Source: an uncultured Phycisphaerales bacterium (GTDB lineage Bacteria; Planctomycetota; B15-G4; CAYZWU01). Taken from it: DNA of 64,000 nucleotides. Of the stretch, positions 1-64,000 are shown piece after piece; positions within the stretch are counted from its first letter, which is position 1; each line of letters starts with the position of its first letter. The notes beneath the pieces are model-generated. The model had not been told where the DNA came from. It ran no database searches and was given only the letters and a program-made list of their open reading frames with translations. The translations under genes and the position numbers were made by a program. Location: NCBI GenBank assembly GCA_964482235.1, contig CAYZWU010000007.1, forward strand, positions 3,053 through 67,052, in the 5' to 3' direction.

Positions 1-386
1 TTGAAGTTGGTCTCCTCCGTCGAAGCGGCGATACGGGGCTCGCCGACGATCTTCGCTTCCTTGATCGCCTTGGTGGACCATGTGCCCGTGTTCACGTAGT
101 CGGCCGTCCGCCCCTCGCTCATGAAGTTCAGGGGAATCATGGCGAACTGCAGGCTCGCTCCCCCGCCCATGAACATCACCTTGTAGTTGCCGCCGAGCCC
201 GAGGAGTTCGAGGGCCATTTCCTGGGTCTCCAGCATGAGAGCGTCGAAGGGCTTGGACCGGTGGCTCGTTTCCAGGATCGACATGCCCGAGCCCTGGTAG
301 TTCAGGAGCTCGTCCTTGGCTTTTTCCAGGACGGCGAGGGGAATGGCCGCGGGGCCGGGATTGAAGTTGATGATGCGGTCGGTCAT
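1..386 (-). CDS. serC: phosphoserine aminotransferase SerC, N-terminal part; 3' end lies beyond the window start
   Basis: Reverse translation from the ATG at 386 gives MTDRIINFNPGPAAIPLAVLEKAKDELLN...SILETSHRSKPFDALM, which matches the SerC N-terminus. It is absent from the ORF track because it runs off the window edge. Confidence 0.75.
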   Translation of the reverse strand, partial: MTDRIINFNPGPAAIPLAVLEKAKDELLNYQGSGMSILETSHRSKPFDALMLETQEMALELLGLGGNYKVMFMGGGASLQFAMIPLNFMSEGRTADYVNTGTWSTKAIKEAKIVGEPRIAASTEETNF

Positions 387-427
387 TTTATGGTCTCCCT
401 ATATCTTGTCGGGTATTCCGATCTGCT

Positions 428-1300
428 CTACTTGGTGAAGTCCTCGATGATCTCCACGATGATGTCGCCGATGCGGAGGAGGTTCTCCTTCGTGCTGGCG
501 CCGATATGAGGCAGGGCCACCACGTTGGGCAGCCCGAGGAGAGGCGAGCTTTCCGGAGGATCGCTGTACCAGACGTCGTTGCCGTAGGCCGCGACCTTGC
601 CCGACTTGAGCGCCTCGGCCAGATCCTCCTCGTTCACGCACTTGCCGCGTCCCGTGTTCACCATGAAGACGCCGTCCTTCATCTTCGAGATCGTGTCCGC
701 ATTGATCATGCCCTTGGTCTCGTCGGTGAGGGGAAGGTGGAGCGAGATGTAGTCGGACTTGGCGAGGATCTCCTCGACCGTGTCCACGTACTCGGCCGCG
801 TCCTGGTCGGAGCGGACCACATCGTAGGCATGGACGTTCATCCCGAATGCCTTGGCCCGCTTGGCGAGCTCCAGGCCGATCCGTCCCAGGCCGATGCAGC
901 CGAGGTTCTTCTTGAAGAGCTCGGTCCGCTTGCACTCCTTCTTGAGCCACTCCCCCTTGTGCATGCTGTTGTTGCCCTTGATCACGTGGTTCGGGAGGGC
1001 GATCATCAGGGCGAAGGCCAGCTCGGCCACGGCCACGCTGGAGGCGCGGGGCGTGTTGTGCACCGTGACGCCCCTCTCCTTGGCGTACGCGAGATCGACG
1101 TTGTCGAGACCCACGCCGCCGCGGATGATCAGCTTGAGGTTCGGCGCGTTGTCGATGTACTCCCTGGTGCACTTGGTCTTGGAGCGGATCAGGACCACAT
1201 CGGCCTCGGCCACCCGGGACTTGTCGTCGAAGACCTCCCCGAACTTGGCAAGCCTGTCCGGAAGAGAAGGATCGAATGCATCTGAAACGAGGATTTTCAT
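428..1300 (-). CDS. D-isomer-specific 2-hydroxyacid dehydrogenase, short SerA-like 3-phosphoglycerate dehydrogenase without an ACT domain
   Basis: 290 aa with a GxGxxG NAD-binding motif (GLGRIGLELAKRAKAFGMNV). It sits immediately upstream of serC on the same strand. Confidence 0.75.
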   Translation of the reverse strand: MKILVSDAFDPSLPDRLAKFGEVFDDKSRVAEADVVLIRSKTKCTREYIDNAPNLKLIIRGGVGLDNVDLAYAKERGVTVHNTPRASSVAVAELAFALMIALPNHVIKGNNSMHKGEWLKKECKRTELFKKNLGCIGLGRIGLELAKRAKAFGMNVHAYDVVRSDQDAAEYVDTVEEILAKSDYISLHLPLTDETKGMINADTISKMKDGVFMVNTGRGKCVNEEDLAEALKSGKVAAYGNDVWYSDPPESSPLLGLPNVVALPHIGASTKENLLRIGDIIVEIIEDFTK

Positions 1301-1556
1301 GACCAGATCTCCCTTGATACCTGAGCCATGCCGCCGGCCCGGGCGGCAGCGCTGTTTCTTCTATTGAACTTCCATAAAAAATGACAATGTTGAACTGTGT
1401 TTTTTATCATATTCAGCAGGGAGTGTGAACAGTTGCTTTCTTTGGGGAGAGTTTTTTTTCGGCCTTCGACTCGTCTCCGTAACTGATTGTGGTATATATT
1501 ACTGTGATCGTCGAGCCGGGCCTGGCGCCTTTTTTTTTATCATTCTTGGAGAAACG

Positions 1557-1988
1557 ATGAAGATCCGTGTTTACTACGAGGATACCGACGCCGGAGGCGT
1601 GGTCTACTATGCCAATTATCTGAGGTATTTCGAGCGCGGCCGGACCGAGCTTTTTCGCGACAGGGGCATCGATCTGGCTCACTGGGAAAAAGAGGGGTAC
1701 ATTTTCACCGTGAGCAGGGTGAAGGCCGCCTACAGATATCCGGCGCGGCTGAACGACCTGCTCGACCTCGAGACGCGGCTCATCGACGTGACGCATGCGA
1801 GCCTGACCTTTTCGCATGCCACCAGGAATTCGGAGACGGGCCGGCTCCTTGTGGAGGGCGAGGTGAAGGCCGTCTGCGTCAGCAGCAGGACGTTCAAGCC
1901 CACGGGGATTCCCGGGGAGATCCGTGAGGTGGCCCTCGAGGCCATTCGAGAGGCATCGGGCGAAGAAGAGACGGCGGTCAGATCATGA
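1557..1988 (+). CDS. YbgC/4HBT-family acyl-CoA thioesterase
   Basis: MKIRVYYEDTDAGGVVYYANYLRYFERGRTE is a hot-dog thioesterase signature. GGAG lies 6 nt upstream of the ATG at 1557. The 5' extension to 1425 shown in the track is unlikely to be real. Confidence 0.8.
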   Translation: MKIRVYYEDTDAGGVVYYANYLRYFERGRTELFRDRGIDLAHWEKEGYIFTVSRVKAAYRYPARLNDLLDLETRLIDVTHASLTFSHATRNSETGRLLVEGEVKAVCVSSRTFKPTGIPGEIREVALEAIREASGEEETAVRS

Positions 1989-2488
1989 GGAGGTGTTCCA
2001 TGTGTTCGATTCGATTCCAGGCGGCCTTGATCCTGCTTGCGGCGGTCCTGGCTCTCGCGGGCTGCTCCTCGGTCTCGTTCCTTCCTCTCGAGGGGGAGGC
2101 GCCTCGCGATTCGAAACCCGACGGGTTCGCGATCCATCTGCTCGATATCAGGGACGCGCAGCAGCTGAGAATCATCGGCAAGGTCTCCTGTCAGGATTCG
2201 GCCAGGTCCTCGATATGGAACTGGTGGACCGACAGTCATGCCCTGATCGAGGAGATGAAAGCCGGCAACAGGGAGAGGCTGATCGCAAAGGTGAAGTCCG
2301 TCGGGGGTGACGCTCTCATCGACCTCAAGCACGAGATAATCACCGGCGGCGGAGGTGGCGGCGGCATCGGGATCGGCGCCGGAGTGGGGCATGGGGGAGT
2401 CGGAGTGGGAGTGGGAACCTCGATTTTCGGCTCCAATCCCAAGCTGATCGTGGTCTCGCACGGCAAGGTGGGCGTGTCAGCGGAATAG
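1985..2488 (+). CDS. lipoprotein with a Gly-rich C-terminal tail, function unknown
   Basis: Signal peptide with lipobox (LALAGCSS). The C-terminus is GGGGGGGIGIGAGVGHGGVGVGVG. The start overlaps the thioesterase stop (ATGA coupling). Confidence 0.5.
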   Translation: MRRCSMCSIRFQAALILLAAVLALAGCSSVSFLPLEGEAPRDSKPDGFAIHLLDIRDAQQLRIIGKVSCQDSARSSIWNWWTDSHALIEEMKAGNRERLIAKVKSVGGDALIDLKHEIITGGGGGGGIGIGAGVGHGGVGVGVGTSIFGSNPKLIVVSHGKVGVSAE

Positions 2489-2494
2489 GAGGCG

Positions 2495-3298
2495 ATGACG
2501 TACCGCGCATTGACCATCGCCGGCTCTGACAGCGGCGGCGGAGCGGGGATCCAGGCTGATCTCAAGACCTTCTTCGCCTTCGGCGTGCACGGCATGTCAG
2601 CCGTCACGGCCGTGACGGCGCAGAACAGCCTCGGCGTCCAGGCCGTCTCGGAGCTGCCGCTTCCGGTCATCGCCGCCCAGATCGAGAGCGTGGCCGGCGA
2701 CGTGGGTGCCGATGCAGTGAAGACGGGGATGCTCGCCGGCGCCGGCGTGGTGGAGCTGGTGGCGGAAATCGTCGAACGGCTCGATCTCGGCCCACTCGTG
2801 GTGGATCCCGTCCTGACTTCGGGCAGCGGCACCACTCTTCTCCCCGCGGAGGCGATCAGGCTGGTCAAGGAGCGGCTTCTCCCCCTGGCCGAGGTGGTCA
2901 CCCCCAACCTCGCCGAGGCCGAGGCGCTCGCGGGCAGGCCCGTGAAGACGCTCGCCGGGATGAAGGAGGCGGCAGCCGCGATCGGGGCATCGGGCTGCCG
3001 ATGGGTCGTGGTGAAGGGCGGGCACCTGGAGGCTGCCGAAGAGGCGGTCGATGTCGTCTTCGACGGGAAGAAGGTCGTCGAGCTACGCGCGCCGCTCTGC
3101 AGGATCGGAAGCCCTCACGGCACGGGGTGCACCTTCTCGGCCGCCGTTGCGGCCGGACTGGCCTCGGGCAGGGAACCTCTCCAGGCCATCAAGAAAGCGA
3201 AGGAGTTCATCACGCGGGCCATTCAGGTATCCTACCGCCCGGGGCGCGGGCAGTGGGTGACCAACCAGAACGTGGATATCTCCAGCCCCTGGAGCTGA
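2495..3298 (+). CDS. thiD: hydroxymethylpyrimidine/phosphomethylpyrimidine kinase
   Basis: Carries the IAGSDSGGGAGIQADLKT motif and has the ThiD/PdxK ribokinase-like fold. 267 aa. Confidence 0.85.
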   Translation: MTYRALTIAGSDSGGGAGIQADLKTFFAFGVHGMSAVTAVTAQNSLGVQAVSELPLPVIAAQIESVAGDVGADAVKTGMLAGAGVVELVAEIVERLDLGPLVVDPVLTSGSGTTLLPAEAIRLVKERLLPLAEVVTPNLAEAEALAGRPVKTLAGMKEAAAAIGASGCRWVVVKGGHLEAAEEAVDVVFDGKKVVELRAPLCRIGSPHGTGCTFSAAVAAGLASGREPLQAIKKAKEFITRAIQVSYRPGRGQWVTNQNVDISSPWS

Positions 3299-3329
3299 TG
3301 GGGGGCGCTGCGAGGGCGTGCCGGACGGC

Positions 3330-4178
3330 TCACGAAGCGGATTCGGCTTCCTGCCTGAGCCCGAGCTTGGCCTCGAATTCCTCCTTGTTCTTTCCCTTCA
3401 GGGAGTGCTCCTTCCCGGCCAGGAGCTTGCGGATCGCCTTCACCTCGGGCCTCGAGAGACGGATCCCCTGGGCCACGTGCTTCTCGAAGGCCTCATAGGC
3501 CAGCGGGGCCACGGCGCGGGCCATGTCGGCCATCACCTCGGCATAGCGCCGGATTTCCATCTGGGCATGGGATTCCATTCTCAGGCGAAGGAAGTGGAAG
3601 AGGTTGTTCAGGTCGATCTGCCAGTACCACTGCGTGTAGAGGCTGATGGGGAGGTTGACGCGGGCCAGCTCGCGGGCGATGTCGTCATCGAGAAGGGCCT
3701 TGTAGCTCTCGTAGGAGGCGGACTGGTCCTTCCGCAGGATGTCGAGAACGCGCTGCCTGAGCTCGGCCGGGACGTCGCGCGTGGAGCGTCCCTGCCGGTT
3801 ATCCTCGCTCTGATAGCGGATGTCCTCCTCGGCGGGGATGTAGAACTCCTCGGTCATGACGCTGTAGCGGCCCGAGATCTCGTTCAGCCGGGCCGTCCGA
3901 TGCCTCACCCACTGGCGGGCCACGAAGATCGGCATCTTGGCATGAAAGGTCAGGACCACCTGCTCGAAGGGCGACGTGTGGGCATGCTTGATCAGGTAGT
4001 TGATCAAGCCCTTGTCCTGGCGGACCGTCTTGGTTCCCTCGCCGTAGGAGACGCGCGCGGCCTGGACGATCCGGGCGTCGCCGCCCATGTAGTCGACGAG
4101 CCTCACGAATCCGCGGTCGAGGACCTTGTATTCCCTGTCGAGGATGGCTTCGGCTTCCGGGACGATCACATGTGCCAT
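3330..4178 (-). CDS. thyX: FAD-dependent thymidylate synthase ThyX
   Basis: ThyX motif RHRTARLNEISGRY (RHR...SxR). 282 aa. Confidence 0.9.
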   Translation of the reverse strand: MAHVIVPEAEAILDREYKVLDRGFVRLVDYMGGDARIVQAARVSYGEGTKTVRQDKGLINYLIKHAHTSPFEQVVLTFHAKMPIFVARQWVRHRTARLNEISGRYSVMTEEFYIPAEEDIRYQSEDNRQGRSTRDVPAELRQRVLDILRKDQSASYESYKALLDDDIARELARVNLPISLYTQWYWQIDLNNLFHFLRLRMESHAQMEIRRYAEVMADMARAVAPLAYEAFEKHVAQGIRLSRPEVKAIRKLLAGKEHSLKGKNKEEFEAKLGLRQEAESAS

Positions 4179-4525
4179 GGCAGTATCTTTCTGATCAATC
4201 GAACAGGAGCGGGAAGGAGACCGTGGTTAATATATCAGCTTTCGGAGCACGGGGCATAGTGAGAATCGCCGCGAATCCGGCGACCTGAAAGGCAGGCAGG
4301 TTCAGCGGCCTGTCAAGGATCTGTCGGCTCTCTCCGGGAGATGGGCCCATGGCATTCGGCGAGCGGCCCGGAAGCCGGATCATCTGTTGAGTCGTCTGGC
4401 GCCATCCGGATCTTTCTTCTTTCGCTTCTCCGGGGCTTTCCTGCCGGTGCGAGCGCTTTTCCTGATCCGTTTCTTCTGGTCACTGTTCCGACTGTTCATC
4501 GCGACGCCTCTGCGGGAATCAAAAC

Positions 4526-5092
4526 TCACATGTCCATCTCTGAATCGGCGCACTGCTCCCAGCATCGGCCCTCGCCGACGTAGAAGCGCAGCGTGTTCGC
4601 CTTGTCGAACCTCACGCGGCCTGTCCGGGGAGAACCGTCATCGAGACGGCTGTCGATCTTCTGCAGGATCTTGCTGTCCAGGCCGCCCTTGACCGTGATG
4701 TACGCCTCGTTACCAGCCGCTGCGTCGTAATCGAAGAGGAGATACCGTCCGTGCTCGTATCGGTAGGTTCCGCCCCAGGGATGGCCGGCCGGCCACTTGT
4801 CCAGGTAGGGTCCGCCCCAGAACTCGCGATAGGAAGGGGGGACGGGTCTGCTGGAGAGGAGGCCGGGATCCACGGCGGATTCCGCTTCGGCCGGATAGCA
4901 GCCCAGGTCGGCGCGGCAGCTGTTGAGGGCTCTCTTGATCTGCCTGAGCTCGTTCTCGAGCCGGCAGAGCTTCGTGTCGAGCATCGACCGTGATATCTCG
5001 GGCACGACCACGGCGGTGATGAGGAACAGGAGGCCGGACATCATGATGATCTCGTACCGCGTCAATCCTTTCCGGTCGAACATGAGCTTCAT
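4526..5092 (-). CDS. GspG-like pseudopilin with prepilin-type N-terminus
   Basis: Leader MKLMFDRKG, then a mature N-terminus with Glu at +5 (LTRYEII) and a hydrophobic helix. The C-terminus has a GspG-like W.GPYLD.WP..HPWGG.Y.Y motif. It is a paralogue of 11936..12472. Confidence 0.7.
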   Translation of the reverse strand: MKLMFDRKGLTRYEIIMMSGLLFLITAVVVPEISRSMLDTKLCRLENELRQIKRALNSCRADLGCYPAEAESAVDPGLLSSRPVPPSYREFWGGPYLDKWPAGHPWGGTYRYEHGRYLLFDYDAAAGNEAYITVKGGLDSKILQKIDSRLDDGSPRTGRVRFDKANTLRFYVGEGRCWEQCADSEMDM

Positions 5093-5102
5093 CCAGACGC
5101 CG

Positions 5103-5858
5103 TCACGACGTCTGGTCCCCCTCGGCTGTCGACGGATTCGTCGAAGGATCGGCAGGTTCGCTCTCGGACGACTGAGGCTCGCTCTCTTCCACGGAGCTTT
5201 CTTCCTCCTCCTCGTCGCCGCCGCCGCGGCGAGACGAATCGAGCGGCTCGATCAGCTTGATGACTTCCTTGCCACTGCTCATGTTCCTGAAGACGATCGA
5301 CTTCCTGTCGATCCTCACGATCGAGTATCCATTGGGAAGGAGATCGCCCTCTTTCAGGATGTATCCGTCGATCAGGACGCGTGAACGGAATCCGCCCGCC
5401 ATGATTCCCCTGACCCTGAGCTCGTCGATCTCGTCCTCATCGGCGTCTGTCCGATTCCGGAGGGATGTCGAGGCGACCTCCACGGGCTCGATCTCGTGAG
5501 CCGTTTCCGCCGCGGTGGAATTGTCGACGGATCTGTTATTTTCCTCGATCTCGCTGAGCATCTTGAGCTTGCGATCCATCAGCTTGTTGAGGACCTCCTC
5601 GATGTTGCCCGCGGGGGCGAATCCGCCGTCTGTGCCGATCCGGTCCGTTCCCGTACCGTTGCCCTCGGACCCAGCCTCCAGATCGACGGAGTCCATCACT
5701 TCCATCCCCTCGTCCTCGACTGCGTACTCCTCATCGTCGAACTCATCGGGCTCGGCACCACTTCCTTCGCCCGAGAAGAGTGTGAAGTAGAGGACGCCCA
5801 GCGAGACGGGTAGCAGAACGGCCGCGAGAAGTGTCTTCTTGTTCAGAGCCATTGCCAT
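5103..5858 (-). CDS. membrane-anchored acidic protein, possible GspC/PilP-like secretin-interacting component
   Basis: N-terminal TM anchor. The central segment GIMAGGFRSRVLIDGYILKEGDLLPNGYSIVRIDRKSIVF resembles the GspC HR/PilP fold. Both ends are Asp/Glu-rich. Its position inside the T2SS-like cluster supports the call. Confidence 0.4.
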   Translation of the reverse strand: MAMALNKKTLLAAVLLPVSLGVLYFTLFSGEGSGAEPDEFDDEEYAVEDEGMEVMDSVDLEAGSEGNGTGTDRIGTDGGFAPAGNIEEVLNKLMDRKLKMLSEIEENNRSVDNSTAAETAHEIEPVEVASTSLRNRTDADEDEIDELRVRGIMAGGFRSRVLIDGYILKEGDLLPNGYSIVRIDRKSIVFRNMSSGKEVIKLIEPLDSSRRGGGDEEEEESSVEESEPQSSESEPADPSTNPSTAEGDQTS

Positions 5859-5864
5859 GGATTT

Positions 5865-6476
5865 CTAGCTTCCTTTTCTATCCGTCACGGTTCCCGAAGC
5901 TTCTTCAGTGACGAAGTAGCCTGTCAGGGTCATCAAAAAAGTGTAAGGCGTCATGAACCCGCCGATCCGAGCCGTGCTGAACCTGTCCACCTGTAGGCCG
6001 ATGTTCAGCGATTCGAGGGTGTTGACGAAGATCAATAGATCCTCCAGATAGGCCGCGCCCGCAAGTTCCAGCGTCGCCGCATGGATCCCCTTCTTGAATC
6101 CGGAATCCATGCCGTCCGCTTCCGTCAATCTGCTCGTACCGCTCAACTTGCACGAGCTGGTGGATATATCGGAAATGTCGCAGAGTTTGAGTATGATATT
6201 CCTGAGCCTGAGATCGCTGTTGATCCCCTCGAAGCGGCGCTCCATCTGCCGGGTGAGGCTCTCCAGCTCCCTCGAGAGCTGCTTCTCCATCTCCACCTGC
6301 TCGACCGTTTCCCTGGAGTATCCGTTGAGCTTCAGGCTGGAGTCATGCAGGTCGTTCTCGATCACGTTGAACGTTATCACCGATGGAACGGGAACGGCCA
6401 GGAGCGCGATCAGCAGGAGGAAGGCCCCGATGATCATGATCTTCTTGTCCGTGCTGTAGATCAGCTTTCTCAACAT
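5865..6476 (-). CDS. GspM/PilO-like bitopic membrane protein
   Basis: The internal Met (MLRKLIYSTDKKIMIIGAFLLLIALL) is the likely start. It has a single TM segment, a coiled coil and a periplasmic domain, and is in a synteny position typical for GspM. Confidence 0.5.
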   Translation of the reverse strand: MLRKLIYSTDKKIMIIGAFLLLIALLAVPVPSVITFNVIENDLHDSSLKLNGYSRETVEQVEMEKQLSRELESLTRQMERRFEGINSDLRLRNIILKLCDISDISTSSCKLSGTSRLTEADGMDSGFKKGIHAATLELAGAAYLEDLLIFVNTLESLNIGLQVDRFSTARIGGFMTPYTFLMTLTGYFVTEEASGTVTDRKGS

Positions 6477-6478
6477 GA

Positions 6479-8038
6479 TCAGTACTCGAGCTCCAGGATC
6501 GCCTCTTCGAATGTTTCTTCCGCTGATGACTTCGAACGGGTGTCGCCAAGCCTGTACTTGACGGAGCGGAAGAGGCCGCATTTCTTGAACTGGGCAACGC
6601 TGTTCTCGAGCTTGTATGAATTGTCGCCCGTGAAGTCGTCGCTTATCCTGACAAGGAGCATCTTCGACGGAGAATCCGAGTCGCGGTTCTCGGTCAGGTT
6701 GATCGAGAGGATTCGCGACGTTTCAGGCACCTTGTCCACGCAGACCAGGAGCGGATGCGACAGAGCCCCGTCGTTCCTGTCGACCACACCCAGCACTTCC
6801 TTCAGGTCCTCGTAATAGGAGTTCTTCGACTCGAACAGCTGTCTGCGTTCATCGATGTTCACGAACTCGGTGAGCCTTTCCTTCACGCCGTCCAGCCTCG
6901 ACTCGAGCCGGGAGGACTTGTCGGTCATGGTGGATATCAGGTGAAAGACGAGAAGCCCCAGGACGATCATCGTCACCATGTAGACCTTGGCCGCGAGCTT
7001 CGACTGGGAGTGCCCGGCGCTGAAGTTGTAGTTGCTCTTGCTCAGGGAAAAACGCTTCAGGGCGTTGTTCAGGCCGAACAGGCCGCAGAAGACGGGGAGA
7101 TACCCGGCCAGTCCGTTGTGCGGTTCTTCGTCGGATTCCTCGATCTCGGCATCGGCGATCTTGACCATGCTTATCGAGTAACCGATCAAGGTGTTGGTCT
7201 TCTCGGATATGGACTCGAACAGCTCGTCCTCGGGGCCTGTATAGATGATCCGGGCGATCCCCTTTCCCGAGTGCTGCTGCTTGCAGAAGTGAAAGGTCCT
7301 CTGGATCTCGATCGCCATGTTCGTGCTGTAGTCGGCCAGGTCGGGCTGCTGGACCTGGCTCGGGAAGCGGAAGTTCTCCAGGCGCTTCCCGTTGAAGATC
7401 GAGATGGACGGCGATGCCAGCGTCGTGTCGACGTAGAGGACGAGGCCCTCCTTCTTGTCGATCCCGTGCCTGTGGACCAGGTTGATGAGCCCGGAGTAGG
7501 CATGATAGAGGCCGTTCAGCCGGAATCCGGAGATCTCGAGCCTGGTGTAGAACTCGTTGACGATCGAGCGTTTCGTGCTGCAGACGGAGACCGAGAGCTT
7601 CTCCACGTTGTTGATCCTGTATTCCTGCAGGATCCTGTACTTGAAGATCAGGGGATCTTCCGGCGATTTGAGCTTGTTCTTGATGAATAGACTGATGTTC
7701 GAGCTCTTCGTCTTCGGAAGCGTGAGAAGGTTGATGGTGAAGAACGAAGGGGGCAGAGTCAGGACCAGGTGCCGGCAGACCTTCTTCAGCGACTTCAGAC
7801 GCACGACGATTTCTGCCGCCGTTTCATCGACGTTGTCGGGCGTGGCCGGTGCGGACAGTCCGAACTTCTTGATGAAGTTCACATTGAAGCTGGAACGAGA
7901 TATCCGCGACCACGTACTGGTCATGCTCCAGGAAGACGAAACTCCTCCTGCCGGATGAAAATAGATGGGGTATCTCGAGATGGTCCGTTGGCATAGCTTG
8001 TTCCTGTTATTGAGCTTCCGATGAATAGGTATCGGCAT
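6479..8038 (-). CDS. GspL-like protein: fused PilM-like actin-fold domain, TM segment and PilN-like coiled-coil
   Basis: About 480 aa. A cytoplasmic actin-like domain is followed by a TM segment (KVYMVTMIVLGLLVFHLISTM) and a coiled coil (SRLESRLDGVKERLTEF). The real start may be the ATG at 7924 (MTSTWS...). Confidence 0.55.
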   Translation of the reverse strand: MPIPIHRKLNNRNKLCQRTISRYPIYFHPAGGVSSSWSMTSTWSRISRSSFNVNFIKKFGLSAPATPDNVDETAAEIVVRLKSLKKVCRHLVLTLPPSFFTINLLTLPKTKSSNISLFIKNKLKSPEDPLIFKYRILQEYRINNVEKLSVSVCSTKRSIVNEFYTRLEISGFRLNGLYHAYSGLINLVHRHGIDKKEGLVLYVDTTLASPSISIFNGKRLENFRFPSQVQQPDLADYSTNMAIEIQRTFHFCKQQHSGKGIARIIYTGPEDELFESISEKTNTLIGYSISMVKIADAEIEESDEEPHNGLAGYLPVFCGLFGLNNALKRFSLSKSNYNFSAGHSQSKLAAKVYMVTMIVLGLLVFHLISTMTDKSSRLESRLDGVKERLTEFVNIDERRQLFESKNSYYEDLKEVLGVVDRNDGALSHPLLVCVDKVPETSRILSINLTENRDSDSPSKMLLVRISDDFTGDNSYKLENSVAQFKKCGLFRSVKYRLGDTRSKSSAEETFEEAILELEY

Positions 8039-8159
8039 AACTCCGGGAAAAATGAAGCGAACGAGAGCCTTGATCGCCGGCTATTTCAATAGGGTGGCCT
8101 GCCGCGATCTCGAGGCGCCGCGCCCGGGCGGCACCCGCTTGCACTTCCGGCCGGCCGTG

Positions 8160-8846
8160 TTACTTCAACTTGGAGGAAGTGATCTTGACCACCGGCGTAA
8201 CTCCCAGCGGATCAGGCTCGTACGGCAGGTCCCAGCCGTCCTTCTCGTAAGCCTTTCCACCCGAGGGCAGAAGGTTGTAGTAGATGAGCTTGCCATGGAT
8301 GTAGTTCCAGTCCGCCAGGAGCGGATCCGTTTCCGCATAGACCTTGTTGTACTTCAGGATCGCGCTGTTGATCACCTCGAGCTCCTCGAGGGTCTTGCCC
8401 CGTCTGATGTGGGTCACATCCACGGTGATCGAGATGTCGTCCTTCGTATCCTGGACGGCGTCCGGGCCGGCGCTGCAAACGAGATAGGTCGAGTCGCCCG
8501 TGGCCTTGGCCACGTAATCCCGCCCCCATTCGTCCTGCTCCGGCTTGGTGCGCCCTGAGCTGAAGAGCGAGACGCCGGGAGAGTAGTAAGGCCCGGCCCA
8601 GCCCTGCAGCTGGCTCTTCTCGGCCATGAGATCCAGGATCCCCGTGGGGAACTGCGACGTGTCGCTGAAATAGTTCTCCACCGCCTCCTGGATGGTGTTG
8701 AGCTCCCCGGCTTCCTTCTTGGCCTTCTGTCGCTTGACCTCCGAGGTGAGCGCCGGCGTGATCGTTCCCACGAGGATCACGATGATCGACATGGCGATGA
8801 CCAGCTCGATGAGTGAAAATCCGTTCTTTCTGCTCTCTGGCTTCAC
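8160..8846 (-). CDS. gspG: GspG-like major pseudopilin
   Basis: Prepilin leader MKPESRKNG followed by FSLIELVIAMSIIVIL, with Glu at +5. 228 aa. Confidence 0.75.
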   Translation of the reverse strand: MKPESRKNGFSLIELVIAMSIIVILVGTITPALTSEVKRQKAKKEAGELNTIQEAVENYFSDTSQFPTGILDLMAEKSQLQGWAGPYYSPGVSLFSSGRTKPEQDEWGRDYVAKATGDSTYLVCSAGPDAVQDTKDDISITVDVTHIRRGKTLEELEVINSAILKYNKVYAETDPLLADWNYIHGKLIYYNLLPSGGKAYEKDGWDLPYEPDPLGVTPVVKITSSKLK

Positions 8847-8854
8847 GGTCCCTC

Positions 8855-10054
8855 CTACATGGAAGAGTACATCGAATAGATCGGCAGCAGTGCTCCCAGG
8901 AGAATGAATCCCACGAGAACGCCGGCGACGATGATGATCGTGGGCTCCAGCATCGATATCATCCGGCTCACCTTGTTCGGTATCGTCTTGTCGAAGTAGT
9001 TGTAAGCGGCTTCCATCGTGTCCACGATTCGGCCTGTCTTCTCCCCGATCGACACCATGCGAGGGAGAAGCAGGTTCATCTCATTGAATGCGGCAAAGGC
9101 GGAGGATAGCTTGTTTCCGTTCTTCACTTCCTCGATCGCCTTGTCGGCCAGCATGCCGATGTACGAGTTGCCGCTCGACGATCCCGAGATCTCGATCGCC
9201 TTGACGATCTCCACTCCGGACGAGAGGAGCGTCTTGAAGATGACGGTGAACCGGGCCAGGACGATGTCGGCCACGATCGATCCGAGCACCGGTATCTTGA
9301 ACAGCGCCCTGTCCATGAAGATTCGCCCGGCCTTGAAGCGCTTCACCACGGCGATGGTAACGGGGATGCCCACCAAGATGGAAACCAGAGGCTGCCAGTT
9401 TCCCCTCAGGAAGTCGGACGCCGCGATCAGCATCCTGGTGATGACAGGGAGCTCGATGTCGGAATCGGCATAGATGCCCATGATCCTCGGCAGCAGGAAG
9501 GTGATCAGGAGGATGCAGAGACCTGTCACCGCGAAGATCAGGAAGCTGGGATAGATCAGGGCCTGCCGCATGGTGCCCCTGATCTTGGTTTGCCATTCCA
9601 TCTGCTCCCTGTACCTGTCGAGAACCACGTCGAGGGAGCCTGTTTCTTCGCCCGCCCTGATCACGTGGACGAAGATCGTTCCGAAGAATCCCTTGTACCT
9701 CTCCACCGATTCGGAGAGGCTCATGCCCTGTTCCACGTTCTCGAGGATGTTGGTGAGGATCTGCCTCAGCGTTCCCTTTCTCGTCCGCTTGATGAAGTCC
9801 TCCAGCGCCGTGGTGACCGGAATGCCCGAGGAGTTGGTGATCGACAGGTAGATCAGGAAGTCGGTCAGGTCCGCCGACTTGATCTTGCCCGACACGGGCT
9901 TGGCGGTCCTGGGCTCCTTCTTCTCCTTGATCCCGGTGATGATCTTCCCGTCCTTCTCGAGGGTCTTCTCGAGCGATTTCCTGGTGGGAGCGGTGATGAC
10001 GCTCGACTCCAGGAGGCCTTCTTCGGACAGGGTCTTGATCGTATAGACTGGCAT
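8855..10054 (-). CDS. gspF: type II secretion / type IV pilus inner-membrane platform protein GspF/PilC
   Basis: 399 aa with two repeats of the GspF domain and three TM segments. The C-terminus LLGALLPIYSMYSSM is typical. Confidence 0.9.
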   Translation of the reverse strand: MPVYTIKTLSEEGLLESSVITAPTRKSLEKTLEKDGKIITGIKEKKEPRTAKPVSGKIKSADLTDFLIYLSITNSSGIPVTTALEDFIKRTRKGTLRQILTNILENVEQGMSLSESVERYKGFFGTIFVHVIRAGEETGSLDVVLDRYREQMEWQTKIRGTMRQALIYPSFLIFAVTGLCILLITFLLPRIMGIYADSDIELPVITRMLIAASDFLRGNWQPLVSILVGIPVTIAVVKRFKAGRIFMDRALFKIPVLGSIVADIVLARFTVIFKTLLSSGVEIVKAIEISGSSSGNSYIGMLADKAIEEVKNGNKLSSAFAAFNEMNLLLPRMVSIGEKTGRIVDTMEAAYNYFDKTIPNKVSRMISMLEPTIIIVAGVLVGFILLGALLPIYSMYSSM

Positions 10055-10071
10055 CTACGGCACGTTCCCGA

Positions 10072-11787
10072 TCAGATAATGACGTCGTTGCAGACCCGGA
10101 GCACCTCGGAGATCGTCGTCTCCCCGCTCAGCGCTTTCTTCTTCCCCGAGTCCACGGTGAAGTCCATTCCCTTCTTCTTCGCCAGCTTGATGAACTCCTT
10201 GTCGCTGGCCTTGGCGCTCACGAGCTCCGAGTACTCGTCGTCCATCACGAAGAGCTCGTAGATCACCGTTCTCCCGGCGAAACCGGTATTGTGGCACGAG
10301 GCGCACCCCTTGCCCCTGTAGACCACCACTTCCCCGGCATCGGGCCCGACGAGCCAGCGGGCCTCGGCTTCCGACGCCTGGACCGGTTCGCGGCACTTCG
10401 GGCAGATCGCCCTCACCAGGCGCTGTCCCAGGACGCCGCTCAAGCTCGTGGTGATGAGGTAGTGGGGGATGCCGAGATCCATCAGCCTCTGCACCGCACC
10501 CATGGCGTTGTTCGTGTGGATGCTGGAGAAGACCATGTGCCCCGTCATGGACGACTTGATGGCGATTGCGGCCGTCTCCGGATCCCTGATCTCGCCCACC
10601 AGGATCACATCGGGATCCTGCCTGAGGATCGTTCTCAGGCCGTCGGCAAAGGTGTATCCGATCTCGGCGTCCACCTGGGACTGCCTGATCAGGGGAAGGG
10701 AGTACTCGATGGGATCCTCCACGGTGACGACCTTCTTGGTCAGGGCGTCGACGAGCAGGATCAGCGAGTAGAGCGTCGTCGTTTTTCCGGAGCCCGTGGG
10801 GCCTGACACGAGGAACAGGCCGTGAGACATGTTGGCAATTCCGTCGAGATCCTTGTAGGTCTCGGGATCGACGCCGAGGCTCTTCAGGTGAAGGTTGACG
10901 CTGCTTCTGTCCAGCAGGCGGATCACGATGTTCTCGCCGTGGGCCGTCGGCATGATCGAGACGCGGAAATCGACGTTGAACGATCCCTTCTTCCTGGAGA
11001 ACCTGCCGTCCTGCGGCTTTCTCCGCTCCGTGATGTCCAGGTTGGAGATGATCTTGAATCGCGCCAGGACGGGCGCGATCATGTCGCGGGGCAGCGTGTC
11101 TCCCTGCTGGAGGATACCATCCTGCCTGTAGCGGATCCTCAGGACCTTCTCCTCGGGCTCGATGTGGATATCGGTGGCCTGCCTGTGGAGCGCCTTTTCG
11201 ATGATGTCGTCCACCGTCTCGGTGGCCGACTGGATATCGATCTCCTCGTCTTCGACCTCATCGAGAGGCTTGTTCCCGGCGTTATCCACCTTGAAGGATT
11301 CACCGATCGCCTTGGTGATGTCCGCCTGGGTGGCGGCGTAGATCGCGATGTTGCAGCCGAGGCTATCCTGGATCTGGTCGATCAGGATGATGTTGGCCGG
11401 ATCGGCCATGGCCACGGTGGTCATGCCGTCCTCCTCGATCTGGATGGGGATGAAGAGGTTCTCCCTGAGATAGTTCTCGCTGAAGCTGTGGACCAGGGTG
11501 CCGTCGAGCTGGAAGGTGGAAAGCTTGACGAAGGGGACGCCGAGATCGTCGCTCAACGCCTCGTAGAGATCGTTCTCGCTGAGGAAGCCGAGCTGGATCA
11601 GGATCTGGCCGATGGGCTCGTTGCGTCTTTTCTTTTCCTTGAGCGCGATCTCGAGCTGCTGATTCGTGATGTACCCGCCTTCGACCAAGCGGTCGCCCAT
11701 CTTCTTTTTCGTGTCGATGAAGCTCTTTGCAGGTGCATCCATGTCTTTCGATCCAGTGACGGAGTCTTTTCTCGTAACTGAGTGCAA
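10072..11787 (-). CDS. gspE: type II secretion / type IV pilus assembly ATPase GspE/PilB
   Basis: N-terminal T2SSE_N domain, Walker A motif GPTGSGKTTT, and a C-terminal tetracysteine motif (CPKC...CASC). 571 aa. Confidence 0.9.
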   Translation of the reverse strand: MHSVTRKDSVTGSKDMDAPAKSFIDTKKKMGDRLVEGGYITNQQLEIALKEKKRRNEPIGQILIQLGFLSENDLYEALSDDLGVPFVKLSTFQLDGTLVHSFSENYLRENLFIPIQIEEDGMTTVAMADPANIILIDQIQDSLGCNIAIYAATQADITKAIGESFKVDNAGNKPLDEVEDEEIDIQSATETVDDIIEKALHRQATDIHIEPEEKVLRIRYRQDGILQQGDTLPRDMIAPVLARFKIISNLDITERRKPQDGRFSRKKGSFNVDFRVSIMPTAHGENIVIRLLDRSSVNLHLKSLGVDPETYKDLDGIANMSHGLFLVSGPTGSGKTTTLYSLILLVDALTKKVVTVEDPIEYSLPLIRQSQVDAEIGYTFADGLRTILRQDPDVILVGEIRDPETAAIAIKSSMTGHMVFSSIHTNNAMGAVQRLMDLGIPHYLITTSLSGVLGQRLVRAICPKCREPVQASEAEARWLVGPDAGEVVVYRGKGCASCHNTGFAGRTVIYELFVMDDEYSELVSAKASDKEFIKLAKKKGMDFTVDSGKKKALSGETTISEVLRVCNDVII

Positions 11788-11850
11788 TTACGCAATTACT
11801 ATCGAATCTCGGAAGGAGCGGACTTTAAGGAATATTCGCTTTCGGGCAGG

Positions 11851-11887
11851 AAAAAAGACCACCGGCCTCGCGCGGAAGCCGGTGGTC
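11851..11887 (-). terminator. rho-independent terminator downstream of the pseudopilin gene
   Basis: A perfect 10-bp stem (GACCACCGGC / GCCGGTGGTC) with an 11-nt loop. On the minus strand it is followed by a U6 tract (plus-strand AAAAAA at 11851-11856). Confidence 0.6.
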
Positions 11888-11935
11888 GCATGTCCGGGTC
11901 GAACCCGGGCCGTCTTCATCGATCAGGCGGGAGTC

Positions 11936-12472
11936 CTACTTCCAGACAGGACCCTCGCATACGTAGTAGGAGCCGCTGCTCTTGTTGTCGTGCCTGAAGT
12001 TGCCTGCCTTCCTGTTGCCATCGTCGAGCTCGTCGTCGATCCGCACCAGCGTATCCTTGGTCAGGGAGTCGCTGATGGTGATCCAGACCTCGTTGCTCGA
12101 CGTGCCGTCATAGTTGAAGCCGTTTTTCTTGCCGTAGTTGTAGTCATACGAACCACCCCAGGGATGTTCGGTGGGCCAGCGATCCAGGTAGGGACCTTCC
12201 CACTTGTCCCGATAGGCCTTCGGCACCTTGGAGGACGACATCAGGCCGGGGTCCGTGTTCTTGGACACGTCCTTCGGAATGAATCCCACGTCCGCGTAGA
12301 TCGAATTGAGGGCGTTCTTGATCGTCTTCAATTCGGTTTCGAGCCTGCTGACCTTGGACTTAGTGACGAGCTTGTTGATCTGTGGGGTCACCACTGCCGC
12401 GAGAATCGCAAGCACCGACACCACGATCACCAGCTCGATCAGCGAAAAACCCATCTCTCTCTTTCGTTTCAT
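11936..12472 (-). CDS. GspG-like pseudopilin, probable major subunit
   Basis: Leader MKRKREMG followed by FSLIELVIVVSVLAILAAVV. The C-terminal motif is W.GPYLDRWP.EHPWGG.Y.Y. A strong terminator follows it, as is usual for major pilin genes. Confidence 0.8.
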   Translation of the reverse strand: MKRKREMGFSLIELVIVVSVLAILAAVVTPQINKLVTKSKVSRLETELKTIKNALNSIYADVGFIPKDVSKNTDPGLMSSSKVPKAYRDKWEGPYLDRWPTEHPWGGSYDYNYGKKNGFNYDGTSSNEVWITISDSLTKDTLVRIDDELDDGNRKAGNFRHDNKSSGSYYVCEGPVWK

Positions 12473-12617
12473 TCCAGATCTCCTTTTCCACTGTGTTTAC
12501 TTGGCTATCGCACAACCAGCTTTGTGTGATCTCCCCGCTTTATCGGAGAGTTCGAAAAATGACTTGAATCCCATTTCGGAAATCACTGATTTATTTGGTT
12601 CTTTTTCCTTCACATAT

Positions 12618-14139
12618 CTATCCGTCTGCCGGAAAAGCCTCGCCGGAGCCTGTTCCGGCCTCGTCGGACTTCGCCGTCTTCATCTTGTAGCTCGAGGGGA
12701 TGTTCCCGGCGTCCTTCGGATCCACGAGGGTCGGTGTGATCATCACGATGAGCTCGATCTTCTCGGTTCTCGTCGTTGTTCCCTTGAAGATGTGTCCGAG
12801 CAGGGGAAGATCCTTCAGGAAGGGTACACCGCTCCTCTCGTCGAACGTGTATTCCTTCAGGAGGCCACCGATCACGATCGTGTTGCGGTCATGGACCCCG
12901 AACTCCGTGACGATGTGCCGGTGATTGATCACGGGCACGCCGTTGAACGTGTCTATCTGCTCGCTCACATCCTGATCGATCGAGAGGGAGACGCATCCGT
13001 CCTCCATGATCACCGGAGTCACCTTGAGCTTGATCCCCACCTCGATGAACTCCACGCTCTCCATGGTCTGGGAGCCGAGCCCCTGCTGCGTAGGATCCGC
13101 GTTGGTGGTCACCGTGGTTTCGACGTAGGGGATGTCCTCGGTGATGTCGATCGAAGCTTCCTTGCCGCTCTTGGCCACCACGTTGGGCCGCGAGATCACG
13201 TTGACCCGCGTGAGCTTGCTCAGCAGATTGAGCGCGCCGTTGATATCCGCATTGTCGCCCGCGATGGTGAACTCCACCGCCCGCGATGGTGAACTCCACA
13301 TCCCTGGACGGGGTGAGAAGGTTCGAGATGAACGACGCCGATGTGTCGTCCATGTGAATGTTCGCCAGATCGATCATCGCGCCGAGCTCGTAGAGATCGG
13401 TGAGGGAGAACTCGACGATCTTGGCCTCGATGAGAACCTGCTTCTCGCTCCGATCCACCGACCGGATGAACGTCTCGAGGTTCTCGTGAACCGCCCTCGT
13501 GGCGGTGACGGTGACGATGTTGTTCGCCGTGTTGACGACCACGCTCCCTTCCTCGCCGATCATCGACCGGATCATCTCGTCCATGCCCGTTGTCGTGGCG
13601 GAGTTCAGCTGATAGATCCGGGTCAGCATCTTCGACGGATCGTCCCTGGTAAGGATGAAGACGTTGCCCCTCTTCTCGATCCGGCACCGGTGCGTGCGGC
13701 AGAGGAGGGTGAGAGCATCGTTGATCGTGACGCCGGGGAAGGAGAACTCGACGATCTCCGTGAAGTTGCCGTTCAGCAGGAGGTTGATGCCCGCCGCCTC
13801 CACGATCATGGTGATCGCGTTCCCCAGGGTGGCGCCCCGCAGCTCGAAGGAATAGAGCTCCGTGTCGTCGACGAAGACGATGTCCTCGAAGTCCATCGTC
13901 CCTTCGATCTCGGTCTCCCCGGTCACGCGGGTCCCGGCAGAAGGCTCGACCATCACCTCCTCGTCGTATGGTCTTGACTCCACCAGGGTCTTGCAGTATT
14001 CCGCGAATTCCATGGGAGTGAGGAGATTGTCTTCCTTCACCGAACATCCCGCTCCCGCGAGAAGGCAGAGTGCCAGCGCAGAAATGGCGGCAGGCCGGAT
14101 CATGGCTTTGAATAGTGACACAGCAACCCTCGCTGACAT
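12618..14139 (-). pseudogene. gspD: secretin GspD/PilQ, with the reading frame disrupted by a 22-bp tandem duplication
   Basis: ORFs 12889..14139 and 12618..13301 overlap in different frames. Both encode VEFTIAG at the junction. Removing one repeat unit restores a continuous protein of about 500 aa with lipoprotein signal, N domains and a C-terminal secretin domain (IIGGL...GVPFLKDLPLLGHIF). Confidence 0.75.
13257..13300. repeat. 2 x 22-bp direct tandem duplication (gcccgcgatggtgaactccac[c/a])
   Basis: The two units are read directly from the sequence and differ by one mismatch. The unit length is not a multiple of 3, so the duplication causes the secretin frameshift. Confidence 0.9.
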
Positions 14140-14310
14140 TTCACGATGGAGTAGAGTGGCCGGCAGAGTTCAAGCTCTGTCGGCTGAAACATCTGGGGCG
14201 TTTATCGTCCCTGTGTTTTGAAATACTTGAGGGTTTGGGAGGAAAACGCCTGTTCGCGGGTTGGTTTTGGGGAGGCGGGAACGGGAACGGGATCGGGAGG
14301 AGGAGCCGGC

Positions 14311-15846
14311 TCAATTCTCGGCGACGCGAATCCTGCCGTCGGCCTTTGGAACGATCCGGCTCTTCGCCTCGATATAGCGCACCAGCGCGTCGGAGTACTT
14401 GAAACCCAGGTCCTCCACCTCGCCGTCCTTGCCGAACATCGTGTAGCCGTCCCCCTTGTGGTACATGAAGGAGTTGATGGCAACGCGGTAGGTCTTCTCC
14501 TTGTCGAGCGGCTCGCCGGCGACGCGGACCGAGACGATCGTGTCCGATCGGGGCGAGATCACCACCTCGAGCCCCGACAGTGCGCCGGAGGTCCGCGGCC
14601 TCTCCTCGACAACGAATATCGAATGATCGAGCGCCTCCAGGAGCGTGCTCCCCTTGAGGGGGGCGACCATCAAATTGTTGTTGAAGGGAAGCATGGTGAT
14701 GATCTCTCCCACGGTGACGGAGCCAGGGCCGAGGCTGGTCCGGATACCGCCGGTGTTCTGGATCGCGCAGTCCGCTTCAGCCGCCCACCGCATGCCGTCG
14801 GCCACGAGGTTTCCGAAGGGCCTGTCGAGCCATCCCTTCCGCCTCGACACGGCCGGCTCCTCCACCGTGCCCACGACGCGGCCCAGGACCTCCTCCAGCT
14901 CTTCCGCATAGGGGCTGAGCCGGGCCAGAACATCGCGGTCGTCCTCGATGGGGCCGAGCGTCAGGTAGCTGTCGCTGTTCTTTGGCTCGTAGTTGATGGG
15001 GATCAGCCCGCCCTCCACGCGTTTCAGCTCCTTCCCCGCGAACTCGAGGGTCACCCTTCCGAGAAAGACTCCGTGGCATCCCGCCTGGACCAGCACCGTG
15101 TCGCCGATACGGCGGGGACGCGTGAGGGGGGTGTGGGAGTGGCCGCCCACGATCAGGTCGATGCCTTCCACTCCCGGTGCAAGGACGTTCTTGTCGTAGC
15201 CGTAGCCGCAGTGCGTCAGCGCGATCACGTGGTCCGCCTCCTTCCTGAGGCGGGGGACGAGCTCGCGCGCCGTTTCCAGGGGGTCGAGGAGCTTCAATCC
15301 CTGGAGGCGCTCCTCGAAGACGAGCCGTTCCAGCTCGCCGGTGATCAGCCCGAAGACGGCCACGGTGCGACCGCCCCTCTTCAGCATCACGTACGGCCGG
15401 AAGGGGCAGGCGTTGTCCGTCGTGCGCACCAGGTTGGCGCAGAGGAGAGGGAATCCGGCCGTTTCCTGGAATCCGAGTATGGTCTTCACATCGTAGCTGA
15501 ACTCGTGGTTTCCCACGGCCATGGCGTCGTAGCCGAGCAGGTTCATGCCGACGAAATCGGGTTCGGCCTTGTTCATGTTGGAGACGGGCATGCCGTCGCA
15601 CACGTCTCCGGCATCGAGCAGGAGGACGTTAGGCTCCTCGGCGCGCAGGCGGTCCACGACGGTCTTGCGCGCCGGCATGCCGCCGCACGTCGCGTCCTTG
15701 TAGGTGAATGCCAGCGGGCGGCCGTGCGTGTCGTTGGTGTGGAGCACCGTGAGCGACCACGGTTCGTCGTCGATCCCTCCGAGGACGGCAAGGAGAAGCA
15801 GCAGGTTGAGCAGAAGGGGCATGATGATCTCCTGGTTCGGCCGCAA
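14311..15846 (-). CDS. bifunctional metallophosphatase / 5'-nucleotidase, UshA family, secreted
   Basis: Signal peptide present. Metallophosphoesterase motifs are found (LHTNDTHG, GNHEF, GGHSH), together with a 5'-nucleotidase C-terminal domain. Confidence 0.85.
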   Translation of the reverse strand: MRPNQEIIMPLLLNLLLLLAVLGGIDDEPWSLTVLHTNDTHGRPLAFTYKDATCGGMPARKTVVDRLRAEEPNVLLLDAGDVCDGMPVSNMNKAEPDFVGMNLLGYDAMAVGNHEFSYDVKTILGFQETAGFPLLCANLVRTTDNACPFRPYVMLKRGGRTVAVFGLITGELERLVFEERLQGLKLLDPLETARELVPRLRKEADHVIALTHCGYGYDKNVLAPGVEGIDLIVGGHSHTPLTRPRRIGDTVLVQAGCHGVFLGRVTLEFAGKELKRVEGGLIPINYEPKNSDSYLTLGPIEDDRDVLARLSPYAEELEEVLGRVVGTVEEPAVSRRKGWLDRPFGNLVADGMRWAAEADCAIQNTGGIRTSLGPGSVTVGEIITMLPFNNNLMVAPLKGSTLLEALDHSIFVVEERPRTSGALSGLEVVISPRSDTIVSVRVAGEPLDKEKTYRVAINSFMYHKGDGYTMFGKDGEVEDLGFKYSDALVRYIEAKSRIVPKADGRIRVAEN

Positions 15847-15869
15847 CGGGAGCGGCGGGCAATTTTCTT

Positions 15870-16631
15870 TTGCACCGCATTGTACACCTTCCTATAAAAG
15901 GCCGGAACAACGAGGAGAATTCCGTGAAGTATATTGTCTCGCTCGCAGCCTGGACGACGGGAATCATCGGGATGCTGATCTGGATTCCCGCGATCATCCT
16001 TGCCAGTTTCTTTTTTTCCCAGCGCACCATCCCGTCCAAGGCCGGCTTCTTCTTCCGTCTCATGCTCGTCTTCTTCTTCGTGCGCGTCCGCGTGACGGGC
16101 CGGGAGAGGGTCGACGCCGATCGAGCCCGGCTCTTCATGGCCAACCATGCCAGCTTCTTCGACCTGTTGATCCTGGGTAGCTATCTGCCGGGTTACCTGA
16201 GCGGCATCGAGGCGTCCGAGCACTTCTCCTGGCCGATCTGGGGCACGATGATCAGGAGGCTCGGCATGATCCCGATCGACAGGTCGAGCGGCGCCGCCTC
16301 GATGCGGAGCATCAAGAAAGCGTCGGAGAAGATCAAGGACGGCGTGTCGGTCCTGATTCTCCCCGAAGGGACGCGCACGACCTCCGGCAGGATGCTGCCT
16401 TTCGCCAGGCTTCCCTTCCACCTGGCGAAGAAGAGCGAGTGCCCCATCACTCCTGTGGGGCTGAAGGGGACGTTTAAGCTGAAGAACAAGAAGAGCTGGC
16501 TTCTGAGACCCGGCCGGGTGGAGATGAATTTCGGGGAGACGATCAGCGCCGAGGAGGTGGCGGAGAAGTCGTCCGACGAGTTGAAGGAGATCGTGCGCTC
16601 CCGCATCGCCGTCCTTTGCGGGGAGGAGTGA
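15870..16631 (+). CDS. plsC: 1-acyl-sn-glycerol-3-phosphate acyltransferase
   Basis: HxxxxD motif (MANHASFFD) and PEGTR motif. A GTG at 15925 (VKYIV) with an upstream GAGGAG is an alternative start. Confidence 0.8.
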   Translation: MHRIVHLPIKGRNNEENSVKYIVSLAAWTTGIIGMLIWIPAIILASFFFSQRTIPSKAGFFFRLMLVFFFVRVRVTGRERVDADRARLFMANHASFFDLLILGSYLPGYLSGIEASEHFSWPIWGTMIRRLGMIPIDRSSGAASMRSIKKASEKIKDGVSVLILPEGTRTTSGRMLPFARLPFHLAKKSECPITPVGLKGTFKLKNKKSWLLRPGRVEMNFGETISAEEVAEKSSDELKEIVRSRIAVLCGEE

Positions 16632-16669
16632 CTCGCTTCCCGGGAGGCTTCCAGCGGATCGAGGCTTCC

Positions 16670-17437
16670 TCAATCCTCCTCGTCCATGGCCACCCTGTTG
16701 ATCAGGGCGGCGTTGTAACCTGCGCCGAATCCGTTGTCTATGTTGACCACCGAGACGTTGGCCGCGCAGGAGTTCAGCATGCCGAGCAAGGCGGCCAAGC
16801 CCCCGAAGGAGGCGCCGTAGCCGATGCAGGTGGGCACGGCGATCACCGGACGCTCCACCAGGCCGCCCACCACGCTCGCCAGGGCACCCTCCATTCCGGC
16901 GGCGACCACCACGGCCCTTGCATTTCTCAGGACGTCGATCCGCGACAGGATCCTGTGGATTCCGGCCACTCCCACGTCGTAGACGGCCTCGACATGGGCG
17001 CCCATCACCTCGGCGGTAATCCGGGCCTCCTCGGCCACGGGGATGTCGGCCGTGCCGGCCGTGACGACGGCCACGAGGCCGATGGGCTTCGGCTTCTTTT
17101 TTCGCCTGTCGATCACCACGCATCGCCCCGGGCGGTTGTAGACGGCGCGGCGGCTCACCTTCTTCAGCCGCTCGAAGACAGACGGCTCGGCTCGCGTGGC
17201 GAGAAGCACCTCGCCGGTGCGGAGGATCTCGCGGGCGATCCCGGCCACCTGGCTCGTGGTCTTGCCTTCGCAGAGGATCACCTCCGGAAAACCGCACCGC
17301 TTGGCCCGATGGTGGTCCACGCAGGCGTACTGGAGATCGGGATCGACGATTTCCCTGATCGCTTTGGCCGCCTTGGCGACAGGGGTGCCGCCGGAAGCGA
17401 CGTCGCGCAGTATCGACTTGATCTTCTTTTCATCCAT
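16670..17437 (-). CDS. larB: LarB-like nickel-pincer cofactor biosynthesis protein, a PurE-like carboxylase
   Basis: 255 aa from MDEKKIKS, with AGGAG upstream. An N-terminal LarB domain is followed by a PurE-like domain (VAVVTAGTADIPV...AAGMEGALASVVGG). Confidence 0.75.
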   Translation of the reverse strand: MDEKKIKSILRDVASGGTPVAKAAKAIREIVDPDLQYACVDHHRAKRCGFPEVILCEGKTTSQVAGIAREILRTGEVLLATRAEPSVFERLKKVSRRAVYNRPGRCVVIDRRKKKPKPIGLVAVVTAGTADIPVAEEARITAEVMGAHVEAVYDVGVAGIHRILSRIDVLRNARAVVVAAGMEGALASVVGGLVERPVIAVPTCIGYGASFGGLAALLGMLNSCAANVSVVNIDNGFGAGYNAALINRVAMDEED

Positions 17438-17448
17438 ACCGGTTGCTC

Positions 17449-18483
17449 CTAGCATGCCGAGGCGTCGATGTCGATATCGAATCGCTGCCCGGAACGGTGA
17501 ATCTGATAGGCGAGGCCCGCGATCATGGCCGCGTTGTCCGTGGCCAGATCCCGGGGCGACAGTAAAAGCTGAATTCCGCGTGAGGCGGCCAGCGAACGGA
17601 CCGAGTCGCGGAGAGCCGTGTTGGCAGCCACGCCGCCGCCCACGGCCACGGCGCGGGCTTCGAACCGCTCCGCCGCCTGGAACAGCCGCGTGGTGAGGAC
17701 TTCGACCACCGCGGCCTGGAACGAGGCAGCCATCGCCGCAACGGCATGACTGTCCTCCCTGTCGAAAGGGGGCTCCTCCCGCTGGGCCCGTTTCTTCTTC
17801 GAGACCATGCCGCGGCACCGGTAGAGCACCGCGGTCTTGAGCCCGCTGAAGGAGAAGTCGAGCGACTTCCTCCCCGAAGGCATCGGCCGGGGGAGGGCGT
17901 AGGTCCCGGGATCCGCCCCCCTCGCCGCCTTGTCGATGGCCGGCCCACCCGGGTAGCCGAGCCCCAGGATCGAGGCCACCTTGTCGAAGGCCTCGCCCGC
18001 CGCATCGTCGATCGTCCGGCCCTCGAGCTCGAGATCGAGGGGCGATCGGACGCGGTAGAGGCTCGTGTGGCCGCCCGATACGACGAGCGCGGCCAGGGGG
18101 TAGGGAGGCTCGTCCACCGTCATCAGGCAGGCGTAGGCGTGCGCTTCCACATGGTTGACCGGGATCAGGGGAATCCCGAGAGCGAGGGCCAGCCCCTTGG
18201 CTGCCGACATTCCCACCAGGAGGCTGCCGATCAGCCCAGGCCTCTGCGTCACGGCGACGGCATCGATGTCACTCATGCGGCAACCGGCCGATTCCACCGC
18301 TTTGCCGATGACAGGCCTGATCGTTTCCAGGTGGGACCGGCTCGCCACCTCGGGGACCACGCCGCCGAAAGGGGCATGGAGAGCAATCTGCGTCGCAACC
18401 TCGCTGGAGAGGATCTTGCGCCCCGACTGCACCACCGCGGCGGCGCATTCATCGCATGACGTCTCGATGCCGAGTATGATCAT
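17449..18483 (-). CDS. tsaD: tRNA N6-adenosine threonylcarbamoyltransferase TsaD
   Basis: MIILGIETSCDECAAAV...GGVAANTALR. 344 aa. Confidence 0.9.
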   Translation of the reverse strand: MIILGIETSCDECAAAVVQSGRKILSSEVATQIALHAPFGGVVPEVASRSHLETIRPVIGKAVESAGCRMSDIDAVAVTQRPGLIGSLLVGMSAAKGLALALGIPLIPVNHVEAHAYACLMTVDEPPYPLAALVVSGGHTSLYRVRSPLDLELEGRTIDDAAGEAFDKVASILGLGYPGGPAIDKAARGADPGTYALPRPMPSGRKSLDFSFSGLKTAVLYRCRGMVSKKKRAQREEPPFDREDSHAVAAMAASFQAAVVEVLTTRLFQAAERFEARAVAVGGGVAANTALRDSVRSLAASRGIQLLLSPRDLATDNAAMIAGLAYQIHRSGQRFDIDIDASAC

Positions 18484-18594
18484 GAGAAGCTCTCCAGGGG
18501 AGGCGTGACGGAAAGGACAGGGACGGCACGGTCTTGGCGCGGCTGTGCTCTGTCCCTGTCCCGCGGGTGCGATCCAATCAGGCTCTCGGCTCTT

Positions 18595-19074
18595 CTACTT
18601 CTTCCTGGTTTTCTTTTTTATTGTCTTGGCGGCGGCCTTCTTTCTGGGGGCGCACTTGCTCTTCTTCTTCTTGATCGCCAGGTTCTTCAGGATGAGAAGG
18701 GCTTTTTTCGTGTTCGTGACCTGGAGGTAGAACCTGTCCTCGGCGCCGCCCGAACCGCCGGTGCTGCCATATCCGTATTCCACGTTGAGCTTGGCCTTGG
18801 CCAGGGCGCGGGAGATCTCGTCCAGCTTGCCGGGTTTGTTCTCTGCCGGAATCTCGAGGACGTTGGTCTCGATCACGAGGATCCCCCGGTCCCCCAGAGC
18901 GTGCAGAGCCTTCTGCGGCGTATCGACGATCATCCTCAGCACACCATGATCCACGGTGCCAAAGATGTTGAAGGCGAGGATGTTGACATGGATCTCCTTC
19001 ATGACCTCGCAGATCCTGGCCATCATTCCAGGCTGGTTTTCGAGAAAAACCGTCAACTGCTTCTGAATATTCAT
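18595..19074 (-). CDS. ACT-domain protein with a Lys-rich basic C-terminal tail
   Basis: About 130 aa of tandem ACT-like fold, followed by KKKKSKCAPRKKAAAKTIKKKTRKK. It lies in an operon with ctpA and tsaD. Confidence 0.55.
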   Translation of the reverse strand: MNIQKQLTVFLENQPGMMARICEVMKEIHVNILAFNIFGTVDHGVLRMIVDTPQKALHALGDRGILVIETNVLEIPAENKPGKLDEISRALAKAKLNVEYGYGSTGGSGGAEDRFYLQVTNTKKALLILKNLAIKKKKSKCAPRKKAAAKTIKKKTRKK

Positions 19075-19212
19075 TTCTTTCCTTCCAGTTACTGTTCAGG
19101 TTCCGAGCAGGCTGCACCTGAGAAATCTCGAATGGATGCCCGGGCACATTATGAGATAGATGCAGAGGAAAAAAAAGGGTTTATGATCTGCGGGCGGAAA
19201 GGGATCTCCCGG

Positions 19213-20568
19213 TCATCTGTTTCCCGGAAGGGGAGAGAAGATCTTCTTGCCCTCGAGGATCCGGACTGCGGCCAGGAACTGCCCGTCGCTGCAGAGCCGC
19301 CCTGCCTCCTCGCCCAGAACCTCGTCGAAATAAGCCTCCGGCACCTCCCGCGATCTGAGAAACCGCTTCAGGCTGTCGCTGGATCTACGGGACAGGTTCC
19401 AGGTGAAATCGGGTTCCAGGCCGCTCCCTCCCGTCAACTGCCGGTCGCGCCTTGTCTCGATGCAGCGGCCGAGAGGGGTGTAATACCTGGCCGTGGTCAG
19501 CTTGATGATCACCTCTCCGCCGAAATCCCTGCTGAATGCCGACTGCACCACGCCCTTGCCGAAAGTCCTCTCGCCGACGAGAACGGCGCGTTCGTGGTCC
19601 TGCAGGGTGCCGGCCAGGACCTCGGCCGCCGACGCGGTGTAGCGGCTGACGAGAAGGACGAGGGGGATGTCCGGAAAGAGATGGCGCTTGCTCGTGGCGG
19701 TGAAGGTGCGGTTCGAGTCGGCGCCGCGGCCGCGGGTGCGGAGGAGGATCCCATCCCCCTGGAACAGGTTGGCCGTGTGCAGGGCGCTGTTCAGAAGGCC
19801 GCCCTTGTTGAACCTGAGGTCGAGGATCAGGGAGCGGGCTCCCTCCTGCTTCAGGCGCCTCACGGCGCGGATCACCTCGTTCGCCGTCCCGTTGTTGAAG
19901 CTCCTGATCCTCATGTAGGCGATTCCCAGCTCGTCATTCACGAGGCAGGGATTGAATGCAGTGTTCTCGGCGACTCTCTTCCTCTCGATCTCGAGGCGGC
20001 GTCGGCTGCCGTTGTCGGATCCGTTGTCGCCGGGGGCGACGACGAGAATGCAGATCGAATCGGGCGGGCCGCGCAGGAGGTCCTCCACCTCGGTCCGGGT
20101 GCGGCCGGCCGCGGCGATGCCGTCGATCTCGATGATCCTGTCCCCGGGTTTCAGCCCCGCCTTTTCCGCCGGCGAGTAGGGGAAAGGGTAGAGCACCAGT
20201 GCCATGCTGCTGTGCGGGTCGAGCTCCAGGCCGATGCCGACGTATTCTCCCTTGGTGTCTTCGTGATAGCGCTGCTCCTCCTCGGGGCTGTAGAAGGTGC
20301 AGTAGGTGTCGAGGGAGGAGACCATGCCGTCCAGCGCGGAGTAGACGAGGCTCCGGTCGTCCACCTCGTCCACGTAGCAGTCGAGGATCAGGGAGCGGGC
20401 CTCGTTGATCCAGCGAAGCTCTTCCGGCGTCAGGGTGCGCTGGCCCTTTTCCCGGCGCGGCTCGTCGCTGCCCTCGGCCGTTCCCGTGAGGGCCGAGGGG
20501 CCGAGAAATAGCGCGGCAAAGGGGAAAAAGCCTGCGAGAAGTATGAGAAAATGGATTTTTCTTTTCAT
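19213..20568 (-). CDS. ctpA: carboxyl-terminal processing protease, S41 family, with PDZ domain
   Basis: Signal peptide, a PDZ domain (GDRIIEIDGI) and an S41 catalytic region (RFNKGGLL...GERTFGKG). 451 aa. Confidence 0.85.
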   Translation of the reverse strand: MKRKIHFLILLAGFFPFAALFLGPSALTGTAEGSDEPRREKGQRTLTPEELRWINEARSLILDCYVDEVDDRSLVYSALDGMVSSLDTYCTFYSPEEEQRYHEDTKGEYVGIGLELDPHSSMALVLYPFPYSPAEKAGLKPGDRIIEIDGIAAAGRTRTEVEDLLRGPPDSICILVVAPGDNGSDNGSRRRLEIERKRVAENTAFNPCLVNDELGIAYMRIRSFNNGTANEVIRAVRRLKQEGARSLILDLRFNKGGLLNSALHTANLFQGDGILLRTRGRGADSNRTFTATSKRHLFPDIPLVLLVSRYTASAAEVLAGTLQDHERAVLVGERTFGKGVVQSAFSRDFGGEVIIKLTTARYYTPLGRCIETRRDRQLTGGSGLEPDFTWNLSRRSSDSLKRFLRSREVPEAYFDEVLGEEAGRLCSDGQFLAAVRILEGKKIFSPLPGNR

Positions 20569-20815
20569 GGCGGCCGCCCGGCTCCTTTTACTGGCTGGAT
20601 GACGGTGCGTGTCGGCCCGGTTGTTGCTCTCGAGCAGCGTACCATTTGCCGCGTCTCGTTGGAAGGGGGCGATGAGAGCTGAGTTAATTCGTTCAAATGC
20701 CGATAGTTAGAAGATCGGCGAAAAGAGGCGAACAGTCAGGAATATCCAAGCCCTTCGAACCGTCAGAGATTTGTCGAATTGTAATTGAAGCGAACACTCT
20801 CTCTGGATCGTTGAG

Positions 20816-22840
20816 ATGAAGAAAAAAGTCAAACGTGTGCTGATCACCATGATTTTTGCGGTAGCTCTGCTCTACTTCGCATTCACGCAGCTGTTCTTCT
20901 CCCCTTTCGAGGACGATTTCGGACCGATCGAGTACATCGTCCCCAGGGAGGTCGATTTCTTCTGCGGGAAGGTCAACCTGTTCGACGATTTCCGCTCCTT
21001 TCCGGAGCCGGAGTTCTATCCCGACCTGAAGGCCTGCGCGGAATGGCGTTCCTTTCGGGGCACGGAGCTTTACTCGAGCTTCTGCGGGCAGAGGGATCCG
21101 GATATCGTCTTCCAGGAGATCCGCAACCAGATCAAGGACCTGCCGATCGATTTCATCAACGATATCGTGGGGCGGGAGGTGGCCGTTGCGGGCAGCTTCA
21201 GCGACGACGGGGCGATGGAGCGGTTTCTGCTCTTCTTCAGGGGATCGCTGAAGACCAAGTTCTTCTTCGAGCTGCTCACCTGGGACTTCGTGCGCGGGAT
21301 GGCGGAGGATCCCAACTTCGCGGAGAGCACGGTCTTCCATGACGAGAGAAAGTTCTACATGCTGACCCTGGTCGACGGGCAGTCCTTCTACATGAAGCGG
21401 TGCGCCGACCTGATCGTCGTGGGGAACGACGAGAAGATGATGGAGGAGATGTCCGAGCTGGTCGAGATGGGGTCGGAGTCGATCGACCTGAGCCTCGGCG
21501 GGGCGCAGGCCTACATCGAGAAGGTTCTCGTCCATGCGCCGGAGGAGGGGGAGGAGCTCGATAGCGAGCGGGACCTCCTGAACTTCCACGTCAATCTCGA
21601 GAGCCTGAGGGAGCGCGTTTCCCTGGACGACGAGATGAAGGCCAACGACACCGATTTCTCGATCATGACCATGGTGGACGTGTTTCAGCCCGAGTTCTTC
21701 CGGGATCTGACCGGGATCCTGGATCTCGGCGAGACGGTGGGCCTGCAGGCGCGGGCGGAGCTCGACAGGGATGCGGTCCTGGCATCGAAGACGGGCTTCT
21801 TCGACAGGGAGAACTTCGGCGTCAAGAAGAGCATGCGCCGGCTGGCAGGGATGCTGCCTGCCAACGTCTTTCTTGCCGGATGCGCCAGGCTGCGCCCTCT
21901 CGATTTCCTCACCATCCTCGAAGAGAACATGGATCCCGATTACCGGAAGCTTCTGAACGATCTGATCCGCGAGTCGAGCGGCCACGAGAAGTGGAAGGTG
22001 ACGGCGACGTGGGAGCTGATCGAGTTTCTCGACGCCACCTTCGGCGAGATGGTCTACTTCGCTCTCAGGCCGCGGCAGGAGGACAAGACGATCAGCGATT
22101 TCGTGCAGCCGCTGCCGATCTTCGCCCTGATATTCGAGGTCGAGGACCATGAGAAGCTCGCGATCCTCGAGGATGTGGTCAAGAGGCTGCGGAACAACAG
22201 CCGCAGCGAGTTCGACATGTACAAGTTCAAGAACGACTACTACGGCTGCATGATCAAGACGATCACCCCGCCCGAGGTGGATGATGTGGAGCATTTCGCC
22301 TTCACCACCATGGGGAGCAACTACTTCGTTCTCACCACGGCCGACGATTTCATCATGGAGATCGTCAAGACCTGGGCCACGTCGAAGCACAGCCTGGCCG
22401 ACACCCGCGGCTTCCGGAATGCCGAGGAATACCTGGGCAAGCACGGCAACCTGGGCCTCTACATGGAGATGGACGGCATGCGGCAGACGCTGGACAACTA
22501 CGCCACCTACTGGGGGCAGGTCCAGACGAGCTGGACGGAGGAGGAGGCCAGGGCCCAGCGGAAGAAGGTGCGCAGCGTGGTGATGCGGCGCGAGGGATTT
22601 CGCGGCGGGAGGAACGGGGATCTCTCCGAGGCGGACGAGAAGCGGCTGGTCGAGCTGGTGGACGAGGAGATGCTCAAGATCCGCGACAGGAGGATCCAGA
22701 CCGAGGGCCCGAAGTATGCGGCCGAGTTCCGCGAGAAGTGCGCCTGGATCGACCTCTTCAAAAGCGTCATGCTCAGCATGACGGTGAAGAAGAGGAGCAT
22801 GGACATCGACATCGGGCTGGAGACGCTGCTTTCGAGGTGA
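20816..22840 (+). CDS. large membrane-anchored protein of unknown function
   Basis: 674 aa with an N-terminal TM anchor. Its amino-acid composition looks protein-like (rich in K/E/D/F/Y). The overlapping antisense 730-aa ORF is Arg/Leu/Pro-rich and I judge it spurious. Confidence 0.55.
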   Translation: MKKKVKRVLITMIFAVALLYFAFTQLFFSPFEDDFGPIEYIVPREVDFFCGKVNLFDDFRSFPEPEFYPDLKACAEWRSFRGTELYSSFCGQRDPDIVFQEIRNQIKDLPIDFINDIVGREVAVAGSFSDDGAMERFLLFFRGSLKTKFFFELLTWDFVRGMAEDPNFAESTVFHDERKFYMLTLVDGQSFYMKRCADLIVVGNDEKMMEEMSELVEMGSESIDLSLGGAQAYIEKVLVHAPEEGEELDSERDLLNFHVNLESLRERVSLDDEMKANDTDFSIMTMVDVFQPEFFRDLTGILDLGETVGLQARAELDRDAVLASKTGFFDRENFGVKKSMRRLAGMLPANVFLAGCARLRPLDFLTILEENMDPDYRKLLNDLIRESSGHEKWKVTATWELIEFLDATFGEMVYFALRPRQEDKTISDFVQPLPIFALIFEVEDHEKLAILEDVVKRLRNNSRSEFDMYKFKNDYYGCMIKTITPPEVDDVEHFAFTTMGSNYFVLTTADDFIMEIVKTWATSKHSLADTRGFRNAEEYLGKHGNLGLYMEMDGMRQTLDNYATYWGQVQTSWTEEEARAQRKKVRSVVMRREGFRGGRNGDLSEADEKRLVELVDEEMLKIRDRRIQTEGPKYAAEFREKCAWIDLFKSVMLSMTVKKRSMDIDIGLETLLSR

Positions 22841-22941
22841 AAAGGCCTGCGCCGCAGCCCCCGCAAGACCGGTGCGGCGCAGCACTTGCCCGGGAAGTCG
22901 GATTCACGGAAGAAATGACTGGACTGCCCGGTAGAAGGTGG

Positions 22942-22947
22942 TAAAAT
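22942..22947 (+). promoter_or_regulatory. possible -10 element (TAAAAT) for the tRNA-Leu precursor
   Basis: TAAAAT lies 22 nt upstream of the mature tRNA 5' end. No clear -35 element was found. Confidence 0.25.
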
Positions 22948-22968
22948 CTTGCCCTTTCGCAATTCCAT

Positions 22969-23057
<89 letters not shown>

Positions 23058-23075
23058 CTTACGACGATTCAGAGG

Positions 23076-23110
23076 CCGGACGGCGCGAGGCGTTTTCCGG
23101 TCTTTTTTTG
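23076..23110 (+). terminator. putative intrinsic terminator after the tRNA
   Basis: A CCGGA...TCCGG hairpin is followed by TCTTTTTTT. The stem is weak but the U-tract is strong. Confidence 0.35.
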
Positions 23111-23334
23111 TCGGAAGCCGCAGCAGGGGACAGAACGAAGCATACCTGGCACATCTTCTTCACTGCAAGGGGCATGGAGCAATATGCCACCGGCTACGCG
23201 GCTGCAAAGGAGTTGCAGGGGCTGCGGCTGGCGCCGAGGCACGAGCTCGAGATGATCAGGTGTATAAAAGGAGTTCTTCTGATGGCAAGATATGGCAGAC
23301 TGAGAAGATCGTTTCTGATGGGAAGGTAGAAAAA

Positions 23335-23457
23335 ATGGATACATTCATTTATCTGAGCTGGGGCTCTCCCATAGGGCTCGGCGTCTTCCTTGCCGGGTTT
23401 GGCGTATTCCTGTGGGGACTCACGAAGACAGGCTGGATCAGCGACAGCGAGGACTAG
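23335..23457 (+). CDS. possible small (40 aa) hydrophobic membrane peptide
   Basis: MDTFIYLSWGSPIGLGVFLAGFGVFLWGLTKTGWISDSED. Third codon positions are strongly GC-biased, and GGAAGG lies about 10 nt upstream. There is no homology evidence. Confidence 0.25.
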   Translation: MDTFIYLSWGSPIGLGVFLAGFGVFLWGLTKTGWISDSED

Positions 23458-23533
23458 CAGAGCAAGGCTTCTGCTTCACAAGCGCCGGTGCAGCCCGTTG
23501 CGCAACGCCAGGGCGTTCGTTCGACGAGGGATC

Positions 23534-24895
23534 ATGAAACCGCATATCTGCACACGACGAGGCTTCCTCAAGACGGCGGTCGCCGGCACGATCGTCGCCG
23601 GCCTGCAGCCCGGTGCCTTTCCGGGCCGGATTCCCGCCGGCAGGAAACCGAACGTGGTCATCCTGTTCATAGACGATCTGGGATACGGCGACCTGGGATG
23701 CTTCGGGAACGAGCGCATCCCGACGCCGCACATCGACTCCCTGGCTGAAAGCGGCGCCAGGTGCACCATGTCGTACATCACCAATCCGCCCTGCTCGCCA
23801 AGCCGCTGCAGCCTCATGACCGGCATGTACGCGCAGCGGTTCGGCAAGTCGGGCATGGCGCGCGGCCTGCCCATTCCCGACGACCACCCGACCATGGCCG
23901 AGTTCATGCGTGACGCCGGCTACGTTACCGGGCAGATCGGGAAGTGGGATATCGGCTCGGCCGGGCAGGGCCCGCATCGGCGCGGCTTCATGGAGGTGGC
24001 GAAAGAGGCGCCGGGCAAGAATTACAACCGCGAGAGGGAGGACGGCACCCCCGTCTACCTGACGGATCTCGTGGGCGACTACATGGCGGAGTTCGTCGAG
24101 CGAAACAAGGAGAGGCCGTTCTTCCTCTACTTTTCGCCCTTCTCTGTTCATTCGCCGGTCAAGGAGACGCCACGGCACTACCGGGATCGAGTCGAGGCAG
24201 GCGACGGCACGCCCTACGAAGGGGCCGTCGCGGCTGTCGACGATGCAATCGGCAAGCTCCTCGCCGCGCTGAAGAAGCACGATCTCGAGAACGACACCCT
24301 CATCTTTCTGACCGGCGACAACGGAGCCAACGTGAAGGCCGGCGGTTCCTCGGCCCCTTACCGCGGCGGCAAGGGACCCGGCACGCAGCTGGAAGGCTGG
24401 GTTCACACACCCACGATCGTCTCGTGGCCGGGAACCGTTCCCGCCGGCATCACCTACGCCGGCATCATGTGCACGATGGATTTCTACGCCACGGCCGCCG
24501 CCGCTGCCGGAGAGCCGCTGCCCGAGCGGTGCGAGGGGAAGGACCTGCTTCCTTACCTGACGGGCCGGAGGAAGGGTGATGTCCACGAGTACCTCTTCTG
24601 GCACAACGCCGATCCCACCGACGCGAAGCGCCGCAACCTCTACGCCGTGCGCTGGAAGAAGTGGCGCCTGGTCAAGTACCCCGAGGGCTGGCGGCTCTTC
24701 GACCTGAAGAGCGATCCGCAGGAGACGACGGACCTGGCAACGAAGCATCCCCGGGTGGTTGCCGGCATGCGCAAGCGATACGAGTCCTTCGTCGAAACGC
24801 TTCCCCCGTTGAAGCCCAGCGAAGACTACAAGGGCGGCGGCAAGGTCCCGAAAGGATGGGGCTGGGTGATCGGTGACGGGAAATCCTCGAACTGA
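23534..24895 (+). CDS. Cys-type sulfatase with Tat signal peptide
   Basis: Tat motif RRGFLKTAVAG. The formylglycine motif C-x-P-x-R is present (CSPSRCSLMTGMY), along with metal-binding residues (DDLGYGD, GKWD). Confidence 0.9.
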   Translation: MKPHICTRRGFLKTAVAGTIVAGLQPGAFPGRIPAGRKPNVVILFIDDLGYGDLGCFGNERIPTPHIDSLAESGARCTMSYITNPPCSPSRCSLMTGMYAQRFGKSGMARGLPIPDDHPTMAEFMRDAGYVTGQIGKWDIGSAGQGPHRRGFMEVAKEAPGKNYNREREDGTPVYLTDLVGDYMAEFVERNKERPFFLYFSPFSVHSPVKETPRHYRDRVEAGDGTPYEGAVAAVDDAIGKLLAALKKHDLENDTLIFLTGDNGANVKAGGSSAPYRGGKGPGTQLEGWVHTPTIVSWPGTVPAGITYAGIMCTMDFYATAAAAAGEPLPERCEGKDLLPYLTGRRKGDVHEYLFWHNADPTDAKRRNLYAVRWKKWRLVKYPEGWRLFDLKSDPQETTDLATKHPRVVAGMRKRYESFVETLPPLKPSEDYKGGGKVPKGWGWVIGDGKSSN

Positions 24896-25285
24896 AATTT
24901 TCCAGCTTGCTGCGAGTGCCTGTCGAGAAAGAGTGCCTCTCGCCCGCCGAGGAAGGAGCCATGATGCCTGGGCTTCTTTGTATTCAGATATTGTGGATGG
25001 CTGCAACGGACAAAATACTCAGTCGCTGAGCAAAATGTCATCGACTCATAGTTTCTCTCGGCGGACAGTGGCTCTCCGTAGCAGCTCTCTAAGCTGGTGC
25101 AGGCCAGCCTCCCAGGGAACTCGCCCAGCACATGGGGCACGGAGAAGGAAGCGAGAACGGCGAGGACGGGAACGCGGACGCAGTTGAAACGGTCCGTTGC
25201 TTGACGGTGGTGTTGGATTGGCCTATTGTTTGTCCATGCCTCGAACCACGTTTTCAACGGCCTGTCGGAGAAAGCCGCGCGCACC

Positions 25286-27010
25286 ATGAAAAGCAGCAGC
25301 AGGATCTCCTCGAGCGATCTCGCCGTGGCCCTCGTCCTGGCGGCCGCAGCCTGGTTTGCCTACTCGCCGGTCACGGAGTGCCGCTTCATCAGCTACGATG
25401 ATCCTCTCTACGTGACGAACAACGGCGAGGTGCAGAAAGGGCTCACCGCCGACGGGATCGCCTGGGCGTTCACCACGGGCCATGCCAACAACTGGAACCC
25501 GGTGACCTGGATCTCCCACATGCTCGACGTGGAGATGCACGACATCGATCCCGGCGGGCATCACGCCACGAGCCTCCTGCTCCACGTCATGAACACCCTG
25601 CTCCTTTTCCTTCTCCTGAAGATGATCACGGGCACGACCTGGCAAAGCGGTTTCGTGGCGGCCCTCTTCGCCCTCCACCCGCTCCACGTCGAGGCGGTCG
25701 CCTGGGTGTCGGACCGGAAGGGCGTGCTGAGCACGTTGTTCTGGATGCTGACCTGCCTGGCCTACGTCCGGTACGTCCGTTCGCGCTCGATGGCCTGGTA
25801 CGCCGCCGCCGTCGCCTTTTTCGCCGTAGGCCTCATGGCGAAGCCCACTGTGATCACGCTTCCCTTCGCCCTGCTTCTTCTCGATGCCTGGCCGCTTGGG
25901 CGCTTCGAGGGTGAGCTCCGATCCCTCGGGGCCTGCATCCGCGCCAACAAGGGCCTCCTGATCGAGAAGGTGCCGTTCCTTGCCATCGCGGCAGTTTCCG
26001 CCGTGATCACCTACCTCGTGCAGGAGCAGACAGGAGCGGTGAGGACCTACGAGGAGATCTCCCTGCTGTCGCGCCTGGCCAACGCCGCCCTTTCCTATCC
26101 GGCCTACATCGTGCAGACCTTCTGGCCGGCCGATCTCGCCTTCTTCTATCCCCACCCCGGGGATGCCGTCGTTCTCTGGCAGGCGGCCGCGGCCCTCTGC
26201 GGCCTCGCGGGGATCTCCTTCGCCGCCTGGTACTACCGCCGATCGTTCCCTGCCGGAGTCGTGGGCTGGTTCTGGTTCGTGGGAACCCTTGTTCCCATGA
26301 TCGGCGTGATCCAGTTCGGCAGGCAGGCGCGGGCCGACCGCTTCACCTACATCCCGCTGATCGGATTCTTCATCATCGTCGTCTGGGGGCTCGTTGCTCT
26401 GCTGGACAGGAGAAAGTCGATCCACCGCCGGATCGTCGCCGCGGCCGGGTGCTGCGTGCTTGTCGTTCTCGGCATCATGACCCATGCCCAGGTCATGACC
26501 TGGACGGATGACGAGAGCCTCTACAGCCACGCCATCGAGAACACGGAGGAAAACTTCATCGCCCACTCGATGCTGGCCAACGTCCTCATGTCGCGCGAGG
26601 AGTTCGCCGATGCCGCCGTGCACTATTCCGAGGCGCTCCGGATCTTCCCCGGCAAGCCTGAGGTGCACGTCAACCGCGGCCGTGCGCGGCTCATGATCGG
26701 CATGACGGGCGAAGCGATCGACGACTTCAGGCAGGCTCTCGAGAAGATGCCCGATGACGCGCCGACCTACACCTTTCTCGCCCTGGCCCTGCTGAAGGAG
26801 AACAGGAAGGCCGAGGCGGAGAAGCACCTGCGCCGGGCGGTGGCCATCGATCCCGATGCCTACCTCGCTCGCTTCAACCTCGGGGTGCTGATGATCAACA
26901 CGCAGCGCCTGAAGGAGGCGGAAGAGCACCTCTCCCGCGCCGTCCGCATCGATCCCTCGAAGGAAGCCGCCCGCAGGGCTCTCGAGCACGTTCGCTCGCA
27001 GCTGAGATGA
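25286..27010 (+). CDS. PMT-family (GT39/DUF1736-like) membrane glycosyltransferase with C-terminal TPR repeats
   Basis: Multi-pass membrane N-terminal region (about 400 aa) followed by at least three TPR motifs (AHSMLANVLMSREEFADAAVHYSEAL...). The alternative upstream start at 25226 is less likely. Confidence 0.65.
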   Translation: MKSSSRISSSDLAVALVLAAAAWFAYSPVTECRFISYDDPLYVTNNGEVQKGLTADGIAWAFTTGHANNWNPVTWISHMLDVEMHDIDPGGHHATSLLLHVMNTLLLFLLLKMITGTTWQSGFVAALFALHPLHVEAVAWVSDRKGVLSTLFWMLTCLAYVRYVRSRSMAWYAAAVAFFAVGLMAKPTVITLPFALLLLDAWPLGRFEGELRSLGACIRANKGLLIEKVPFLAIAAVSAVITYLVQEQTGAVRTYEEISLLSRLANAALSYPAYIVQTFWPADLAFFYPHPGDAVVLWQAAAALCGLAGISFAAWYYRRSFPAGVVGWFWFVGTLVPMIGVIQFGRQARADRFTYIPLIGFFIIVVWGLVALLDRRKSIHRRIVAAAGCCVLVVLGIMTHAQVMTWTDDESLYSHAIENTEENFIAHSMLANVLMSREEFADAAVHYSEALRIFPGKPEVHVNRGRARLMIGMTGEAIDDFRQALEKMPDDAPTYTFLALALLKENRKAEAEKHLRRAVAIDPDAYLARFNLGVLMINTQRLKEAEEHLSRAVRIDPSKEAARRALEHVRSQLR

Positions 27011-27031
27011 ACCCGATCCTTGATCAGTCCA

Positions 27032-28579
27032 TCACTCGATTGTCACGAGCACGTGATTCGTGAGGACCGAGCCGGGATCTCCCTCAAGGCCGATCAGGGC
27101 CTGGAAAACGTGCACGTCTCCCGGCCGGCACCAGGACGGGATAACAACCGGCTCGATGACGATGTTCTCGCCGGGTATCAGCCTGGGGCCGTACCGGACG
27201 ATCGGCCAGGTCGGAAAAAAGTCGCCGTACATGGTCTGTTGGGGAGGATCCTGGACTCCGCCTCCGCGAGCCAGCATTGCGGGCTCCCCGGCAGCACCGA
27301 CGATGCGAACCTCGGCCGAACCGCCCGCCCGGATGTCCCCGCAGATGCAGAGCCGCGGCTCCTCGTGGAACCAGCAGAGAAAGTCGTCCCAGAACCCGTC
27401 CGCGCTGAAGGGAAGCCAGTCGTTGATGTAATCCTCGCGGATGACGCCGTTCGTCTTGGGGAAATAGATGGCGATCCCGTTGTCGTTGGACGTCGGTCCA
27501 TGGGTGGCGATCACGGCGTTTCGACGGCTGTTCACCTTGACGGCCGCATCGTGGATGTCTCCTGACGGGATCTGCTGGATCAGGAGCTCCGCCAGGTGGA
27601 AGAGATCCACGCTGTTCATCCCGCCGTTGTAGAGGCGTACGTTGTCGCGCACCGTCGTGATGTCGGCATGATTCGTGTGCATGGCGAGGGCCAGGCCGCT
27701 CACGTCATCGACGAGCGGCGGGGTCTGCGACAGGTCCATGGCCGACAGGGTGAAAGTGGGATTGACGGCCGCGTAGTCCTTCACGATGGTCGAGCCGAGC
27801 GTTGCCGCGTCCATCTTGGGATTGGCCGTGAGGTCGCCCAGGATCCGGTCGTAGGGCCACATGTTCGATTCGATCATCGCCGAGCCGACCATGACATCGG
27901 AGAAATCCTGCACCAGAAAGGCCACCTCCAGCATGGCCATGTTGCACTCGTCGAAACCGATCAGGTCGATCGCGAAGCCTGCCGAAAAGGCGTTGGCCAC
28001 GGCCTCCTGCAGTTCAGGGGTGTAGAGCTTGTCGTCAGACGTCCAGTCCTGGCCGGCGGCCACCCAGGCGTTGCCGTGGTCCCAGAGGATCAGCGCATAC
28101 CGGTTGGCCGGATAGTTCGTGCAGCCCCAGCGGATGAAGTCTTCCAGGCTGCCGTCATCGGGGGCGGCCATGGCGCCCACGGCCATGTCGCTTTCGCCGA
28201 GGAGCTGAACCTCGTTGCCGGGATCCGGCGTCATACCCTGGGTGATGTGGAAGCGCCGCGTGTCCTTCCAGTCGCCGTGATCCTTCGAATGCCCGCCGAT
28301 GCGGTCGAGCTGCGCCACGATGTTGACCTCGCTGGTGGAGCCGGCCTGGGCGAGCAGGATGAAGCTCGTGAGAGCGCTTCCCTCGAGGTTGTTGTCGCCG
28401 TTCATGAAGAGCATGAAGGTCCATTCGGCCTGGGGAGCCGGCAGGCGCTGGCTCCTGCAATCCGCCTGCTCGTCCCGGCTGGATCCCGGTCGAGCGAGGC
28501 CGTCGGAGCCCGCCTCTTCGCCCGCATCTGCGGCAAGGGCGAGTCCGAGAAGGAAGAGAGAAGCAAGCAGGATTCGCAT
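27032..28579 (-). CDS. clostripain-like cysteine peptidase (family C11, clan CD) with a conserved C-terminal domain shared with two beta-helix proteins
   Basis: Signal peptide MRILLASLFLLGLALA. C11 signature FMLFMNGDNNLE, and catalytic-region motifs WDHGNAW and GFDECNM. The C-terminal ~105 aa align to the tails of 37215..38723 and 43793..45070. Confidence 0.75.
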   Translation of the reverse strand: MRILLASLFLLGLALAADAGEEAGSDGLARPGSSRDEQADCRSQRLPAPQAEWTFMLFMNGDNNLEGSALTSFILLAQAGSTSEVNIVAQLDRIGGHSKDHGDWKDTRRFHITQGMTPDPGNEVQLLGESDMAVGAMAAPDDGSLEDFIRWGCTNYPANRYALILWDHGNAWVAAGQDWTSDDKLYTPELQEAVANAFSAGFAIDLIGFDECNMAMLEVAFLVQDFSDVMVGSAMIESNMWPYDRILGDLTANPKMDAATLGSTIVKDYAAVNPTFTLSAMDLSQTPPLVDDVSGLALAMHTNHADITTVRDNVRLYNGGMNSVDLFHLAELLIQQIPSGDIHDAAVKVNSRRNAVIATHGPTSNDNGIAIYFPKTNGVIREDYINDWLPFSADGFWDDFLCWFHEEPRLCICGDIRAGGSAEVRIVGAAGEPAMLARGGGVQDPPQQTMYGDFFPTWPIVRYGPRLIPGENIVIEPVVIPSWCRPGDVHVFQALIGLEGDPGSVLTNHVLVTIE

Positions 28580-28717
28580 GATCTTCTCCTTGAATGGGTG
28601 AAAGCAGATCTGCTGCATTGTTCCGATTCACGAATTCGAGATTGTATCACAATAAAAGCATATCTGAAGTGAATGAATTCCCGGCAAGGCTGCTGCGGCG
28701 GAGCAGGGAAGGAACGC

Positions 28718-30766
28718 CTACCTGCCGCCGGGCAGCGAGCACCTCGCTGTATCATCCTCGAGGCCGATCTTCTCGAGCGGGATGGGCTCGAAGCCGATCT
28801 TCCAGGCCGGCGAATCGCCCCTGAGCCGGAAGTCCAGAACAGCCTCGTCGAAAAAAAGCGGATCCTGATCAACGAGGTTGTCCTCGAACCGGACGAGAGG
28901 CCTGGCCGCCTTTTCGATGTCGAGCCACCTGCCGCGGACGCTGATGTTCCGCTCGACCACGTTTCCCATGGGTGCGCCGGGCCGGTCGTTCAGGAGGTTC
29001 AAGAGACGGGGATACCTTTTTTTCCAGAGAGGCGTCTCGAAGGGACTGGCCAGGAGCCTCTCCTTCATCACGCCGTCGATGTGATACTTCATCCATCCGA
29101 GTCCGCGTGCGTCGACGTGGACCGAGGGCAGACATTCGACGAAGATGTTGTTGACGACCCTGTTGTCGCGCCCGCCGCCGATGAACGCGGCGCGACCGGC
29201 CCGGTAGAAGAGGTTGCCCGATATCTCGATACCGCTCGCCGCATCGTCGAGGTAGACGGCCATGGCGCCGTGCAGGCCGGGCCCGGAGATGTGGTGAAAG
29301 TAGTTGTGTCGGATGACCGTCCCGCGCATCGTCCAGTCGCGGCCCATGTAGAAGGCGCCCACGTCACCCGTCTCGAAGCAGACATGGTGGATCTCGTTGA
29401 GCTCGATGATGTGCTCGTTCCCGCTGAGCTGGATCGCGTTGTGCGGGCCGTCGTGGATCAGGTTGTGGGCGATCCGGTTGCCCACGCCGCTGATCGCCAC
29501 GGCAGGCCGGTATGTCCGGTAGATCCGGCCGAAGTGGTGGATGTGGTTGTTCTCGGCAAAGTTCCCGGCCGGCGTCAAGGTCTCCCGGTCTCCTCCGCTC
29601 AGGCGGATGCCGCCTTCCGCTGTCCGGTAGATGTCGCAGCCGATCACGCCGTTCTCCCTGCCGCCGGCGATGTCGACGGCGTAGCTGCCCGTGTTGCGGA
29701 TCACGCATCCGGCGATGCGGTTCGCCCGGCCTCCGTGGACGGCAACGGCGGTGGAGCGGGTCGCCTCCAGGATGAGCCCGCGTATCGTGACGAATGACGT
29801 CTTCCTCATCGCGACCAGCATGGGAAGAACCGACAGGACGGCGCGTCCCTTCCCGCGGCCGGCGGGCGGCCTGAAGTAGAGGATCCTCTTGTCCCTGTCG
29901 CAGTACCACTCTCCCGGAGAATCGAGCTCCGAGAGAAGGTTCAGGGCATAGTATCGCTGTCCTTTCCTGTACCCGTAGTTGTGATAGGGAGTCTCGAGGG
30001 CCAGGATGCGCTTTTCCGCGTCGATCGACTTCACCTGCTGATAGGCATCGGACCAGTCCCAGAACCAGTAGCCGTGCAGCCAGATCTCCTTCTCGCCGAT
30101 CCACCGCTCCGCCCTTGCGCCGTCGAAGAAGAACCTGCCGATCTTGCTGCCCGCGATTCCATGGACCTTGTGGCCGTCCTTTTCCACCACATCGATGATG
30201 CGCACGAAGCCGCTTTCCGGCCACCGGGCGAGCGTCATCGCCTCGTCGTCGAAGAAGAGCTCCAGGCGCTTGTTGCGGGCCGTCGCTTCGCCAAGGTCCG
30301 TGATCCCGAGGCGGCCGAGGTCGGCCCGGAGCATTCCCTCGCGGCCGGGACCGGTGGCCGGCTCGAAGTTCGTCACCTCCCGTCCGCCCGTCAGGCGGAC
30401 CTCCTCGCCCGGACAGGCGGAGTAGACGATGGGCGACTCCAAGGTCCCCGAGTCGGCGAGAGAGAGCTCGAATACCCGGGACCGCTCGTAGGTGCCGCCC
30501 CGAAGCATCACAGCCACGCCTCCCATCGGCAGGCCGCCGTCTTGTTTCAGGCCGCGAATTTCATCGCGTGCCCGTTCCAGCGTGGCAAAGGGGCCGTCGT
30601 AGTTCCCGGGTGCGGGGGTTCTGCCGGACCAGCTGTCATTGCCGGCCGGCGAGACGTAGAGCTCGAGGACCTGGCTTTCCGCCTCCGGGCAGAGCCCGGG
30701 AAGAAAGGCCATGAGAAGAAGGATCGAGCGCAGCGGGAAACGTCGTATGTCTGCATGGGGGATCAT
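28718..30766 (-). CDS. secreted right-handed parallel beta-helix protein (pectin-lyase fold); lacks the shared C-terminal domain
   Basis: Signal peptide from MIPHADIRRFPLRSILLLMAF. Multiple beta-helix repeats (NRIAGCVIRNTG, NHIHHFG, NLIHDG...). 683 aa. Confidence 0.65.
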   Translation of the reverse strand: MIPHADIRRFPLRSILLLMAFLPGLCPEAESQVLELYVSPAGNDSWSGRTPAPGNYDGPFATLERARDEIRGLKQDGGLPMGGVAVMLRGGTYERSRVFELSLADSGTLESPIVYSACPGEEVRLTGGREVTNFEPATGPGREGMLRADLGRLGITDLGEATARNKRLELFFDDEAMTLARWPESGFVRIIDVVEKDGHKVHGIAGSKIGRFFFDGARAERWIGEKEIWLHGYWFWDWSDAYQQVKSIDAEKRILALETPYHNYGYRKGQRYYALNLLSELDSPGEWYCDRDKRILYFRPPAGRGKGRAVLSVLPMLVAMRKTSFVTIRGLILEATRSTAVAVHGGRANRIAGCVIRNTGSYAVDIAGGRENGVIGCDIYRTAEGGIRLSGGDRETLTPAGNFAENNHIHHFGRIYRTYRPAVAISGVGNRIAHNLIHDGPHNAIQLSGNEHIIELNEIHHVCFETGDVGAFYMGRDWTMRGTVIRHNYFHHISGPGLHGAMAVYLDDAASGIEISGNLFYRAGRAAFIGGGRDNRVVNNIFVECLPSVHVDARGLGWMKYHIDGVMKERLLASPFETPLWKKRYPRLLNLLNDRPGAPMGNVVERNISVRGRWLDIEKAARPLVRFEDNLVDQDPLFFDEAVLDFRLRGDSPAWKIGFEPIPLEKIGLEDDTARCSLPGGR

Positions 30767-30780
30767 CGGTTCAGTGTATC

Positions 30781-33144
30781 CTATTCCACCTTCCACTCCA
30801 GGACGCCGCCGGAGTAACCGGTCTTCAGCTTCACCTCGATACGGACGGCCGCGGTGCTCACGGTCGCGAATTCCACGCGGTTGAATCGATCGAGCTCCAC
30901 GCCGAATGCCGAGGAGGTCTTGACCGGCTTCCACTGGCCATTCTCCTCGTAGAGGAGCCGCCATGATTCGGGAACGCGGCACTGCCCCCGGCCGGTGTCA
31001 TCGAACCAGTAGACCTCCATTGCGGAGACCTTTCGGGGCGTGTCGAAGTCGTACTGCACCCATTCCTCGGTTCCGCGATGATCCCACCAGGTGAAGCGCG
31101 GCAGCCCGTGGTCGCCGGAGCTCTTCGGCTCGATCTCGTCGTTCATCGCGTCGGCGGCGTCGCTCGCGTGGCAGTGCGAGGCGGAGGCCGTCATCAGCTC
31201 GGCCGGCGACAACGGTGTGGACGGCCCCAGCGCTCTGGGGTCGAGGGATCGGTAGAGAATGCCGTTCCATGCCGGGTCGTCGGCGTCCGGCGATCTCGAT
31301 TTCCCGTCCTGCCTCACCCAGACGGCCATGGGGCCCGGCTCCCTGTGGTCCCAGGCATGGTACGGCACGGCCTGACAGGTGCGCCCTTTGACGTCGCGGC
31401 ACCGGATCACGGTGATCCCGCCGAGAAGATCGGGTTTGTGCAGCACCGAAAATCCAGGTTCCCTGGCCAGGCGGATACGGCGGATGGAGCTGCCGTTGTC
31501 GGCGCCTTCGAAGCAGTAGACGAGCGGTCCCCGCTGCAGGGCGACCCGCCCGGCGTTGGCCTCCACCGACCGGTGGGCTTCGATCCTCTCCACCGGCATG
31601 GGCATGTTGAGCTCGATGCGGTCACCGCTCTGCCAGGTGCGATGAAGCCGGGCATAACCCGATCGTATTTCCGGGAGGCGGATCGGCAGGTCGTTCAGAA
31701 GGATCCGTGCTCCCCGGCACCAACCCGGGATCCGCAGGTTCATGTCGAAGGCTGCCGGCTTCTCCAGCTCGAGCTTCAGCTGGACATGGCCGTCCCAGGG
31801 ATAACGCGTTCTCTGAACGATGGTGACGGCCGCCTCGTCAAGTTGAATCGTGGCCTTGCCGGCCACGTAGAGGTTCACATGGATCCCTTCCGGTCCCAGC
31901 GCATAGACGTATCCCGGCAGCGACGGCACGAAGCGGACGACGTTGCTCGGGCAGCAGGCGCAGGGGTAGAAGGGCTGCCTGTGATGGCCGCCTCCCGAGG
32001 CCAGCGGATTGACGTAGAAGAAGCTCGTTCCGTCGCGCCCGATACCGGAGAGGATCCCGTTGTAGATCACACGCTCGAGCACGTCGGCGTAGCGGGCGTC
32101 GCCGTGCATCAGGTTGAGGCGGTGGGCGAAGAGGGCAAGGCCGATGGCGGCGCACGTCTCCGCGTAGGCCGACTGGTTCGGAAGCTCGTAGGCGGCGCCG
32201 AAGGCCTCGCCGCTGTGCCGCGCGCCGATGCCGCCGGTGATGTACATCTTTTTTTCGACGACGTCCTTCCAGATCCTCTCCATCGCATCGATCCACGGTC
32301 TGTGCCCCGTGTAGGCCGCCACGTCGGCAACGCCGGCGTAGAGGTACATGGCTCGGACGGCATGGCCGACGATCTCGCTCTGGTCGGCGATCAGCGCGTG
32401 ATCCTGGCAGTAGGCGCCGAAGAGAGGGCGTTTCTCCTTGTTGCCTCGGCTTTCCAGGAAGAACTGCGAGAGCTTCATGTACCTGCTGTCGCCCGTGACC
32501 TGGTAGAGCTTCACCAGGGCGAGCTCGATCTCCTCGTGGCCGGGCACGCCCTGGCGCTTTCCGGGCCCGAAGAGAGCGTCGATGCGGTCGGCGAACCGGA
32601 TCGCCACGTCGAGAAGCGTTCGTTTTCCCGTGGCGCGGAAGTGTGCCACCGCCCCCTCGATCAGGTGTCCGGCACAGTAGAGCTCGTGCTTGATCCGCAG
32701 GTCGGACCACCTCTTGTCCGGTTCGGCCAGGGTGTAGAAGGTATTGAGGTACCCGTTCTCCTCCTGGGCGGCGGCGATCCACGCTACCACCTCGTCAACG
32801 GCGGCTTCAAGCACCGGATCGGGCAAATCGGCAAGGGCATAGGACGCCCCCTCGAGCACCTTGTAGACGTCGGAATCGTTGAAGTAGATCCCTTCGAATC
32901 GGCCATCCCGGTGGGCGGCCGATCTCACGAAGTTGCCGAAACGACCGGTCTGCCGGCACCACTTGAAGTTGTGGGGCAACGACTTCTCGCGGTTGATCTC
33001 GATGCGCGGCGCCCAGAATCCGTCCCGGATCTTCACCTCGGTGAACGGCACGCCCGTGAGCTTGCGATGCTCCGGTCCATCCTCACGGCCTGCGGCCGTT
33101 GCAGAACAAAGAAGCGCGAGCGCGATTATGATGATCTGTTTCAT
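30781..33144 (-). CDS. glycoside hydrolase family 127 (beta-L-arabinofuranosidase, DUF1680) with C-terminal discoidin/F5-8-type-C domain
   Basis: Signal peptide MKQIIIIALALLCSA. A GH127 core (about 600 aa, with ELYCAGHLIEG and CCPSN Cys-rich motifs) is followed by a discoidin-like domain (WVQYDFDTPRKVSAMEVYW). Confidence 0.85.
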   Translation of the reverse strand: MKQIIIIALALLCSATAAGREDGPEHRKLTGVPFTEVKIRDGFWAPRIEINREKSLPHNFKWCRQTGRFGNFVRSAAHRDGRFEGIYFNDSDVYKVLEGASYALADLPDPVLEAAVDEVVAWIAAAQEENGYLNTFYTLAEPDKRWSDLRIKHELYCAGHLIEGAVAHFRATGKRTLLDVAIRFADRIDALFGPGKRQGVPGHEEIELALVKLYQVTGDSRYMKLSQFFLESRGNKEKRPLFGAYCQDHALIADQSEIVGHAVRAMYLYAGVADVAAYTGHRPWIDAMERIWKDVVEKKMYITGGIGARHSGEAFGAAYELPNQSAYAETCAAIGLALFAHRLNLMHGDARYADVLERVIYNGILSGIGRDGTSFFYVNPLASGGGHHRQPFYPCACCPSNVVRFVPSLPGYVYALGPEGIHVNLYVAGKATIQLDEAAVTIVQRTRYPWDGHVQLKLELEKPAAFDMNLRIPGWCRGARILLNDLPIRLPEIRSGYARLHRTWQSGDRIELNMPMPVERIEAHRSVEANAGRVALQRGPLVYCFEGADNGSSIRRIRLAREPGFSVLHKPDLLGGITVIRCRDVKGRTCQAVPYHAWDHREPGPMAVWVRQDGKSRSPDADDPAWNGILYRSLDPRALGPSTPLSPAELMTASASHCHASDAADAMNDEIEPKSSGDHGLPRFTWWDHRGTEEWVQYDFDTPRKVSAMEVYWFDDTGRGQCRVPESWRLLYEENGQWKPVKTSSAFGVELDRFNRVEFATVSTAAVRIEVKLKTGYSGGVLEWKVE

Positions 33145-33264
33145 TATTTGTCCTGTTGTCAAAATATGGAAACATATATAAAATATGCATTGACCTTGGT
33201 GGATAGTATCCTAGTCTATCCTCGGTCAAGCGACAAGCCGTATGCCACCTGAGGGAAAACGGGA

Positions 33265-34853
33265 ATGATACGCATCGTCATCGTCGTCTTTGCATGGATG
33301 CTTCTTCTCTCCATGCCGCTCTCCTTTTCCCAGGAGACAAAGCCTCCCGAGGACGAGGGCCAGGAAACCGGGACGAGTCGTGTCCGGCAGGGAGAACAGC
33401 GGGTCCGCGAGCGGCTGCAATCCGCCGAGGGGAGGGAGAAGGTTTTTCTCCTCAACAAGCTCTCCAGCTACTATGCCGTCCGCGACCTCGGAGAGAGCCG
33501 CGAGTGTGCCAGGCAGGCGCTTCTCCTGGCCCGGGAGATCGGCTACCGGAAAGGCGAGATACTGGCTCTATCCAATCACGGCGTGATCCGCACCATCTCC
33601 GGGGATTACGACAGGGCCCTGGAGCATTTTCTCGACGCTTTGAGGATCGCCGAAGAGATCGAGCTGAAGGATATCAGCGGTTTCTACAACAATGTAGGGG
33701 GATGCCTGATCGAGCTCGGCGAGTTCGATGAAGCTCTCGAGTACTTCGAGAAGGGGCTTGCTGGGGCCAGGCCGGAGAACAAGGCCGTGAGAGCGCATGC
33801 TCTGGGCAACATGGGGGAGGTGGTCCGGAAGACAGGCGATCTCGATCGCGCCATCGAGCTGCTCGAGGAGGCGGAAGACCTCTACAAGGAGATCGAAAAC
33901 CTCCAGGAACTGGCCGGCGTCTATTACAGCATGGGAAACGTCTACCTCGACAGGGGCGAGAGCGAGCTGGCGATCGATTATTTCGAGAAATCAAAGATCG
34001 CGAGCCAGCGGACGCGTTACCTCGAGGGCATCATCTATTCCCTCTCGGGATTGAGCTCGGTCTACCTCGACGTCGGTGATCACACCGGGGCCCTGGCCTC
34101 GGCGATCGGAGCCCTCACCCATGCCAACGAGATGGGCAGCATCGTGCTGATGGCCATGCGCACAGGGATCTGGCCGCCGTCTATGAAGCGATGGGGGACT
34201 GGGAGAAGGCCTACGAGCATAAGATGATCTGGAACAAGATCCAGCTCGACCTCAACACCGAGGAGAGCCGGACGAAGATCGCCCATCTCAAGATCAAGTA
34301 TGAGGTCGAACAAAAGGAGAGCGAACTCCAGGATCAGTTGCGGGATCTCGCGCTGAAGGAAAAAGAGATCCAGCTGAACAAGGTCGACATCAAGCTGAAG
34401 GAGAATCAGCTCGAGCTGAAGGAGAAGCGGATCGCCCTCCTCAAGAGTGATAACGAGAACCAGACGATCGTGAGAAACTCCTTCATCGCCGGCTTCGTCG
34501 CGATCCTGATCATCTCCTACATCATCTACAACGGATACAGGCTGAAGAAGCGGGCGAACAGGGCGCTCGAGAATCAGAACGTGGAGATCCAATCCAAGAA
34601 CGAGGAGCTGTCGCATCTGAACAGCGAGCTGGAGACTGCTCTCAAGGAGGTGAAGCAGCTGTCCGGGCTTTTGCCGATCTGCTCTCACTGCAAGAAGATC
34701 TGCGACGAGGAAGGCTCCTGGAAACAGATGGAGGTCTACATCGACGAGCATTCGGAAGCCCGCTTCAGCCACGGCATCTGCCCCGAATGCATCGATATGA
34801 AGTTTCCCCACCTCAATGAGCAGGCCTCGTCGCCTCCTCCGACATCCGCCTGA
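33265..34853 (+). pseudogene. TPR-repeat membrane protein with coiled-coil and a C-terminal Cys/His-rich module; frameshifted near 34150-34165
   Basis: Two overlapping ORFs (33265..34227 and 34191..34853) appear to be one gene with a 1-nt indel. The frame switches between ...EMGSIVLMA and HRDLAAVYEAMGDWEKAYEH. Domain order: signal peptide, TPR repeats, coiled coil, TM segment, then LPICSHCKKICDEEGSWKQMEVYIDEHSEARFSHGICPEC. Confidence 0.6.
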
Positions 34854-34931
34854 TAATCAGAGGAAATCCTGATTACCCTCCGAACCGGCGCGGGATCCCG
34901 TCGTTAGTCACACTCCGAAAAGGAGGTCTTC

Positions 34932-35966
34932 ATGCTGCTCATCGCTTTTCTTGTCCCCTTTTTCCTGGTCCTCTCTCCGGGAGATTACGACAAGCCGAAG
35001 GAAGAGGTGGCCTGGGTCTACGAGCTGGTTCGATCGGATGACCCGTACCGTTCCGCGTGGGGAGCCTACTATGCCGGGAAATACGGCCTGAAGGGATGCG
35101 CCTCGGCCATCCGCAACAATCTGGAGAGGGCGAACGAGAGCGATTCCCGTTCGGCGCACCTGGCCAGGGCGGTGGCCATGGACGCTCTCATCCGCCTGGA
35201 GGATCATGTCCCGGCTCGACTCGTGACGGCCAGGTTCGACAAGACAAGCCTCGACGAAAGCATCCTTCTGCTGGCCACCGACGGCGAGGGGAACCTGGAG
35301 GCCCTCCATCAGCTTCTCGATCATCTGGACAGGGAGAAGCAGACCTGGTGGGTCGCGGCCGCTCTCCTGGCCGCCAGGGATTCACCGGACCTGGCCGAGA
35401 TCCTCTTCGAGGGGCTGACCCTGAGGTTGACCGTTGTGGTCCGCGATCCCGGCTCCGCGTCCTTCAATGATACTCTCCGGTTCGGCGGCAGTGCCTCGTC
35501 GAGGTCTGGTGGCCGCTATTGGCCTCCCTCCGCCAACTACAAGTTCTCCTTCGAATCGATCTCGGGATACACCGTCCTCCAGGTCAAGCCGATCCCGCTC
35601 TACTACAAGAGAACCGAAAGAAAATCGTTGGGCGAATCAACATTGAGTGTCTTTCCGCGGAGTCAGAGCCGGCATGCGGTCAAGTTCCTGCTCGCCATGA
35701 TCGACGGGCCTCGCGGCGATCTGCTCGACGACAGCGAGGATCTCCTCCACATCGACTGGGATGAGGAAGTGAACGTCCTGGAACAGATCGAACCCCGATA
35801 CCGCCGCCTCGTCGTGGGACACGATCTGCTGAAGAGAAGGCTCTGCGACAGCGGGCTTCTCTCTCTCGAGGCGGAACGGAACATCCAGCCGTGCATCGAG
35901 ATCGTCCTGAAGGACGAGCGGTTAACGAAGGAGCCGCCTCTTCCTGCCGTCACCGAGGTGAAGTGA
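34932..35966 (+). CDS. hypothetical exported/membrane-anchored protein
   Basis: 344 aa. N-terminal hydrophobic segment MLLIAFLVPFFLVL. No recognisable motifs. Confidence 0.45.
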   Translation: MLLIAFLVPFFLVLSPGDYDKPKEEVAWVYELVRSDDPYRSAWGAYYAGKYGLKGCASAIRNNLERANESDSRSAHLARAVAMDALIRLEDHVPARLVTARFDKTSLDESILLLATDGEGNLEALHQLLDHLDREKQTWWVAAALLAARDSPDLAEILFEGLTLRLTVVVRDPGSASFNDTLRFGGSASSRSGGRYWPPSANYKFSFESISGYTVLQVKPIPLYYKRTERKSLGESTLSVFPRSQSRHAVKFLLAMIDGPRGDLLDDSEDLLHIDWDEEVNVLEQIEPRYRRLVVGHDLLKRRLCDSGLLSLEAERNIQPCIEIVLKDERLTKEPPLPAVTEVK

Positions 35967-35999
35967 CGGGATCCCGCGGCCGGGCGCCCGTCGGCCGTG

Positions 36000-37019
36000 T
36001 CAATCGCCATACCCGAGAATGACGAGGCCGGCAGTGCCGGACCGGCTCAGGGTCACCAGGAAGATGTCGCTGTAATCTCCGCTGTTGATCACGATCTTCT
36101 CGTTCACGCCGAGAGCGGCAATCAAGGCGGGGACCGTGTTGGAATGGCCGCTGACCAGCACGGTTTCGCCCTCGTGGCGCGATTTCAACATTCTGGCCAG
36201 TTCATCGGTTTCGAGGGCGTCCGTCACGACAGGCTCGATCCCGGCCGTGGCGGCGGCCGTGGCCACCGTCTCCCGGGTGCGGCGGTATTCCGTCGCGTAG
36301 GCGGCGTTCAATCCCGCCCTCGAAAGCATGCGGCCGAGACGTGCCGCCCGCTTTCTTCCCTCGGCCGAGAGAGGGGGATCCGGATTGCCCGGCACGATCT
36401 CCTTCTCCGCATGGCGAACGATGAAGATCCGCGTGTCCGCCCGGGGGGCGGCATCGGTCTTTTCCTCCTCGATGCGGACTACCACCTCGTGCAGCAGGTC
36501 GTTGGGGATCGGGACGGTCAGGTTGTAGTGCGTGATCCTCCACTCCCCGTCGATCCTGCGGAGCACGCCGCTGCCGCGCCATTCGCCATATCCGGTGCTG
36601 TCCAGCTTCTCGTCGAACCAGGCGAACCCGCTCCTCGCCGGCACGACGATGTGACGCTCGCGGGGCTCGAAGGTCCAGGCCGGAGCCTCCTCGAAGTGCG
36701 GCGCGGCCCAGGCCCGGAACTCCTCCTTGGTCCAGCGCTCTTCGGCATCGGAACCGAGAAAGACCGCGTCGGCTGCCAGGAAGCCGAAGTACATCTCTTC
36801 GTCGCCTTCTGCGGCCGCCTCGTGAAAGCCGTCGATCACCCGGCCCACCTCGACCGCCTCCGTCTCTTCGGAGGTTGATCCGGTCCGGCTTGTCTCCTCT
36901 GCCGGCAGCTTTGCGGCAGCGCCGGGAGAAGAGTCCGTGTTCCATCCCCTTGCCGGCAGGGACAGGGCCAGGACCATTAGGAAGAACAGGAGGGAAAGAA
37001 GAGGAATGTGCTTGCTCAT
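36000..37019 (-). CDS. secreted fusion of an NTF2/SnoaL-like (DUF4440-like) domain and a histidine phosphatase (phosphoglycerate-mutase family)
   Basis: Signal peptide MSKHIPLLSLLFFLMVLALS. The NTF2-like segment carries IDGFHEAAAEGDEEMYFGFLAADAVFLG. The histidine phosphatase carries the RHG motif (IFIVRHAEKE) and GHSNT. Confidence 0.65.
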   Translation of the reverse strand: MSKHIPLLSLLFFLMVLALSLPARGWNTDSSPGAAAKLPAEETSRTGSTSEETEAVEVGRVIDGFHEAAAEGDEEMYFGFLAADAVFLGSDAEERWTKEEFRAWAAPHFEEAPAWTFEPRERHIVVPARSGFAWFDEKLDSTGYGEWRGSGVLRRIDGEWRITHYNLTVPIPNDLLHEVVVRIEEEKTDAAPRADTRIFIVRHAEKEIVPGNPDPPLSAEGRKRAARLGRMLSRAGLNAAYATEYRRTRETVATAAATAGIEPVVTDALETDELARMLKSRHEGETVLVSGHSNTVPALIAALGVNEKIVINSGDYSDIFLVTLSRSGTAGLVILGYGD

Positions 37020-37214
37020 CGCGGGGCTCCTCAAGCAGCGGCGCCGCAACGCCGGCGCCTGGAGAAAGGGAAGCAGCCAATATACGGCAGGGGGAGGCGC
37101 AAGGGCAAGGAGCTGCCATCGTCCATGGAGCAATGCCGCCTTCCGGAAATGATAAAAAGCGTGTAGAATAGCGATCCGCAAACCTGGGCACGGCCGCCTG
37201 AATCGAGGTGTCTC

Positions 37215-38723
37215 ATGAAAACGGTCATTATCTCCCTTCTTCTGTTCATCTGCCTTTCAAGCGAGGCTGCCGACGGTTTTGAAATCATCTACGTCCCTGA
37301 TCATTATGCCTCCATCCAGGAAGCGATCGATGCGGCCTACCCCGGCGATGTCGTCGTGGCGAGGCCGGACACCTATCACGAGAACATCGATTTTCACGGC
37401 AAGGCGATACGCGTTCGCAGCGAGATCGGCCCCCGCTTCACCGTGATCGAGGGGGACCGGACGGGACCGGTGGTCGCGTTTCGGAGCGGCGAGAAGCGGA
37501 CCTCAGTCATCGAGGGATTCACCATCAGGAACGGGACCAACGGAATCGAGTGCTTTCACGCGGCACCGGCCATCGAGGGAAACGTCATCACCGGCAACAC
37601 GACAACGCAGAGCGGCGGGGGGATCCTCTGCACCGGCGACTACTGGAACCTGTACAACATCCTGATCCGCGGCAACGAGATCACCGGCAATGCGGCAGAC
37701 CGGGGCGGCGGCATCTACATGGCCGACACCTTTGCCGGCGAGATCACGGAAAACAGCGTGAGCCATAATCAGGGAGGCGGTATCTATCTGCTGGAGTCCG
37801 GTTTCAGGATCGAGCGGAACTTGGTCAAGCACAACAGGGCGGATCCTACCTGGACCTACGTGGGCGGCGGCATCTCCTGCCAGATGGCTTCGCCCCTGAT
37901 CACGGGAAACGTGGTCGCCTGCAACATTGCCACCGGCATTTTCGGGCGGGGCGGCGGGATCCTCTGCTACTTCGAGGCCGACTGTCTGATCACGGGCAAC
38001 ACGATCGCGGACAACAGCGCCGAGTTCTACGGCGGAGGGATCTGCAACCTGGGATCGAGCGTCAAGGTCGCCGGCACGATCCTCTGGGGGAACAGCGCGC
38101 CCACGGGACCGGCAATCCACGCGGAGAGTAGTTTTTCTCCGCCCTTCATCGCCATGACCTGCTGCGATGTAGAGGGAGGGGTGAACGGCGTCTCGCTGGA
38201 GCCGGGCTCCCAGTTCCAGTGGCTGCCGGGCAACATCGCCCAGCCGCCCCTTTTCGTCGAACCAGGCCGGGAGGATTATCATCTGACCTGGCGCTCGCCG
38301 TGCCGGGACCGGAGCAGCGATGCCCTGCCCGGATTGGCCGATTGCGACATCGAGGGCGATCCGCGTCTTTCGGGCGAGATGCCCGACATCGGAGCCGATG
38401 AGTTCCACCTCCACCTCTACCACTGGGGCGACGTCGTGCCCGGCGGTTTCCTGGACATCCGCCTGGCGGGTAGGCCGGCTACGCGGCCCGTCCTGATCGC
38501 CCTCGGCTCAGGCCTGCTGGACGTGCCGTTCCCGACAGCTTGGGGCGTTTTCTTTCTCCGTCCTCCTCTCGAGATCTACAACGCCGGCGGCATCGGCTCC
38601 TACACCGGGATCCGAAGCATCACCGTCCCTGTCCCGGCGACGTGGAGTCCGGGCGACGTTCATCCGCTCCAGGCCCTGGCCGGCGGCGTCCTGACCAATG
38701 CGCATCTCCTCGAGGTGCAGTGA
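37215..38723 (+). CDS. secreted parallel beta-helix repeat protein with a conserved ~105-aa C-terminal domain
   Basis: Signal peptide MKTVIISLLLFICLSSEA. Repeated G/N-rich beta-helix rungs (NVITGNT, NEITGNAADRGGGIY, NSVSHNQGGGIY...). The C-terminal domain GDVVPGG...WSPGDVHPLQAL...LTN is shared with 27032..28579 and 43793..45070. Confidence 0.7.
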   Translation: MKTVIISLLLFICLSSEAADGFEIIYVPDHYASIQEAIDAAYPGDVVVARPDTYHENIDFHGKAIRVRSEIGPRFTVIEGDRTGPVVAFRSGEKRTSVIEGFTIRNGTNGIECFHAAPAIEGNVITGNTTTQSGGGILCTGDYWNLYNILIRGNEITGNAADRGGGIYMADTFAGEITENSVSHNQGGGIYLLESGFRIERNLVKHNRADPTWTYVGGGISCQMASPLITGNVVACNIATGIFGRGGGILCYFEADCLITGNTIADNSAEFYGGGICNLGSSVKVAGTILWGNSAPTGPAIHAESSFSPPFIAMTCCDVEGGVNGVSLEPGSQFQWLPGNIAQPPLFVEPGREDYHLTWRSPCRDRSSDALPGLADCDIEGDPRLSGEMPDIGADEFHLHLYHWGDVVPGGFLDIRLAGRPATRPVLIALGSGLLDVPFPTAWGVFFLRPPLEIYNAGGIGSYTGIRSITVPVPATWSPGDVHPLQALAGGVLTNAHLLEVQ

Positions 38724-38818
38724 GACAGGCTTCTCCGCGGCGGCTCTTGCCATTCAACCCCTTTTGATTCAGAATTCGGAAGGCACCATGTTCGGCAAGA
38801 AGGGGCCTGGATCGATCT

Positions 38819-40711
38819 ATGCACCGAATCGCACCGCTGCTGCTCCTCTTCCTGGTCTCTCCGCCCCTGGCGGCGGACGATTGCTGGATCTTCCTGAAGG
38901 ACGGCCGCGTGGGCCGGGGCGACATCTCGGGCGAGCCGGTCGTCGTCGCTTTCCCTGACGGTGAGAGCGTCGAGGTCGGGAGCGATCAAATCGATCGCAC
39001 GCGCACGGACAGGCAGATCGCCGAGACCGTCGACGCGATCTTGAGAGATCTGGGCCGGGGCAGGAAGGTGAATGAGCACAAGGAGCGCCTGAAGGAGCTC
39101 GAGGCCGCGGCCGTGCCCCGCCTGATCGATCACCTCCAGGGCGAGAAACCGGTCAACAGGCAGAACGCGCTCTTCGCATTCTGCTATGCCTGGTCGCCGC
39201 GCGCCGTGGGCCCCGTCGCCTGCTGTCTCGACGACCTGGAGCCCTCGATCCGGCGGGCCGCCCTCCTGGCTCTGTCCAGGCACGTGCCGCCCGAGCGCCT
39301 CTACCTCCTCATGAAGAGGATCGTGGAGCACGACGATCCGACGATCGCGATCTTCGGCTTCGAGACAGCGGAGAGGATCCGCCCCGACATCACCCGGATC
39401 GCGAGATTCCTGGCCGAGCCCGAGTGCTGGGACAAGCTGATCCGCTATCTGCCCCGCTACCAGTCGCCCGACCTGATTCCCCTTGTCCGCACCATGCTCG
39501 ACAAGGGGAAGGGCGAGGTGCAGCGGACGGCCGTGGTTTCGCTCGCCATCCTGTGCGACAACGCCGGTGCGACGCGAAGGAAGATGCACGACCTCCTCGA
39601 TGACGCGTCGCCGGAGATCCGCGAGGCGGTCGGCGAGTATTTTGCCTATCATGGAACGGAGAGCGATCTCGAGTCGCTCGAGAAAAGGGCGGCCAGGGAG
39701 AAGGACATCCATGCGAAGACTTCCCTCGTCGCTGCCGCGGAGACGATACGCCGCCGCAGCGAATGGCTTGCCGGCGCGGCCGCCGCTCCCGAAGCCGGGA
39801 CGCTCCATCTTCCGGAATCGGGTGATCCCGCCGAGCTCTACGCGGCAGCCCTCGAGCTGCTGCAAGCCTCCCCGGCGCCCGAAGCGTGGTACCGCTGCTT
39901 CGAGGTCTTCAGGGACGCGGAGCCCCTCGAGCCTCGATTCGTCTACAGGAGCGAGATGCCGGCGCCGTCGTTCCTGGGCAGGATCGAGAAGCGGCTCGCA
40001 CTGCAGGCCGCCCTCTTTGCCAATCCCGCGCCGCAGGCGGAGAGGTCGCCGCAGGAGGGGGAGGGGCCGCCCGTTGCGGAACGCCTTCAGCCGCCGATCC
40101 GCGACTATCTCGACAGATCGCGCAAGAGCTACGGCAAGCTGGTGGACGGCAGCGCCAAGGTCTTCGGCGGCACGGTGCACGTGGGGGATGACACGGGGTG
40201 GCACAGGGACCTCCTCACCGTGGCAGCGATCGGCAACGGGATCGTGCGGCGCGCCGAAACCACCTTCTCCTGGGGCGGCATCGTGATCATCGAGCATCGC
40301 GGGCCGGACGGGAGTTCGTTCTGCTCCCTCTACGCGCACCTGTCGCCCCTTCTTCTCGTTCGATCCGGAGAGAACGTGAAGCGCGGCCGGAAGATCGGTT
40401 CGATAGGGAGGACCCACACCTTCGAGAACGGCGGCTTCAACGCGCACATTCATTTCGGTATCCACCTGGGGCCCTACGTGGATGCGCGCAAGAAGGGGGA
40501 TTCCTTCGAGACCGTGCTGGCCGGCAAGCCGGCGCGGCTCACCGTGGAGGAGGTGCGGGAAGAGAGCTTCCTCTGCCGCTGCGATAACGGCACCCTTGTT
40601 CTGCTGCAGAAGAACCCCGGCTGGGTGGGCGGCTACCTCTCGCCGGCCCGCTTCGAGGCGGGAGATCATGGCTGGGTCGACCCCCAGGCCTTCATCAGGA
40701 AAAGGAGATAA
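38819..40711 (+). CDS. M23 (LytM) family metallopeptidase with an N-terminal HEAT-repeat region
   Basis: Signal peptide present. HEAT-like repeats occupy the N-terminal region. The C-terminal M23 domain carries HVGDDTGWHRD...IIEHRG...AHLS...IGSIGRTH...NAHIHFGIH. Confidence 0.75.
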   Translation: MHRIAPLLLLFLVSPPLAADDCWIFLKDGRVGRGDISGEPVVVAFPDGESVEVGSDQIDRTRTDRQIAETVDAILRDLGRGRKVNEHKERLKELEAAAVPRLIDHLQGEKPVNRQNALFAFCYAWSPRAVGPVACCLDDLEPSIRRAALLALSRHVPPERLYLLMKRIVEHDDPTIAIFGFETAERIRPDITRIARFLAEPECWDKLIRYLPRYQSPDLIPLVRTMLDKGKGEVQRTAVVSLAILCDNAGATRRKMHDLLDDASPEIREAVGEYFAYHGTESDLESLEKRAAREKDIHAKTSLVAAAETIRRRSEWLAGAAAAPEAGTLHLPESGDPAELYAAALELLQASPAPEAWYRCFEVFRDAEPLEPRFVYRSEMPAPSFLGRIEKRLALQAALFANPAPQAERSPQEGEGPPVAERLQPPIRDYLDRSRKSYGKLVDGSAKVFGGTVHVGDDTGWHRDLLTVAAIGNGIVRRAETTFSWGGIVIIEHRGPDGSSFCSLYAHLSPLLLVRSGENVKRGRKIGSIGRTHTFENGGFNAHIHFGIHLGPYVDARKKGDSFETVLAGKPARLTVEEVREESFLCRCDNGTLVLLQKNPGWVGGYLSPARFEAGDHGWVDPQAFIRKRR

Positions 40712-40713
40712 CC

Positions 40714-42405
40714 GTGACGGCAGCTTTCGCCCCTCTTTGCTCGGCACTGATCCGGCTGCTTTTCGCGGCGGCTCTGGTCTGGCCGGCAGGTCCGGCCCGG
40801 TCCGCGGCGGGCCAGCCGCGGAATGACCTGTTCGGCACGGAATCGGCTCTCGAGAACGGCGGCTTCGAGAAGGGATCGGACCGCGCGATCCCTCGCTGGC
40901 AGAAGGTCTGGCCGCCCTTCGCCGACCGCGAGCCGCTGTTCCGGCATGTGGCGAAGGGGGCTCATGGGGGCCGATCCTGCGCCTCGATCGAGACGTTCCA
41001 CCAGGGGGGATACACCTCCTGGACACAGAGGATCGAGAGACCGCCTGAAGGGGCCACCGTCGTGCATCTCGAGGGATGGATCCGCTTCGACGATTCAGGA
41101 GAAGGCGGCCGGGCCCGCGCGTCCCTCCTGATGCTCTTTTCCGGTTCCGGGATGCGGGACGACGGCGCCGTCCTCTCCACGCCCTGGATCGACTCGTCGA
41201 CCAGGGAATGGACGAGGGTGGAGCATGACATGGTGGTGCCCGAGGGCGCGGAGAAATGGATGGTGCGGTGCGGCGTGACGGGAAAGGCCCGCGTCTTCTT
41301 CGACGACATCAGGGTCACCTGGTCCACGAAGAAGGCGAAGTGGAGCACCGCGGTCCTCGTCGAGACGTCAGGCCGGTATCAGGTGCGGGCCGCCGCATCG
41401 GCCAGGAAGGCGTGGGCCATGGTCTCGATCCCCTTCCCCTACATGGGACAGACTCCCCTGGCGATCGGCGTGAGATCCGAGCCGGAGAAGGCGATCGACC
41501 GGCTCGAGATCGTGAAGGACCGGGAGAACAGGTTCCTCAAGGTCTGGTTCGAGGGGATGAAGCCCGGCGACGGGATCAGGTTCGATGTGCGCACCCTCGT
41601 CCTCGTCAGGGACCGGCCCCTCCCGGACGGGAAGGGCATCGCCCTGGCCGGTCGGGGCAAGGTGCCGAAGGAGGTGAAGCCGTTCCTCGAGCCTTCCGAC
41701 GGCCTGGAAACGGAGGACGAGACGATCCGGAAGATCGCCGGCCGTTTCGACAGGACCGACCTCGCCTCCATGATGGCCGGCCTGACCGGTTATCTCAGGG
41801 AGAACATGGAGTACGAGCCCGGAGGCGACCAGGGCGCCAGGGCGTCGATCGTTTCGAAGAGGGCGGTCTGCACCGGCTTCGCCAACGCGGCGGCTGCGCT
41901 GCTCATCGCGGCCGGCGTCCCGACCCGCATCCTGGCCTGCACCCAGACGGAGGGCGAGCTCCAGGAGCATTACATCGTGGAAGCCTGGACCCGTGAGCTC
42001 GGCTGGTCGCGCTGCGAGTCGACGATGGCGGAGTTTCCCTGGGCCGACACGCGCAACGTGATACTCCGGGTGATCTACCCCGACGCCTCACGCACGTCGG
42101 GCAACGTACCGATCTTCATGGAGAGCGGCGGCGGCGTCATGATGGGGGCGGACATGGGTGGATCGAACGGCTGCTGGCAGTCTGCAGCAACACTGCGGAG
42201 CCTGATCGTTCGTGCCGAGGATCTGGCGCCCCTCGAAGAGCTCCTGCGGAAGGCTTTCGAGAAGGCAGCGAAAAAGGCGGTGCGCGGGAGCTCGATCAGC
42301 TTCATCCCCAAGGCGGCGAAGATGAGGGGGATCGACGACGGCATCAAGGATCTGATGAAGGAGATGGAAGGCCGTCTCTCGAGAGAGAGTCGACAGGCAA
42401 AGTGA
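40714..42405 (+). CDS. transglutaminase-like cysteine protease/crosslinking-domain protein with an N-terminal CBM-like beta-sandwich
   Basis: Signal peptide present. The N-terminal region is CBM4/9-like (GGFEKG...W...). The core is transglutaminase-like ([22 protein letters not shown]...H...D). Confidence 0.65.
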
Positions 42406-42418
42406 TAGGAGGCGCTCC

Positions 42419-43789
42419 ATGACCGGACGGAAGAGAAAAGGGATCGGAAATGGGAAAGAACTGAGCCGCCGGGCTTTCCTGGGGCAAGCCGCCGCAGGCG
42501 CGACGCTGTTCACCATCGTGCCGCGCCACGTTCTCGGCGGACCGGGATACGTCGCGCCGAGCGACAAGCTCGACATCGCCTGCATCGGCGTGGGCGGCAA
42601 GGGGCGTTCCGACGCGGACGGCGTGAGCAGCGAGAACATCGTGGCGCTCTGCGACGTGGACGAGAGGCGTGCAGCGGGCGCGTTCAACCGTTATCCCGGC
42701 GCAGCGCGGTACAGCGACTTCAGGAAGATGCTCGATGAGATGAAGAACATCGACGCCGTCACCGTGTCCACCCCGGACCACACCCACGCGGTGATCGCCA
42801 TGACGGCCATCAGGATGGGCAAGCACGTCTACTGCCAGAAGCCGCTGACGCACTCCGTCTTCGAGGCGCGCTCCCTTGCCGTGGAGGCGCGGCGGCAGGG
42901 GGTGGCCACGCAGATGGGGAACCAGGGGCACGCTTCGGAAGAGACGCGCCGGCTTTGCGAGCTGATCCAGGGCGGGGCGATCGGCCCGGTCCGCGAGGTT
43001 CACTCCTGGACGGACAGGCCGTCGCGCGGGCTCTTCGCCGAGTACTGGCCCCAGGGTGTGGGCCGGCCGGACGACCGGCCGCCCGTGCCGGATCACCTTC
43101 ACTGGGATCTCTGGCTCGGCCCGGCGCCCGAGCGGCCCTACCACCCGGCGTACGCTCCCTTCAGGTGGCGCGGGTGGTGGGATTTCGGAACAGGGGCGCT
43201 GGGCGACATCGGCTGCCATTCCCTCGATCCGATCTTCCGGGCCCTCGATCTCCATGCGCCGCTCAGCTTCCAGGCCACCTCCACGCGGGTGAACAGCGAG
43301 ACCTATCCACTGGCGTCGATCGTGGAGCATCGCTTCGGTCCGAGGGGGGACAGGCCGCCCGTGACCCTGACCTGGTACGACGGCGGACTGAAGCCGCCCC
43401 GTCCGCCGGAGCTCGAGCCGGGTTTCGCCATGGGCGACGGCGGAACCCTCTACGTGGGTGACAAGGGCAAGATGCTGGGGCTTCACATCTTTCCCGAATC
43501 GCGGCGGGCCGGGTTCGAGGAGCCGCCCAGGATATTGCCGCGCTCGATCGGTCACTACAGGGAGTGGATCGAAGCGTGCAAGGGAGGCGAGGCGGCGGGA
43601 TCGAACTTCGACATCTCCGGACCGCTGACAGAGACGGTTCTTTTGGGCAACGTCGCCCTGCGGCCCGAGCTGAGAGAAAAGCTGACGCAGCAGGCGCTCG
43701 AGTGGGATTGGGAGAACCTGAAGATCACCAACCTCCCCGAGGCGAACGACTTTCTCCATCGTCCCTACAGGGAGGGGTGGACGTTGTGA
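42419..43789 (+). CDS. Gfo/Idh/MocA-family oxidoreductase with Tat signal (GH109-like)
   Basis: Tat motif [12 protein letters not shown]. Rossmann fold [12 protein letters not shown]. 456 aa, comparable to GH109-like periplasmic dehydrogenases. Confidence 0.8.
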
Positions 43790-43792
43790 TTT

Positions 43793-45070
43793 TCAGTATG
43801 TCAGGATCATCAGGTTCGTGAGGCGCGACCCCGGAGCCTGGGGCCCCACGAGTGCCTGAAAGGGATGTCTGTCGCCGGCAAGCCACGATGCCGGCACCGT
43901 TCCGGGATGGATCAGCACACCGTTCGCGGGAATGACGCCGAGATCATAGATCCCGAGCAGAGGTGACAGGAGATGGAAGTCGCCGTATGGCGTGACGAGC
44001 GGCGGATCCTGAACACCTGAACCGTGAGCGAGCCTCACGGGAGCCATGCCCGGCTGTCCGACCACCTTGATCTCGATCGATCCGCCCGGCGCCACGTCGC
44101 CGGAGTGGTAGAGGTGGTAGAAGAACTCGTCGGCTCCGATGTCGATCCTGTCGCCGGCGATCCGCGGGTCGCCTTCGTAGTCGAGTTCAGGGACATCGGG
44201 CGGCGTGTCGATGCCTGTGTCCCGGCAGGGCGAGTCGAAGGTCAGGTGAAAATCGAAATGCGGCGGATTGAAAACGTCCACGAAGAGCGGATCGGCGTCG
44301 ATGTTGCCCGGGCCCTGCCATCCTCCCTTCACGTTGCAGTGGCTCACCACGACCTGGTTGATGAGTGAGATGAAGAGGTCCGGGTCCGACGGAGCGTAGT
44401 TGTCCCGCACGATCGTGTTGAAGATCTTGATGTTCGGCAGCTGCAAGAAGATGACATAGATCCCACCGCCTGAAACGGAAGCCGTATTGAGCGTCACCGT
44501 GTTGTTGACGATTCTCGTCGAGGGCTCCGGGTCGACGCATCCGATGCCGCCGCCGTAGTCCGCCGTGTTCGCGGTGACGATGTTGTTGATGATCTTGGAG
44601 GAGCTGTAGTAGCCGCAGAAGATCCCACCGCCGCAATCGGCCTTGTTGGCCATCACGACGTTGTTGCGGATTGTGGGGGTGCTCCACCAGGCCGAGTAGA
44701 TTCCGCCGCCGCAGAGACCGCCGTACTTCCTGTCGTATGTTCCCGTCCCGTTCCTGATGCAGAATCCCTCGAACACCGAACCCTGGGCCTTCTCGCTGTC
44801 AAAGGTGACCACGCTCCCGTTGCCGTTGCCGTCGATCACGGTGTAGGCGGGGCCGAGCTCGCTTTTCAGGATCACGGGCCTGTCATAGCTGTCATCGATG
44901 TTTTCCACGTAGGTCCCCGGCCTGACGATGATCGTGTCTCCGGCAGCGGCGGCGTCGATGGCGCCCTGGATCGTCGTATGGTCGTCGGGGACGTAGATCG
45001 TCCTCCCCTGGGAGATTGCGGCGAGAAGAAGGCAGGCGGACAAGGTGCAACACAGTTTTTTGCTGAACAT
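43793..45070 (-). CDS. secreted parallel beta-helix repeat protein with the conserved C-terminal domain; paralogue of 37215..38723
   Basis: The N-terminal region aligns with 37215..38723 (TIYVPDDHTTIQGAIDAAAAGDTIIVRPGTYVENID). Beta-helix rungs are present. The C-terminus GDVAPGG...WLAGDRHPFQAL...LTNLMILTY matches the shared domain. Confidence 0.7.
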   Translation of the reverse strand: MFSKKLCCTLSACLLLAAISQGRTIYVPDDHTTIQGAIDAAAAGDTIIVRPGTYVENIDDSYDRPVILKSELGPAYTVIDGNGNGSVVTFDSEKAQGSVFEGFCIRNGTGTYDRKYGGLCGGGIYSAWWSTPTIRNNVVMANKADCGGGIFCGYYSSSKIINNIVTANTADYGGGIGCVDPEPSTRIVNNTVTLNTASVSGGGIYVIFLQLPNIKIFNTIVRDNYAPSDPDLFISLINQVVVSHCNVKGGWQGPGNIDADPLFVDVFNPPHFDFHLTFDSPCRDTGIDTPPDVPELDYEGDPRIAGDRIDIGADEFFYHLYHSGDVAPGGSIEIKVVGQPGMAPVRLAHGSGVQDPPLVTPYGDFHLLSPLLGIYDLGVIPANGVLIHPGTVPASWLAGDRHPFQALVGPQAPGSRLTNLMILTY

Positions 45071-45195
45071 GGATCAGGACCCTCCATTCCGGATAGGCTG
45101 CGGCAATTCCTGGGTGGAGTATATCAGAATCGAAGAAATAATAAAGAGGGTCCATTCGTCGGGACGGATATTCCCGTGAGGCGGATCGGCAGCAA

Positions 45196-47055
45196 TCAGG
45201 CGCTGCCCAGGCTCACCTCGACCATCTGCTCCTGATCGCCGTGCTGATACCGGATCTTGACCACGTCGCCCGGCTTGTGCCTGCGGAGCACGTTGCGGAA
45301 TCCGCTTCTTCCCTCGATCGGCTCGTCGTCGATGGCCAGGAGGATATCCCCCTTCAACAGCCCGGCCTTCTCCGCGCCGCCGCCCGGAATGATCCTGCTG
45401 ATCCTGAGGCCGGGCTTGCCTTCCTCGGCCGACTCGACCATCACGCCGAAGGTGGCTCGCGGTCCGCGCCGGCGCCCCGTTTCCTGGAAAGTGGGGCGTG
45501 CGTTGCTGTTGGCAACGATGAGTGCCGTCTTGAAGGCGACATTCAGGACGTCGACAGCACCTGTCACGTTGCAGTTCTCCAGGTCGTCGTCAGGCGTGTG
45601 GTACGCCTTGTGGATCCCGCTGAAGAAGAAGAGGACGGGGATCTTCTTCGAGAGGAAGGAGGACTGGTCCGATCCGCCGAAGCCGCCTTCGCTGTGCCGC
45701 CAGGTCACCGGCGACTCGAACTCGGCCTCTTTCAGGATCGCTTCCCACTCCTTCGCCGTTCCGGTGCCCATGATGCTGCACTTCTTGTCCGTCACGTGGG
45801 CGATCATGTCGAGGTTGATCATCGCCACCGTCTTCTCCAGGGGGAAGAATGGATTGCTCACGTAGTGGCGCGAGCCGAGCAGGCCCTTCTCCTCCGCATC
45901 GTAGAGCTGGAAGAGGATCGACCTCCTGGGCCGCACGTCGGCCTGGACGAACGCTTCGGCCAGCTCGATCACGCCGATGGACCCCGACCCGTTGTCATCG
46001 GCTCCGTTGTGGACTTCTCCCTTTCGCTTGGGGGTCCTGCTGCCGTAGGCACCCAGGCCGAGGTGGTCGTAATGGGCGCCGATCACGAGCACCTCGTTCT
46101 TCAGAACGGGATCGGAGCCTTCGAGCAAGCCGATAACGTTGCGGGCCTTGGCGAGATATCCCACCTCGGCATGGAGATCGATCCTCGGACCGCTGATCTC
46201 CAGCGAGGCCGGCTTGCCGGTCGTGTCGATCTTCTTCTGGAGATCGGCGAGCGAGGTGCCGGCATGGCCGAGAATCTCTTTCGCCAGGCCGCCCCGGACG
46301 TGGATCATCGGGATCTTCGAGTTGCTGGATGCCCGCGTGGAGAGATCGCCCAGGGGATCGCGGTCCGGGTCGTGATGAATGGGGCCGTTCACGAAGAGGA
46401 CGGCTTTGGCGCCGTGCTTTCCGGCATTCTCGATCTTCGTGGTGAAGTAGGAGTGTCTTGTGCCCGACGCTCCTTTCCAGGCCGACGTCGTATCCTTTTC
46501 CTGGGGCTCATGCCTGAGGATCAGCACGATCTTGTCCTGTGCGTCGATCCCCTCATAGTCATCGTACTCGAATTCCGGCGCAGTGATCCCGTACCCCGCG
46601 AAAACGACCTCCGTATCCTTGAGGTCCACCTTGGAGCAACCGCCCAGGAGAGACCATTCTTTTCCCGCCGCGAAGCTCTTTCCGTCGATCGTCAGGCAGT
46701 GCCCGGGCAGCAGGCCTCTTCTGCCTCCTCTCTCGAAGGTCTGGAAGTAGGAGGGCTCTCCGTCGATCGGATCCCCGAGGGGCTTCAGCCCGAGCTTCGA
46801 AAACTCGCCGGCCGCAAAGTCGCCGGCCTCGATGCTGCCGGCGGTTCCCGGCTCGCGGCCTCCCCTCGAGTCGGCCGAGAACCAGCCCAGCTCGCCGCTG
46901 TACTCTTTTGCATCCAGCGTGGAGAGGGCTTTCTGTACCTCGGGTTTCTCGAGGAGAGAGGAGAGCTCTTCTCCCAGCAAGCCTGTCGAGACGAACGGGG
47001 CGATGAGGAAGAAGACAACGCACAGCGAAATGCGGATTTTTCCTGTTATCTGCAT
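45196..47055 (-). CDS. M28-family aminopeptidase with PA domain and C-terminal PDZ domain
   Basis: Signal peptide present. M28 zinc-ligand motifs (HYDHLG, DDNGSGS, EEKGLLGS, HTPDD). The C-terminal PDZ domain carries GLRISRIIPGGGAEKAGLLKGDILLAID. Confidence 0.8.
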   Translation of the reverse strand: MQITGKIRISLCVVFFLIAPFVSTGLLGEELSSLLEKPEVQKALSTLDAKEYSGELGWFSADSRGGREPGTAGSIEAGDFAAGEFSKLGLKPLGDPIDGEPSYFQTFERGGRRGLLPGHCLTIDGKSFAAGKEWSLLGGCSKVDLKDTEVVFAGYGITAPEFEYDDYEGIDAQDKIVLILRHEPQEKDTTSAWKGASGTRHSYFTTKIENAGKHGAKAVLFVNGPIHHDPDRDPLGDLSTRASSNSKIPMIHVRGGLAKEILGHAGTSLADLQKKIDTTGKPASLEISGPRIDLHAEVGYLAKARNVIGLLEGSDPVLKNEVLVIGAHYDHLGLGAYGSRTPKRKGEVHNGADDNGSGSIGVIELAEAFVQADVRPRRSILFQLYDAEEKGLLGSRHYVSNPFFPLEKTVAMINLDMIAHVTDKKCSIMGTGTAKEWEAILKEAEFESPVTWRHSEGGFGGSDQSSFLSKKIPVLFFFSGIHKAYHTPDDDLENCNVTGAVDVLNVAFKTALIVANSNARPTFQETGRRRGPRATFGVMVESAEEGKPGLRISRIIPGGGAEKAGLLKGDILLAIDDEPIEGRSGFRNVLRRHKPGDVVKIRYQHGDQEQMVEVSLGSA

Positions 47056-47184
47056 TGATGGTAGTTCCTGCGGAGACGTTTAAGCGGGTGCCTAGCGAAT
47101 AGAGTGATCCGATATTACTTGGTCGTTGAGCCGGGTACAACGAAAAGATCGGAGCGTGAGGTTCGCTTCCCGGCGCGGACCTTC

Positions 47185-47388
47185 TCAGTGAGAGACCTTT
47201 GCCTTGGCCACTTTCATGCGGTCGAGCAGAGTTCTGCAGCGGTCGCAGAGGCCCTCGGTGCTCGAAGCCGGGTCATCTGCCAGGATTTCGAGCTCCCTGA
47301 TCGTCAGGCAGTTCTCGTTTCTTGGAACGATCAGTGAATCCTGTTGCGCCATCTTGCGCCTCTCTGCCATCAGCTCGTCAAGATCCAT
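47185..47388 (-). CDS. putative small anti-sigma factor (CxxC) cotranscribed with the ECF sigma
   Basis: 67 aa, immediately downstream of the ECF sigma gene. Contains CDRC. The assignment rests only on gene context. Confidence 0.35.
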   Translation of the reverse strand: MDLDELMAERRKMAQQDSLIVPRNENCLTIRELEILADDPASSTEGLCDRCRTLLDRMKVAKAKVSH

Positions 47389-47406
47389 GGTGAGGCCCTT
47401 TCCCGG

Positions 47407-48033
47407 TTAGGTGTTTTTCTTGTATCCTTGATTTTGCAGACAGGCCGCCACCGCTTCCCGGCCGTTCTTGAGAATATTCTGAACCGTTCTGATCTTCATT
47501 TCAAAAAGTTTTGCTATCTCCGTCGTGCTCAGCTCGAGCAGATGCCGGAGGTGGAACATCTTCCTTTCGCGGCCGGACAAGTTTCCGATGCAGTGATCGA
47601 TGGCCTCCTTCAGGACGACCTTGTCGTTCCATGCCGAGCGTCTCTCCCTGTTCACGCGGCGGCAATTCCGCTGCTGGACCGCGGTACAGGATGAGTAGCT
47701 CATCAGGTTCATCGAGCCGTCGGTCCAAGACATCGCTCTGCATCGCCGCTCGGACTTTCGTTTCTCGTCGATGTTCAGGTTCCTGCAGACCGTCTTGATC
47801 CAGCCAAGAACGGCATGTTCTCCTTTGCCGAATAGGCAGTTCTCCTTTTTCTTAATAACGCGCATGAAGACATCCTGCGCAAAATCTTCCAGCTCGTGAC
47901 CAAAAATACCGTCCAGGATCAGGTACTTCTTGATCTGGCGCTCGATCTCCGGCAGAGCCTTTTCGAAGGAAGCCTCCGCTTCGATGCCGTCGGCGAAATT
48001 CTTGAACGCCTTCCTTCCTGATCGGTCATCCAC
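47407..48033 (-). CDS. ECF-family RNA polymerase sigma factor
   Basis: Sigma-70 region 2 (FAQDVFMRVIKK...WIKTVCRNLNID) and region 4 (LSGRERKMFHLRHLLELSTTEIAKLFEMKIRTVQNILKNGREAV). Confidence 0.8.
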   Translation of the reverse strand: MDDRSGRKAFKNFADGIEAEASFEKALPEIERQIKKYLILDGIFGHELEDFAQDVFMRVIKKKENCLFGKGEHAVLGWIKTVCRNLNIDEKRKSERRCRAMSWTDGSMNLMSYSSCTAVQQRNCRRVNRERRSAWNDKVVLKEAIDHCIGNLSGRERKMFHLRHLLELSTTEIAKLFEMKIRTVQNILKNGREAVAACLQNQGYKKNT

Positions 48034-48252
48034 TGGTTGTTCTTCCCCTTATTAAGATATGTATTCGTTTTTCATCTTTTTTTACGCATTCCGAAGGCTC
48101 GTACGTTGTTTTTTCAGTCGTTCGGTCAATTCCTCGTTCGTTGATTTTGCAGTCCCTATCGAAGCGGCCCCCGAGACACCTTCCTTCAGGTTTTCGTCCC
48201 GATGGTGCTGGACAAGCTGATTTGGTTTCGAAGCGGCATTATTTGGAGGATC

Positions 48253-48741
48253 ATGATGAAATTCGCAATCGTTCTGTTGCTTGTTGCCTTCACCTTTCCC
48301 GTTGTCGGTTTTTCCACCACACCCGAATCCGGATCGGATCAAGGAGCCGTTCCGGACCTGTCGCAGGAGAGTCAGTACTCCGCTCCACCCGCGTACGCGC
48401 GCTGCGGATTGGCCGTTTATCTGTCTGCCGGTGTGATCGGAGACACCTTGACCGTCACGGCGGAAGGAGAGCCCGGCCCGGAGTGCTACTGGATCAGACT
48501 CGAGGTGGAGGTCAAGATGCGCCAGGCCGGCACCCAGACCTGGATCACTCAAACGGGTTACATCGGGCCGGGAGACTACTGGGCAAATTCCTTTAACATA
48601 ACCGGTTATGATCGCTTCTATGCCAAGGCGAAGTCCGTGGATACGCCGGATGGTCCCATGCCGTCCATTTGTTCTGATCACGGCAGTTCGTGTCTCTCGA
48701 CCAATCACAGGGTGTATACGACTCTTGAAGAGAATCTCTGA
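48253..48741 (+). CDS. small secreted protein of unknown function
   Basis: Signal peptide MMKFAIVLLLVAFTFPVVGFS. Cys-containing and Tyr/Trp-rich, about 160 aa. Confidence 0.45.
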   Translation: MMKFAIVLLLVAFTFPVVGFSTTPESGSDQGAVPDLSQESQYSAPPAYARCGLAVYLSAGVIGDTLTVTAEGEPGPECYWIRLEVEVKMRQAGTQTWITQTGYIGPGDYWANSFNITGYDRFYAKAKSVDTPDGPMPSICSDHGSSCLSTNHRVYTTLEENL

Positions 48742-48795
48742 TCGACGACAGCTCACTGTCCCTTTATCAGGGAATCGCCGCCGCCGGTGCTTGCG

Positions 48796-51700
48796 TTACT
48801 TGCGCCTGGAGAGAAGTACGGTTCCTAGATCTCGAATCTGTCCTTCAGCCATGGGGTAGATTTCGGATCGGTGCAGCAGCGATCCCTTGAGCGCGATCTC
48901 GAAGTATAAATCGACTGCGGGAAGGTATGCCATTTCCAGCTTGCTTCCGATTAAGCCGGAGTATTGCATCAGAGTCCTGCCGCTGTCCGCTTCCTTGACA
49001 GAAACGGTCACGCGGCCATCCTCCTCGAGCAGAGACCGGTTCATTTCCTCGGAGTAGAGCACGGCTCTGAGCTTGTTGTCCGGAAGCCGGATATCGAGCC
49101 TTGTTCGAGTCTGCGGATCAGCTGGGATGACGAGATTATCGAGGAACAGGCTGTAAGAAGATTGCCGCCTGGAACGATCCCTTACGTTGAGAACGGTTTT
49201 CCACAATCCCGGCCGAACCCCCTCGACAGCGAACGAACCGTTGCTGTCCGTCCTGCAGTTGTGGTTGCCGTGTTGATCGGGATCACCCGAGGGATTATGC
49301 CTCGTCAGGCTCAGCCAGGCTCCGGCGATGGGAGCGCCATGGCTCAGCGTGATGGAACCGCTGACAGCGGTCACGCCGTGGTTCACGGCGAATTCGTCCC
49401 TGTTGATCTTGAGGCGGGCGAGCTCGCCGGCCTTGATCTCGACGATTCGCTCCACCGGGACGGAGGAGGAAAGGGAGAGGGACAGCTTCCAGGTGCCGGC
49501 CGCCAGCTTGATCGAATAGTCGAGGCTTCCATCAGACCGGATCATTCCCTCCAGGATGCGGAGGGTGAGGGGGGGATTGTCCGTCCCTGAACCGACACGA
49601 GTCGCGGATCCGGCGAGACGTCGATGATCTCCTCTCGCGAAGCCGCGACCGGAAAGAGCAGCCGTTCCTGTTTGTGGTATCTTCAAGCGAATGCCGTCGA
49701 GCTGCTGGCCGCTGTTCAACGCGACCCGCCGCATATGGAATTGGTCCGCCTCGCTCTTGTTCTCGAAATCAATCACCATATCGCGTGCGTACGAGTCGCC
49801 GTAATAGGTGAGTTCGTAATCCCCTTCCTCCAGGCCTCTCAGGCAGAACCGTCCCCGTGAGTCCACCCGGCACTCCAGGCGCCCAAAGATGGCGTCCCTG
49901 TTCAAGGGATAGGCCATGACGAAGCCGGAGGGAACGGGTTTGCCCGTCGTATCATGGACAACCGTTCCGCCGATGCAGCCGGGCGGTTCGTGGATGTTCC
50001 TGTCGAGGAGCTGAGATCCGCTTTCAGGAACGACGATCGGTCCGATCCTGGTCTGGAATCCCTCCGAAGGGGAGAGCAGGGCAATCCAGTATTTCTCCCC
50101 CCGAAGGAGCTTCCGGAACTCGAATCGGCCTTCCTCGTCGCTCGTTGCGGCGATGTCGGCTCCTCCATGCGAGAGGGGCGAGGCAAAGAGCCTGGCATGG
50201 GGAAATGCCCTGCCCGTCCTTTCGAACAGGGTGCCCTTCCAGGCGACATGCTCCTTCGAGGGGCCGAAGTCGATTTCCCGGTCCCCATCGAGAAGGGTGA
50301 CTTTTTTCTCTCCTTCGTGAAGCGGCCTGCCGTGGCGTCCTCCTCGGACACGGCCGTGACGAAGAACTCGGAGTGCGGCGGGGCGGGCGGCAGCCGAAAG
50401 CGCCCCTCCCGGTCGGTTTTCACGATCCGCGCCAGGGGAATGCCGGCGCCATTCTGCTTGATCGATATGCCCGCGGCCGGCAGCCCCTGATCGTCAAGGG
50501 CCGTGCCGAAGACGCAGAAGCCGGGTTTCAGCACGATTTCGACCGATGAGAGGTCCGCCGTCGTCATCACGCTGCCTTCGGCAAAGAGAGGGTGCACGGC
50601 TACGATCGTGGCGTTGTCGGAGAGCAGGCCTTGGATGATGAAACGCCCCTTCTCGTCGGACCGGCTCCAGATCCCTCCTCCGGGAAGATCCGACTCGGCA
50701 CGGTGCAGGTTGGTCCTTCCCTTGACCGCAATCAGGGCTCCGGCAATCGGCCTGCCGGCAATGTCGACCACCAGGCCTTCCCGGCTGTATCCCGGATCGA
50801 GGCGGAATTCGAGGACCGTCGGCTCGACATCATCGGTGAAGTGATAGAGCAGCCTCTGCGGGATGTGCCGCTGCGAGCTGATCGTGATCAGGTACCGGCC
50901 TGGCCGGCCCCGTTCCAGGAAAAACGAGACGGTTCCGTCTTCGCTACGGACCCTCTTTCGCAGAAAGGGCTCTTGAAAGTTGTCGTGGAGGCTTTCGCCG
51001 ACACCGACGGATATACCGTAGGACCGAACGGATTCGCCTGACACCAGGTCCGTGGCCTTGATCGGAATCCTCGTCTCGCCGTGAGGAATGGGTTCCCTGT
51101 CGCCGTCCTTCCGTTCATCCGGCGAGTTGTCGAGGCTCGAGCCGGAACCGTCTGCGCCGGCTATCGAAACCGATGCAGCGGCCATGCCCGAGGTCCCGTC
51201 GCCTCCTGGGCCCGCGCCCTTCAGACCGTCGGGGCGGCTATCTAAGAAAAAGGACTGGAACGCCAGGAAGGCGGCAACAAGCAGAGTTCCGGCCACGGCA
51301 ACGCTCTTGCCGGAAAGAAGGGACGACGAAGCAGCCTTGGACAGGGTCGCTCCGGCGGCCGAAGTGGTGAGGGCTAGACCTCCAACCGGAGCGAGGGCCA
51401 TGACCCAGCTCTTCCTGCTTCCCTCGAACTTGTCGTCGAGGGCCCGCCGGAGCTGATCAAGGCCGCGCCGGAGCCATGACTTGACCGTTGTCACGGGGAC
51501 ATCCAGGCTTTTTGCGATCCTGCGCGGTGGCTGGTCGTCGTAAAACCTCATTATGATAATAGTTAGATATGGTTCCTTGAGTTCGAGGACGGCGTCCACA
51601 ACGGTCTGGCAGAGCGCTTGCCTCTCCGAGATCTCGTCGGTCGAGCGAACGGCGAACGACCTGGCCACCTCCTCTTCCCGTTTTCTCCGCCGGATCGAGG

Positions 51701-51899
51701 ACCGCTTCTCCATCCGGTCGAGGTTCTGCACCACGGTCTTGAGCCAGCCGTATGGAAATGAGTCTCCCTTCGGCGGTTTTTTGAGGAGTGTCAGGAAGGC
51801 CTTCTGGGTGATGTCGTCCACGTTGTTCTCGTCGAGAACAAGACGTCGTGCCAGGGAACGCACGAATTTGGAGTGTTCCTGTATCGCTTCGAGATTCAT
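48796..51899 (-). pseudogene. ECF sigma-factor domain fused in-frame to a hydrophobic/TM segment and CarboxypepD_reg-like beta-sandwich repeats; frameshifted at an A6 homopolymer (plus-strand T6 at 50307-50312)
   Basis: ORF 49902..51899 begins with complete sigma regions 2 and 4 (DDITQKAFLTLLKK...WLKTVVQNLDRMEKR...LKEPYLTIIIMRFYDDQPPRRIAKSLDVPVTTVKSWLRRGLDQL). It continues without a stop into VAVAGTLLVAAFLAFQSFF and then GRFRL/GTV.D..G.P..GA repeats. After the A-run the good protein sequence continues in the frame of ORF 48796..49917 (...KKVTLLDGDREIDFG...GTVVHDTTGKPVPSGFVMAYPLN...). The tail of ORF 49902..51899 after the A-run is Ser/Pro/Arg-rich junk. Confidence 0.6.
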
Positions 51900-51951
51900 C
51901 TCTGCCGCAAGATCAAGGTGTCGGAATTATTGCGTAATTTTTTGAAATACA

Positions 51952-52001
51952 AAAGGTTATGCGGTGCAAGGTTCAAGGTGTATGTTCGGTGCATAACCTT
52001 T
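51952..52001. repeat. 11-bp perfect inverted repeat (AAAGGTTATGC ... GCATAACCTTT) with a 28-nt spacer, in the region upstream of the sigma-fusion gene
   Basis: Read directly from the sequence. The spacer contains the CAAGGTtCAAGGT direct repeat. It is a candidate operator or RNA structure. Confidence 0.5.
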
Positions 52002-52264
52002 AACCAATAAAATGCCGCTGACTGAAAAACGAATGCACCCTTTTTGCGAGAAAATGAAAAAAGGAAAAAGAGCGATTTCACGTCCGATTCATCCTGATTC
52101 GAGAGCCTGATCGCTGGTGCTGCCTCCTCGAATCGGCTTGCCGGGATTCGCCGGAAAGTCTGTCCTGACATGATATCAGATTTATTTTTTTCGAGAAAGT
52201 CTGCATTCGATTTGGATTTACCGGCATTTTTTTGATGGAAGTTGTTTTTGCTCGGTAGGCGCTA

Positions 52265-53413
52265 GTGGCGGGTTCATTGATGACAGTTAATCGATCCGAA
52301 GCAGCCTCGAGTTCTGATCGCCTCGGAAAGGGCGAAGGGCAAGATTCTCGAGCCTCGTCGGCCATTCTCCTCAAGAAGGAGATCAGGACGATCATCCTGG
52401 TGTCATGCGGCATCTCCGTGTTCCTCGCGTCACTCGTGCTTCTGCTCTACTGGGCTGCGGAGGCTCCTCCACCTCCTTCCCTCGATCTTGAAGCCGGACT
52501 CGTGATCCTGGGAGTCTACGGTGCTTCTTTTTTCCTGTCCCTACTCGTTGCCTCGTTGCTGATCTTGTCGATCCGGGTTCCTTCACAGCTGTCCAAAGAG
52601 GAGGCCGGCTCGTCGGAAGGGAACCGTCCCGATGAGGGGACAGCGGGAAGCGACTCTCCGGTGCAGCACGAAACGACGCGGATCATGGGTAACGTGGCTC
52701 ACGATATCCGATCGTCCATGACACCGATAAAGGGGATGACGGAGCTGATCCTGAACACCGATCTCAGCAGCGATCAGCGGGAGTATTTCGAGACCATCAT
52801 GGCTTCCACCGATTCGCTGATGGCAGTGGTCGACGACGTTCTCGACTATGCCAGGGTCGAGGCGGGCAAGGTCCACTTCGAATCCAAGCCTTTCAGCTTG
52901 CGCGAACATCTCAATTCCATGTTTCATTCCTTCTCCTTTCTTGCCGCTGACAAGAACCTTAAGTTCGTCACCCAGATCGCTCGCGACGTACCCGATGCAC
53001 TGGTCGGCGATCCCGACCGTCTCAGGCAGGTCGTGATGAACATCGTGGGCAATGCCATCAAGTTCACCCGGAAAGGCCAGATCGCCTGCAGGGTGGAGAA
53101 GGAGTCGAGCTCGGACGGGGAGGTCACTCTCCTCTTTCACGTCGCCGACTCGGGGATCGGCATACCGCCCGGGGTGCAGGAAAGGATATTCGAAGCCTTC
53201 TATCAGGCTTTCGAAGGAAGAAAGCGGCAGTACAAGGGCTCGGGCCTCGGCCTCGCCATTTCATCGGAGCTCGTCAAGCTGATGGGCGGCCGGATCTGGG
53301 TCGAGAGCAGCAAGGGCAATGGCAGCACATTCTCCTTCACCACCCGATTCAGGCAGCAGGAAGAGAAGGGCAAACCGGCGGCTCGCGAGATAGACAGCCG
53401 GCTAGTCGGCTGA
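52265..53413 (+). CDS. membrane sensor histidine kinase (HisKA + HATPase_c)
   Basis: Two TM segments. H-box NVAHDIRSSMTPI, N box NIVGNAIKFT, and G boxes DSGIGI and GSGLGLAI. No response regulator is adjacent. Confidence 0.8.
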   Translation: MAGSLMTVNRSEAASSSDRLGKGEGQDSRASSAILLKKEIRTIILVSCGISVFLASLVLLLYWAAEAPPPPSLDLEAGLVILGVYGASFFLSLLVASLLILSIRVPSQLSKEEAGSSEGNRPDEGTAGSDSPVQHETTRIMGNVAHDIRSSMTPIKGMTELILNTDLSSDQREYFETIMASTDSLMAVVDDVLDYARVEAGKVHFESKPFSLREHLNSMFHSFSFLAADKNLKFVTQIARDVPDALVGDPDRLRQVVMNIVGNAIKFTRKGQIACRVEKESSSDGEVTLLFHVADSGIGIPPGVQERIFEAFYQAFEGRKRQYKGSGLGLAISSELVKLMGGRIWVESSKGNGSTFSFTTRFRQQEEKGKPAAREIDSRLVG

Positions 53414-53507
53414 CCGCAGCAATCTCGGACGTTCCCGACCGGATTCTTGCGCTGTTGCTTCACGTTCCCCGGGGGAATATGATCCACCTTCCGGAGGCGC
53501 AGAATCA

Positions 53508-55222
53508 ATGGGAAACAACGGGAGGCTCAGTCTCAGCTGCTTCGACCTGCCGGTGCACGAGATCCGCAGGGGCTACCGGAGCGACGTCTACTTCTGGCGA
53601 TCCAAGGTGGTCCTGGAGAAGATCGGCAACAGGAGGACCGGGCTGATCCAGGTCTTCCAGAAGCGGGATGCCAGGCTCTGCGGCATCGACGAGGCCCTGG
53701 GGATCCTCCGGCTGGGGATCGGCCGCTACAGGGACCTCGATACCGCATACCGCGCTTTTGACCGGTACATCGAGCTCAAGATTGCGATGCGACGCACCTT
53801 TCTTTGCGATCCGGAGCGGCACGAGGCCCTGCGCCGGGAAAGGAGCGGCGTGCAGGAGGAACTCGACAGCCTCTGGGAGCCGCACTACGCCGACTGCCGG
53901 GTGGAGGCGCTTCATGACGGCGATCCGATAACGCCGCGCGAGACGGTCCTTCACATGGAGGGTCGGATCGCCGACTACGTCCACCTGGAGACGCTCTATC
54001 TCGGCGTTCTCGCCCGACGGACCCGGGTAGCCACCAACGTGGCCCGCATCGTGGAAGCGGCGGAAACCAAGCCGGTCCTCTACTTTCCCGCCCGGTTCGA
54101 TCACTGGGCCGTACAGGGCGGCGACGGCTACGCGGCTCGTGTCGGCGGCGCGGCCGGCGTCTCGACGGACGCACAGGCGAGCTGGTGGGGGAATCGCGGC
54201 ATGGGAACCGTTCCCCATGCCCTGATCGCCGCCTTCGAGGGCGATGCGGCACGCCGTCTCGGCAGCGATCTCTGGGGTGTTCGCCTCGACACGGCCGAGG
54301 ACATGGTTGACCTCTCCCTGCAGGAGGGCGCCGTCGATCCGGACGATGTCCGGGATCCGTCGCGGTGCGGGGTCAACGAGGCTCTTGTCCTCGAGGTGCG
54401 GGATGCCCTCGACCGCGAGGGCTTCGGCCACGTGAAGGTCGTGGTGAGCGGCGGCTTCGACGAGGAGAAGGTTCGTGACTTCGAGGAGAAGCGGGTTCCC
54501 GTCGATGCCTACGGCGTGGGCAGCTCCCTGCTCGAGGGTAACTTCAACTTCACGGCCGATGTAACGACCAGGCGGTTCGGGCGCGGCGCTACCACTGGCT
54601 CGGCGAGACGGTGGACGACTTCGTCTGCGAGCCGCACCAGGCCGTGGACAATCTCGACATCGAATCATCGGATCCGGTTCAGGGAAAACCGGATTCGGTC
54701 ACGAAGCTCAACAGGGTTGCCAGGGAAGCGGACTTCGTCCGGGCGGGATGCGCCGCTCTGGCCCGCGAGAATCCGGACCGTGTGATGGCCGAGGTCCGGA
54801 AGATCACGGAAGGCCCGACGCTCTTCGCGCCGAGCCGCCACGCCCTGCTCCCCGAGGACGTCAACCTGGCGCGGCTGCAAAAGGTGCTCGTCACGGCCCA
54901 CGAGAGGCAACCCGGCGACTTCGAGACGCTGCTCGGAACGAGCCGGATCGGTCCCGCCGCGGTGCGAAGCCTCGCACTCCTGGCCGAGATCATTCACGGC
55001 GCACCGATCTCGAGGCGCGATCCGGCCGGACCGGGCGACAGGAAGTGGGGCGACTATGCCTATGCCCACGGCGGAAAGGACGGCTTCCCTTTTCCCGTGG
55101 ACCGCAGGACCTATGACCGCAGCACCGAGGTCCTCCTCACCGCAGTGCGCCGGGCCCGAATGGGGGAGAGGGAGAGGAGCGAGGCGCTGAGGCGGCTTTC
55201 ACGCATCGCCGTGATCGATTGA
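53508..55222 (+). pseudogene. nicotinate phosphoribosyltransferase (NAPRTase)-family protein with a ~200-aa C-terminal extension; apparent frameshift near 54560-54600
   Basis: NAPRTase-like motifs are present (GTVPHALIAAF, a GTxxH phospho-His motif; VRLDTAED; YGVGSSL). The frame-0 tail after ...GNFNFTADVTTRRFG is Ser/Arg/Thr-rich junk. A protein-like sequence continues in the frame of ORF 54611..55222 (RRYHWLGETVDDFVCEPHQ...). Confidence 0.55.
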
Positions 55223-55248
55223 CTTGATCGATCCGGGTTGAGAAGCCT

Positions 55249-56904
55249 TTAATCGGTCTTTTCAGCCCTGTCTTCCCTGCCGTCCGTGTTGATGACAAGG
55301 TGAGTCACCTCGTTCTTTCCGCTTCGCACGAAAGTGACGGTCACTTCTGCCAGGGGAAACTTGATGAAGAACCTGGTCTCCGACTCGGGAAAGAGCTCCG
55401 TCTTTCCACCCGTGGGATCGATCAGATAGAGTCGGTTCTCCTTCTTGCGGATCTCGAGAGCGACGCCCGGCGCCAGACTGTACTTCCCTTCGTAGGAATC
55501 ATAGATTTCGTGATGAACCTCGATCGGCTTCTTTTCGCTGAAAACCGGCGTGCTGCGGCGTTCCGCGTCGGCAAGATCAAGTTTTTCACGAATCGCCTCG
55601 ATCGCCTTTTCAGTTCCGGACGGACAGGCATAGACCCGGGAAGAGCTCTGGGCGAGATTCTCGATCAAGCGATTTCTGTTCAACTTCTCGCCGGCCAGCG
55701 GGGCGTAGACTTCGAGGCTTGCCTGGAGCAGCCGTCCCTCGTGGAGATTTCTGATATCGGCATCGTTGAGCGAGGAGCGGTAGATCATCCAGTCCCGGAA
55801 ATCCGCTTTTTCGAGCTGCCTGTCGCTGCCGCCGCCGAGGACGAAGTGGATCGGTTCCAGCCTGCCATCCAGGGAACCGACAGGCTCGCCATCGACGAAG
55901 AGCAGGATCTCCCTGCTCAGGTACCGATGGGAAAGTGCGATGTCGTGCCATCTGCCGTCGGCGATCCGATCCTGCACATCGAGGGACGCTCCCCCCGATG
56001 AGGAACAATCGAGCCCGCCGTCTTCTCCGACGTCGAGCCGAACTACTCCATCCCGGGTGAGAATCGTGCAGACCGTTCCCCGGCTGCCGGTGCGTATGCT
56101 GAAAACCACGGCAAAGGAGTGGATGACGTCATCAGGAATGAAGCTCAGGGGGGCTTTTCCGGAACCGCTCCCGACGGTCACGAATTTCGTGCCGGAAGTT
56201 CTTGCAGGCAATGCCTTGCCCTGCTTCAGCGCCTCGAACAGACCCGGAACCATGGCGAGAAACATCTGCTCGTGGCCAAGATTATCCGGGTGGCTGTGAT
56301 CGTAGCTGAAGCCCTGGGGAATGTGGCCGGATCCGTCATCCACGGCACCCAGGAAATTGATCGACGGCACACCCCACGTGTTGATGAGAAGATTCATCTT
56401 TTTCGTGAACCCGTAATGAACATCCTTGTAGGTGTTGCATGAGTAGCAGGATCCGACAATGGGAATGATGCCCCTTTTCCTGCACCTCGCGATGATCTCC
56501 CGGACTCCCTTCCGGAAGCTATCGAATGCAGCGCCCGGGTTCTCTCCCTCGATGCCTTCATTGCCCAGCGACAAGCCGATGATGACGAAGTCCGGATCAA
56601 CCGATGCGAGATCCTTCTCCATCCGTGCAAGCACCTTGGCCGTATTGTCGCCCGGTACCGAGATATTCTTCACCCGGTAACCACGGGAGAGGAGAAGCCG
56701 CTCCAGGCGGCCGGCGTAGCCGTTTTTCATGTCGTACCTGCTCTCGAAGCTGGTTACCCAACCTGCGGCGACGGATGATCCCAGAACGACGATGGTCTTC
56801 TCTTCGTCTTTCTTGTCGTCCGGCTGCGCCGACAGCCCGGCGGCCGGGACGATCGAGATGAGAAAAAAGAAAACGAGATGGAAGAGAATGGAAGAACTCT
56901 TCAT
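55249..56904 (-). CDS. secreted SGNH/GDSL hydrolase with concanavalin-A-like (LamG) lectin domain
   Basis: Signal peptide present. GDSL block VVLGSSVAAGW, with DxxH near the end of the esterase domain (SHPDNLGH). A central LamG-like domain is followed by an extra C-terminal domain. Confidence 0.7.
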   Translation of the reverse strand: MKSSSILFHLVFFFLISIVPAAGLSAQPDDKKDEEKTIVVLGSSVAAGWVTSFESRYDMKNGYAGRLERLLLSRGYRVKNISVPGDNTAKVLARMEKDLASVDPDFVIIGLSLGNEGIEGENPGAAFDSFRKGVREIIARCRKRGIIPIVGSCYSCNTYKDVHYGFTKKMNLLINTWGVPSINFLGAVDDGSGHIPQGFSYDHSHPDNLGHEQMFLAMVPGLFEALKQGKALPARTSGTKFVTVGSGSGKAPLSFIPDDVIHSFAVVFSIRTGSRGTVCTILTRDGVVRLDVGEDGGLDCSSSGGASLDVQDRIADGRWHDIALSHRYLSREILLFVDGEPVGSLDGRLEPIHFVLGGGSDRQLEKADFRDWMIYRSSLNDADIRNLHEGRLLQASLEVYAPLAGEKLNRNRLIENLAQSSSRVYACPSGTEKAIEAIREKLDLADAERRSTPVFSEKKPIEVHHEIYDSYEGKYSLAPGVALEIRKKENRLYLIDPTGGKTELFPESETRFFIKFPLAEVTVTFVRSGKNEVTHLVINTDGREDRAEKTD

Positions 56905-57055
56905 GGCAGCACCTTCCTTTCAAGAATGAAGAAACGGGTGCCCGTGAAGGAATGCATGTCCCATGTTATGCCACGGCAGCTTTTATTTCCAGGATCTGAT
57001 GGGCATTTTCCGCGAGCCGTTTTTGATCTCGAGATCGACCGTCATAGACGTCGTT

Positions 57056-58837
57056 CTAGTAGGTGTAATAGGTCTCCAGGGCGATCCGATCCTGCTCGTG
57101 GCCTTTCCGGATGAGCAGGTCGTGCACCTGGCTCACCATGTGCGGATTGCCGCAGAGGAAGACGAGGGTGTTCGCGTCGATCTCGCGATCCTCCAGGTAG
57201 TCGGGGATCCTGCCGTGGAAGTCGCCGCCTTCCTCGCGGGTCACGCAGGTGGTGTAGCGCTCCCTGGAGATCTCCTCGGCCAGCACCTCGTCACCCTTGA
57301 AGCGGATCCCGTGGATCACCTGAAAGTCGATACCCGGATAGCTCCGGATGAACGACTGGAACGGCCCGACACCGATCCCCGACCCGATGAAGAGGTACTT
57401 CTGGTTGCCGTCCATGGGATCGGGGACGCAGAACTCGCCGTAGGGTCCGATCACGTTGACGCTGTCGCCGGGAAGGAGGCCGCTGAGGAAGGGGCTCATC
57501 ACGCCGCTCTTCACCTCCTTGATCAGGAACTCGAGATAGTTGTCAGCCGCGCCGGAGATCATCGTGTAATCGCGCGTCTTCTGGTACTTCAGGTGGGGGC
57601 TGAGGCTCACGTTCTGTCCCGGCGTGAACTGGAAATCGTTCCGCTCGATCCGGAGCCTGAAGACGTCGTCCAGGAGCTGCTGGTTGCTGATCACCCGCGC
57701 AGCCATCCGGCTCTCGTTGAGCTGGACCGCCTCGTCCGGCTCGCCGACCGGATTTTCCTCCGATCCCCGCAGGTCGCCCTGAAGCGGATTCTGCCCCACG
57801 TCGAACGGCTCGGACAGGCATCCCCGCTCCATCTTCTTTCCCATCAGGGCGCGGAGCTTGTTCTTCACCACCCACTTCACCGGGTGCTTGATGTACTTCT
57901 TCATCACGGGAGCCGCCGAGCCGATCATCCAGCAGTTCTTGGGGCAGGTCGACACGAGAGCCCGCACCTTCTCGGCCTGCTTGCTGTACCAGAGCTCCTC
58001 GAAGGTCTTCACCTCGCGGATGTTTCCCATCTGCTCCTTCCAGTACTTCTCCTCCAGGCCGTTGCATGGGTAGACCTCTCCGTACGGCTCGATGAAGAAG
58101 TTGGTGGTGCCCGCCTCGCAGGGCAGGAGGCGGCGGTTGCCCTCGATGTAGTTGATCAAACCCAGGTTGAAGAAGGCCCTGAACCAGCTCTTCGGGCTCT
58201 TCTCGGCGAGGAGCCGGTCGCAGAGCTCGTAGAAGTTATCGGTCACCTCGTCCTCGTTCACGATCCTGTTGTTGTCCTTGTGGAAGTAGTAGGAGTTGTG
58301 GTAGGTGGCCGTGGCGAACTCCATCTTCAGGTTCTTGGACAGCTCGTAGAGCTCGAGCATGTCGGACGAGTTGTTGTTGGAAACCGTGATGCCGAAGCCG
58401 ATGTCCTTCACACCCATCCGCCTGAGACCAAGCAGCGTGCGCAGTCCGCGGTCGAAGCCGCTGTCGCGCCCTCTGAGATGATCGTTGATCGTGGAGAGCC
58501 CCTCGATGCTGATCCGGATGCCGATCTTCGGGAACCGCTCGGCCAGGGCGAGGATCTCGTCCACGTGATACCCGGCCGTGGAGATCACCACGCGCGGCGC
58601 CTTGGTGAAGCAGACCTCCACGATGTCGCCCAGGTCCCTGCGGACAAGGGGCTCGCCGCCGGTCACGTTGATCGAATTGAGCTGGGGAAGGATCTCCAGT
58701 TCCTTGGGCTTGATCTCGTCGGCGATACGGGTCGGGAACTTCCAGATGTTGCACATCTTGCACTTCATGCAGCATCTGTACGTGGTGATGATCGAGGCTT
58801 CCACCGGCATGGGCGCTTTTGATTGTTTGTTGCTCAT
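57056..58837 (-). CDS. radical SAM / SPASM-twitch domain enzyme fused to a C-terminal FNR-type FAD/NAD(P)-binding reductase domain
   Basis: CxxxCxxC motif at RCCMKCKMC. Auxiliary-cluster Cys motifs C-x17-C (with G-x4-C) and CPKNC. The C-terminal ~230 aa carry an RxYS FAD motif (TRDYTMIS), GPYGEF, GSGIGVGPF and CGNPHM. Confidence 0.7.
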   Translation of the reverse strand: MSNKQSKAPMPVEASIITTYRCCMKCKMCNIWKFPTRIADEIKPKELEILPQLNSINVTGGEPLVRRDLGDIVEVCFTKAPRVVISTAGYHVDEILALAERFPKIGIRISIEGLSTINDHLRGRDSGFDRGLRTLLGLRRMGVKDIGFGITVSNNNSSDMLELYELSKNLKMEFATATYHNSYYFHKDNNRIVNEDEVTDNFYELCDRLLAEKSPKSWFRAFFNLGLINYIEGNRRLLPCEAGTTNFFIEPYGEVYPCNGLEEKYWKEQMGNIREVKTFEELWYSKQAEKVRALVSTCPKNCWMIGSAAPVMKKYIKHPVKWVVKNKLRALMGKKMERGCLSEPFDVGQNPLQGDLRGSEENPVGEPDEAVQLNESRMAARVISNQQLLDDVFRLRIERNDFQFTPGQNVSLSPHLKYQKTRDYTMISGAADNYLEFLIKEVKSGVMSPFLSGLLPGDSVNVIGPYGEFCVPDPMDGNQKYLFIGSGIGVGPFQSFIRSYPGIDFQVIHGIRFKGDEVLAEEISRERYTTCVTREEGGDFHGRIPDYLEDREIDANTLVFLCGNPHMVSQVHDLLIRKGHEQDRIALETYYTY

Positions 58838-59126
58838 GGCTCTATCTCTCTCGGAATTAAAATCCGTTCAATATCTATTACTGAATATCGGGCTGTGGAG
58901 GCAGGGATAGCCCATCCTTCACTGCATGTCAATCATCAACGGGCGAGACGTGGCGGCGCGGCAGGCGTGGAGCTTTTCCCGTCCAACGAAAGGGAATAAA
59001 AGAGGATTGGCCAGGTCATTTTCTTCCTGATACCATGCTTCCCTAGGCGACTCATCCTGGCGGAAATCACCATGAGGAAGGAATACGGATAGACACGCTC
59101 TCGCTCCCGAAACGAAGGAGACTGAA

Positions 59127-59555
59127 ATGGTTCAACGCCTTTTACTCACTGCCGCCTCTGTCGGTGTTGCGCTTGTTCTGCTCATGGTCGGATCGTCCTG
59201 CGACTGCTCCGATCCGACGGATTCCGGCAGCTCCGGCTCGACGGAGTCGGAAAGTACATCAAGCCCCGAGATCAAGGAACAGGTTCAGCTCTCCATCGAG
59301 GGAATGACCTGAGGCCACTGCAACGCCGTAGTTACGGCGGCGCTGAAAAAATGTCCCGGCGTGGCTCAGGTGACCGTTGACCTGAACGCCGGCACGGTTC
59401 TGGTGAAGGGCGACGAGCTCGACAGCGCGGCACTCAAGGCAGCGGTGGATAACACGGACTACGAAGTCCTCGAAGTAACGGGACCGGACCCGATCAGCAC
59501 GGAACAGGCCCCGGCCGACGAGGTGGAGAAGGATGGCGAAGGCGCCGGATCATGA
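59127..59555 (+). CDS. MerP/CopZ-like heavy-metal-associated (HMA) lipoprotein with in-frame TGA at the first Cys of the MxCxxC motif; candidate selenoprotein
   Basis: AAGGAG lies 8 nt upstream of the ATG. Signal peptide/lipobox present (LLMVGSSCDC). The sequence around the TGA reads ...LSIEGMT-TGA-GHCNAVVTAALKKCPGVAQVTVDLNAGTVLVKGDELDSAALKAAVDNTDYEV, which is the HMA fold. ORFs 59127..59312 and 59361..59555 are in the same frame. Confidence 0.55.
59324..59339 (+). promoter_or_regulatory. candidate bacterial SECIS hairpin, 11 nt downstream of the in-frame UGA
   Basis: 6-bp stem CGCCGU/ACGGCG with an AGUU apical loop containing G-U. The spacing from the UGA is within the range reported for bacterial SECIS elements. 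Confidence 0.4.
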
Positions 59556-59599
59556 AGGCGGCATGACCGTTCCCTTGCCTGCTCTTTTTTGTTCGGCAT

Positions 59600-59620
59600 T
59601 GCCGGATTTCCGGCCTTTTT
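59600..59620 (+). terminator. rho-independent terminator after the HMA gene
   Basis: GCCGGA-TT-TCCGGC hairpin followed by CTTTTTC. There is also a T-run at 59583-59590. Confidence 0.6.
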
Positions 59621-59778
59621 CATTGCACGGTCGATCTGCGGGACTATTAATTTCAGAGTCGGTTTTCCCACTAGATCGATGTGAAAACAGTTCTTTTGTC
59701 TCATCGTTCGAATCTTCACCTGCATGCAACAAGTTGGTGATTTTTCCCAGGTGTCTGTAGGGATACCCTGGAGCTCGT

Positions 59779-60366
59779 ATGTTTACGAAGAAGTTTGAGC
59801 GTCGCATCCACATTGCCGCCGGCGTCGTACTCTTCTCTCTCGTGCTGGGTTTCGCTTTCGGCGCCTACGCGCTCTGGCCGGCCAACCTGGAAGAGGGCTA
59901 TCAGCCCGAGCAGCCGATCGAGTTCTCCCACGCCACCATGGCCGGGAAGCACCAAGTCGACTGTCTCTACTGCCACTCTTGCGCCGAGAAGGGCCGGTTC
60001 GCCACGATTCCCCCGACCTCCACCTGCATGAAGTGCCACAAGGAGATCAAGCCGAAGAACTCCAAGGGAGAGCTCCTGCCCGACATGGTCAAGCTCTACC
60101 GGTACCACGAGAGCGGCGAGCCGATCCTGTGGGAGAAGGTCTACGATCTTGCCGATTTCGTCTACTTCGATCACAGCCGCCACGTGAACGAGGGGGTCGA
60201 GTGCATGGAGTGCCACGGCGACGTGGAAAAGATGGACCGCGTGCAGCGCGTCCACTCGCTCAAGATGGGGTGGTGCCTCGAGTGCCACAAGGAACCGCCG
60301 CCCGAGGGAAGCCCGCCGTGGCAGAAGACGCGGGCTCCCATTTACTGCTCGACATGCCATCGGTAA
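59779..60366 (+). CDS. actA: alternative complex III pentaheme cytochrome c subunit ActA
   Basis: Five CxxCH motifs (CLYCH, CMKCH, CMECH, CLECH, CSTCH) and an N-terminal TM anchor. It is followed by actB and actC. Confidence 0.85.
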   Translation: MFTKKFERRIHIAAGVVLFSLVLGFAFGAYALWPANLEEGYQPEQPIEFSHATMAGKHQVDCLYCHSCAEKGRFATIPPTSTCMKCHKEIKPKNSKGELLPDMVKLYRYHESGEPILWEKVYDLADFVYFDHSRHVNEGVECMECHGDVEKMDRVQRVHSLKMGWCLECHKEPPPEGSPPWQKTRAPIYCSTCHR

Positions 60367-60386
60367 GCCCCGAACGGAGCATCCTG

Positions 60387-63300
60387 ATGAAAGCGGATGA
60401 AAAAAACTCCGGCCGAATCCATCCTTCCGCCCTGCGGGGCCGCGGCCTTCCCTCGAGGGAGGACTCGGCCGGCGTCGGGCTGTCCGGGCCGGACCGGGAA
60501 GAATCCTCGGCCATGAGCCGCCGCTCGGTTCTCAAGTTCATGGCCGCCTCGGCCGTCCTCTCCACCGGATTCCTGGGCTGCACGCGCAAGCCTCCGCGCA
60601 AGATCGTGAGCATGGCCGACCAGCCGGAGTACAGCCGTCCCGGAATCCCCCTCTACTACGCCTCCACATGGACCGAGGGATCCGTTCCCTACGGGATCAT
60701 GGTGAAAACCCTGGACGGCCGTCCCGTCAAGGTGGAAGGCCTGCCCGGCTTTCCCCTGAACCGGGGAGCCACGAATGCGGCCATGCAGGCGTCGCTGCTC
60801 GGGCTCTACGATCCGACCAGGCTCAAGGGGCCGAAGAAGGGCAAGGCGTCGATCTCCTGGGAGAAGGCCGATGCCGCCCTGGTCGAGGCGATCCGGAACG
60901 CCCGGTCCACCGTCCTGATCACACGGTCGAACCTGGGACCGTCGGAGCGGGCGATGGTCGAGCGGTTCTGCCGCGCTGCCGGCAATGCCCGCCACTTCGT
61001 TCACGAGACCGTTCACGACGGGCCGCGCCGCTCGGCGTGGAAGAAGATCTACGGCCCGGCGTCCGGGAAGGGCGAGGGAGGCGAGCTCACCCCCGACCTC
61101 TCGAAGGCCCGGGTTGTCGTGAGCCTCGACGCCGACTTCCTCGGCACCGACGGCCCGTTTCTCGAGGCGATCCGCCATTTCGCCACGACGCGCCGTCCCG
61201 ATCCGAAGAACCCCGACGCGGCGCCCCTGTCGCGCCTCTACGCGGCCGAGTCCGACATGACGGTCACCGGGTCCAATGCGGACCACAGGATCCCCCTGCG
61301 GCCTTCCCTGATCCTCCCGCTCGTCCAGGCGATCCGTGCCGCCCTGGAAGGACGAAAAGGCGAACTCGAAGCCCTGGCGAAGAAGGAGGATTACGACATC
61401 GAGGTGCTTCAGGCGCTGGTGAAGGATCTCGACTCCCATCGCGGCGCCTCGGTTGTGCTCGCCGGACCTCACCTTCCCGAATCGGTCCATGCCGCGGTCT
61501 GTCTTCTGAATCATGCGATCAAGGCGCCCGGCGCGACCCTGCGCTGGAACCCGGCGCCCCCCGCGCTCGAGGTGACCGATCCCTCGGAGATCGCCGCGGC
61601 CCTGAACGCCGGTGTGGACAACCTCATCCTCCTGGGAGTCAATCCGGTCCATGACTGGCCCGGCGGCGGCTTCGAGAAGCTGCTGGCCCGCTCGCCCTTC
61701 AGCGTGGGGCACGGGCTTCTTGCCGACGAGACCGTTTCGACCTGCACGATCTCCCTGCCGAGCAGCCACAACCTGGAATCGTGGAACGACGCGGCGCCCT
61801 GGTCCGCGTTCCGGTCCCTCTGCCAGCCCGTGATCGCGCCCCTGCACGACACGCGGCAGGAGGCCGAGTCGCTTCTACGATGGACCAGGCTCCTCGAGCC
61901 GGAAGACGGCAGCTTGAAGGAGTGCCGCGACTGGCACGATTTCCTGCGCAGCGAGTGGAAGGGAATCCTCGCGAACGAGGGGGATGATTTCATCCGGGCC
62001 TGGGAGGCGAACCTGCGGCACGGCTTCGCCGGCGCCTTCTACACCTATCCCTTTCCCGAGCCGAACCGCGAGAGGGCCGAAGCCCTGGCAGGCGCAAGCT
62101 CCGCTCGGCCGGGCGGCCTAGAGGCGGTGATCAAGCCGCACCACGCCCTGCACGACGGCCGGTTTGCGAGCAACGGCTGGCTTCATGAGCTTCCCGATCC
62201 GGTGAGCCGCCTCGTCTGGGACAACGCGGCCGCCGTCGGTCCGGCCACGGCCCGCGAGCTCGGTGTCGAGGAGGGCGATCTGGTGACCCTCTCCTCCGGC
62301 AAGAGGAAGATCATGATCCCGGTCCTGGTCCAGCCCGGCGTGGCCCCCCGCACGGTGGTCGTCACCCTCGGGCACGGGCGGACCCGCGCCGGCCGGCTCG
62401 GCAGCAAGGTCGGTGTCAACACCGCGGCTCTTCTCGGCGACGGGGGAGCGGGCGGCACGGCCTGGCTTCTTCCCGACGTAAAGATCGCGCGCACGGGAAG
62501 GACGCATCGCCTGGTGCGAACGCAGACGGCCTTCTCGATGGATGACCGGCCGATCGTTCTTCACGGCACGACGCAGGAGTTCGCCGGGAACCGGGACTTC
62601 GTCAAGGATCGCCGGCACGTGCCCGAGAAGATCCAGCTTCACGACGAGTTCGACTACTCCGAGGGCCGCAAGTGGGCCATGGCGATCGATCTCGGCGCCT
62701 GCGTGGGCTGCGGCGCCTGCATAACCGCCTGCCAGGCCGAGAACAACATCCCCATCGTGGGGAAGGACGAGTGCGGCCTCGGCCGCGAGATGCACTGGAT
62801 GCGGATCGACCGCTACCACGAGGGCGACGAGGAGAACCCGGAAGTCCTTCAGCAGCCCATGCTCTGCCAGCACTGCGACAACGCGCCCTGCGAGAACGTC
62901 TGCCCCGTCAACGCCACCGCGCACAGCGACGACGGGCTCAACGACCAGATCTACAACCGCTGCGTGGGGACGCGGTACTGCGCCAACAACTGCCCCTACA
63001 AGGTGAGGCGCTTCAACTTCTACAACTACAGGAAAGAGGAGGAGGGATCGCCGACCCTCGAGCTGGCCCACAACCCGCAGGTCACGGTCCGCATGCGCGG
63101 CGTGATGGAGAAGTGCTCCTTCTGCGTTCAGCGGATCAACGAGGCGGACTTCCGGACGAAGAGGCCGGGCCGCCACATCCCCGACGGCACGGTCCGCCCG
63201 GCCTGCCAGCAGGCCTGCCCGGCCGGAGCGATCGTGTTCGGCGACGTGAACGATCCCAAAAGCCGCGTGGCGAAGCTCGAGAAGTCGCCCCTGGCCTACC

Positions 63301-63443
63301 TGGTCCTCGATGAGCTCAACGTGAAGCCGAACGTCCGCTACCTGGCGCGCCTTCGCAATCCCCACCCCGACCTGGAGCACCGCTTCCGGAAGAAGACCGG
63401 CCACGAGGATCATGACGGCCGCGGAGAAGGGGGGCATCGATGA
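60387..63443 (+). CDS. actB: alternative complex III ActB (fused molybdopterin-oxidoreductase-like and 4Fe-4S ferredoxin domains) with Tat signal
   Basis: Tat motif [21 protein letters not shown]. An MopB-like domain without a Mo-bis-PGD Cys ligand is followed by an FeS domain with several Cys clusters ([33 protein letters not shown]). The start is either the ATG at 60387 or the ATG at 60514. Confidence 0.85.
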
Positions 63444-64000
63444 GCCGCTCCGGATCGCTGGCCGTCTCCGAACCGCTCGTCGAGGGGAGCGTCGACCTGG
63501 CCCGCCTCGATGGCGACATCAACCGGCCCCTCGAGTCGTTCCCCACCGGGCGGTGGTGGATCTGCATCTCGATCACCAGCATCCTCTCGCTCTACTTCCT
63601 GGTCTGCTTCGTCTACACGATCGCCTTCGGCATCGGCACCTGGGGGAACAACAATCCCGTGGGATGGGGCTGGGCCATCACCAACTTCGTCTTCTGGATC
63701 GGCATCGGCCACGCCGGGACGCTGATCAGCGCGATCCTCTTCCTCCTCAGGCAGAGGTGGCGCACGGCCATCGCCCGCTTCGCCGAGGCGATGACGGTCT
63801 TTGCCGTGATCTGCGCCCTGCAGTTCCCGCTGATCCACACCGGCCGCCCCTGGCTCGCCTACTGGTTGCTGCCCCTGCCCAATGCCAACGACATCTGGGT
63901 CAACTTCAGGTCGCCGCTCCTCTGGGACGTGGTCGCCGTGTCCACCTACGGGACGATCTCCTTCCTCTTCTGGTACACGGGGCTCCTGCCCGACCTGGCC
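63440..64000 (+). CDS. actC: alternative complex III membrane subunit ActC (NrfD/PsrC-like), N-terminal part; continues beyond the window
   Basis: The ATG overlaps the actB stop (ATGA). It has polytopic TM helices ([17 protein letters not shown]..., [18 protein letters not shown]) as in the NrfD family. Confidence 0.8.

Follow-up and report, generated by a model that had tools for sequence, protein, structure and literature searches.

A secretin gene of an uncultured marine planctomycete, disrupted by a 22-nt tandem duplication and also found in intact form on the same haplotype

What becomes of a surface machine when the gene for its outer-membrane channel carries a perfect tandem repeat whose length does not fit the reading frame? 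The question is raised by one gene in a 64,000-nt stretch of DNA from an uncultured Phycisphaerales bacterium, called here the window. From the letters of this stretch, the original prediction had recognized a GspD/PilQ-type secretin gene interrupted by a 22-bp tandem duplication, and it had left three explanations side by side: (i) a real inactivating mutation, (ii) slipped-strand on/off switching of the secretin, or (iii) an artefact of assembly. The gene and the two overlapping minus-strand ORFs into which it is divided lie where that prediction had placed them:

12618..14139, minus strand: the disrupted secretin gene as a whole, 499 aa with one unit removed
12889..14139, minus strand: upstream ORF of 416 aa, in which native residues 1-287 give way to 129 out-of-frame residues
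12618..13301, minus strand: downstream ORF of 227 aa, made of 8 junk residues followed by native residues 281-499

The repeat itself occupies positions 13256..13299, where CGCCCGCGATGGTGAACTCCAC is found twice back to back, the copies matching at 100% without an indel (TRF score 88). It had earlier been given as 13257..13300; the repeat stands, and its register is corrected by one base. This rotation is the reason why the two units first described differed in their last letter, since in the exact register the copies are identical. The bases on either side, a T on the left and an A on the right, do not lengthen the match, so that the breakpoints show no microhomology, and at the junction between the copies of the two-unit allele ...GAACTCCAC is directly followed by CGCCCGCG... 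In a brute-force scan, this is the sole exact tandem duplication with a unit of at least 12 nt in the 64 kb, and a TRF run over the whole window yielded no other perfect two-copy repeat with a period above 8 nt. Given the base composition of the window, about 1e-8 repeats of 2 x 22 nt are expected by chance. No hairpin or quasi-palindrome that would favour duplication was found at the site (z-scores +1.5 and +0.7). Read in the direction of the gene, the copies are as follows:

13278..13299, minus strand: copy 1 of the unit, encoding native V281-G287 plus one extra base
13256..13277, minus strand: copy 2 of the unit, in the native frame, read by the downstream ORF

Because 22 nt amounts to 7 codons plus 1 nt, the unit splits the gene in the way originally described: translation exits the native frame after codon 287 (Gly287), shortly ahead of the conserved channel domain, and stops 129 codons further on. 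The heptapeptide VEFTIAG, residues 281-287, is encoded once in the frame of each ORF. When one unit is deleted, a continuous protein of 499 aa is obtained, in agreement with the earlier estimate of about 500 aa. The identification as a secretin is also borne out on this repaired protein, in which Pfam Secretin (PF00263) covers residues 299-466 with E = 3.3e-42 and profile positions 2-169 of 169, Secretin_N (PF03958) covers residues 173-234 with E = 5.9e-8 (33.3 bits vs. a cut-off of 28.2), and the alignments to solved GspD and PilQ structures begin at residues 289-294. Since both the domain and the structural alignments start beyond the break, the entire conserved core is lost from the 416-aa upstream ORF, which lacks the whole channel domain. 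Its truncated product would keep the signal peptide and the periplasmic N-domains and would be deprived of the C-terminal pore-forming secretin core. The 227-aa downstream ORF cannot substitute for it, because it has no signal peptide and its start is an accidental out-of-frame ATG. Judged by this domain content, cells with two units would be unable to build the outer-membrane channel of the apparatus.

Which secretin is it? Like GspD, PilQ and MshL, it combines a C-terminal Secretin domain with one Secretin_N domain, and its operon holds a GspE/PilB-type ATPase, a GspF/PilC-type platform protein and GspG-like pseudopilins. Unlike these proteins, it falls below all three curated NCBIfam cut-offs: 179.9 bits vs. 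351.35 for the GspD equivalog TIGR02517, 169.2 vs. 284.35 for PilQ (TIGR02515), and 129.2 vs. 250.2 for MshL (TIGR02519). It is also short (499 aa), and its identity to named GspD, PilQ or MshL proteins is only about 27%, its closest relatives being unnamed proteins of Phycisphaerales MAGs. The N-terminal hydrophobic stretch ends in a cysteine (LLAGAGC) that is aligned in most homologues, and this cysteine at the end of the signal peptide makes the secretin a probable lipoprotein.

The frameshift has left its mark on automatic annotation. Gene callers label the 227-aa downstream ORF "Secretin." The JGI gene calls omit the 416-aa upstream ORF and place instead, at window positions 13354..13977 on the plus strand, a 207-aa ORF that lies opposite the N-terminal half of the secretin gene, a stretch that the ENA and Logan calls leave empty. 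This antisense call is a side-effect of the frameshift. Both public entries are thus by-products of a single lesion, and the proper label for the locus is a disrupted 499-aa secretin.

Could the split gene nevertheless yield a working channel, either by ribosomal +1 frameshifting, which would leave VEFTIAG repeated, or by the joint action of the two ORF products? An in-frame repeat of seven residues might be tolerated if the frame were restored; no support for either route was found. The junction contains neither a homopolymer nor a slippery run, and we therefore see no basis for translational rescue. The accidental ATG and missing signal peptide of the downstream ORF also speak against a two-part channel, as does the fact that the homologues are single polypeptides. 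Such a functional split gene is the least probable of the readings considered here, and we give it almost no weight.

Is the duplication present in the cells at all? Public contigs were collected by exact-protein look-up of the neighbouring genes and of the 227-aa ORF, and the many contigs found in this way are 99.8-100% identical to the window. Nine distinct ones cross the site. Counted as assembled contigs rather than reads, eight carry two units and one carries a single unit, the two-unit contigs being 99.9-100% identical to the window:

two units: JGI 3300013118 (L006), on a 116-kb contig that matches the window without a difference over 26 kb
two units: JGI 3300009431 (L007)
two units: JGI 3300013120 (L008)
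two units: JGI 3300009378 (L010)
two units: JGI 3300009008 (L092)
two units: Logan SRR8062346 (L001), BioSample SAMN10231894, 314 m
two units: ENA, run SRR8062351 (L009), BioSample SAMN10231891, 295 m
two units: ENA (L093), BioSample SAMN10231913, run not listed, 267 m
one unit: ENA ERZ23499048 (L004), run SRR8062348, BioSample SAMN10231892, 295 m

NCBI also has the exact 227-aa product, encoded on a 166-kb contig. The samples are seawater from the oxygen-deficient zone of the Cariaco Basin, Venezuela (project PRJNA326482), and the listed runs all belong to the >2.7-um fraction; accessions, depths and fractions are those given in a supplementary table of PMC12220078. Literature searches with the accessions yielded such sample data and no account of the organism. 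The two-unit allele occurs in at least three BioSamples, at 267, 295 and 314 m, while JGI records and SRA runs may partly share libraries, so that independent samples are possibly fewer than assemblies. A metagenome contig collection queried with a pattern common to both alleles gave no match and evidently does not include these samples.

An assembler can produce a perfect repeat from a genome that has only one unit, for instance by joining overlapping contig ends: a naive join at an overlap of k or k-1 has this outcome, and 22 nt is close to the small k-mers that assemblers use. The identical two-unit sequence is found, however, in the interior of eight distinct contigs from three sources (JGI, ENA and Logan) and several samples, not in one assembly or pipeline and not at a contig join. 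Moreover, one and the same ENA pipeline gave two units in SAMN10231891 and SAMN10231913 and one unit in SAMN10231892. A de Bruijn contig built with k above 23 contains the copy-to-copy junction only if the reads do, and Logan probably uses k = 31. An artefact of assembly, the third of the initial explanations, is in our judgement very improbable and effectively excluded. With the two-unit allele in most public assemblies and the intact gene in one, the duplication is a natural knock-out allele and not an assembly error.

The one-unit contig L004 shows what the intact gene looks like. Apart from the 22 nt, only a single base, 54 nt from its own end, sets it apart from the window, and it encodes residues 16-499 of the repaired secretin without a change. 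The continuous succession of signal peptide, N-domains and core, which the window allele lacks because of the break after residue 287, is present there. As the sole contig with the intact allele, it is short (3.9 kb) and probably a low-coverage scaffold. SAMN10231891, source of the two-unit contig L009, and SAMN10231892, source of L004, are replicate samples of the >2.7-um fraction at 295 m. Both states therefore occur in one population, as seen from separate replicate samples: this almost clonal natural population carries a null allele at high frequency, together with the intact allele on the same haplotype. Both the inactivating mutation and the on/off switching originally envisaged are compatible with this arrangement.

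Some sequence variation within the gene was noted along the way. L093 has four C>T changes within 15 nt inside the secretin, and L009 has two changes (window 13206..13495). Several of these private changes are non-synonymous and lie in or beside the conserved SVDRSEKQ motif (e.g., V228M and S231N). Such clusters may reflect relaxed constraint on a pseudogene, or errors in low-coverage scaffolds.

Which of the two states came first? Comparison with orthologous loci, one of the checks proposed at the outset, gives a single copy in a sister species and in more distant Phycisphaerales relatives. The sister species (L106, Logan SRR24302418) is 80% identical at the nucleotide level and 78% at the amino acid level, and its gene order matches that of the window from the AIR carboxylase gene to the last pseudopilin; its secretin is intact, 494 aa long, and contains a single GTGGAGTTCACCATCGCCGGGG. 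Nine homologues of 478-525 aa align colinearly, each with one V-FTIAGD motif. The secretin is unsplit in 79 of 80 related loci, and the operon with its unsplit secretin is conserved in Phycisphaerales MAGs. On this comparative evidence the ancestral state is one copy. An alignment scan of a reference-genome collection placed the nearest matches among Phycisphaerales and other Planctomycetota MAGs, with secretin identity of at most 52%, and a protein scan of the same collection returned nothing; the species is absent from these representative genomes. A protein homologue search found none above 78% identity; it also missed the 227-aa fragment that its collection contains, so its failure to find the full-length 499-aa product does not count as evidence that this product is absent.

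The one split secretin among the 80 related loci belongs to a distant relative, the Planctomycetota MAG PDA_C_MAG.29 (JAPKHC010000005.1, L025 8459..8660). There too the homologous gene is frameshifted. The lesion, a small indel that involves no tandem repeat, lies in the same linker, a poorly conserved stretch that directly precedes the Secretin domain (at about residues 260-291 of the query). This may be a genuine second case, or else the MAG may contain a sequencing error.

What, then, is left of the machine around the broken gene? The operon continues downstream of the secretin with these genes:

11936..12472, minus strand: GspG-like pseudopilin, 178 aa, with a prepilin N-methylation motif
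10072..11742, minus strand: assembly ATPase of GspE/PilB type, 556 aa, with an N-terminal MshEN domain (cyclic-di-GMP-binding type)
8855..10054, minus strand: inner-membrane platform protein of GspF/PilC type, 399 aa
8160..8846, minus strand: second GspG-like pseudopilin, 228 aa
4526..7924, minus strand: four more operon genes, of 481, 203, 251 and 188 aa

Among the last four, the 481-aa and 203-aa products have no family match, the 251-aa product has a weak PilP/T2SSB-like C-terminus, and the 188-aa product, encoded by the last gene of the operon, is a third GspG-like pseudopilin. All genes of the operon other than the secretin are intact in the window and conserved in relatives. As its secretin scores below the curated GspD, PilQ and MshL cut-offs, the apparatus is best called type IV filament/T2SS-like. 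The ATPase matches the NCBIfam model "cyclic di-GMP-binding domain, MshE-related" with 67 bits vs. a cut-off of 38, and its MshEN domain hints that the apparatus is under cyclic di-GMP regulation. No second secretin is encoded within the 64-kb window; one elsewhere in the genome could render the loss phenotypically silent.

A few further features of the region deserve mention. Between the secretin and the first pseudopilin, positions 12473..12617 form a strongly A+T-rich spacer in a genome of 62% G+C. Several public contigs of the population end in or beside this spacer (about 12500-12730), which seems to be a weak point of coverage or assembly. Polymorphism of the repeat was considered as a cause of the nearby contig breaks and rejected, since none falls where a bubble between one-unit and two-unit forms predicts it; most breaks lie in the A+T-rich spacer, beside it, or at the 3' end of the secretin gene. 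At window 8498..8556, within the gene of the 228-aa pseudopilin, the contigs L002/L102 (SAMN10231913; one ENA scaffold) show 11 substitutions, one +1 indel and one -1 indel in 60 nt, which create a stop codon. A small inversion in L002 was discarded as an explanation because the cluster of C/G differences is not a reverse complement, and the patch, a run of C's, looks like low-quality sequence and not like a real second disruption of the operon. A tRNA-Leu(GAG) at 22969..23057 on the plus strand is the sole Rfam or ARAGORN match in the 64 kb.

We consider it probable that the two-unit form is a plain segregating null allele, potentially revertible. A genuine 22-bp tandem duplication arose inside the secretin gene of a type II secretion/type IV pilus-like operon, in an uncultured, particle-dwelling, Phycisphaerae-related planctomycete of the Cariaco Basin oxygen-deficient zone. 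The event appears to be recent, because the rest of the operon is undamaged. The two-unit allele is the majority form in most sampled assemblies, with the intact one-unit allele persisting beside it. Slippage during replication, or recombination, can reduce a perfect tandem repeat to one copy, and the knock-out is consequently reversible in principle.

Does the population make use of this reversibility? In a phase-variable system the secretin would be turned OFF by duplication and ON by precise loss of one copy, at rates sufficient to regenerate both states continually, and the switch would serve as bet-hedging, for instance where phages use the pilus or the secretin, or between attached and free states. 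Several observations accord with such a switch: the two states sit on an otherwise identical haplotype (22 nt and one contig-end base apart in L004 and the window), their source samples are replicates that share depth and size fraction, the remaining operon shows no decay, and there is precedent in the pneumococcal cap3A and Ralstonia phcA genes. Other observations fit a switch poorly. Nothing favours the forward step from one to two copies, as there is neither microhomology at the breakpoints nor a hairpin, and no repeat tract pre-exists in the one-unit allele or in the sister species. All eight disrupted contigs share the identical duplication, as expected from one event inherited by descent, and no three-unit allele was seen among the contigs that cross the site. 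A nearly clonal population, moreover, cannot separate a revertant from a surviving ancestor. Duplication/collapse phase variation is accordingly a minority reading, to which we grant perhaps some credence but no preference. The fuller version, in which the window has captured the OFF state of a natural switch and ON and OFF cells live at the same depth in a ratio set by phages or by attachment and dispersal, strikes us as marginally less likely again.

Most sampled members of the population are apparently without the outer-membrane channel of an otherwise intact machine, and an intact allele persists. The locus thus makes a concrete case for selection acting on surface machinery in oxygen-deficient waters, with phage avoidance, cost saving and switching as possible drivers. 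If reads show both alleles within single samples together with recurrent switching, it would become a rare documented instance of phase variation in an uncultured environmental bacterium, and cap3A-like variation would have been observed directly in nature. Without recurrent switching, the case is one of ordinary recent pseudogenisation.

How does this allele compare with known systems? The classical contingency loci made of simple sequence repeats are homopolymer or tetranucleotide tracts in surface genes of Neisseria and Haemophilus; their long tracts of 1-7-nt units are selected and present in the ancestral state. As in these loci, an out-of-frame change in copy number turns off the gene of a surface structure. 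In contrast to them, the unit here is 22 nt, the ancestral allele is single-copy and no tract exists: the functional alleles of L004 and L106 contain the unit only once, with no run of 1-7-nt units.

A closer parallel is the type 3 capsule gene cap3A of pneumococcus, which undergoes phase variation by tandem duplication (Waite et al., 2001, as summarised in PMC11163986). As in cap3A, a perfect tandem duplication within the ORF gives the off state and a precise single copy the on state, and both forms occur in one population; an exact single-copy counterpart of the disrupted allele, predicted to be active, does exist here. In cap3A, however, many different duplications are found at different sites, whereas in the secretin one identical 22-nt duplication recurs in 8/8 disrupted contigs, none of them of different extent. 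According to the same summary, cap3A reversion was measured in culture, while the secretin allele is known from assemblies alone.

The tandem duplications of phcA in Ralstonia solanacearum, which revert in planta, offer a second parallel (Poussier et al., 2003, as cited in bioRxiv 10.1101/2023.04.27.538605). In both genes a spontaneous tandem duplication creates a null allele able to revert exactly, which in phcA, by that account, happens under selection. There, phcA is a regulator in a cultured pathogen and its reversion was shown experimentally; the secretin, unlike phcA, is a structural outer-membrane protein, and metagenome assemblies are the only record of the uncultured marine bacterium that encodes it.

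Frameshifting tandem duplication is thus a known kind of lesion, and switching by duplication and collapse a known mechanism. What is new is only the present instance in an uncultured marine planctomycete. Its support from the population is unusually good, and its predicted repair is matched exactly by a wild-type allele found in nature.

Follow-up and report, generated by a model that had tools for sequence, protein, structure and literature searches.

An ECF sigma factor gene with a transmembrane helix and an Ig-like domain array, interrupted by a genuine one-base frameshift

The window, i.e. the whole stretch of 64,000 nucleotides analyzed here, carries on its minus strand two ORFs, 49902..51899 (665 aa) and 48796..49917 (373 aa), that together make up a single gene. 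The original prediction had described one polypeptide uniting a complete ECF sigma factor, a membrane segment and CarboxypepD_reg-like repeats. Pfam and NCBIfam matches agree with this description, and relatives encoded by an intact single ORF exist. The gene and its parts are:

48796..51899, minus strand: interrupted gene encoding an ECF sigma factor, a linker, a transmembrane (TM) helix and eight beta-sandwich domains; 1,034 aa after a −1 frame change
51720..51884, minus strand: sigma-70 region 2 (residues 6–60; Pfam PF04542 Sigma70_r2, 29.9 bits, cut-off 24)
51447..51602, minus strand: sigma-70 region 4 (residues 100–151; PF08281 Sigma70_r4_2, 36.7 bits, cut-off 25.7; PF04545, 26.8 bits)
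51366..51437, minus strand: conserved motif directly after sigma region 4 (residues 155–178, DDKFEGSRKSWVMALAPVGGLALT; from the alignment of 99 fused family members)
51246..51302, minus strand: single TM helix (residues 200–218; hydropathy; AF2 helix 201–218; same position in about 100 relatives)
51087..51245, minus strand: disordered spacer rich in Gly/Ser/Asp, extracytoplasmic (residues 219–271; AF2 pLDDT below 50, without secondary structure)
50301..51077, minus strand: beta-sandwich domains 1–3, frame 0 (residues 275–533; AF2 strands, pLDDT mostly above 85; Pfam CarboxypepD_reg)
48796..50301, minus strand: last strand of domain 3 and beta-sandwich domains 4–8, frame −1 (residues 534–1034; stop codon 48796–48798)

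Regions 2 and 4 both exceed the curated thresholds, and the NCBIfam model for sigma70-ECF proteins, TIGR02937, scores 54.2 bits (cut-off 42.9). Region 1.1 is absent, as is region 3, for which neither Pfam nor NCBIfam gave a match in the predicted protein. This composition is that of the ECF (group 4) members of the sigma-70 family. Sigma region 4 and the TM helix lie in the same ORF with no stop codon between them. The only conserved element of the linker is a 25-aa motif with the family consensus LD..hGGDR.aWcLALAPLAGLk, within which AF2 places a low-confidence helix (residues 162–173). In the family alignment, a K-K pair precedes the TM helix, VAVAGTLLVAAFLAFQSFF, which is the only strong hydrophobic segment of the protein (Kyte-Doolittle 19-residue mean 2.04).

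The architecture had been likened to a sigma/anti-sigma pair in one chain. Neither Pfam nor NCBIfam detected an anti-sigma domain (FecR, ZAS/zf-HC2 or RskA) at E ≤ 0.1 between region 4 and the TM helix, which are separated by only about 45 residues. The term sigma/anti-sigma fusion is therefore only loosely apt. In the AF2 model of the 1,034-aa protein (mean pLDDT 78), sigma helices occupy residues 3–157, the TM helix residues 201–218 and beta domains residues 275–1030. Pfam CarboxypepD_reg matches five stretches of the protein (E 1.4e-30), and Foldseek returned only tandem Ig-like arrays, pilins, TIE proteins and MG domains among them.

An exhaustive search retrieved 1,069 cluster representatives at E ≤ 1e-30. 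Among the best 149 of these, 100 combine a sigma domain with the same extension and have a hydrophobic peak at the same distance, 40–55 residues past sigma region 4. Many relatives of about 1,020–1,200 aa align end to end. After clustering at 50% identity, the family comprises at least 100 clusters with a sigma domain, the 25-aa motif, one TM helix and an Ig-like array and without an anti-sigma domain. The nearest named relatives of the locus protein are encoded by Planctomycetota metagenome-assembled genomes (MAGs). The original prediction called for orthologues with the same fusion, and one was found: an intact protein, P0002, from a related species. Its view of the arrangement as uncommon did not hold, since the fusion is abundant in Planctomycetota-like bacteria and such extensions are already in the literature (PMC7671368, PMC8999054). 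With sigma domain and TM helix in one ORF and this layout kept in relatives, the locus protein is a one-component ECF sigma factor with a TM-containing C-terminal extension.

Long and diverse C-terminal extensions have been described for ECFs of Planctomycetes (PMC7671368), and TM-containing ones are known from IutY and from ECF48, ECF52 and ECF53 (PMC8999054). Like the locus protein, IutY of Pseudomonas putida, an ECF243 hybrid, is a single polypeptide in which an N-terminal ECF sigma domain is joined to a TM segment and a sensor part in the periplasm. IutY undergoes regulated intramembrane proteolysis via Prc and RseP, and its truncated form is constitutively active (PMC8999054). However, IutY has a complete FecR-type anti-sigma domain before the TM segment and a partner TonB-dependent receptor, whereas the locus protein combines its short linker, free of any detectable anti-sigma domain, with an eight-domain beta-sandwich ectodomain. 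The actinobacterial groups ECF48, ECF52 and ECF53 (e.g., SCO4117), for which proteolytic activation is predicted (PMC8999054, PMC5826349), share a C-terminal extension in which one or two TM helices are combined with an extracytoplasmic domain. These groups belong to another phylum and differ by a zinc finger (ZAS-like) before the TM segment and, in ECF52, by a carbohydrate-binding domain; Pfam found neither ZAS nor zf-HC2 in the locus protein. The protein thus falls outside the sigma/anti-sigma hybrids of both the IutY and the ECF52 type.

Several traits are shared with the ECFs of Planctomycetes, namely ECF57, also called "ECF01-Gob", and the duplicated clusters reported by Pinto and da Fonseca (2020). 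These ECFs probably belong to the same phylum, occur as many paralogues per genome, and have very long extensions of heterogeneous Pfam content and no conserved genomic context (PMC7671368, PMC7826278). ECF57 proteins carry WD40-like repeats and two conserved Cys linking sigma regions 2 and 4 (PMC8999054). Compared with ECF57 by its description, the locus family differs in its CarboxypepD_reg-type domains and lacks a conserved Cys pair: over the first ~200 residues of 99 members, covering the sigma regions and the linker, Cys reaches 15% in a single column, position 166, after region 4. Pfam found no WD40 match in the locus protein, which does not fit ECF57 as so described. A further likeness is to stand-alone CarboxypepD_reg arrays (P0113, P0132 and others), which share the array (query residues ~200–1030), are anchored by a TM segment at the N-terminus and likewise possess an acidic spacer. 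They differ in lacking a sigma domain and in having only 3–15 cytoplasmic residues, and no sigma gene adjoins the array gene in the two loci checked.

Three further features flank the gene:

47407..48033, minus strand: stand-alone ECF sigma factor (208 aa; Pfam, NCBIfam), syntenic in two other species (L002 and L019)
47185..47388, minus strand: conserved 67-aa Cys-containing protein downstream of the neighboring sigma gene (58% identity to L002, 39% to L019)
51952–51962 and 51991–52001, no strand assigned: perfect inverted repeat with 11-bp arms AAAGGTTATGC/GCATAACCTTT set 28 nt apart, ahead of the start codon

The segment 47185..48033 had been taken for a conventional ECF sigma/anti-sigma pair. 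The sigma factor stands, by its Pfam and NCBIfam matches. The 67-aa protein, in which C27, C48 and C51 are conserved in the three species, is possibly a soluble anti-sigma factor; this label is unproven, as the protein matches no Pfam or NCBIfam family. The inverted repeat is present as originally predicted, and its core AGGTTA/TAACCT is kept in L002 and poorly in L019. The three-species alignment of the upstream region contains conserved blocks and no recognizable ECF-type promoter. Among distant family members we saw no conserved gene neighborhood, nor a site-1 or site-2 protease conserved nearby. An M28-PDZ peptidase considered as a dedicated protease was rejected: it is syntenic in L002, is not among the genes called in L019, and no neighborhood is conserved.

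The interruption of the gene maps to the following features:

50301..50307, minus strand: frameshift site A_AAA_AAG (zero-frame codons AAA, K532, and AAG, K533; plus-strand T6 at 50302–50307)
49902..50300, minus strand: frame-0 read-through past the shift (132 nonhomologous codons, then a stop), the tail of the annotated 665-aa ORF
50251..50295, minus strand: 17-bp hairpin, 5 nt past the heptamer (minimum free energy [MFE] of the 50-nt stretch, −21.2 kcal/mol)

The protein-like frame passes from 0 to −1 at GAG AGA AAA AAG, between AAG and the following TC. The break had correctly been assigned to an A6 tract, although 5 nt away, at 50307–50312; on the minus strand the heptamer runs from 50307 to 50301. 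One added A, or a −1 slip, yields an uninterrupted protein of 1,034 aa, close to the ~1,040 aa expected, and the peptide across the −1 junction would read ...FTKERKKVTLLDGDR... The repaired protein aligns end to end, at 46–47% identity, with the syntenic orthologue P0002 (locus L002), one intact ORF of 1,045 aa. In line with the nonhomologous frame-0 tail, protein P0001 matches the repaired query over residues 1–540 only. Frame −1 stays open over 566 codons (GC3 0.69), and in the AF2 model the break falls inside the last beta-strand of the third beta-sandwich domain.

The first explanation to be weighed is a homopolymer error of sequencing or assembly, in which case the true genome would have A7 and the gene would be intact. 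No assembly error is commoner than a homopolymer indel, and a single extra A would restore the full-length ORF. Against this, the exact 665-aa ORF is present on ten contigs (JGI, Logan, ENA and NCBI), and the six of these that we read (JGI 3300009314, 3300009320 and 3300013118; Logan SRR8062346; ENA ERZ23498983 and ERZ23499048), which represent six samples or runs and several data providers and are 99.9–100% identical to the window with 0–4 SNPs, all have A6 in their consensus sequences. Four of them carry one to four SNPs relative to the window at other positions and are therefore not copies of one consensus. No intact near-identical protein was found among ~15 billion proteins, the best intact match being the 46–47% identical one. 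A scan of GTDB representative genomes with a two-sequence alignment returned a single distant match, a Planctomycetota MAG with 35% identity in the sigma domain, and a scan of metagenome contigs returned distant sigma domains only (24–27% identical) and no A7 strain. Given the six contigs, the A6 tract is a genuine one-base frameshift and not a random assembly error, and the sequencing error initially suspected is very improbable.

The same contigs bear on a phase-variable contingency switch, in which slipped-strand mispairing would toggle A7 (on) and A6 (off) within the population. The lesion does lie in a homopolymer of a surface-sensing gene. However, a tract of 6–7 A is short for high-frequency slippage, the six consensus contigs show no variation in tract length, the hallmark of such a switch, and the intact orthologue has no tract at all. 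The slippage-based switch contemplated in the original prediction is further at odds with the third species (below), whose frameshift is independent and of another kind, and we give it hardly any credence. Transcriptional slippage was discarded, an A6 tract being too short for it, and internal re-initiation because inspection of the sequence by eye revealed no in-frame start with a well-spaced Shine-Dalgarno (SD) sequence just past the shift.

The 501 codons past the shift contain no further lesion in any contig, so either the mutation is very recent or the region is still translated. The same-species contigs hold eight SNPs in total, four of them in the downstream part and three of those nonsynonymous, too few for dN/dS, and the next relative, ~75% identical in DNA, is saturated for this measure.

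Continued translation could be ensured by a dnaX-type programmed −1 ribosomal frameshift, specific to this lineage, which would give the full-length 1,034-aa sensor-sigma and the truncated 665-aa form in a fixed ratio. In Escherichia coli dnaX, an SD-like stimulator lies 10 nt upstream of the slippery site, a frame −1 stop follows directly after the shift, and the arrangement is conserved across related species. The heptamer A_AAA_AAG is identical at our locus, where it is an X_XXY_YYZ motif in the correct phase for a shift in the required direction, and a hairpin likewise follows 5–6 nt downstream in dnaX and after a 5-nt spacer here (p 0.03–0.05). By folding energy, the hairpin stretch ranks in the top 3–5% of 50-nt windows, and an equally stable folding arises in 2.5% of its synonymous recodings. 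The invariant A6 and the intact downstream codons also fit this explanation. Since the site has the anatomy of a dnaX-type −1 signal, we keep programmed frameshifting as a minority reading, unlikely as it appears to us.

Several observations count against it. An SD-like AAGGAG lies 2 nt upstream of the site versus the 10–14 nt expected; from dnaX and prfB, the shorter spacing is known to favor +1 and not −1 shifts. Unlike in dnaX, the shift here is needed for reading on, not for terminating, and frame-0 translation would append 132 nonsense residues and break a beta-strand. An in-phase A_AAA_AAG also occurs in two other long minus-strand ORFs of the window. The phase coincidence is expected for about one in three of any A7→A6 deletions, and its joint occurrence with the hairpin, a post hoc estimate, at ~1–2%. 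Lastly, the site is not conserved. At the equivalent position, L002 reads AGG AAG ATC, with neither slippery heptamer nor A tract, and the stretch corresponding to the hairpin has an MFE of only −13.8, i.e. the hairpin is absent. That the intact orthologue lacks both elements is compatible with a lineage-specific device, but this closest orthologue is a plain ORF. The third syntenic species (L019/L020) has an unrelated, +1-type frameshift near codon 630, ~100 codons further on, without a slippery motif. The independent and different lesions in the two lineages favor a recent mutational truncation over programmed recoding.

This third orthologue also bears on whether the sigma factor and the repeat protein might be separate genes elsewhere, which would have spoken against the fusion. 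Its split is a frameshift within the ectodomain and not a stop and restart between sigma domain and TM helix. Together with the two stand-alone array loci that were checked and have no nearby sigma gene, it leaves no orthologue among those examined with the two parts encoded apart. Apart from their frameshifts, two of the three orthologues are intact, a somewhat unexpected state if the gene were simply decaying.

Finally, truncation itself might be adaptive, loss of the distal ectodomain deregulating the tethered sigma factor and the 665-aa form being functional and selected independently in two lineages. Both frameshifts spare the sigma domain and TM helix along with three or more domains, and truncated IutY is active without its signal (PMC8999054). 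Yet the downstream ORFs are intact in both lineages, which fits recency equally well, and the nonsense tail and broken domain would probably cause degradation. We consider such selection improbable, more so than programmed frameshifting.

A recent, ordinary mutation truncating the sensor ectodomain is most likely the cause of the frameshift, judging from the sequence comparisons. We view the locus, with fair assurance, as encoding an ECF sigma-family member that is a tethered transmembrane signaling device and that has a genuine one-base frameshift, most likely from a recent truncating mutation. As one polypeptide, the protein would span the membrane once through its TM helix with its N-terminus inside and its C-terminus outside in the predicted topology, exposing about eight Ig-like domains of the CarboxypepD_reg/prealbumin type outside the cytoplasm and keeping the sigma domain at the membrane. 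By analogy with IutY and with ECF48, ECF52 and ECF53, the known analogues for proteolytic activation (PMC8999054), the sigma domain would most likely be set free when regulated proteolysis cuts the ectodomain and TM segment; alternatively, it might be active while tethered. In the population sampled here, with A6 where the frame needs A7, the ectodomain sensor would be truncated, and the gene may be a pseudogene or encode a truncated, possibly deregulated sigma factor.

For annotation, the adjacent 665-aa and 373-aa ORFs, listed separately in the gene calls that we read from JGI, ENA and Logan, should be regarded as one frameshifted gene. The frameshift site itself matters only if recoding is demonstrated; programmed −1 frameshifting, if true, would mean that a transmembrane sigma factor is tuned by recoding. 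The family to which the gene belongs is large and appears experimentally unstudied, and it bears on how a sigma factor tethered so close to the membrane is held inactive, or released, without an anti-sigma domain.

The fused sigma gene is carried by two overlapping minus-strand ORFs:

49902-51899, minus strand: upstream ORF of the fused sigma gene, 665 aa
48796-49917, minus strand: downstream ORF of the fused sigma gene, 373 aa

By three-frame translation, frame 0 is protein-like as far as ...AGRFTKERKK; beyond it the protein-like frame is -1, beginning VTLLDGDREIDFG... and running to the stop codon at 48796-48798. The switch lies at GAG AGA AAA AAG/TC, the slash marking the change of frame. 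Its A6 occupies minus-strand positions 50307→50302, which places the plus-strand T6 at 50302-50307, 5 nt from the position originally assigned. One added A, or a one-base slip back, yields a continuous 1,034-aa protein, to which the residue numbers below refer. These data confirm the original observation of a sigma/TM/repeat gene broken at an A6 tract; its interpretation was supported in part.

The protein combines Sigma70_r2 (residues 6-60) and Sigma70_r4_2 (residues 100-150) domains, both above the Pfam cut-off, with five stretches of CarboxypepD_reg (Pfam, E 1.4e-30), and also exceeds the NCBIfam cut-off for TIGR02937 (sigma70-ECF). Residues 200-218 form its sole strongly hydrophobic segment. 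An AlphaFold2 model based on 25 homologues (mean pLDDT 78) predicts sigma helices over residues 3-157, a low-confidence helix at 162-173, a TM helix at 201-218 followed by disorder at 219-271, and about eight beta-sandwich domains over 275-1030, with pLDDT mostly >80. The frame change, K533/V534, falls within the last strand of domain 3. The PDB matches identified by Foldseek are tandem Ig-like arrays only (pilins, the B. anthracis TIE protein, and macroglobulin MG domains), with no enzyme fold among them.

This architecture, originally described as uncommon, proved to be common. A word-indexed search retrieved an intact orthologue of 1,045 aa from a related species (P0002; 46% identity, 100% coverage) and about 25 further proteins (850-1,440 aa) that combine sigma and CarboxypepD_reg domains, several of them named as Planctomycetota MAG sigma factors. 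Exhaustive comparison with 1.84 billion cluster representatives yielded 1,069 matches at E<=1e-30. Among the strongest, many align end to end (query ~1-1030), with lengths of 1,020-1,200 aa and 27-33% identity. Among the best 149 of the 1,069 matches, which were classified by architecture, 100 carry a sigma domain plus extension, with a hydrophobic peak 40-55 residues past sigma region 4, and 39 carry the extension without sigma. In about 30 of these 39, each 830-945 aa long, a TM anchor at the N-terminus and an acidic spacer precede the same beta-sandwich array, as in two representatives:

L022 5001-7760: stand-alone array P0113, TM anchor, acidic spacer and array, no sigma domain
L021 2259-5030: stand-alone array P0132, TM anchor, acidic spacer and array, no sigma domain

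No sigma gene lies near the array gene at either of these two loci. The ectodomain is thus a module in its own right, onto which a sigma domain has been added, in agreement with the published proposal that the heterogeneous C-terminal extensions of planctomycetal ECFs were gained through insertion of duplicated sigma2-sigma4 cassettes (PMC7671368). The fused gene encodes an ECF sigma factor with a TM-containing C-terminal extension, a kind already known; its family is large, planctomycete-type, and uncharacterised. The related species carrying P0002 also harbors a second sigma-TM-CarboxypepD_reg paralogue, of 1,046 aa and with PDZ domains too (L002 18172-21312, minus strand); its counterpart is absent at the syntenic position of the window, where 43789-43802 is contiguous.

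An alignment of 99 fused family members revealed a conserved motif, LD..hGGDR.aW(c)LALAPLAGLk, directly after sigma region 4:

51366-51437, minus strand: post-region-4 motif

It is followed by an Ala-rich spacer, a G..M..K.K motif, and the TM helix, often W-terminated. The conserved motif might serve in docking, in inhibition, or in recognition by a protease. By the positive-inside rule, an N-in/C-out topology would fit the basic residues that precede the TM helix and the acidic spacer that follows. The anti-sigma-like aspect of the original prediction was not borne out: no anti-sigma family of Pfam or NCBIfam matched the fused protein at E<=0.1, and the linker is too short for a classical anti-sigma domain (~80-90 residues). 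The paired cysteines of sigma regions 2 and 4 described as conserved in ECF57 (PMC8999054) are not conserved in the fused members.

The frameshift is genuine. An identical 665-aa ORF is present on 10 contigs (JGI, Logan, ENA, NCBI), six of which were read (JGI 3300009314, 3300009320 and 3300013118; Logan SRR8062346; ENA ERZ23498983 and ERZ23499048). All six, 99.9-100% identical to the window, show GGAGAGAAAAAAGTCACC at the switch site, and four carry 1-4 SNPs relative to the window at other positions. The six consensus sequences are thus independent, and a random homopolymer error, one of the options first considered, is very unlikely. In one compared contig, L011, three of the four SNPs separating it from the window are grouped in a 170-nt stretch of the post-frameshift region (49518-49687), two of the three being nonsynonymous in the -1 frame; this cluster could reflect relaxed constraint or noise close to the contig end.

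The switch site is the heptamer of the E. coli dnaX -1 programmed frameshift, A_AAA_AAG, in the correct phase, and a 17-bp hairpin begins after a 5-nt spacer (-21.2 kcal/mol over 50 nt). The hairpin is stronger than 95-97% of the 50-nt windows of this sequence and than 97.5% of the sequences obtained by recoding this peptide synonymously. However, this statistic is post hoc, and the correct phase is expected in about one-third of any A7→A6 deletions. The Shine-Dalgarno-like AAGGAG lies 2 nt upstream of the site, not 10-14 nt, and the frame-0 product would break a beta-strand and append 132 nonsense residues. In-phase A_AAA_AAG also occurs in two other long minus-strand ORFs of the window, at 18619 and 17102 (GC3 0.78 and 0.68, respectively). 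As in E. coli, the heptamer alone may still permit low-level spontaneous -1 read-through here.

Nor is the heptamer/hairpin feature conserved in orthologues. The P0002 locus, L002, is ~75-78% identical to the window in DNA and shares its gene order: HisKA kinase, fused sigma, small secreted protein, ECF sigma, 68-aa protein, and M28-PDZ peptidase. Its fused gene is a single ORF, aligned without gaps over the switch site (RFTAECRKIESLDGD vs RFTKERKKVTLLDGD), where it reads AGG AAG ATC and lacks the slippery heptamer; the equivalent stretch folds at only -13.8 kcal/mol, the background mean. In a third syntenic species the gene is also split:

L019 6001-9040 and L020 795-3834: split orthologue, 644 + 346 aa

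These two sequences, from independent samples, are identical. Close to codon 630, at GAT TTC AGG, frame 0 gives way to +1, a +1-type shift with no recoding-like motif at the site; the downstream frame matches residues 641-1030 (27% identity), with 380 codons intact. One intact orthologue and different, independent lesions in the two others are the hallmark of ordinary decay by mutation, or of truncation that is tolerated, in a family that is non-essential and multi-copy. The frameshift is probably mutational in origin; programmed recoding ranks second and is unlikely.

Three genes follow in the same orientation:

47407-48033, minus strand: stand-alone ECF sigma (Pfam, NCBIfam)
47185-47388, minus strand: 67-aa ORF following the stand-alone ECF sigma, conserved in three species
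45196-47055, minus strand: secreted PA-M28 peptidase with C-terminal PDZ

Of the sigma/anti-sigma pair initially proposed here, the sigma factor stands. The 67-aa protein keeps Cys27 and Cys48-x2-Cys51 across the three species and has neither a Pfam/NCBIfam match nor a TM segment; an anti-sigma role is a guess. The peptidase is syntenic in L002 but missing from the L019 gene calls; its involvement in processing the tethered sigma is likewise a guess. For the overlapping ORFs 48202-48741 (plus) and 48082-48756 (minus), the conserved frame is the plus strand, encoding 179 aa with an N-terminal hydrophobic leader (46% identity in L002, 34% in L019); the ORF on the minus strand is probably spurious. 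Upstream of the fused gene, the 11-bp inverted repeat noted earlier is real; L002 retains just its core, and conservation in L019 is poor. The 9-nt direct repeat TCAAGGTGT occurs twice before the start codon (51913-51921 and 51973-51981, 60 nt apart). A 61-nt imperfect (70%) inverted repeat (51998-52058/52181-52241) sits in the AT-rich divergent promoter region common to the fused sigma and HisKA kinase genes. Some JGI and ENA contigs have a gene call for a 91-aa ORF that overlaps the sigma start codon (51896-52171, minus strand; ATGA); given the long indels relative to L002 in this AT-rich region, this ORF is probably non-coding.

In the intact protein, a cytoplasmic sigma domain would be tied to the membrane by the short conserved linker, and the Ig-like array, toward the periplasm or cell surface, would bind a ligand. 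By analogy with the mechanisms of IutY, a Pseudomonas putida sigma/anti-sigma hybrid, and those predicted for the actinobacterial ECF48/52/53 (PMC8999054), a signal might trigger ectodomain trimming and intramembrane cleavage, freeing the active sigma. Alternatively, the sigma might be active while still tethered. We found no conserved neighbourhood among distant family members at the loci compared, so neither a partner protease nor a target operon can be named. In this genome, the truncated 665-aa product, minus five domains, may be degraded or, like truncated IutY, deregulated. The interest of the finding is modest and rests on an unexplored family and on the recoding reading.

Follow-up and report, generated by a model that had tools for sequence, protein, structure and literature searches.

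A conserved natural fusion of a twitch radical SAM enzyme with an FNR-type reductase, probably a self-sufficient radical SAM protein

The minus strand of the 64-kb window (the whole stretch of DNA that was analysed) encodes, at 57056..58837, a protein of 593 aa in a single complete ORF that starts with ATG and ends with a TAG stop; all features described below lie on this strand. The protein consists of a radical SAM (rSAM) core, an auxiliary-cluster region and an FNR-type reductase module. This anatomy had been proposed in a sequence-only reading of the DNA and was borne out by Pfam, by an alignment to the reductase structure 1fdr and by Foldseek. The motifs quoted in that reading were all found where it had placed them (CCMKCKMC at residues 22-29, C298PKNC302, RDYTMIS at 422-428, GPYGEF at 464-469, GIGVGP at 487-492 and CGNP at 562-565). 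The AlphaFold2 model of the whole fusion reached a pLDDT of 90.9 and a pTM of 0.89, the latter by itself suggesting that the domains are held in a fixed arrangement.

It is extremely improbable that the fusion is an artefact in which two genes were merged through a frameshift, a lost stop codon or a chimeric assembly. A relative (L093) does have its fusion gene split into three frames, and sequencing or pseudogene noise therefore exists in this family, but the ORF in the window runs without interruption. Looking for the same fusion in other genomes, as had been advised, yielded full-length orthologues in 45 further protein clusters with 55-89% identity, aligned end to end through the junction. 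These clusters came from assemblies of ENA, JGI, NCBI and Logan; one occurred in 239 blocks of the collection. Since 45 independent clusters, drawn from four data sources, have the identical junction, a merging of two genes is refuted; GC content was also level along the entire gene. Because about 45 clusters from independent assemblies share the architecture and keep all the fusion motifs, and because both the rSAM and the FNR halves are under purifying selection, the fusion is not an assembly artefact, and the gene is confirmed as one intact, conserved rSAM-FNR fusion.

The rSAM core, a partial TIM barrel, spans residues 13-235 (58133..58801), with a Pfam Radical_SAM match at residues 16-165 above the gathering score (4.9e-13). 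Its cluster motif CCMKCKMC (58751..58774, checked by translation) supplies C22-x3-C26-x2-C29, three cysteines that were invariant in 70 family members. The motif, the profile match and the fold all place the protein in the radical SAM superfamily, and cleavage of SAM to the 5'-deoxyadenosyl radical is its predicted function. The most conserved stretch of the family is the loop H180-N-S-x-Y-F-H-K-x-x-N190 (58268..58300), recognised from invariant alignment columns; it had a low pLDDT (53-58) in both predicted models and is a candidate substrate or active-site loop.

Residues 236-331 (57845..58132) form a twitch-type (truncated SPASM) auxiliary-cluster domain, matched by Pfam SPASM at residues 240-302 (E 6.6e-9, 36 bits versus a cutoff of 21.5). 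SPASM domains are defined by seven to eight cysteines in the pattern C-x9-15-G-x4-C...C-x2-C-x5-C-x3-C...C and by two auxiliary [4Fe-4S] clusters (PMC10470005). C240, C258, C298 and C302 were the only invariant cysteines of the region, in fusions and standalone homologues alike: C240-x12-G253-x4-C258 aligned with the C-x-G-x4-C element of CteB, the second pair is C298PKNC302, and the C-x2-C-x5-C part is absent. As only four cysteines are conserved, the domain is a one-cluster twitch remnant and not a two-cluster SPASM domain, so that the auxiliary-cluster region claimed earlier is present but is not a full SPASM domain. The top fold matches BlsE, SkfB and MoaA are all twitch enzymes, and a single auxiliary cluster is predicted at the four cysteines. 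The rSAM half closes with a conserved tail at residues 332-357 (57767..57844; ...FDVGQxPxQGDLR), which showed 64% mean pairwise identity and in which V347, G348, Q349, Q353, G354 and L356 were kept in both standalone and fused members. It is followed by a variable interdomain linker at residues 358-376 (57710..57766), with 20% mean pairwise identity among fusions and a pLDDT of 49-66.

The reductase half begins with an FAD-binding beta-barrel subdomain at residues 377-469 (57431..57709), where Pfam FAD_binding_6 matched residues 393-469 above the gathering score (9.2e-11). It carries R422-D-Y-T425, whose R-x-Y-T aligned with the R-A-Y-S of E. coli Fpr, and G464-P-Y-G-x-F469; D423, S428, G464 and P465 were invariant among fusions. 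The NAD(P)H-binding subdomain, residues 470-593 (57059..57430), was recognised by alignment to 1fdr and 3fpk and by the motifs G487-x-G-x-x-P492, H509-G-x-R512, C562-G-N-P565 and the carboxy terminus E588-x-Y-Y-x-Y593, of which G487, G489, P492, H509, G510, G563, E588 and Y591 were invariant among fusions; its dN/dS against the nearest orthologue was 0.20. Pfam NAD_binding_1 matched residues 483-572 with 18.6 bits, slightly under the 22-bit cutoff. The subdomain is nevertheless confirmed, since residues 381-575 aligned with E. coli flavodoxin reductase 1fdr (E 6e-15, 25% identity) and Foldseek matched the module to the Fpr-type FNRs 8dos, 1fdr, 3fpk and 5tr9 (E 1e-17, TMt 0.74-0.77, with 0.74 for 1fdr). 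The fold is that of a bacterial Fpr-type FNR, an FAD beta-barrel followed by a Rossmann-like NAD(P)H domain. Upon careful alignment the Fpr-type motif set (R422-D-Y-T, G487-I-G-V-G-P492, C562-G-N-P-H-M, E588 and Y593) was retained across the 46 fusions, allowing for K/R, Y/F and C/S/A variation. The module would be expected, from its motifs, to bind FAD and NAD(P)H, and the alignment of R512 and R543 with Arg residues of Fpr suggests a preference for NADPH.

The rSAM half (residues 1-360) was 53-78% identical to standalone proteins from more than 15 phyla and shares with them the HNSxYFHK loop and the VGQxxxQGDL tail, which at the orthologue level makes it a member of a twitch-rSAM family of glycan loci; the fusion clade is nested inside this larger family. 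Standalone genes of the family were located between GT4 glycosyltransferase genes in exopolysaccharide/O-antigen loci in 63 of the 69 loci, and some members are themselves fused to a GT4. The GT4-rSAM-GT4 trio occurs, for instance, in Geomonas silvestris (locus L037) and in Segatella copri DSM 18205, and an orthologue lies in an EPS locus of the Desulfobacterium type. Since the family normally sits between two GT4 genes in such loci, sugar nucleotides or lipid-linked glycan intermediates are its most likely substrates. The closest solved fold to the catalytic half was BlsE (cytosylglucuronate decarboxylase, PDB 7vob), likewise a twitch rSAM enzyme and one that acts on a sugar nucleoside; it is, however, only 18% identical and belongs to a nucleoside-antibiotic pathway, without a reductase domain. 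A few genuine standalone proteins were found inside the fusion clade (for example P0049 in L001), indicating that some lineages can do without the FNR module. In about 1.2 Mb of loci examined there was no unfused FNR gene next to the standalone twitch rSAMs, which presumably use general cellular reductants.

GT4 genes adjoin the fusion gene in L013, L093 and L106, and in 11 of the 12 fused reference loci, among them the window and every locus of the Kiritimatiellia type, no glycosyltransferase lay within 5 kb. There was no GT4-like ORF anywhere in the 64 kb and none near the gene in the syntenic relative (L098). The window copy lacks the GT4 neighbours of the GT4-rSAM-GT4 family, and with no glycosyltransferase nearby it is solely the 53-78% identity that assigns it to glycans. 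Its divergent arrangement with an HMA gene, pointed out in the sequence-only reading, is real and kept in the nearest relative, and no functional link between the two genes was found. The neighbours vary in Kiritimatiellia-type contexts (DMT_6/PIG-L/DinB; NfeD with a 564-aa protein; HMA and GDSL/DUF3471), and the proteins of about 550 aa that adjoin the fusion in three lineages turned out to be mutually unrelated; no conserved partner could therefore be extracted for this lineage. The fusion contains no flavodoxin or ferredoxin domain and has no such gene as a neighbour.

By profile and exhaustive searches, the reductase half falls in a distinct clade of small FNRs that are about 215 aa long; the clade has at least 915 members. 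In all five standalone loci sampled, the FNR gene lay just upstream of a gene for a different rSAM enzyme. In L101 a standalone FNR gene (5001-5654) neighbours a class-B-like rSAM gene. The partner in L094 showed no detectable similarity to the window protein and belongs to a different family. Independent fusions of the clade to that different rSAM, to an rSAM of a third type and to an Fe-S carrier (P0332, a Fe-S_biosyn-FNR fusion) occur as well, and in L094-L096 the standalone FNR and rSAM genes are preceded immediately upstream by a gene for a HesB/IscA-type Fe-S carrier. The clade is thus repeatedly coupled in genomes to rSAM enzymes.

E. coli Fpr, together with the flavodoxin FldA, is the classical in vitro reducing system of rSAM enzymes. 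The window module is closest to Fpr and keeps its R-x-Y-S/T, G-x-G-x-x-P and G-N-P motifs and aromatic carboxy terminus, but it is tethered to its client, is shorter (about 217 versus 248 aa) and belongs to the separate small-FNR clade. A natural rSAM enzyme with a covalently attached flavin domain is known in TYW1, a flavoenzyme of eukaryotic wybutosine synthesis (PMC8941971). TYW1 acts on tRNA and has an N-terminal, flavodoxin-like FMN domain and no dedicated pyridine-nucleotide module, whereas the window protein is bacterial and joins a twitch rSAM of a glycan-locus family to an FNR of two subdomains (FAD and NAD(P)H) on the C-terminal side; it has no detectable flavodoxin domain, the appended module being of the FAD_binding_6/NAD_binding_1 type. 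An FNR-superfamily flavoprotein of this type has been fused to an rSAM enzyme in the engineered viperin (RSAD2)-CYB5R3 'iCAREs', where direct transfer from FADH2 to [4Fe-4S] was demonstrated without a carrier protein and which were termed the first self-sufficient radical SAM enzymes (PMC13592299, 2026). Those fusions are man-made and use mammalian NADH-cytochrome b5 reductase, while the fusion reported here is natural and conserved and uses an Fpr-type bacterial reductase. Self-sufficient P450s (CYP116B/P450-RhF, with a fused FMN/Fe-S reductase) are likewise driven by NAD(P)H alone through a fused redox partner, but they are haem rather than Fe-S/SAM enzymes and insert a carrier domain (Fe-S or FMN) between the reductase and the catalytic part (PMC7260179).

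The window protein is probably a naturally self-sufficient rSAM enzyme that passes electrons from NAD(P)H through FAD to [4Fe-4S] and acts on a glycan precursor. Self-sufficiency through a covalent pyridine-nucleotide flavin reductase had been suggested in the sequence-only reading, and the occurrence of the same FNR clade next to or fused to other rSAMs makes it likely. The direction and path of electron flow we infer as follows. The C-terminal Fpr-type module would bind FAD, accept hydride from NAD(P)H and feed electrons one at a time into the Fe-S clusters of the N-terminal half, with no separate flavodoxin or ferredoxin required. The reduced cluster would then cleave SAM, and the resulting 5'-deoxyadenosyl radical would take hydrogen from the substrate. 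FNR-type enzymes normally pass their electrons to ferredoxin or flavodoxin, and since a typical rSAM cluster has a more negative potential than their flavin, direct reduction of the rSAM cluster by the flavin would be uphill. The fusion's own twitch cluster may serve as the carrier between reductase and catalyst.

The same modules could be read with the electrons running the other way. The twitch rSAM would then be a dehydrogenase in the style of BtrN or anSME, and the FNR module mainly an electron sink or redox balancer, taking the substrate-radical electron from the auxiliary cluster through FAD to NAD(P)+ or shuttling it back to the SAM cluster between turnovers. FNR reactions are generally reversible, and one fully Cys-ligated auxiliary cluster in a twitch domain is typical of the rSAM dehydrogenases BtrN and SpeY, both of which were among the fold matches. 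In PapB, a flavin mediates both reduction and inter-cluster 'electronic isomerisation' (PMC10470005). We regard this reading as unlikely. Less likely still is that the FNR module serves not each turnover but the assembly or repair of its rSAM partner's Fe-S clusters, through reductive cluster coupling. The carrier gene upstream of FNR and rSAM in L094-L096 and the carrier fusion P0332 would fit such a role, but four of the five sampled standalone loci lack a carrier, as do the window and the fused loci. Covalent fusion of reductase and catalytic enzyme at 1:1 also better suits a role in every turnover, and the precedents for transfer from flavin to an rSAM cluster are catalytic (PMC8941971, PMC13592299).

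An anaerobic sulfatase-maturating enzyme (anSME) or another peptide- or protein-modifying SPASM maturase, as the sequence-only reading had considered, is very improbable. The Pfam SPASM match, weak NCBIfam similarity to mycofactocin, sactipeptide and ranthipeptide maturases, the presence of anSME, SkfB, SuiB and CteB among the structural neighbours and a sulfatase gene that the reading had noted elsewhere in the window all point that way. The NCBIfam maturase scores, however, were 4-20 times under their cutoffs (MftC 65 bits versus 265, AlbA 42 versus 850, PapB 40 versus 340), and among the 25 best NCBIfam matches none reached its cutoff and none was an anSME model. Identity to anSMEcpe was 15-17%, and the four conserved auxiliary cysteines stand against the eight of anSME and the two clusters of SPASM enzymes in general (PMC10470005). 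There is no room for an RRE, as the rSAM motif begins at residue 22, and clustering of the homologues' neighbours gave no conserved small ORF that could be a precursor peptide; the homologues adjoin glycosyltransferases, not sulfatases.

Full-text searches of the literature turned up no account of a natural rSAM-FNR fusion and none of the rSAM gene of GT4/exosortase loci; so far, covalent self-powering of rSAM enzymes is documented just in one tRNA enzyme of eukaryotes and in engineered proteins. To our knowledge, the in vivo electron source of radical SAM enzymes is mostly unknown, and assays in vitro depend on dithionite or on flavodoxin and Fpr borrowed from E. coli. In a conserved rSAM-FNR fusion made by nature, NAD(P)H would be linked to the cluster by a defined physiological route, and the separately encoded members of the same FNR clade that partner another rSAM family point the same way. 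The fusion would also offer a ready-made design for self-sufficient rSAM biocatalysts, a goal that the 2026 study reports having reached for the first time, and by engineering only. More tentatively, the small FNR clade, whether standalone or fused to a twitch rSAM, a class-B-like rSAM or an Fe-S carrier, may be a widespread, dedicated and carrier-free system by which NAD(P)H activates rSAM enzymes in bacterial glycan biosynthesis. In that case the window protein would be the first natural self-sufficient rSAM to be recognised in bacteria. Its reductase would serve as a portable plug-in activator, and the family of its catalytic half would carry out an undescribed radical sugar modification in exopolysaccharide/O-antigen assembly. 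Polysaccharide loci across many anaerobe phyla contain two rSAM families that are large, highly conserved and uncharacterised, which implies undescribed radical chemistry on bacterial surface glycans.

The sequence-only reading had proposed that the gene at 57056-58837 (minus strand) fuses a radical SAM (rSAM) enzyme to a ferredoxin/flavodoxin-NADP+ reductase (FNR), and this fusion proved to be real. The gene is a single unbroken ORF of 593 aa, its base composition is uniform and the same as that of the adjoining genes, and the quoted motifs were all present where they had been placed. Pfam searches located Radical_SAM at residues 16-165 (E 4.9e-13), SPASM at 240-302 (E 6.6e-9) and FAD_binding_6 at 393-469 (E 9.2e-11), all above the gathering score, while NAD_binding_1 (483-572) fell slightly under its cutoff. 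The C-terminal 215 residues aligned full-length to the E. coli flavodoxin reductase Fpr (1fdr, E 6e-15) and to the Salmonella homologue. A search for the same fusion elsewhere returned 45 further protein clusters of this architecture with 55-89% identity from four assembly sources (ENA, JGI, NCBI and Logan), one of them present in 239 blocks of the collection, and the fusion was found in 11 species-representative genomes. The alignments of these 45 clusters with the fusion protein are continuous across the rSAM/FNR junction. Compared with the closest orthologue, encoded in the syntenic locus L098 (89% identity), dN/dS came to 0.10 over the rSAM/twitch region and 0.20 over the FNR region, so that purifying selection keeps both halves. 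With the junction conserved in these clusters and representative genomes, and with low dN/dS in both halves, the frameshift or assembly chimera that the earlier reading had raised was ruled out. Databases label the protein only as 'radical SAM protein' or, wrongly, as 'Fe-coproporphyrin III synthase'.

The protein starts with a radical SAM partial barrel with C22-x3-C26-x2-C29 (residues 13-235, from Pfam, fold matches and the translation), followed by an auxiliary-cluster domain (236-331, from Pfam SPASM and conserved cysteines), a conserved tail with the motif FDVGQxPxQGDLR (332-357, from alignment columns), a linker (358-376, with 20% mean identity and low pLDDT) and the FNR module (377-593, from the Fpr alignment, conserved motifs and fold matches). 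The tail is common to fusions and standalone homologues and is therefore part of the rSAM family rather than of the linker. Only four cysteines of the auxiliary domain, C240, C258, C298 and C302, are conserved among 46 fusions and also among 70 family members. As SPASM domains hold two auxiliary clusters but twitch domains a single one (PMC10470005), this cysteine pattern assigns the catalytic half to the twitch type, though it still matches the SPASM profile. By the membership criteria of each group, the fusion protein falls within the radical SAM superfamily, the twitch subclass and the Fpr-type FNR family, and outside full SPASM enzymes, anaerobic sulfatase-maturating enzymes (anSMEs), RiPP maturases and flavodoxin fusions. 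AlphaFold2 modeled the full chain with a mean pLDDT of 90.9 and a pTM of 0.89, no lower than the 0.88 obtained for the N-terminal half by itself, suggesting that the two modules pack together in a defined way.

The reductase half keeps the FNR flavin motif R/K-D-Y/F-T/S, aligned to R-A-Y-S of Fpr, along with G-P-Y-G-x-F, G-x-G-x-x-P, H-G-x-R, (C/S/A)-G-N-P and a C-terminus with a conserved Glu and an aromatic end, E-x-Y-Y-x-Y. Profile and exhaustive searches placed it in a distinct clade of small FNR proteins of about 210-235 aa, with at least 915 proteins at E <= 1e-10 and 75 representative clusters at E <= 1e-30. We looked at the loci of five standalone members belonging to different lineages (a Wildermuthbacteria MAG, Leptospiraceae, Verrucomicrobia and others). 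In each of the five the FNR gene (about 215 aa) is closely followed, on the same strand, by an rSAM gene of about 500-520 aa (L094:7001-9271, L101:5001-7210, L103:5001-7191, L104:5001-8731 and L105:5001-7236). The two genes are directly adjacent in all loci but L104, the Wildermuthbacteria locus, where a gene pair containing AbiEii stands between them (5730-7159). Glycan genes surround these pairs, including GT2s, sugar epimerases, a dTDP-sugar isomerase, DegT, Wzy and GT4. The five rSAM partners form a single family, 70-85% identical across phyla, and are class-B-like, with a weak B12-binding domain, a non-canonical cluster motif CMFGKCTFC (C-x4-C-x2-C) and nearest models HpnJ and BchE far under cutoff (HpnJ, the best curated model, 104 bits vs. 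578). No similarity was detectable between them and the window rSAM. Members of this FNR clade are also fused to that class-B-like enzyme (P0375, 70% identical to the L101 partner) and to a very divergent twitch rSAM (P0272, 27% identity overall). This repeated, independent adjacency or fusion to different rSAMs argues, on genomic grounds, that the clade is a general redox partner of rSAM enzymes and is not dedicated to one particular substrate chemistry.

The catalytic half came near the cutoff of no curated NCBIfam model; its best matches (MftC, NirJ, AhbC/D, HpnH, AlbA and PapB) scored 4-20 times too low. Residues 1-360 have thousands of standalone homologues (320-390 aa, 53-78% identity) in Bacteroidales, Desulfobacterales, Geobacterales, Chlorobi, Planctomycetes (including anammox bacteria), Nitrospirae, Elusimicrobia, Acidobacteria, Actinomycetota, Zixibacteria, Omnitrophota and others. 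Clustering the ORFs of 80 genome loci revealed that the standalone gene is the middle of a conserved GT4-rSAM-GT4 trio within polysaccharide clusters encoding exosortase EpsH/DUF3485, a PF00953 priming transferase, a TPR protein, Wza, Wzz and pyruvyl transferases. A GT4 is directly beside or fused to the standalone rSAM in 63 of 69 loci. Long ORFs of 731-742 aa in Zixibacteria and others read as rSAM-GT4 fusions, a kind of fusion that ties the family to glycan assembly; one rSAM-SPASM-GT4 architecture was confirmed by Pfam (L071:7995-10190, Zixibacteria), a second Zixibacteria protein of 734 aa is putative, judged by length and clustering (L086, about 8001-10200), and two long ORFs that are not their locus's best rSAM match are candidates (L059:3944-6172 and L063, about 6544). 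Two plasmid homologues (Segatella copri and Pseudobutyrivibrio) lie within annotated LPS/EPS loci. By these trios, clusters, fusions and loci the twitch rSAM family is tied to glycan assembly, not to peptides or sulfatases. The anSME-like or peptide-modifying role entertained earlier is accordingly rejected, given the glycan loci, the four auxiliary cysteines and the NCBIfam scores, and the substrate of the fusion protein is probably a glycan precursor.

In a neighbour-joining tree of the rSAM domain all FNR fusions form one clade nested inside the glycan-locus family. A small number of genuine standalone proteins also fall in this clade, among them P0049, the gene for which (locus L001) stops short of a convergent gene; the topology is consistent with a single fusion, after which the reductase was occasionally lost. 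At its start the P0049 gene overlaps with a gene for a MiaB/RimO-like methylthiotransferase (L001:2547-4957, also L003 and L005). In the P0018 lineage the fusion has a similar gene 3.5 kb away (L006:13334-14704), which adjoins one for a protein of about 354-362 aa that matched nothing in Pfam; this proximity is possibly coincidental. Three fused members keep the ancestral glycan context: the Desulfobacterium fusion (L013) lies between two GT4s, with pyruvyl transferase, Wzz and Wza also present, L106 has a GT4 upstream together with Wzx, methyltransferases, a sulfotransferase and more GT4s, and the frameshifted L093 is first in a sulfotransferase/Wzx/Wzy/GT4 cluster. Of 12 fused reference loci, 11 have no glycosyltransferase within 5 kb, among them the window and every Kiritimatiellia-type locus; the neighbours in these loci vary by lineage and are mutually unrelated. 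No GT4-like ORF was found in the whole 64-kb window. We therefore infer the glycan role of the window copy from orthology.

As for the mechanism, FAD in the β-barrel subdomain would take a hydride from NAD(P)H. The donor is slightly more likely to be NADPH, because R512 and R543 align to Arg positions of Fpr that we take to be 2′-phosphate-binding. The flavin would pass single electrons to the N-terminal Fe-S clusters, either directly to the SAM cluster or via the twitch cluster as a built-in 'ferredoxin', and the reduced cluster would split SAM, yielding a 5′-deoxyadenosyl radical that would attack a sugar substrate. Carrier-free electron transfer from flavin to rSAM has experimental precedent: PapB is supported by FMN plus NADPH (PMC10470005), and CYB5R3, of the FNR superfamily, reduces viperin directly, also when fused to it (PMC13592299). 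Alternatively, the module could be an electron sink for a dehydrogenase-type reaction or supply electrons for cluster assembly or repair. P0332 (349 aa), in which an FNR of the same clade is fused to an A-type (HesB/IscA-type) Fe-S carrier, and a separate carrier gene just upstream of the FNR and rSAM genes in L094-L096 (L094:6427-6747) hint at a connection with the delivery or repair of Fe-S clusters. Both alternatives are rated lower than electron supply to the rSAM clusters; the suggestion of a self-sufficient enzyme gained strength from the FNR clade's repeated joining to rSAM enzymes, and the protein is probably a natural, FNR-fused, self-sufficient bacterial radical SAM enzyme.

Several observations concern the genes around the fusion. 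Directly downstream on the same strand, after about 150 nt, lies the gene for a 551-aa GDSL/SGNH hydrolase that looks secreted and has DUF3471 at its C-terminus (55249-56904, minus strand); L098 shares this pairing, whereas the remaining fused lineages do not. The divergent HMA-like lipoprotein gene (59127-59555, plus strand) has an in-frame TGA in place of the first Cys of its GMTCxxC metal-binding motif (EGMT*GHC), beyond which the frame runs into normal HMA fold sequence; the TGA possibly encodes selenocysteine, in line with the suspicion of the sequence-only reading. In the same region of L098 two small ORFs of 57 and 69 aa were called, with a weak HMA match. At 53508-55222 (plus strand) a QRPTase_N ORF overlaps an ORF in which DUF763 is represented by its C-terminal half alone (profile positions 184-319). 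In L098 the DUF763 gene is intact (381 aa) and a Flavin_Reduct gene comes after it; the window region may reflect a frameshift or rearrangement. A multihaem cytochrome c gene (c7/c3-type) and a long ORF follow at 59779-63443 (plus strand); read from an upstream TTG the ORF has 1154 aa and overlaps the cytochrome gene, its true start is probably internal, and it has a Tat-signal-like stretch and many Cys motifs. The pair presumably resembles ActA/ActB of alternative complex III, by which likeness the organism probably respires.

Among the closest known systems are classical Fpr/flavodoxin and TYW1, which is likewise a natural rSAM with a flavin domain, but a flavodoxin without an NAD(P)H module. 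The engineered viperin-CYB5R3 'iCAREs', described by their authors as the first self-sufficient radical SAM enzymes (PMC13592299), also fuse an FNR-superfamily reductase to an rSAM, but are man-made; self-sufficient P450s are alike by analogy. A full-text literature search, with subscription journals outside its coverage, found no description of a natural rSAM-FNR fusion. The fusion is already visible in databases and its logic is familiar; it offers enzymologists a natural, testable route from NAD(P)H to an rSAM and a portable reductase module, and it brings to light two large rSAM families of bacterial polysaccharide loci that await characterisation.

Follow-up and report, generated by a model that had tools for sequence, protein, structure and literature searches.

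An in-frame TGA at the metal-binding loop of a predicted HMA-domain lipoprotein from Planctomycetota probably encodes selenocysteine

To our knowledge, the selenocysteine (Sec) of nearly all characterised bacterial selenoproteins serves redox catalysis. In the metallochaperone fold, a Sec ligand has so far been a matter of computational prediction (P-type ATPases, UxxU proteins, MerT fusions). The P-type ATPase UxxC selenoprotein, described in silico only, has Sec where its motif would otherwise have the first Cys, and is presumed to bind soft metals. The motif is taken to lie in the N-terminal HMA-type metal-binding domain of what is a large pump, on the cytoplasmic side of the membrane. NF041115, the 'UxxU metal-binding (seleno)protein' ('putative mercuric reductase' in reviews), is a small stand-alone HMA-like protein with two Sec residues, and NF045683, the 'MerT/CopZ fusion-like heavy metal transport selenoprotein', has an HMA/CopZ-type module, for heavy metals at the membrane, fused to a MerT-like transporter. 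Among the Cys-type proteins, MerP (TIGR02052), a stand-alone HMA protein of the periplasm, has the loop G-M-T-C-x-x-C, a cleaved signal peptide and a place in mer operons; CopZ is cytoplasmic, is ~70 aa long with no signal peptide, and is usually encoded beside copA or csoR. As far as we found, a stand-alone U-x-x-C HMA family is not among the families in the 2022 and 2026 prokaryotic selenoprotein catalogues. A Sec-containing 'Mercuric transport protein MerP' has been predicted in the GOS marine metagenomes, in an entry without a motif or sequence to compare (PMC2398784).

In the 64,000-nucleotide stretch analysed here (the window), a single frame of 142 codons runs from ATG 59127 to a TGA stop, and one further TGA, at residue 62, is its sole in-frame interruption (Table 1), a layout claimed in the original prediction and borne out by reading of the sequence and its translation. 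The peptide around this codon is ...SIEGMT*GHCNAVVTAALKK..., and the partner residue Cys65 is encoded by TGC at 59319-59321. With Cys put for the TGA, the Pfam HMA model (PF00403) matched at 62.4 bits against a gathering cut-off of 24.8 (E = 5e-17). The match covered profile positions 2-62 of 62, so the domain spans the TGA and is complete, as had been proposed; from this full-length match we infer a beta-alpha-beta-beta-alpha-beta fold. The placing of the TGA at the first Cys of the HMA loop also held: the loop reads G-M-T-[TGA]-G-H-C, and each of the 76-80 Cys-type homologues gathered had Cys in the TGA column. These Cys-forms came from 80 genome loci, carried G-M-[TS]-C-x-x-C and shared 38-53% identity with the window protein, to which an HMM built from 76 of them gave 82 bits. 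The nearest Cys-form domains were those of Cu/Zn efflux permeases, P-type ATPases and CopZ. A scan of the genome collection with the window protein returned only Cys-form HMA domains, at no more than 53% identity and none of them syntenic, so the species or genus is either absent from the representative genomes or was missed. A word-indexed search of a 5.8-billion-sequence database with the full protein (U replaced by C) gave no match at E <= 1e-3, the domain being generic and too short; the ORFs of the split gene were not recovered either.

Table 1. Positions of the predicted HMA lipoprotein gene, its signals and its neighbours in the window.
Feature	Position	Strand	Basis or remark
Radical-SAM / SPASM / FAD_binding_6 fusion protein, divergent neighbour	57056..58837	-	Pfam; syntenic in L155
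Shine-Dalgarno AAGGAG	59115..59120	+	6 nt 5' of ATG 59127; read from sequence
Predicted lipoprotein signal peptide (MVQRLLLTAASVGVALVLLMVGSS, then C)	59127..59201	+	Lipobox Cys25 codon 59199-59201; translation and pattern by eye
Ser/Thr/Asp/Glu-rich flexible linker, anchor to domain	59202..59288	+	Translation
HMA domain, residues 55-113	59289..59465	+	Pfam PF00403
In-frame TGA, predicted Sec codon, residue 62	59310..59312	+	Replaces first Cys of G-M-T-C-x-x-C
SECIS-like stem-loop	59320..59343	+	Core CGCCGU-AGUU-ACGGCG 59324-59339; GC/GC pairs extend to 59320-59343
Acidic low-complexity C-terminal tail and true stop TGA 59553-59555	59466..59555	+	Translation
Terminator-like hairpin GCCGGATTTCCGGC then CTTTTTCATT	59601..59624	+	Hairpin scan
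ActA, Alternative Complex III cluster	59779-60366	+	Gene calls and Pfam, L001
ActB, Alternative Complex III cluster	60354-63443	+	Gene calls and Pfam, L001

The identical TGA was present in at least six independently assembled metagenomes from different samples and sources (JGI, ENA). These assemblies were base-identical over 59000-59700 except for one substitution (59004 in L005), and assemblies of the window's population as a whole were clonal, at 99.8-100% identity; such near-identity carries no information on constraint. An orthologue was found through the synteny of the radical-SAM neighbour in L155, a Logan assembly from another species that aligned at ~79% nucleotide identity over 8.5 kb (amino acid identities: ActA 92%, radical-SAM about 88-89%, ActB 76%, GDSL 70%). 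The two HMA proteins shared 48% amino acid identity, with a TGA at the same alignment column, and despite 52% divergence and 3n-indels the L155 frame was open on both sides of it. Identity rose to 64% over the 55 HMA codons after the TGA, and of the 16 residues that separate the TGA from the earliest potential internal start 10 were shared, H-C and C-P-G among them. Downstream of the TGA the codons are under purifying selection, as determined for all 75 of them (dS = 0.82, dN = 0.31, omega = 0.38, Fisher p = 0.0008) and for the 55 of the HMA domain (omega = 0.36, p = 0.0025). That the TGA lies on an all-Cys column and is conserved in an independent orthologue argues against a chance position. 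Homologues with Cys and with TGA at the aligned position, which the original prediction had suggested seeking, were thus both found (80 Cys loci; the L155 TGA), and three of the features used to recognise selenoproteins in silico in PMC1088965, a TGA in at least two sequences, aligned Cys homologues and conserved coding after the TGA, were present; that list also names a SECIS-like stem-loop directly downstream, with G in a small apical loop, and selA, selB, selC and selD in the genome. TGA was also the commonest normal stop in the window, ending 27 of its 44 genes, so the genetic code is not reassigned. Two orthologues are known: a cluster look-up for further variants produced no third, L156 (a 70% radical-SAM relative) was without the HMA gene, and an exhaustive HMMER search with the part after the TGA recovered the window gene's own 64-aa fragment and then generic HMA domains only.

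Under the lipobox rule (PROSITE), an early basic residue and a hydrophobic core precede [LIVMFWSTAG]2-[LIVMFYSTAGCQ]-[AGS]-C within the first ~35 residues. Judged by eye, the window protein has R4, hydrophobic residues 5-22 and V-G-S-S-C25, and L155 has an equivalent arrangement of R7 and then ...LLLFSLS ahead of Cys24 (F-S-L-S-C24). The linker diverges fast and differs from that of L155 by a 4-codon indel. At the other end of the gene L155 has a similar tail, with TAG as the stop. An intrinsic terminator had been claimed at 59600-59620. A hairpin (59601-59614) followed by a T-run (CTTTTTC) is indeed present, but the scan gave 1 site against 1.4 in shuffles, which is not significant alone; in L155 no terminator was called at the equivalent place, where a short hairpin and a T-run are visible.

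Some homologues of the radical-SAM neighbour are named 'Fe-coproporphyrin III synthase' by JGI. On the other side, the cluster that begins with ActA and ActB continues past the window with ActC, ActD, cytochrome c, a 406-aa protein, SCO1/SenC, COX1 and COX3, in an identical order in L155. Six Alternative Complex III (ACIII) loci with 65-74% ActA identity contained no HMA gene upstream, called or uncalled. The gene is therefore not a conserved ACIII component, and any respiratory link would be lineage-specific. Neither merT, merA nor merR was found near the window gene.

A metagenome scan with the pattern GGNATGACNTGAGGNCAYTGY returned 62 sites. Translation past the TGA gave genuine HMA domains at 22 of them (34-86 bits), and the remainder scored 24 bits or less. 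These 22 predicted Sec-forms have the loop G-M-T-TGA-G-H-C, with a hairpin in the same zone as in the window gene. The tRNA-Sec gene lay within ~4.5 kb of the HMA gene in L103, L117 and L128, and some loci adjoin selA. At some of the metagenomic loci a CsoR/RicR-like repressor precedes the U-CopZ-like gene, with trxB, selA and tRNA-Sec adjoining; the neighbours in L128 are such a repressor, TrxB and SelA (TIGR00474, 564 bits), and in L118 the G-M-T-U-G-H-C gene comes after CopA. This neighbourhood of repressor and sel genes hints that selenium use may be coupled to copper stress.

In the window gene, exactly 11 nt separate the UGA from a 6-bp stem, which closes a 4-nt loop, AGUU, with G at position 2. 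The original prediction of a SECIS-like hairpin at 59324-59339 stood as regards position, stem and G-containing loop; by shuffle tests the hairpin was not exceptional. A 66-nt segment folded better than its shuffles (z = -2.8), the 36-nt hairpin segment gave z = -0.7, and short hairpins were unremarkable by dinucleotide shuffles (z from -0.2 to -0.7). Among Cys-form genes, 1/80 controls had as stable a hairpin in this zone, the window gene being better than 79/80, and the hairpins of Sec-forms exceeded those of Cys-forms as a group (Mann-Whitney p = 0.0016; whole-segment MFE, p = 0.07). The L155 hairpin was weaker, with a loop of AGCC or CGUGA..., and lay in another register than the window hairpin, so the two orthologues offer no covariation. 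RNAalifold applied to the 22 Sec-forms gave no consensus structure.

Genes for selA, selB, selD and tRNA-Sec were not found in the window, L001, L155 or L157 (~80 kb in total), nor were sel genes found when the contig was extended 10 kb leftward, and an Rfam scan of the window identified only tRNA-Leu. Window ORFs of SelD, SelA or SelB size proved to be TsaD, a GFO/IDH/MocA oxidoreductase and an M23 peptidase/HEAT protein. No further genuine TGA-interrupted gene occurred in the window or L001; a candidate at 54665-55069 was an antisense-shadow artefact. Within Planctomycetes the Sec trait is scattered, present in some and absent from others (PMC4807772).

These data were used to weigh the other ways in which such a TGA could arise. 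The same base in six JGI/ENA assemblies, and the same codon in the Logan assembly of a second species, make it barely credible that 59310-59312 is an error of sequencing or assembly; sequencing error had been named as an alternative in the original prediction, has only the general possibility of a wrong single base to recommend it, and is effectively excluded by seven independent assemblies from two species. A nonsense pseudogene, the other alternative named there, would be a Cys-type HMA lipoprotein gene killed by a change of TGC or TGT to TGA, its downstream part not yet decayed. TGA is one transversion from either Cys codon, Sec machinery was not seen in the ~80 kb, the six clonal assemblies are uninformative on constraint, and the gene is missing from the ACIII loci of distant relatives, so that it must be dispensable in the wider group. 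Against this, the TGA is common to an orthologue at dS of about 0.7-0.8, and the mutation would have to be ancestral; since then the codons after it would have kept an omega of about 0.36-0.38 (p = 0.0008), with no stops or frameshifts and with H-C, C-P-G-V and the beta-strand residues retained. Loss of the gene is accordingly very improbable, and the omega of ~0.36 downstream of the TGA effectively excludes it.

The remaining explanations accept that sequence beyond the TGA is translated. Two separate products, a 61-residue lipopeptide ending in G-M-T and a 64-residue fragment initiated at GTG 59361, would lack a complete HMA fold and metal site in either piece. No Shine-Dalgarno sequence was found 5' of this GTG, the called internal starts are non-homologous between the two species, and the stretch from the TGA to the start is conserved as protein. 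Automatic gene calls do split the gene in this way (61 + 64 aa in every assembly, 57 + 69 aa in L155), the 22 metagenomic relatives are likewise split by annotation pipelines, and the 64-aa fragment is a protein-database entry; even so, we consider two products extremely unlikely. Readthrough of the UGA without Sec, for example through leaky termination or near-cognate decoding as Trp or Cys, would place an ordinary residue at position 62. Selection after the UGA supports translation past it and does not identify the inserted residue, Sec machinery was not found in the ~80 kb, and the hairpin is not compelling by shuffles, all of which would accommodate this reading. A conserved UGA at a metal-ligand Cys with a hairpin 11 nt on is, however, the standard bacterial Sec signature, G-M-T-UGA-G-H-C genes elsewhere adjoin selA and tRNA-Sec, and if Cys were intended, one would expect selection to have settled on an ordinary TGC. 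Readthrough of this kind is thus very unlikely. It is highly probable that the TGA is a Sec codon and the HMA lipoprotein functional, and the central claim of the original prediction, a Sec codon at the HMA loop of an exported lipoprotein, is supported by the L155 TGA, the selection after the TGA and the 22 metagenomic genes.

The bacterial pathway of Sec insertion is established. If it operates here, the stem-loop 11 nt past the UGA would recruit SelB.GTP.Sec-tRNA(Sec), and Sec would be inserted instead of termination; we infer that this organism decodes Sec. The sequence pattern suggests that the precursor would be exported, lipidated and cleaved at Cys25, and that the flexible acidic linker would tether the protein at the periplasmic face of the membrane. 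There the Sec62/Cys65 pair may bind a soft metal in the two-coordinate HMA manner. A selenolate would have a lower pKa and faster ligand exchange, and would resist irreversible oxidation in the oxidising periplasm. The C-G-H-C-type loop, the CopZ-like best families and the copper-type nearest Cys-forms make Cu(I) the most likely metal, a choice that we favour with moderate confidence. The function would probably be periplasmic Cu(I) handling.

As the gene has, in both species, a haem-synthase-like radical-SAM gene on one side and the ACIII/SCO1/COX1/COX3 genes on the other, a role in oxidase copper is plausible, and the protein might supply or buffer copper for the oxidase. This is the weakest step of the proposal, the oxidase link being one of adjacency in two species only, and a dedicated link between the HMA lipoprotein and the oxidase is doubtful. 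The proposal in full, of a membrane-tethered periplasmic Sec-Cys metallochaperone that delivers or buffers Cu(I) for ACIII/cytochrome c oxidase in marine Planctomycetota, is similarly tentative. Were it true, selenium would be used for extracytoplasmic metal trafficking and not for redox catalysis. Together with the 22 cytoplasmic CopZ-like genes, some in sel clusters with a CsoR-type repressor, it would define an experimentally unstudied link between selenium and copper. Re-annotation of the split ORFs would recover a real protein family, and the small soluble domain, with its natural set of Cys-forms, would be convenient for determining the effects of selenolate on Cu(I)/Hg(II) affinity, exchange rate and oxidation resistance, above all under the oxidising conditions of the periplasm.

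The locus may now be set against the systems described above. Like the P-type ATPase UxxC selenoprotein, the window protein would have Sec for the first Cys, but it is a stand-alone protein of 142 aa with a predicted lipoprotein signal peptide, and would thus work on the opposite side of the membrane from the ATPase motif. It resembles NF041115 in being a small stand-alone HMA-like protein; it differs in having Cys at the second position, and the NF041115 model, with 74 positions, has no room for a signal peptide or linker (38.2 bits, below the cut-off of 95). An HMA/CopZ-type module acting on heavy metals at the membrane would be common to the window protein and NF045683, whereas the MerT part is absent from the window protein (36 bits; cut-off 375). 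With MerP it shares the loop and the predicted periplasmic, stand-alone form, but a lipid anchor would take the place of simple cleavage, and the score against TIGR02052 was 34.3 bits (cut-off 92.55).

Of all families, the CopZ models gave the window protein its highest scores, each below cut-off (NF033795, 53.5 against 91; NF033794, 45.2 against 95; NF047957, 67.8 against 85). CopZ and the 22 metagenomic genes (e.g. L112, L128, L147, L118) have the same fold and the loop G-M-T-[C/U]-G-H-C, as does the window protein. In contrast to CopZ, the window protein is a predicted exported lipoprotein, and its neighbours are radical-SAM and ACIII genes, not copA or csoR. Sco1/SenC, a gene for which lies in the same cluster, and PCuAC are membrane-tethered periplasmic copper proteins encoded beside oxidase genes, and provide a functional analogy only; their folds (thioredoxin-like, cupredoxin-like) and motifs are unrelated to the window HMA domain, and no homology is claimed. 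Sec-containing HMA/MerP-type proteins had been thought at most rarely described. The locus is less novel in this respect, the ATPase UxxC protein, NF041115, NF045683 and the GOS 'MerP' having been catalogued, while the Sec reading itself stands. The finding extends a known pattern and overturns nothing: since Sec in HMA-type proteins has already been catalogued in silico, the window protein would be the lipoprotein form of a predicted type.

Translation showed that a single frame, opened by ATG 59127, is interrupted only by TGA 59310–59312 before its end at TGA 59553–59555, as the original prediction held; it reads MVQRLLLTAASVGVALVLLMVGSSCDCSDPTDSGSSGSTESESTSSPEIKEQVQLSIEGMT*GHCNAVVTAALKKCPGVAQVTVDLNAGTVLVKGDELDSAALKAAVDNTDYEVLEVTGPDPISTEQAPADEVEKDGEGAGS, the asterisk marking the internal TGA. 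With Cys at that codon, residues 55–113 matched the whole Pfam HMA profile (E = 5e-17). The domain is thus complete, and the TGA takes the place of the first Cys in its G-M-T-C-x-x-C loop, again as claimed. TGA is the ordinary stop of 27 of the 44 window genes, so the genetic code is standard. At the N-terminus, a basic residue and a hydrophobic core lead into a lipobox, V-G-S-S-C25; signal peptide and lipobox would leave the HMA domain flexibly tethered outside the cytoplasm. In every assembly of this locus the gene is called as two products, of 61 aa and 64 aa, and no AAGGAG-like site precedes the internal GTG 59361 chosen by gene callers. The terminator claimed at 59600–59620 was seen as a hairpin and T-run, but is no more frequent than in shuffles.

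Features of the window and of the compared metagenome loci
Feature	Position	Strand	Remarks
Radical-SAM/SPASM/FAD-binding protein	57056–58837	−	Divergent from the HMA gene, which comes next
Shine-Dalgarno-type AAGGAG	6 nt upstream of ATG 59127	+	Read from the sequence
Hairpin CGCCGU-AGUU-ACGGCG	59324–59339	+	Stem starts 11 nt past UGA; 4-nt apical loop AGUU, G at position 2
Cys78 codon	59358–59360	+	In L-x-x-C-P-G-V
Terminator-like hairpin and T-run	59601–59624	+	Hairpin scan; shuffled sequence yields equally many sites
ActA, ActB, ActC, ActD, cytochrome c, 406-aa protein	Downstream of HMA gene		Alternative Complex III (ACIII) cluster
Mechanical ActB ORF	59979 (TTG)–63443		1154 aa; over-extended, overlapping ActA; public call begins 60354, 1029 aa
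SCO1/SenC, COX1, COX3	Beyond ACIII genes		Same gene order
Permease fusions	L009 8906–10243; L012 8987–10249		Closest Cys-form domains
Regulator to SelA cluster	L128 3809–7185		
tRNA-Sec	L103 7777–7872; L117 4712–4808; L128 9123–9219		
CopA-type ATPase; HMA gene	L118 872–3379; 3394–3613		HMA gene directly 3′
Transposase fragment to helicase	L157 14199–20873		~4–10 kb past the window's left end

A sequencing error and a nonsense pseudogene had been named as alternatives. Exact look-up of the downstream gene recovered the same locus from at least six metagenome assemblies (JGI and ENA; longest public contigs 116–166 kb). Between 59000 and 59700 these match the window base for base, except for one substitution at 59004 in one assembly, and identity among them is 99.8–100% over 5–14 kb. 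The assemblies are one clonal population, which rules out random error at the TGA and does not address constraint on the sequence. Constraint could be assessed in L155, a 24-kb Logan contig from a different species that carries an 89%-identical relative of the radical-SAM neighbour. The two loci are syntenic, with 79% nucleotide identity over 8.5 kb (amino acid identity: ActA 92%, radical-SAM 88%, ActB 76%, GDSL-like 70%). Between the radical-SAM gene and ActA, L155 again has two small ORFs, whose joined frame is MNPGLSRSAVVFCFAALLLFSLSCGDSPAPADSPGTNEGGGAKEIREQVFLTIEGMT*GHCVAAVTKVLQRCPGVAEVTIDLNKGTAVVKGAGLDSAALTAAVDAADYKIVEATDPEPINPEPETEGAGEPDE. The two TGAs fall in one alignment column, the lipobox is kept, and all indels are multiples of three. 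HMA protein identity is 48% overall and 64% over the 55 codons past the TGA.

An ancestral nonsense mutation would predict neutral evolution past the TGA. Nei-Gojobori estimates for the codons after it, with Fisher tests of synonymous versus non-synonymous changes, gave dS 0.82, dN 0.31 and omega 0.38 for all 75 downstream codons (p = 0.0008), and dS 0.69, dN 0.25 and omega 0.36 for the 55 HMA-domain codons (p = 0.0025), which strongly disfavours this explanation. Two separate products, as the gene calls imply, are also disfavoured: the stretch from the TGA to the internal starts picked by the callers keeps 10 of 16 residues, and these starts do not correspond in position between the two species. 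Cys78, a third cysteine 13 residues past the second ligand Cys, is kept in both species and absent at this position from most HMA proteins, including metagenomic Sec-forms (TGA at the first ligand position). It may be a resolving Cys, an extra ligand, or nothing.

The hairpin following the UGA is present as described. In the minimal E. coli fdhF element the start is likewise required 11 nt past the UGA, with G-U in the loop. Five metagenomic Sec-forms carry CGCGAG-CGUGA-CUCGCG or close variants with an offset identical to that in the window. When the hairpin search was restricted by position, Sec-forms, which are a few related groups and not independent, exceeded 80 Cys-form controls (Mann-Whitney p = 0.0016), one of which equalled the window hairpin. 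The window 66-nt segment reached z = −2.8 against dinucleotide shuffles, the sole segment that far out. We consider this evidence compatible with a SECIS element, not proof of one, because 36-nt segments fold about like shuffles (z −0.2 to −0.7), RNAalifold gave no consensus structure for 22 Sec-forms, and the L155 hairpins are weaker and in another register (GUCGC-AGCC-GUGAC, −4.4 kcal/mol, or GCAGC-[12 nt]-GCUGC, −5.1 kcal/mol).

Metagenomes were scanned with the pattern GGNATGACNTGAGGNCAYTGY, encoding G-M-T-TGA-G-H-C. Each of the 62 sites was read past the TGA, and its translation was scored against an HMM made from 76 Cys-forms. Scores split cleanly: 22 sites were real HMA domains (34–86 bits, with 53–58 more in-frame codons and a proper stop), and the remainder scored at most 24 bits, explained by the imposed motif alone. 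These relatives, ~70 aa long and CopZ-like, come from many environments. In six loci (L093, L103, L117, L128, L150, L151) the gene is flanked by a CsoR/RicR-like repressor and TrxB, with SelA next (TIGR00474, 564 bits, verified in L128), and in three loci tRNA-Sec lies within ~4.5 kb. U-x-x-C HMA proteins are thus real and found in demonstrably Sec-decoding genomes. The cluster order is Fur-like regulator, CsoR/RicR-like copper repressor, G-M-T-U-G-H-C CopZ-like selenoprotein, thioredoxin reductase and SelA; a copper-chaperone-like selenoprotein after such a repressor gene, inside a sel neighbourhood, may merit its own study. In L118, where the Sec-form gene follows an ATPase gene, the ATPase itself keeps ordinary Cys in its N-terminal HMA domain (G-M-S-C-S-A-C).

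In the window and additional sequence of this organism, ~80 kb of a several-Mb genome, no selA, selB, selD or tRNA-Sec and no second TGA-interrupted gene were found. Planctomycetes have the Sec trait patchily: some genera carry it, Gemmata and Isosphaera among them, and others lack it (PMC4807772). Homologues of the neighbouring genes bear names that put the organism in Planctomycetota, near Phycisphaerae. Among the genes of the window are those for sulfatase, GH127, peptidases and type II secretion. The leftward extension L157 carries a transposase fragment and a restriction-endonuclease-like gene, then PLD-domain, MZB (DUF1998) and helicase genes, a trio resembling a DISARM-type defence module.

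The nearest Cys-form domains, all ~46–54% identical, are C-terminal domains of SO_0444-like permeases with a P-L-C-S-C-G motif (Phycisphaerae, Marinimicrobia), a C-terminal P-type ATPase domain (L016) and a CopZ adjoining CopA (L008). C-G-H-C is a typical loop of copper chaperones. As the best profile matches are also CopZ families, Cu(I) is the most likely ligand; Hg(II) or another soft metal is a lesser possibility. The permease fusions look like the SO_0444 Cu/Zn efflux family, which has occasional reported U-S-C selenoprotein variants (bioRxiv 10.1101/2022.07.06.499078).

In both species the HMA gene lies between the radical-SAM gene and the ACIII/SCO1/oxidase cluster, which points to possible involvement in supplying or buffering copper for respiration. 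The link is weak, since relatives with 65–74% ActA identity have no HMA gene, called or uncalled, upstream of ActA; among the loci compared (L087–L092, window, L155), only the window lineage and its closest relative have one 5′ of ACIII. This region is highly variable among related Planctomycetota, with metallophosphatase, Rrf2/CBS regulator, LTD-domain proteins or sigma-54 activators instead. The 593-aa radical-SAM, SPASM and ferredoxin-reductase-type FAD-binding fusion is widespread (> 5,000 homologues at E ≤ 1e-30; some named 'Fe-coproporphyrin III synthase' by JGI).

The shared TGA column, the lipobox, omega of 0.36–0.38 and the metagenomic precedents support a Sec codon in an exported HMA lipoprotein. 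By the usual in-silico criteria (PMC1088965) this is a predicted selenoprotein gene, and the TGA very likely encodes Sec in a functional protein. The gene is a well-supported, mis-annotated selenoprotein candidate whose metal-binding role can be tested, and is of little surprise to specialists. Sec-containing HMA/MerP-type proteins had been thought at most rarely described; several types are in fact catalogued, namely a heavy-metal P-type ATPase (UxxC), a UxxU 'metal-binding (seleno)protein' (NF041115), a MerT/CopZ fusion selenoprotein (NF045683) and a 'MerP' selenoprotein in the GOS survey (PMC2398784). In profile scoring, the window protein fell short of the cut-offs of all these Sec-HMA models, as well as those for CopZ and MerP. 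It represents no new category of selenoprotein; it is a new member, predicted to be exported and lipid-anchored, of a kind already foreseen computationally, with Sec standing in for one of the ligand Cys residues of an HMA-type domain.
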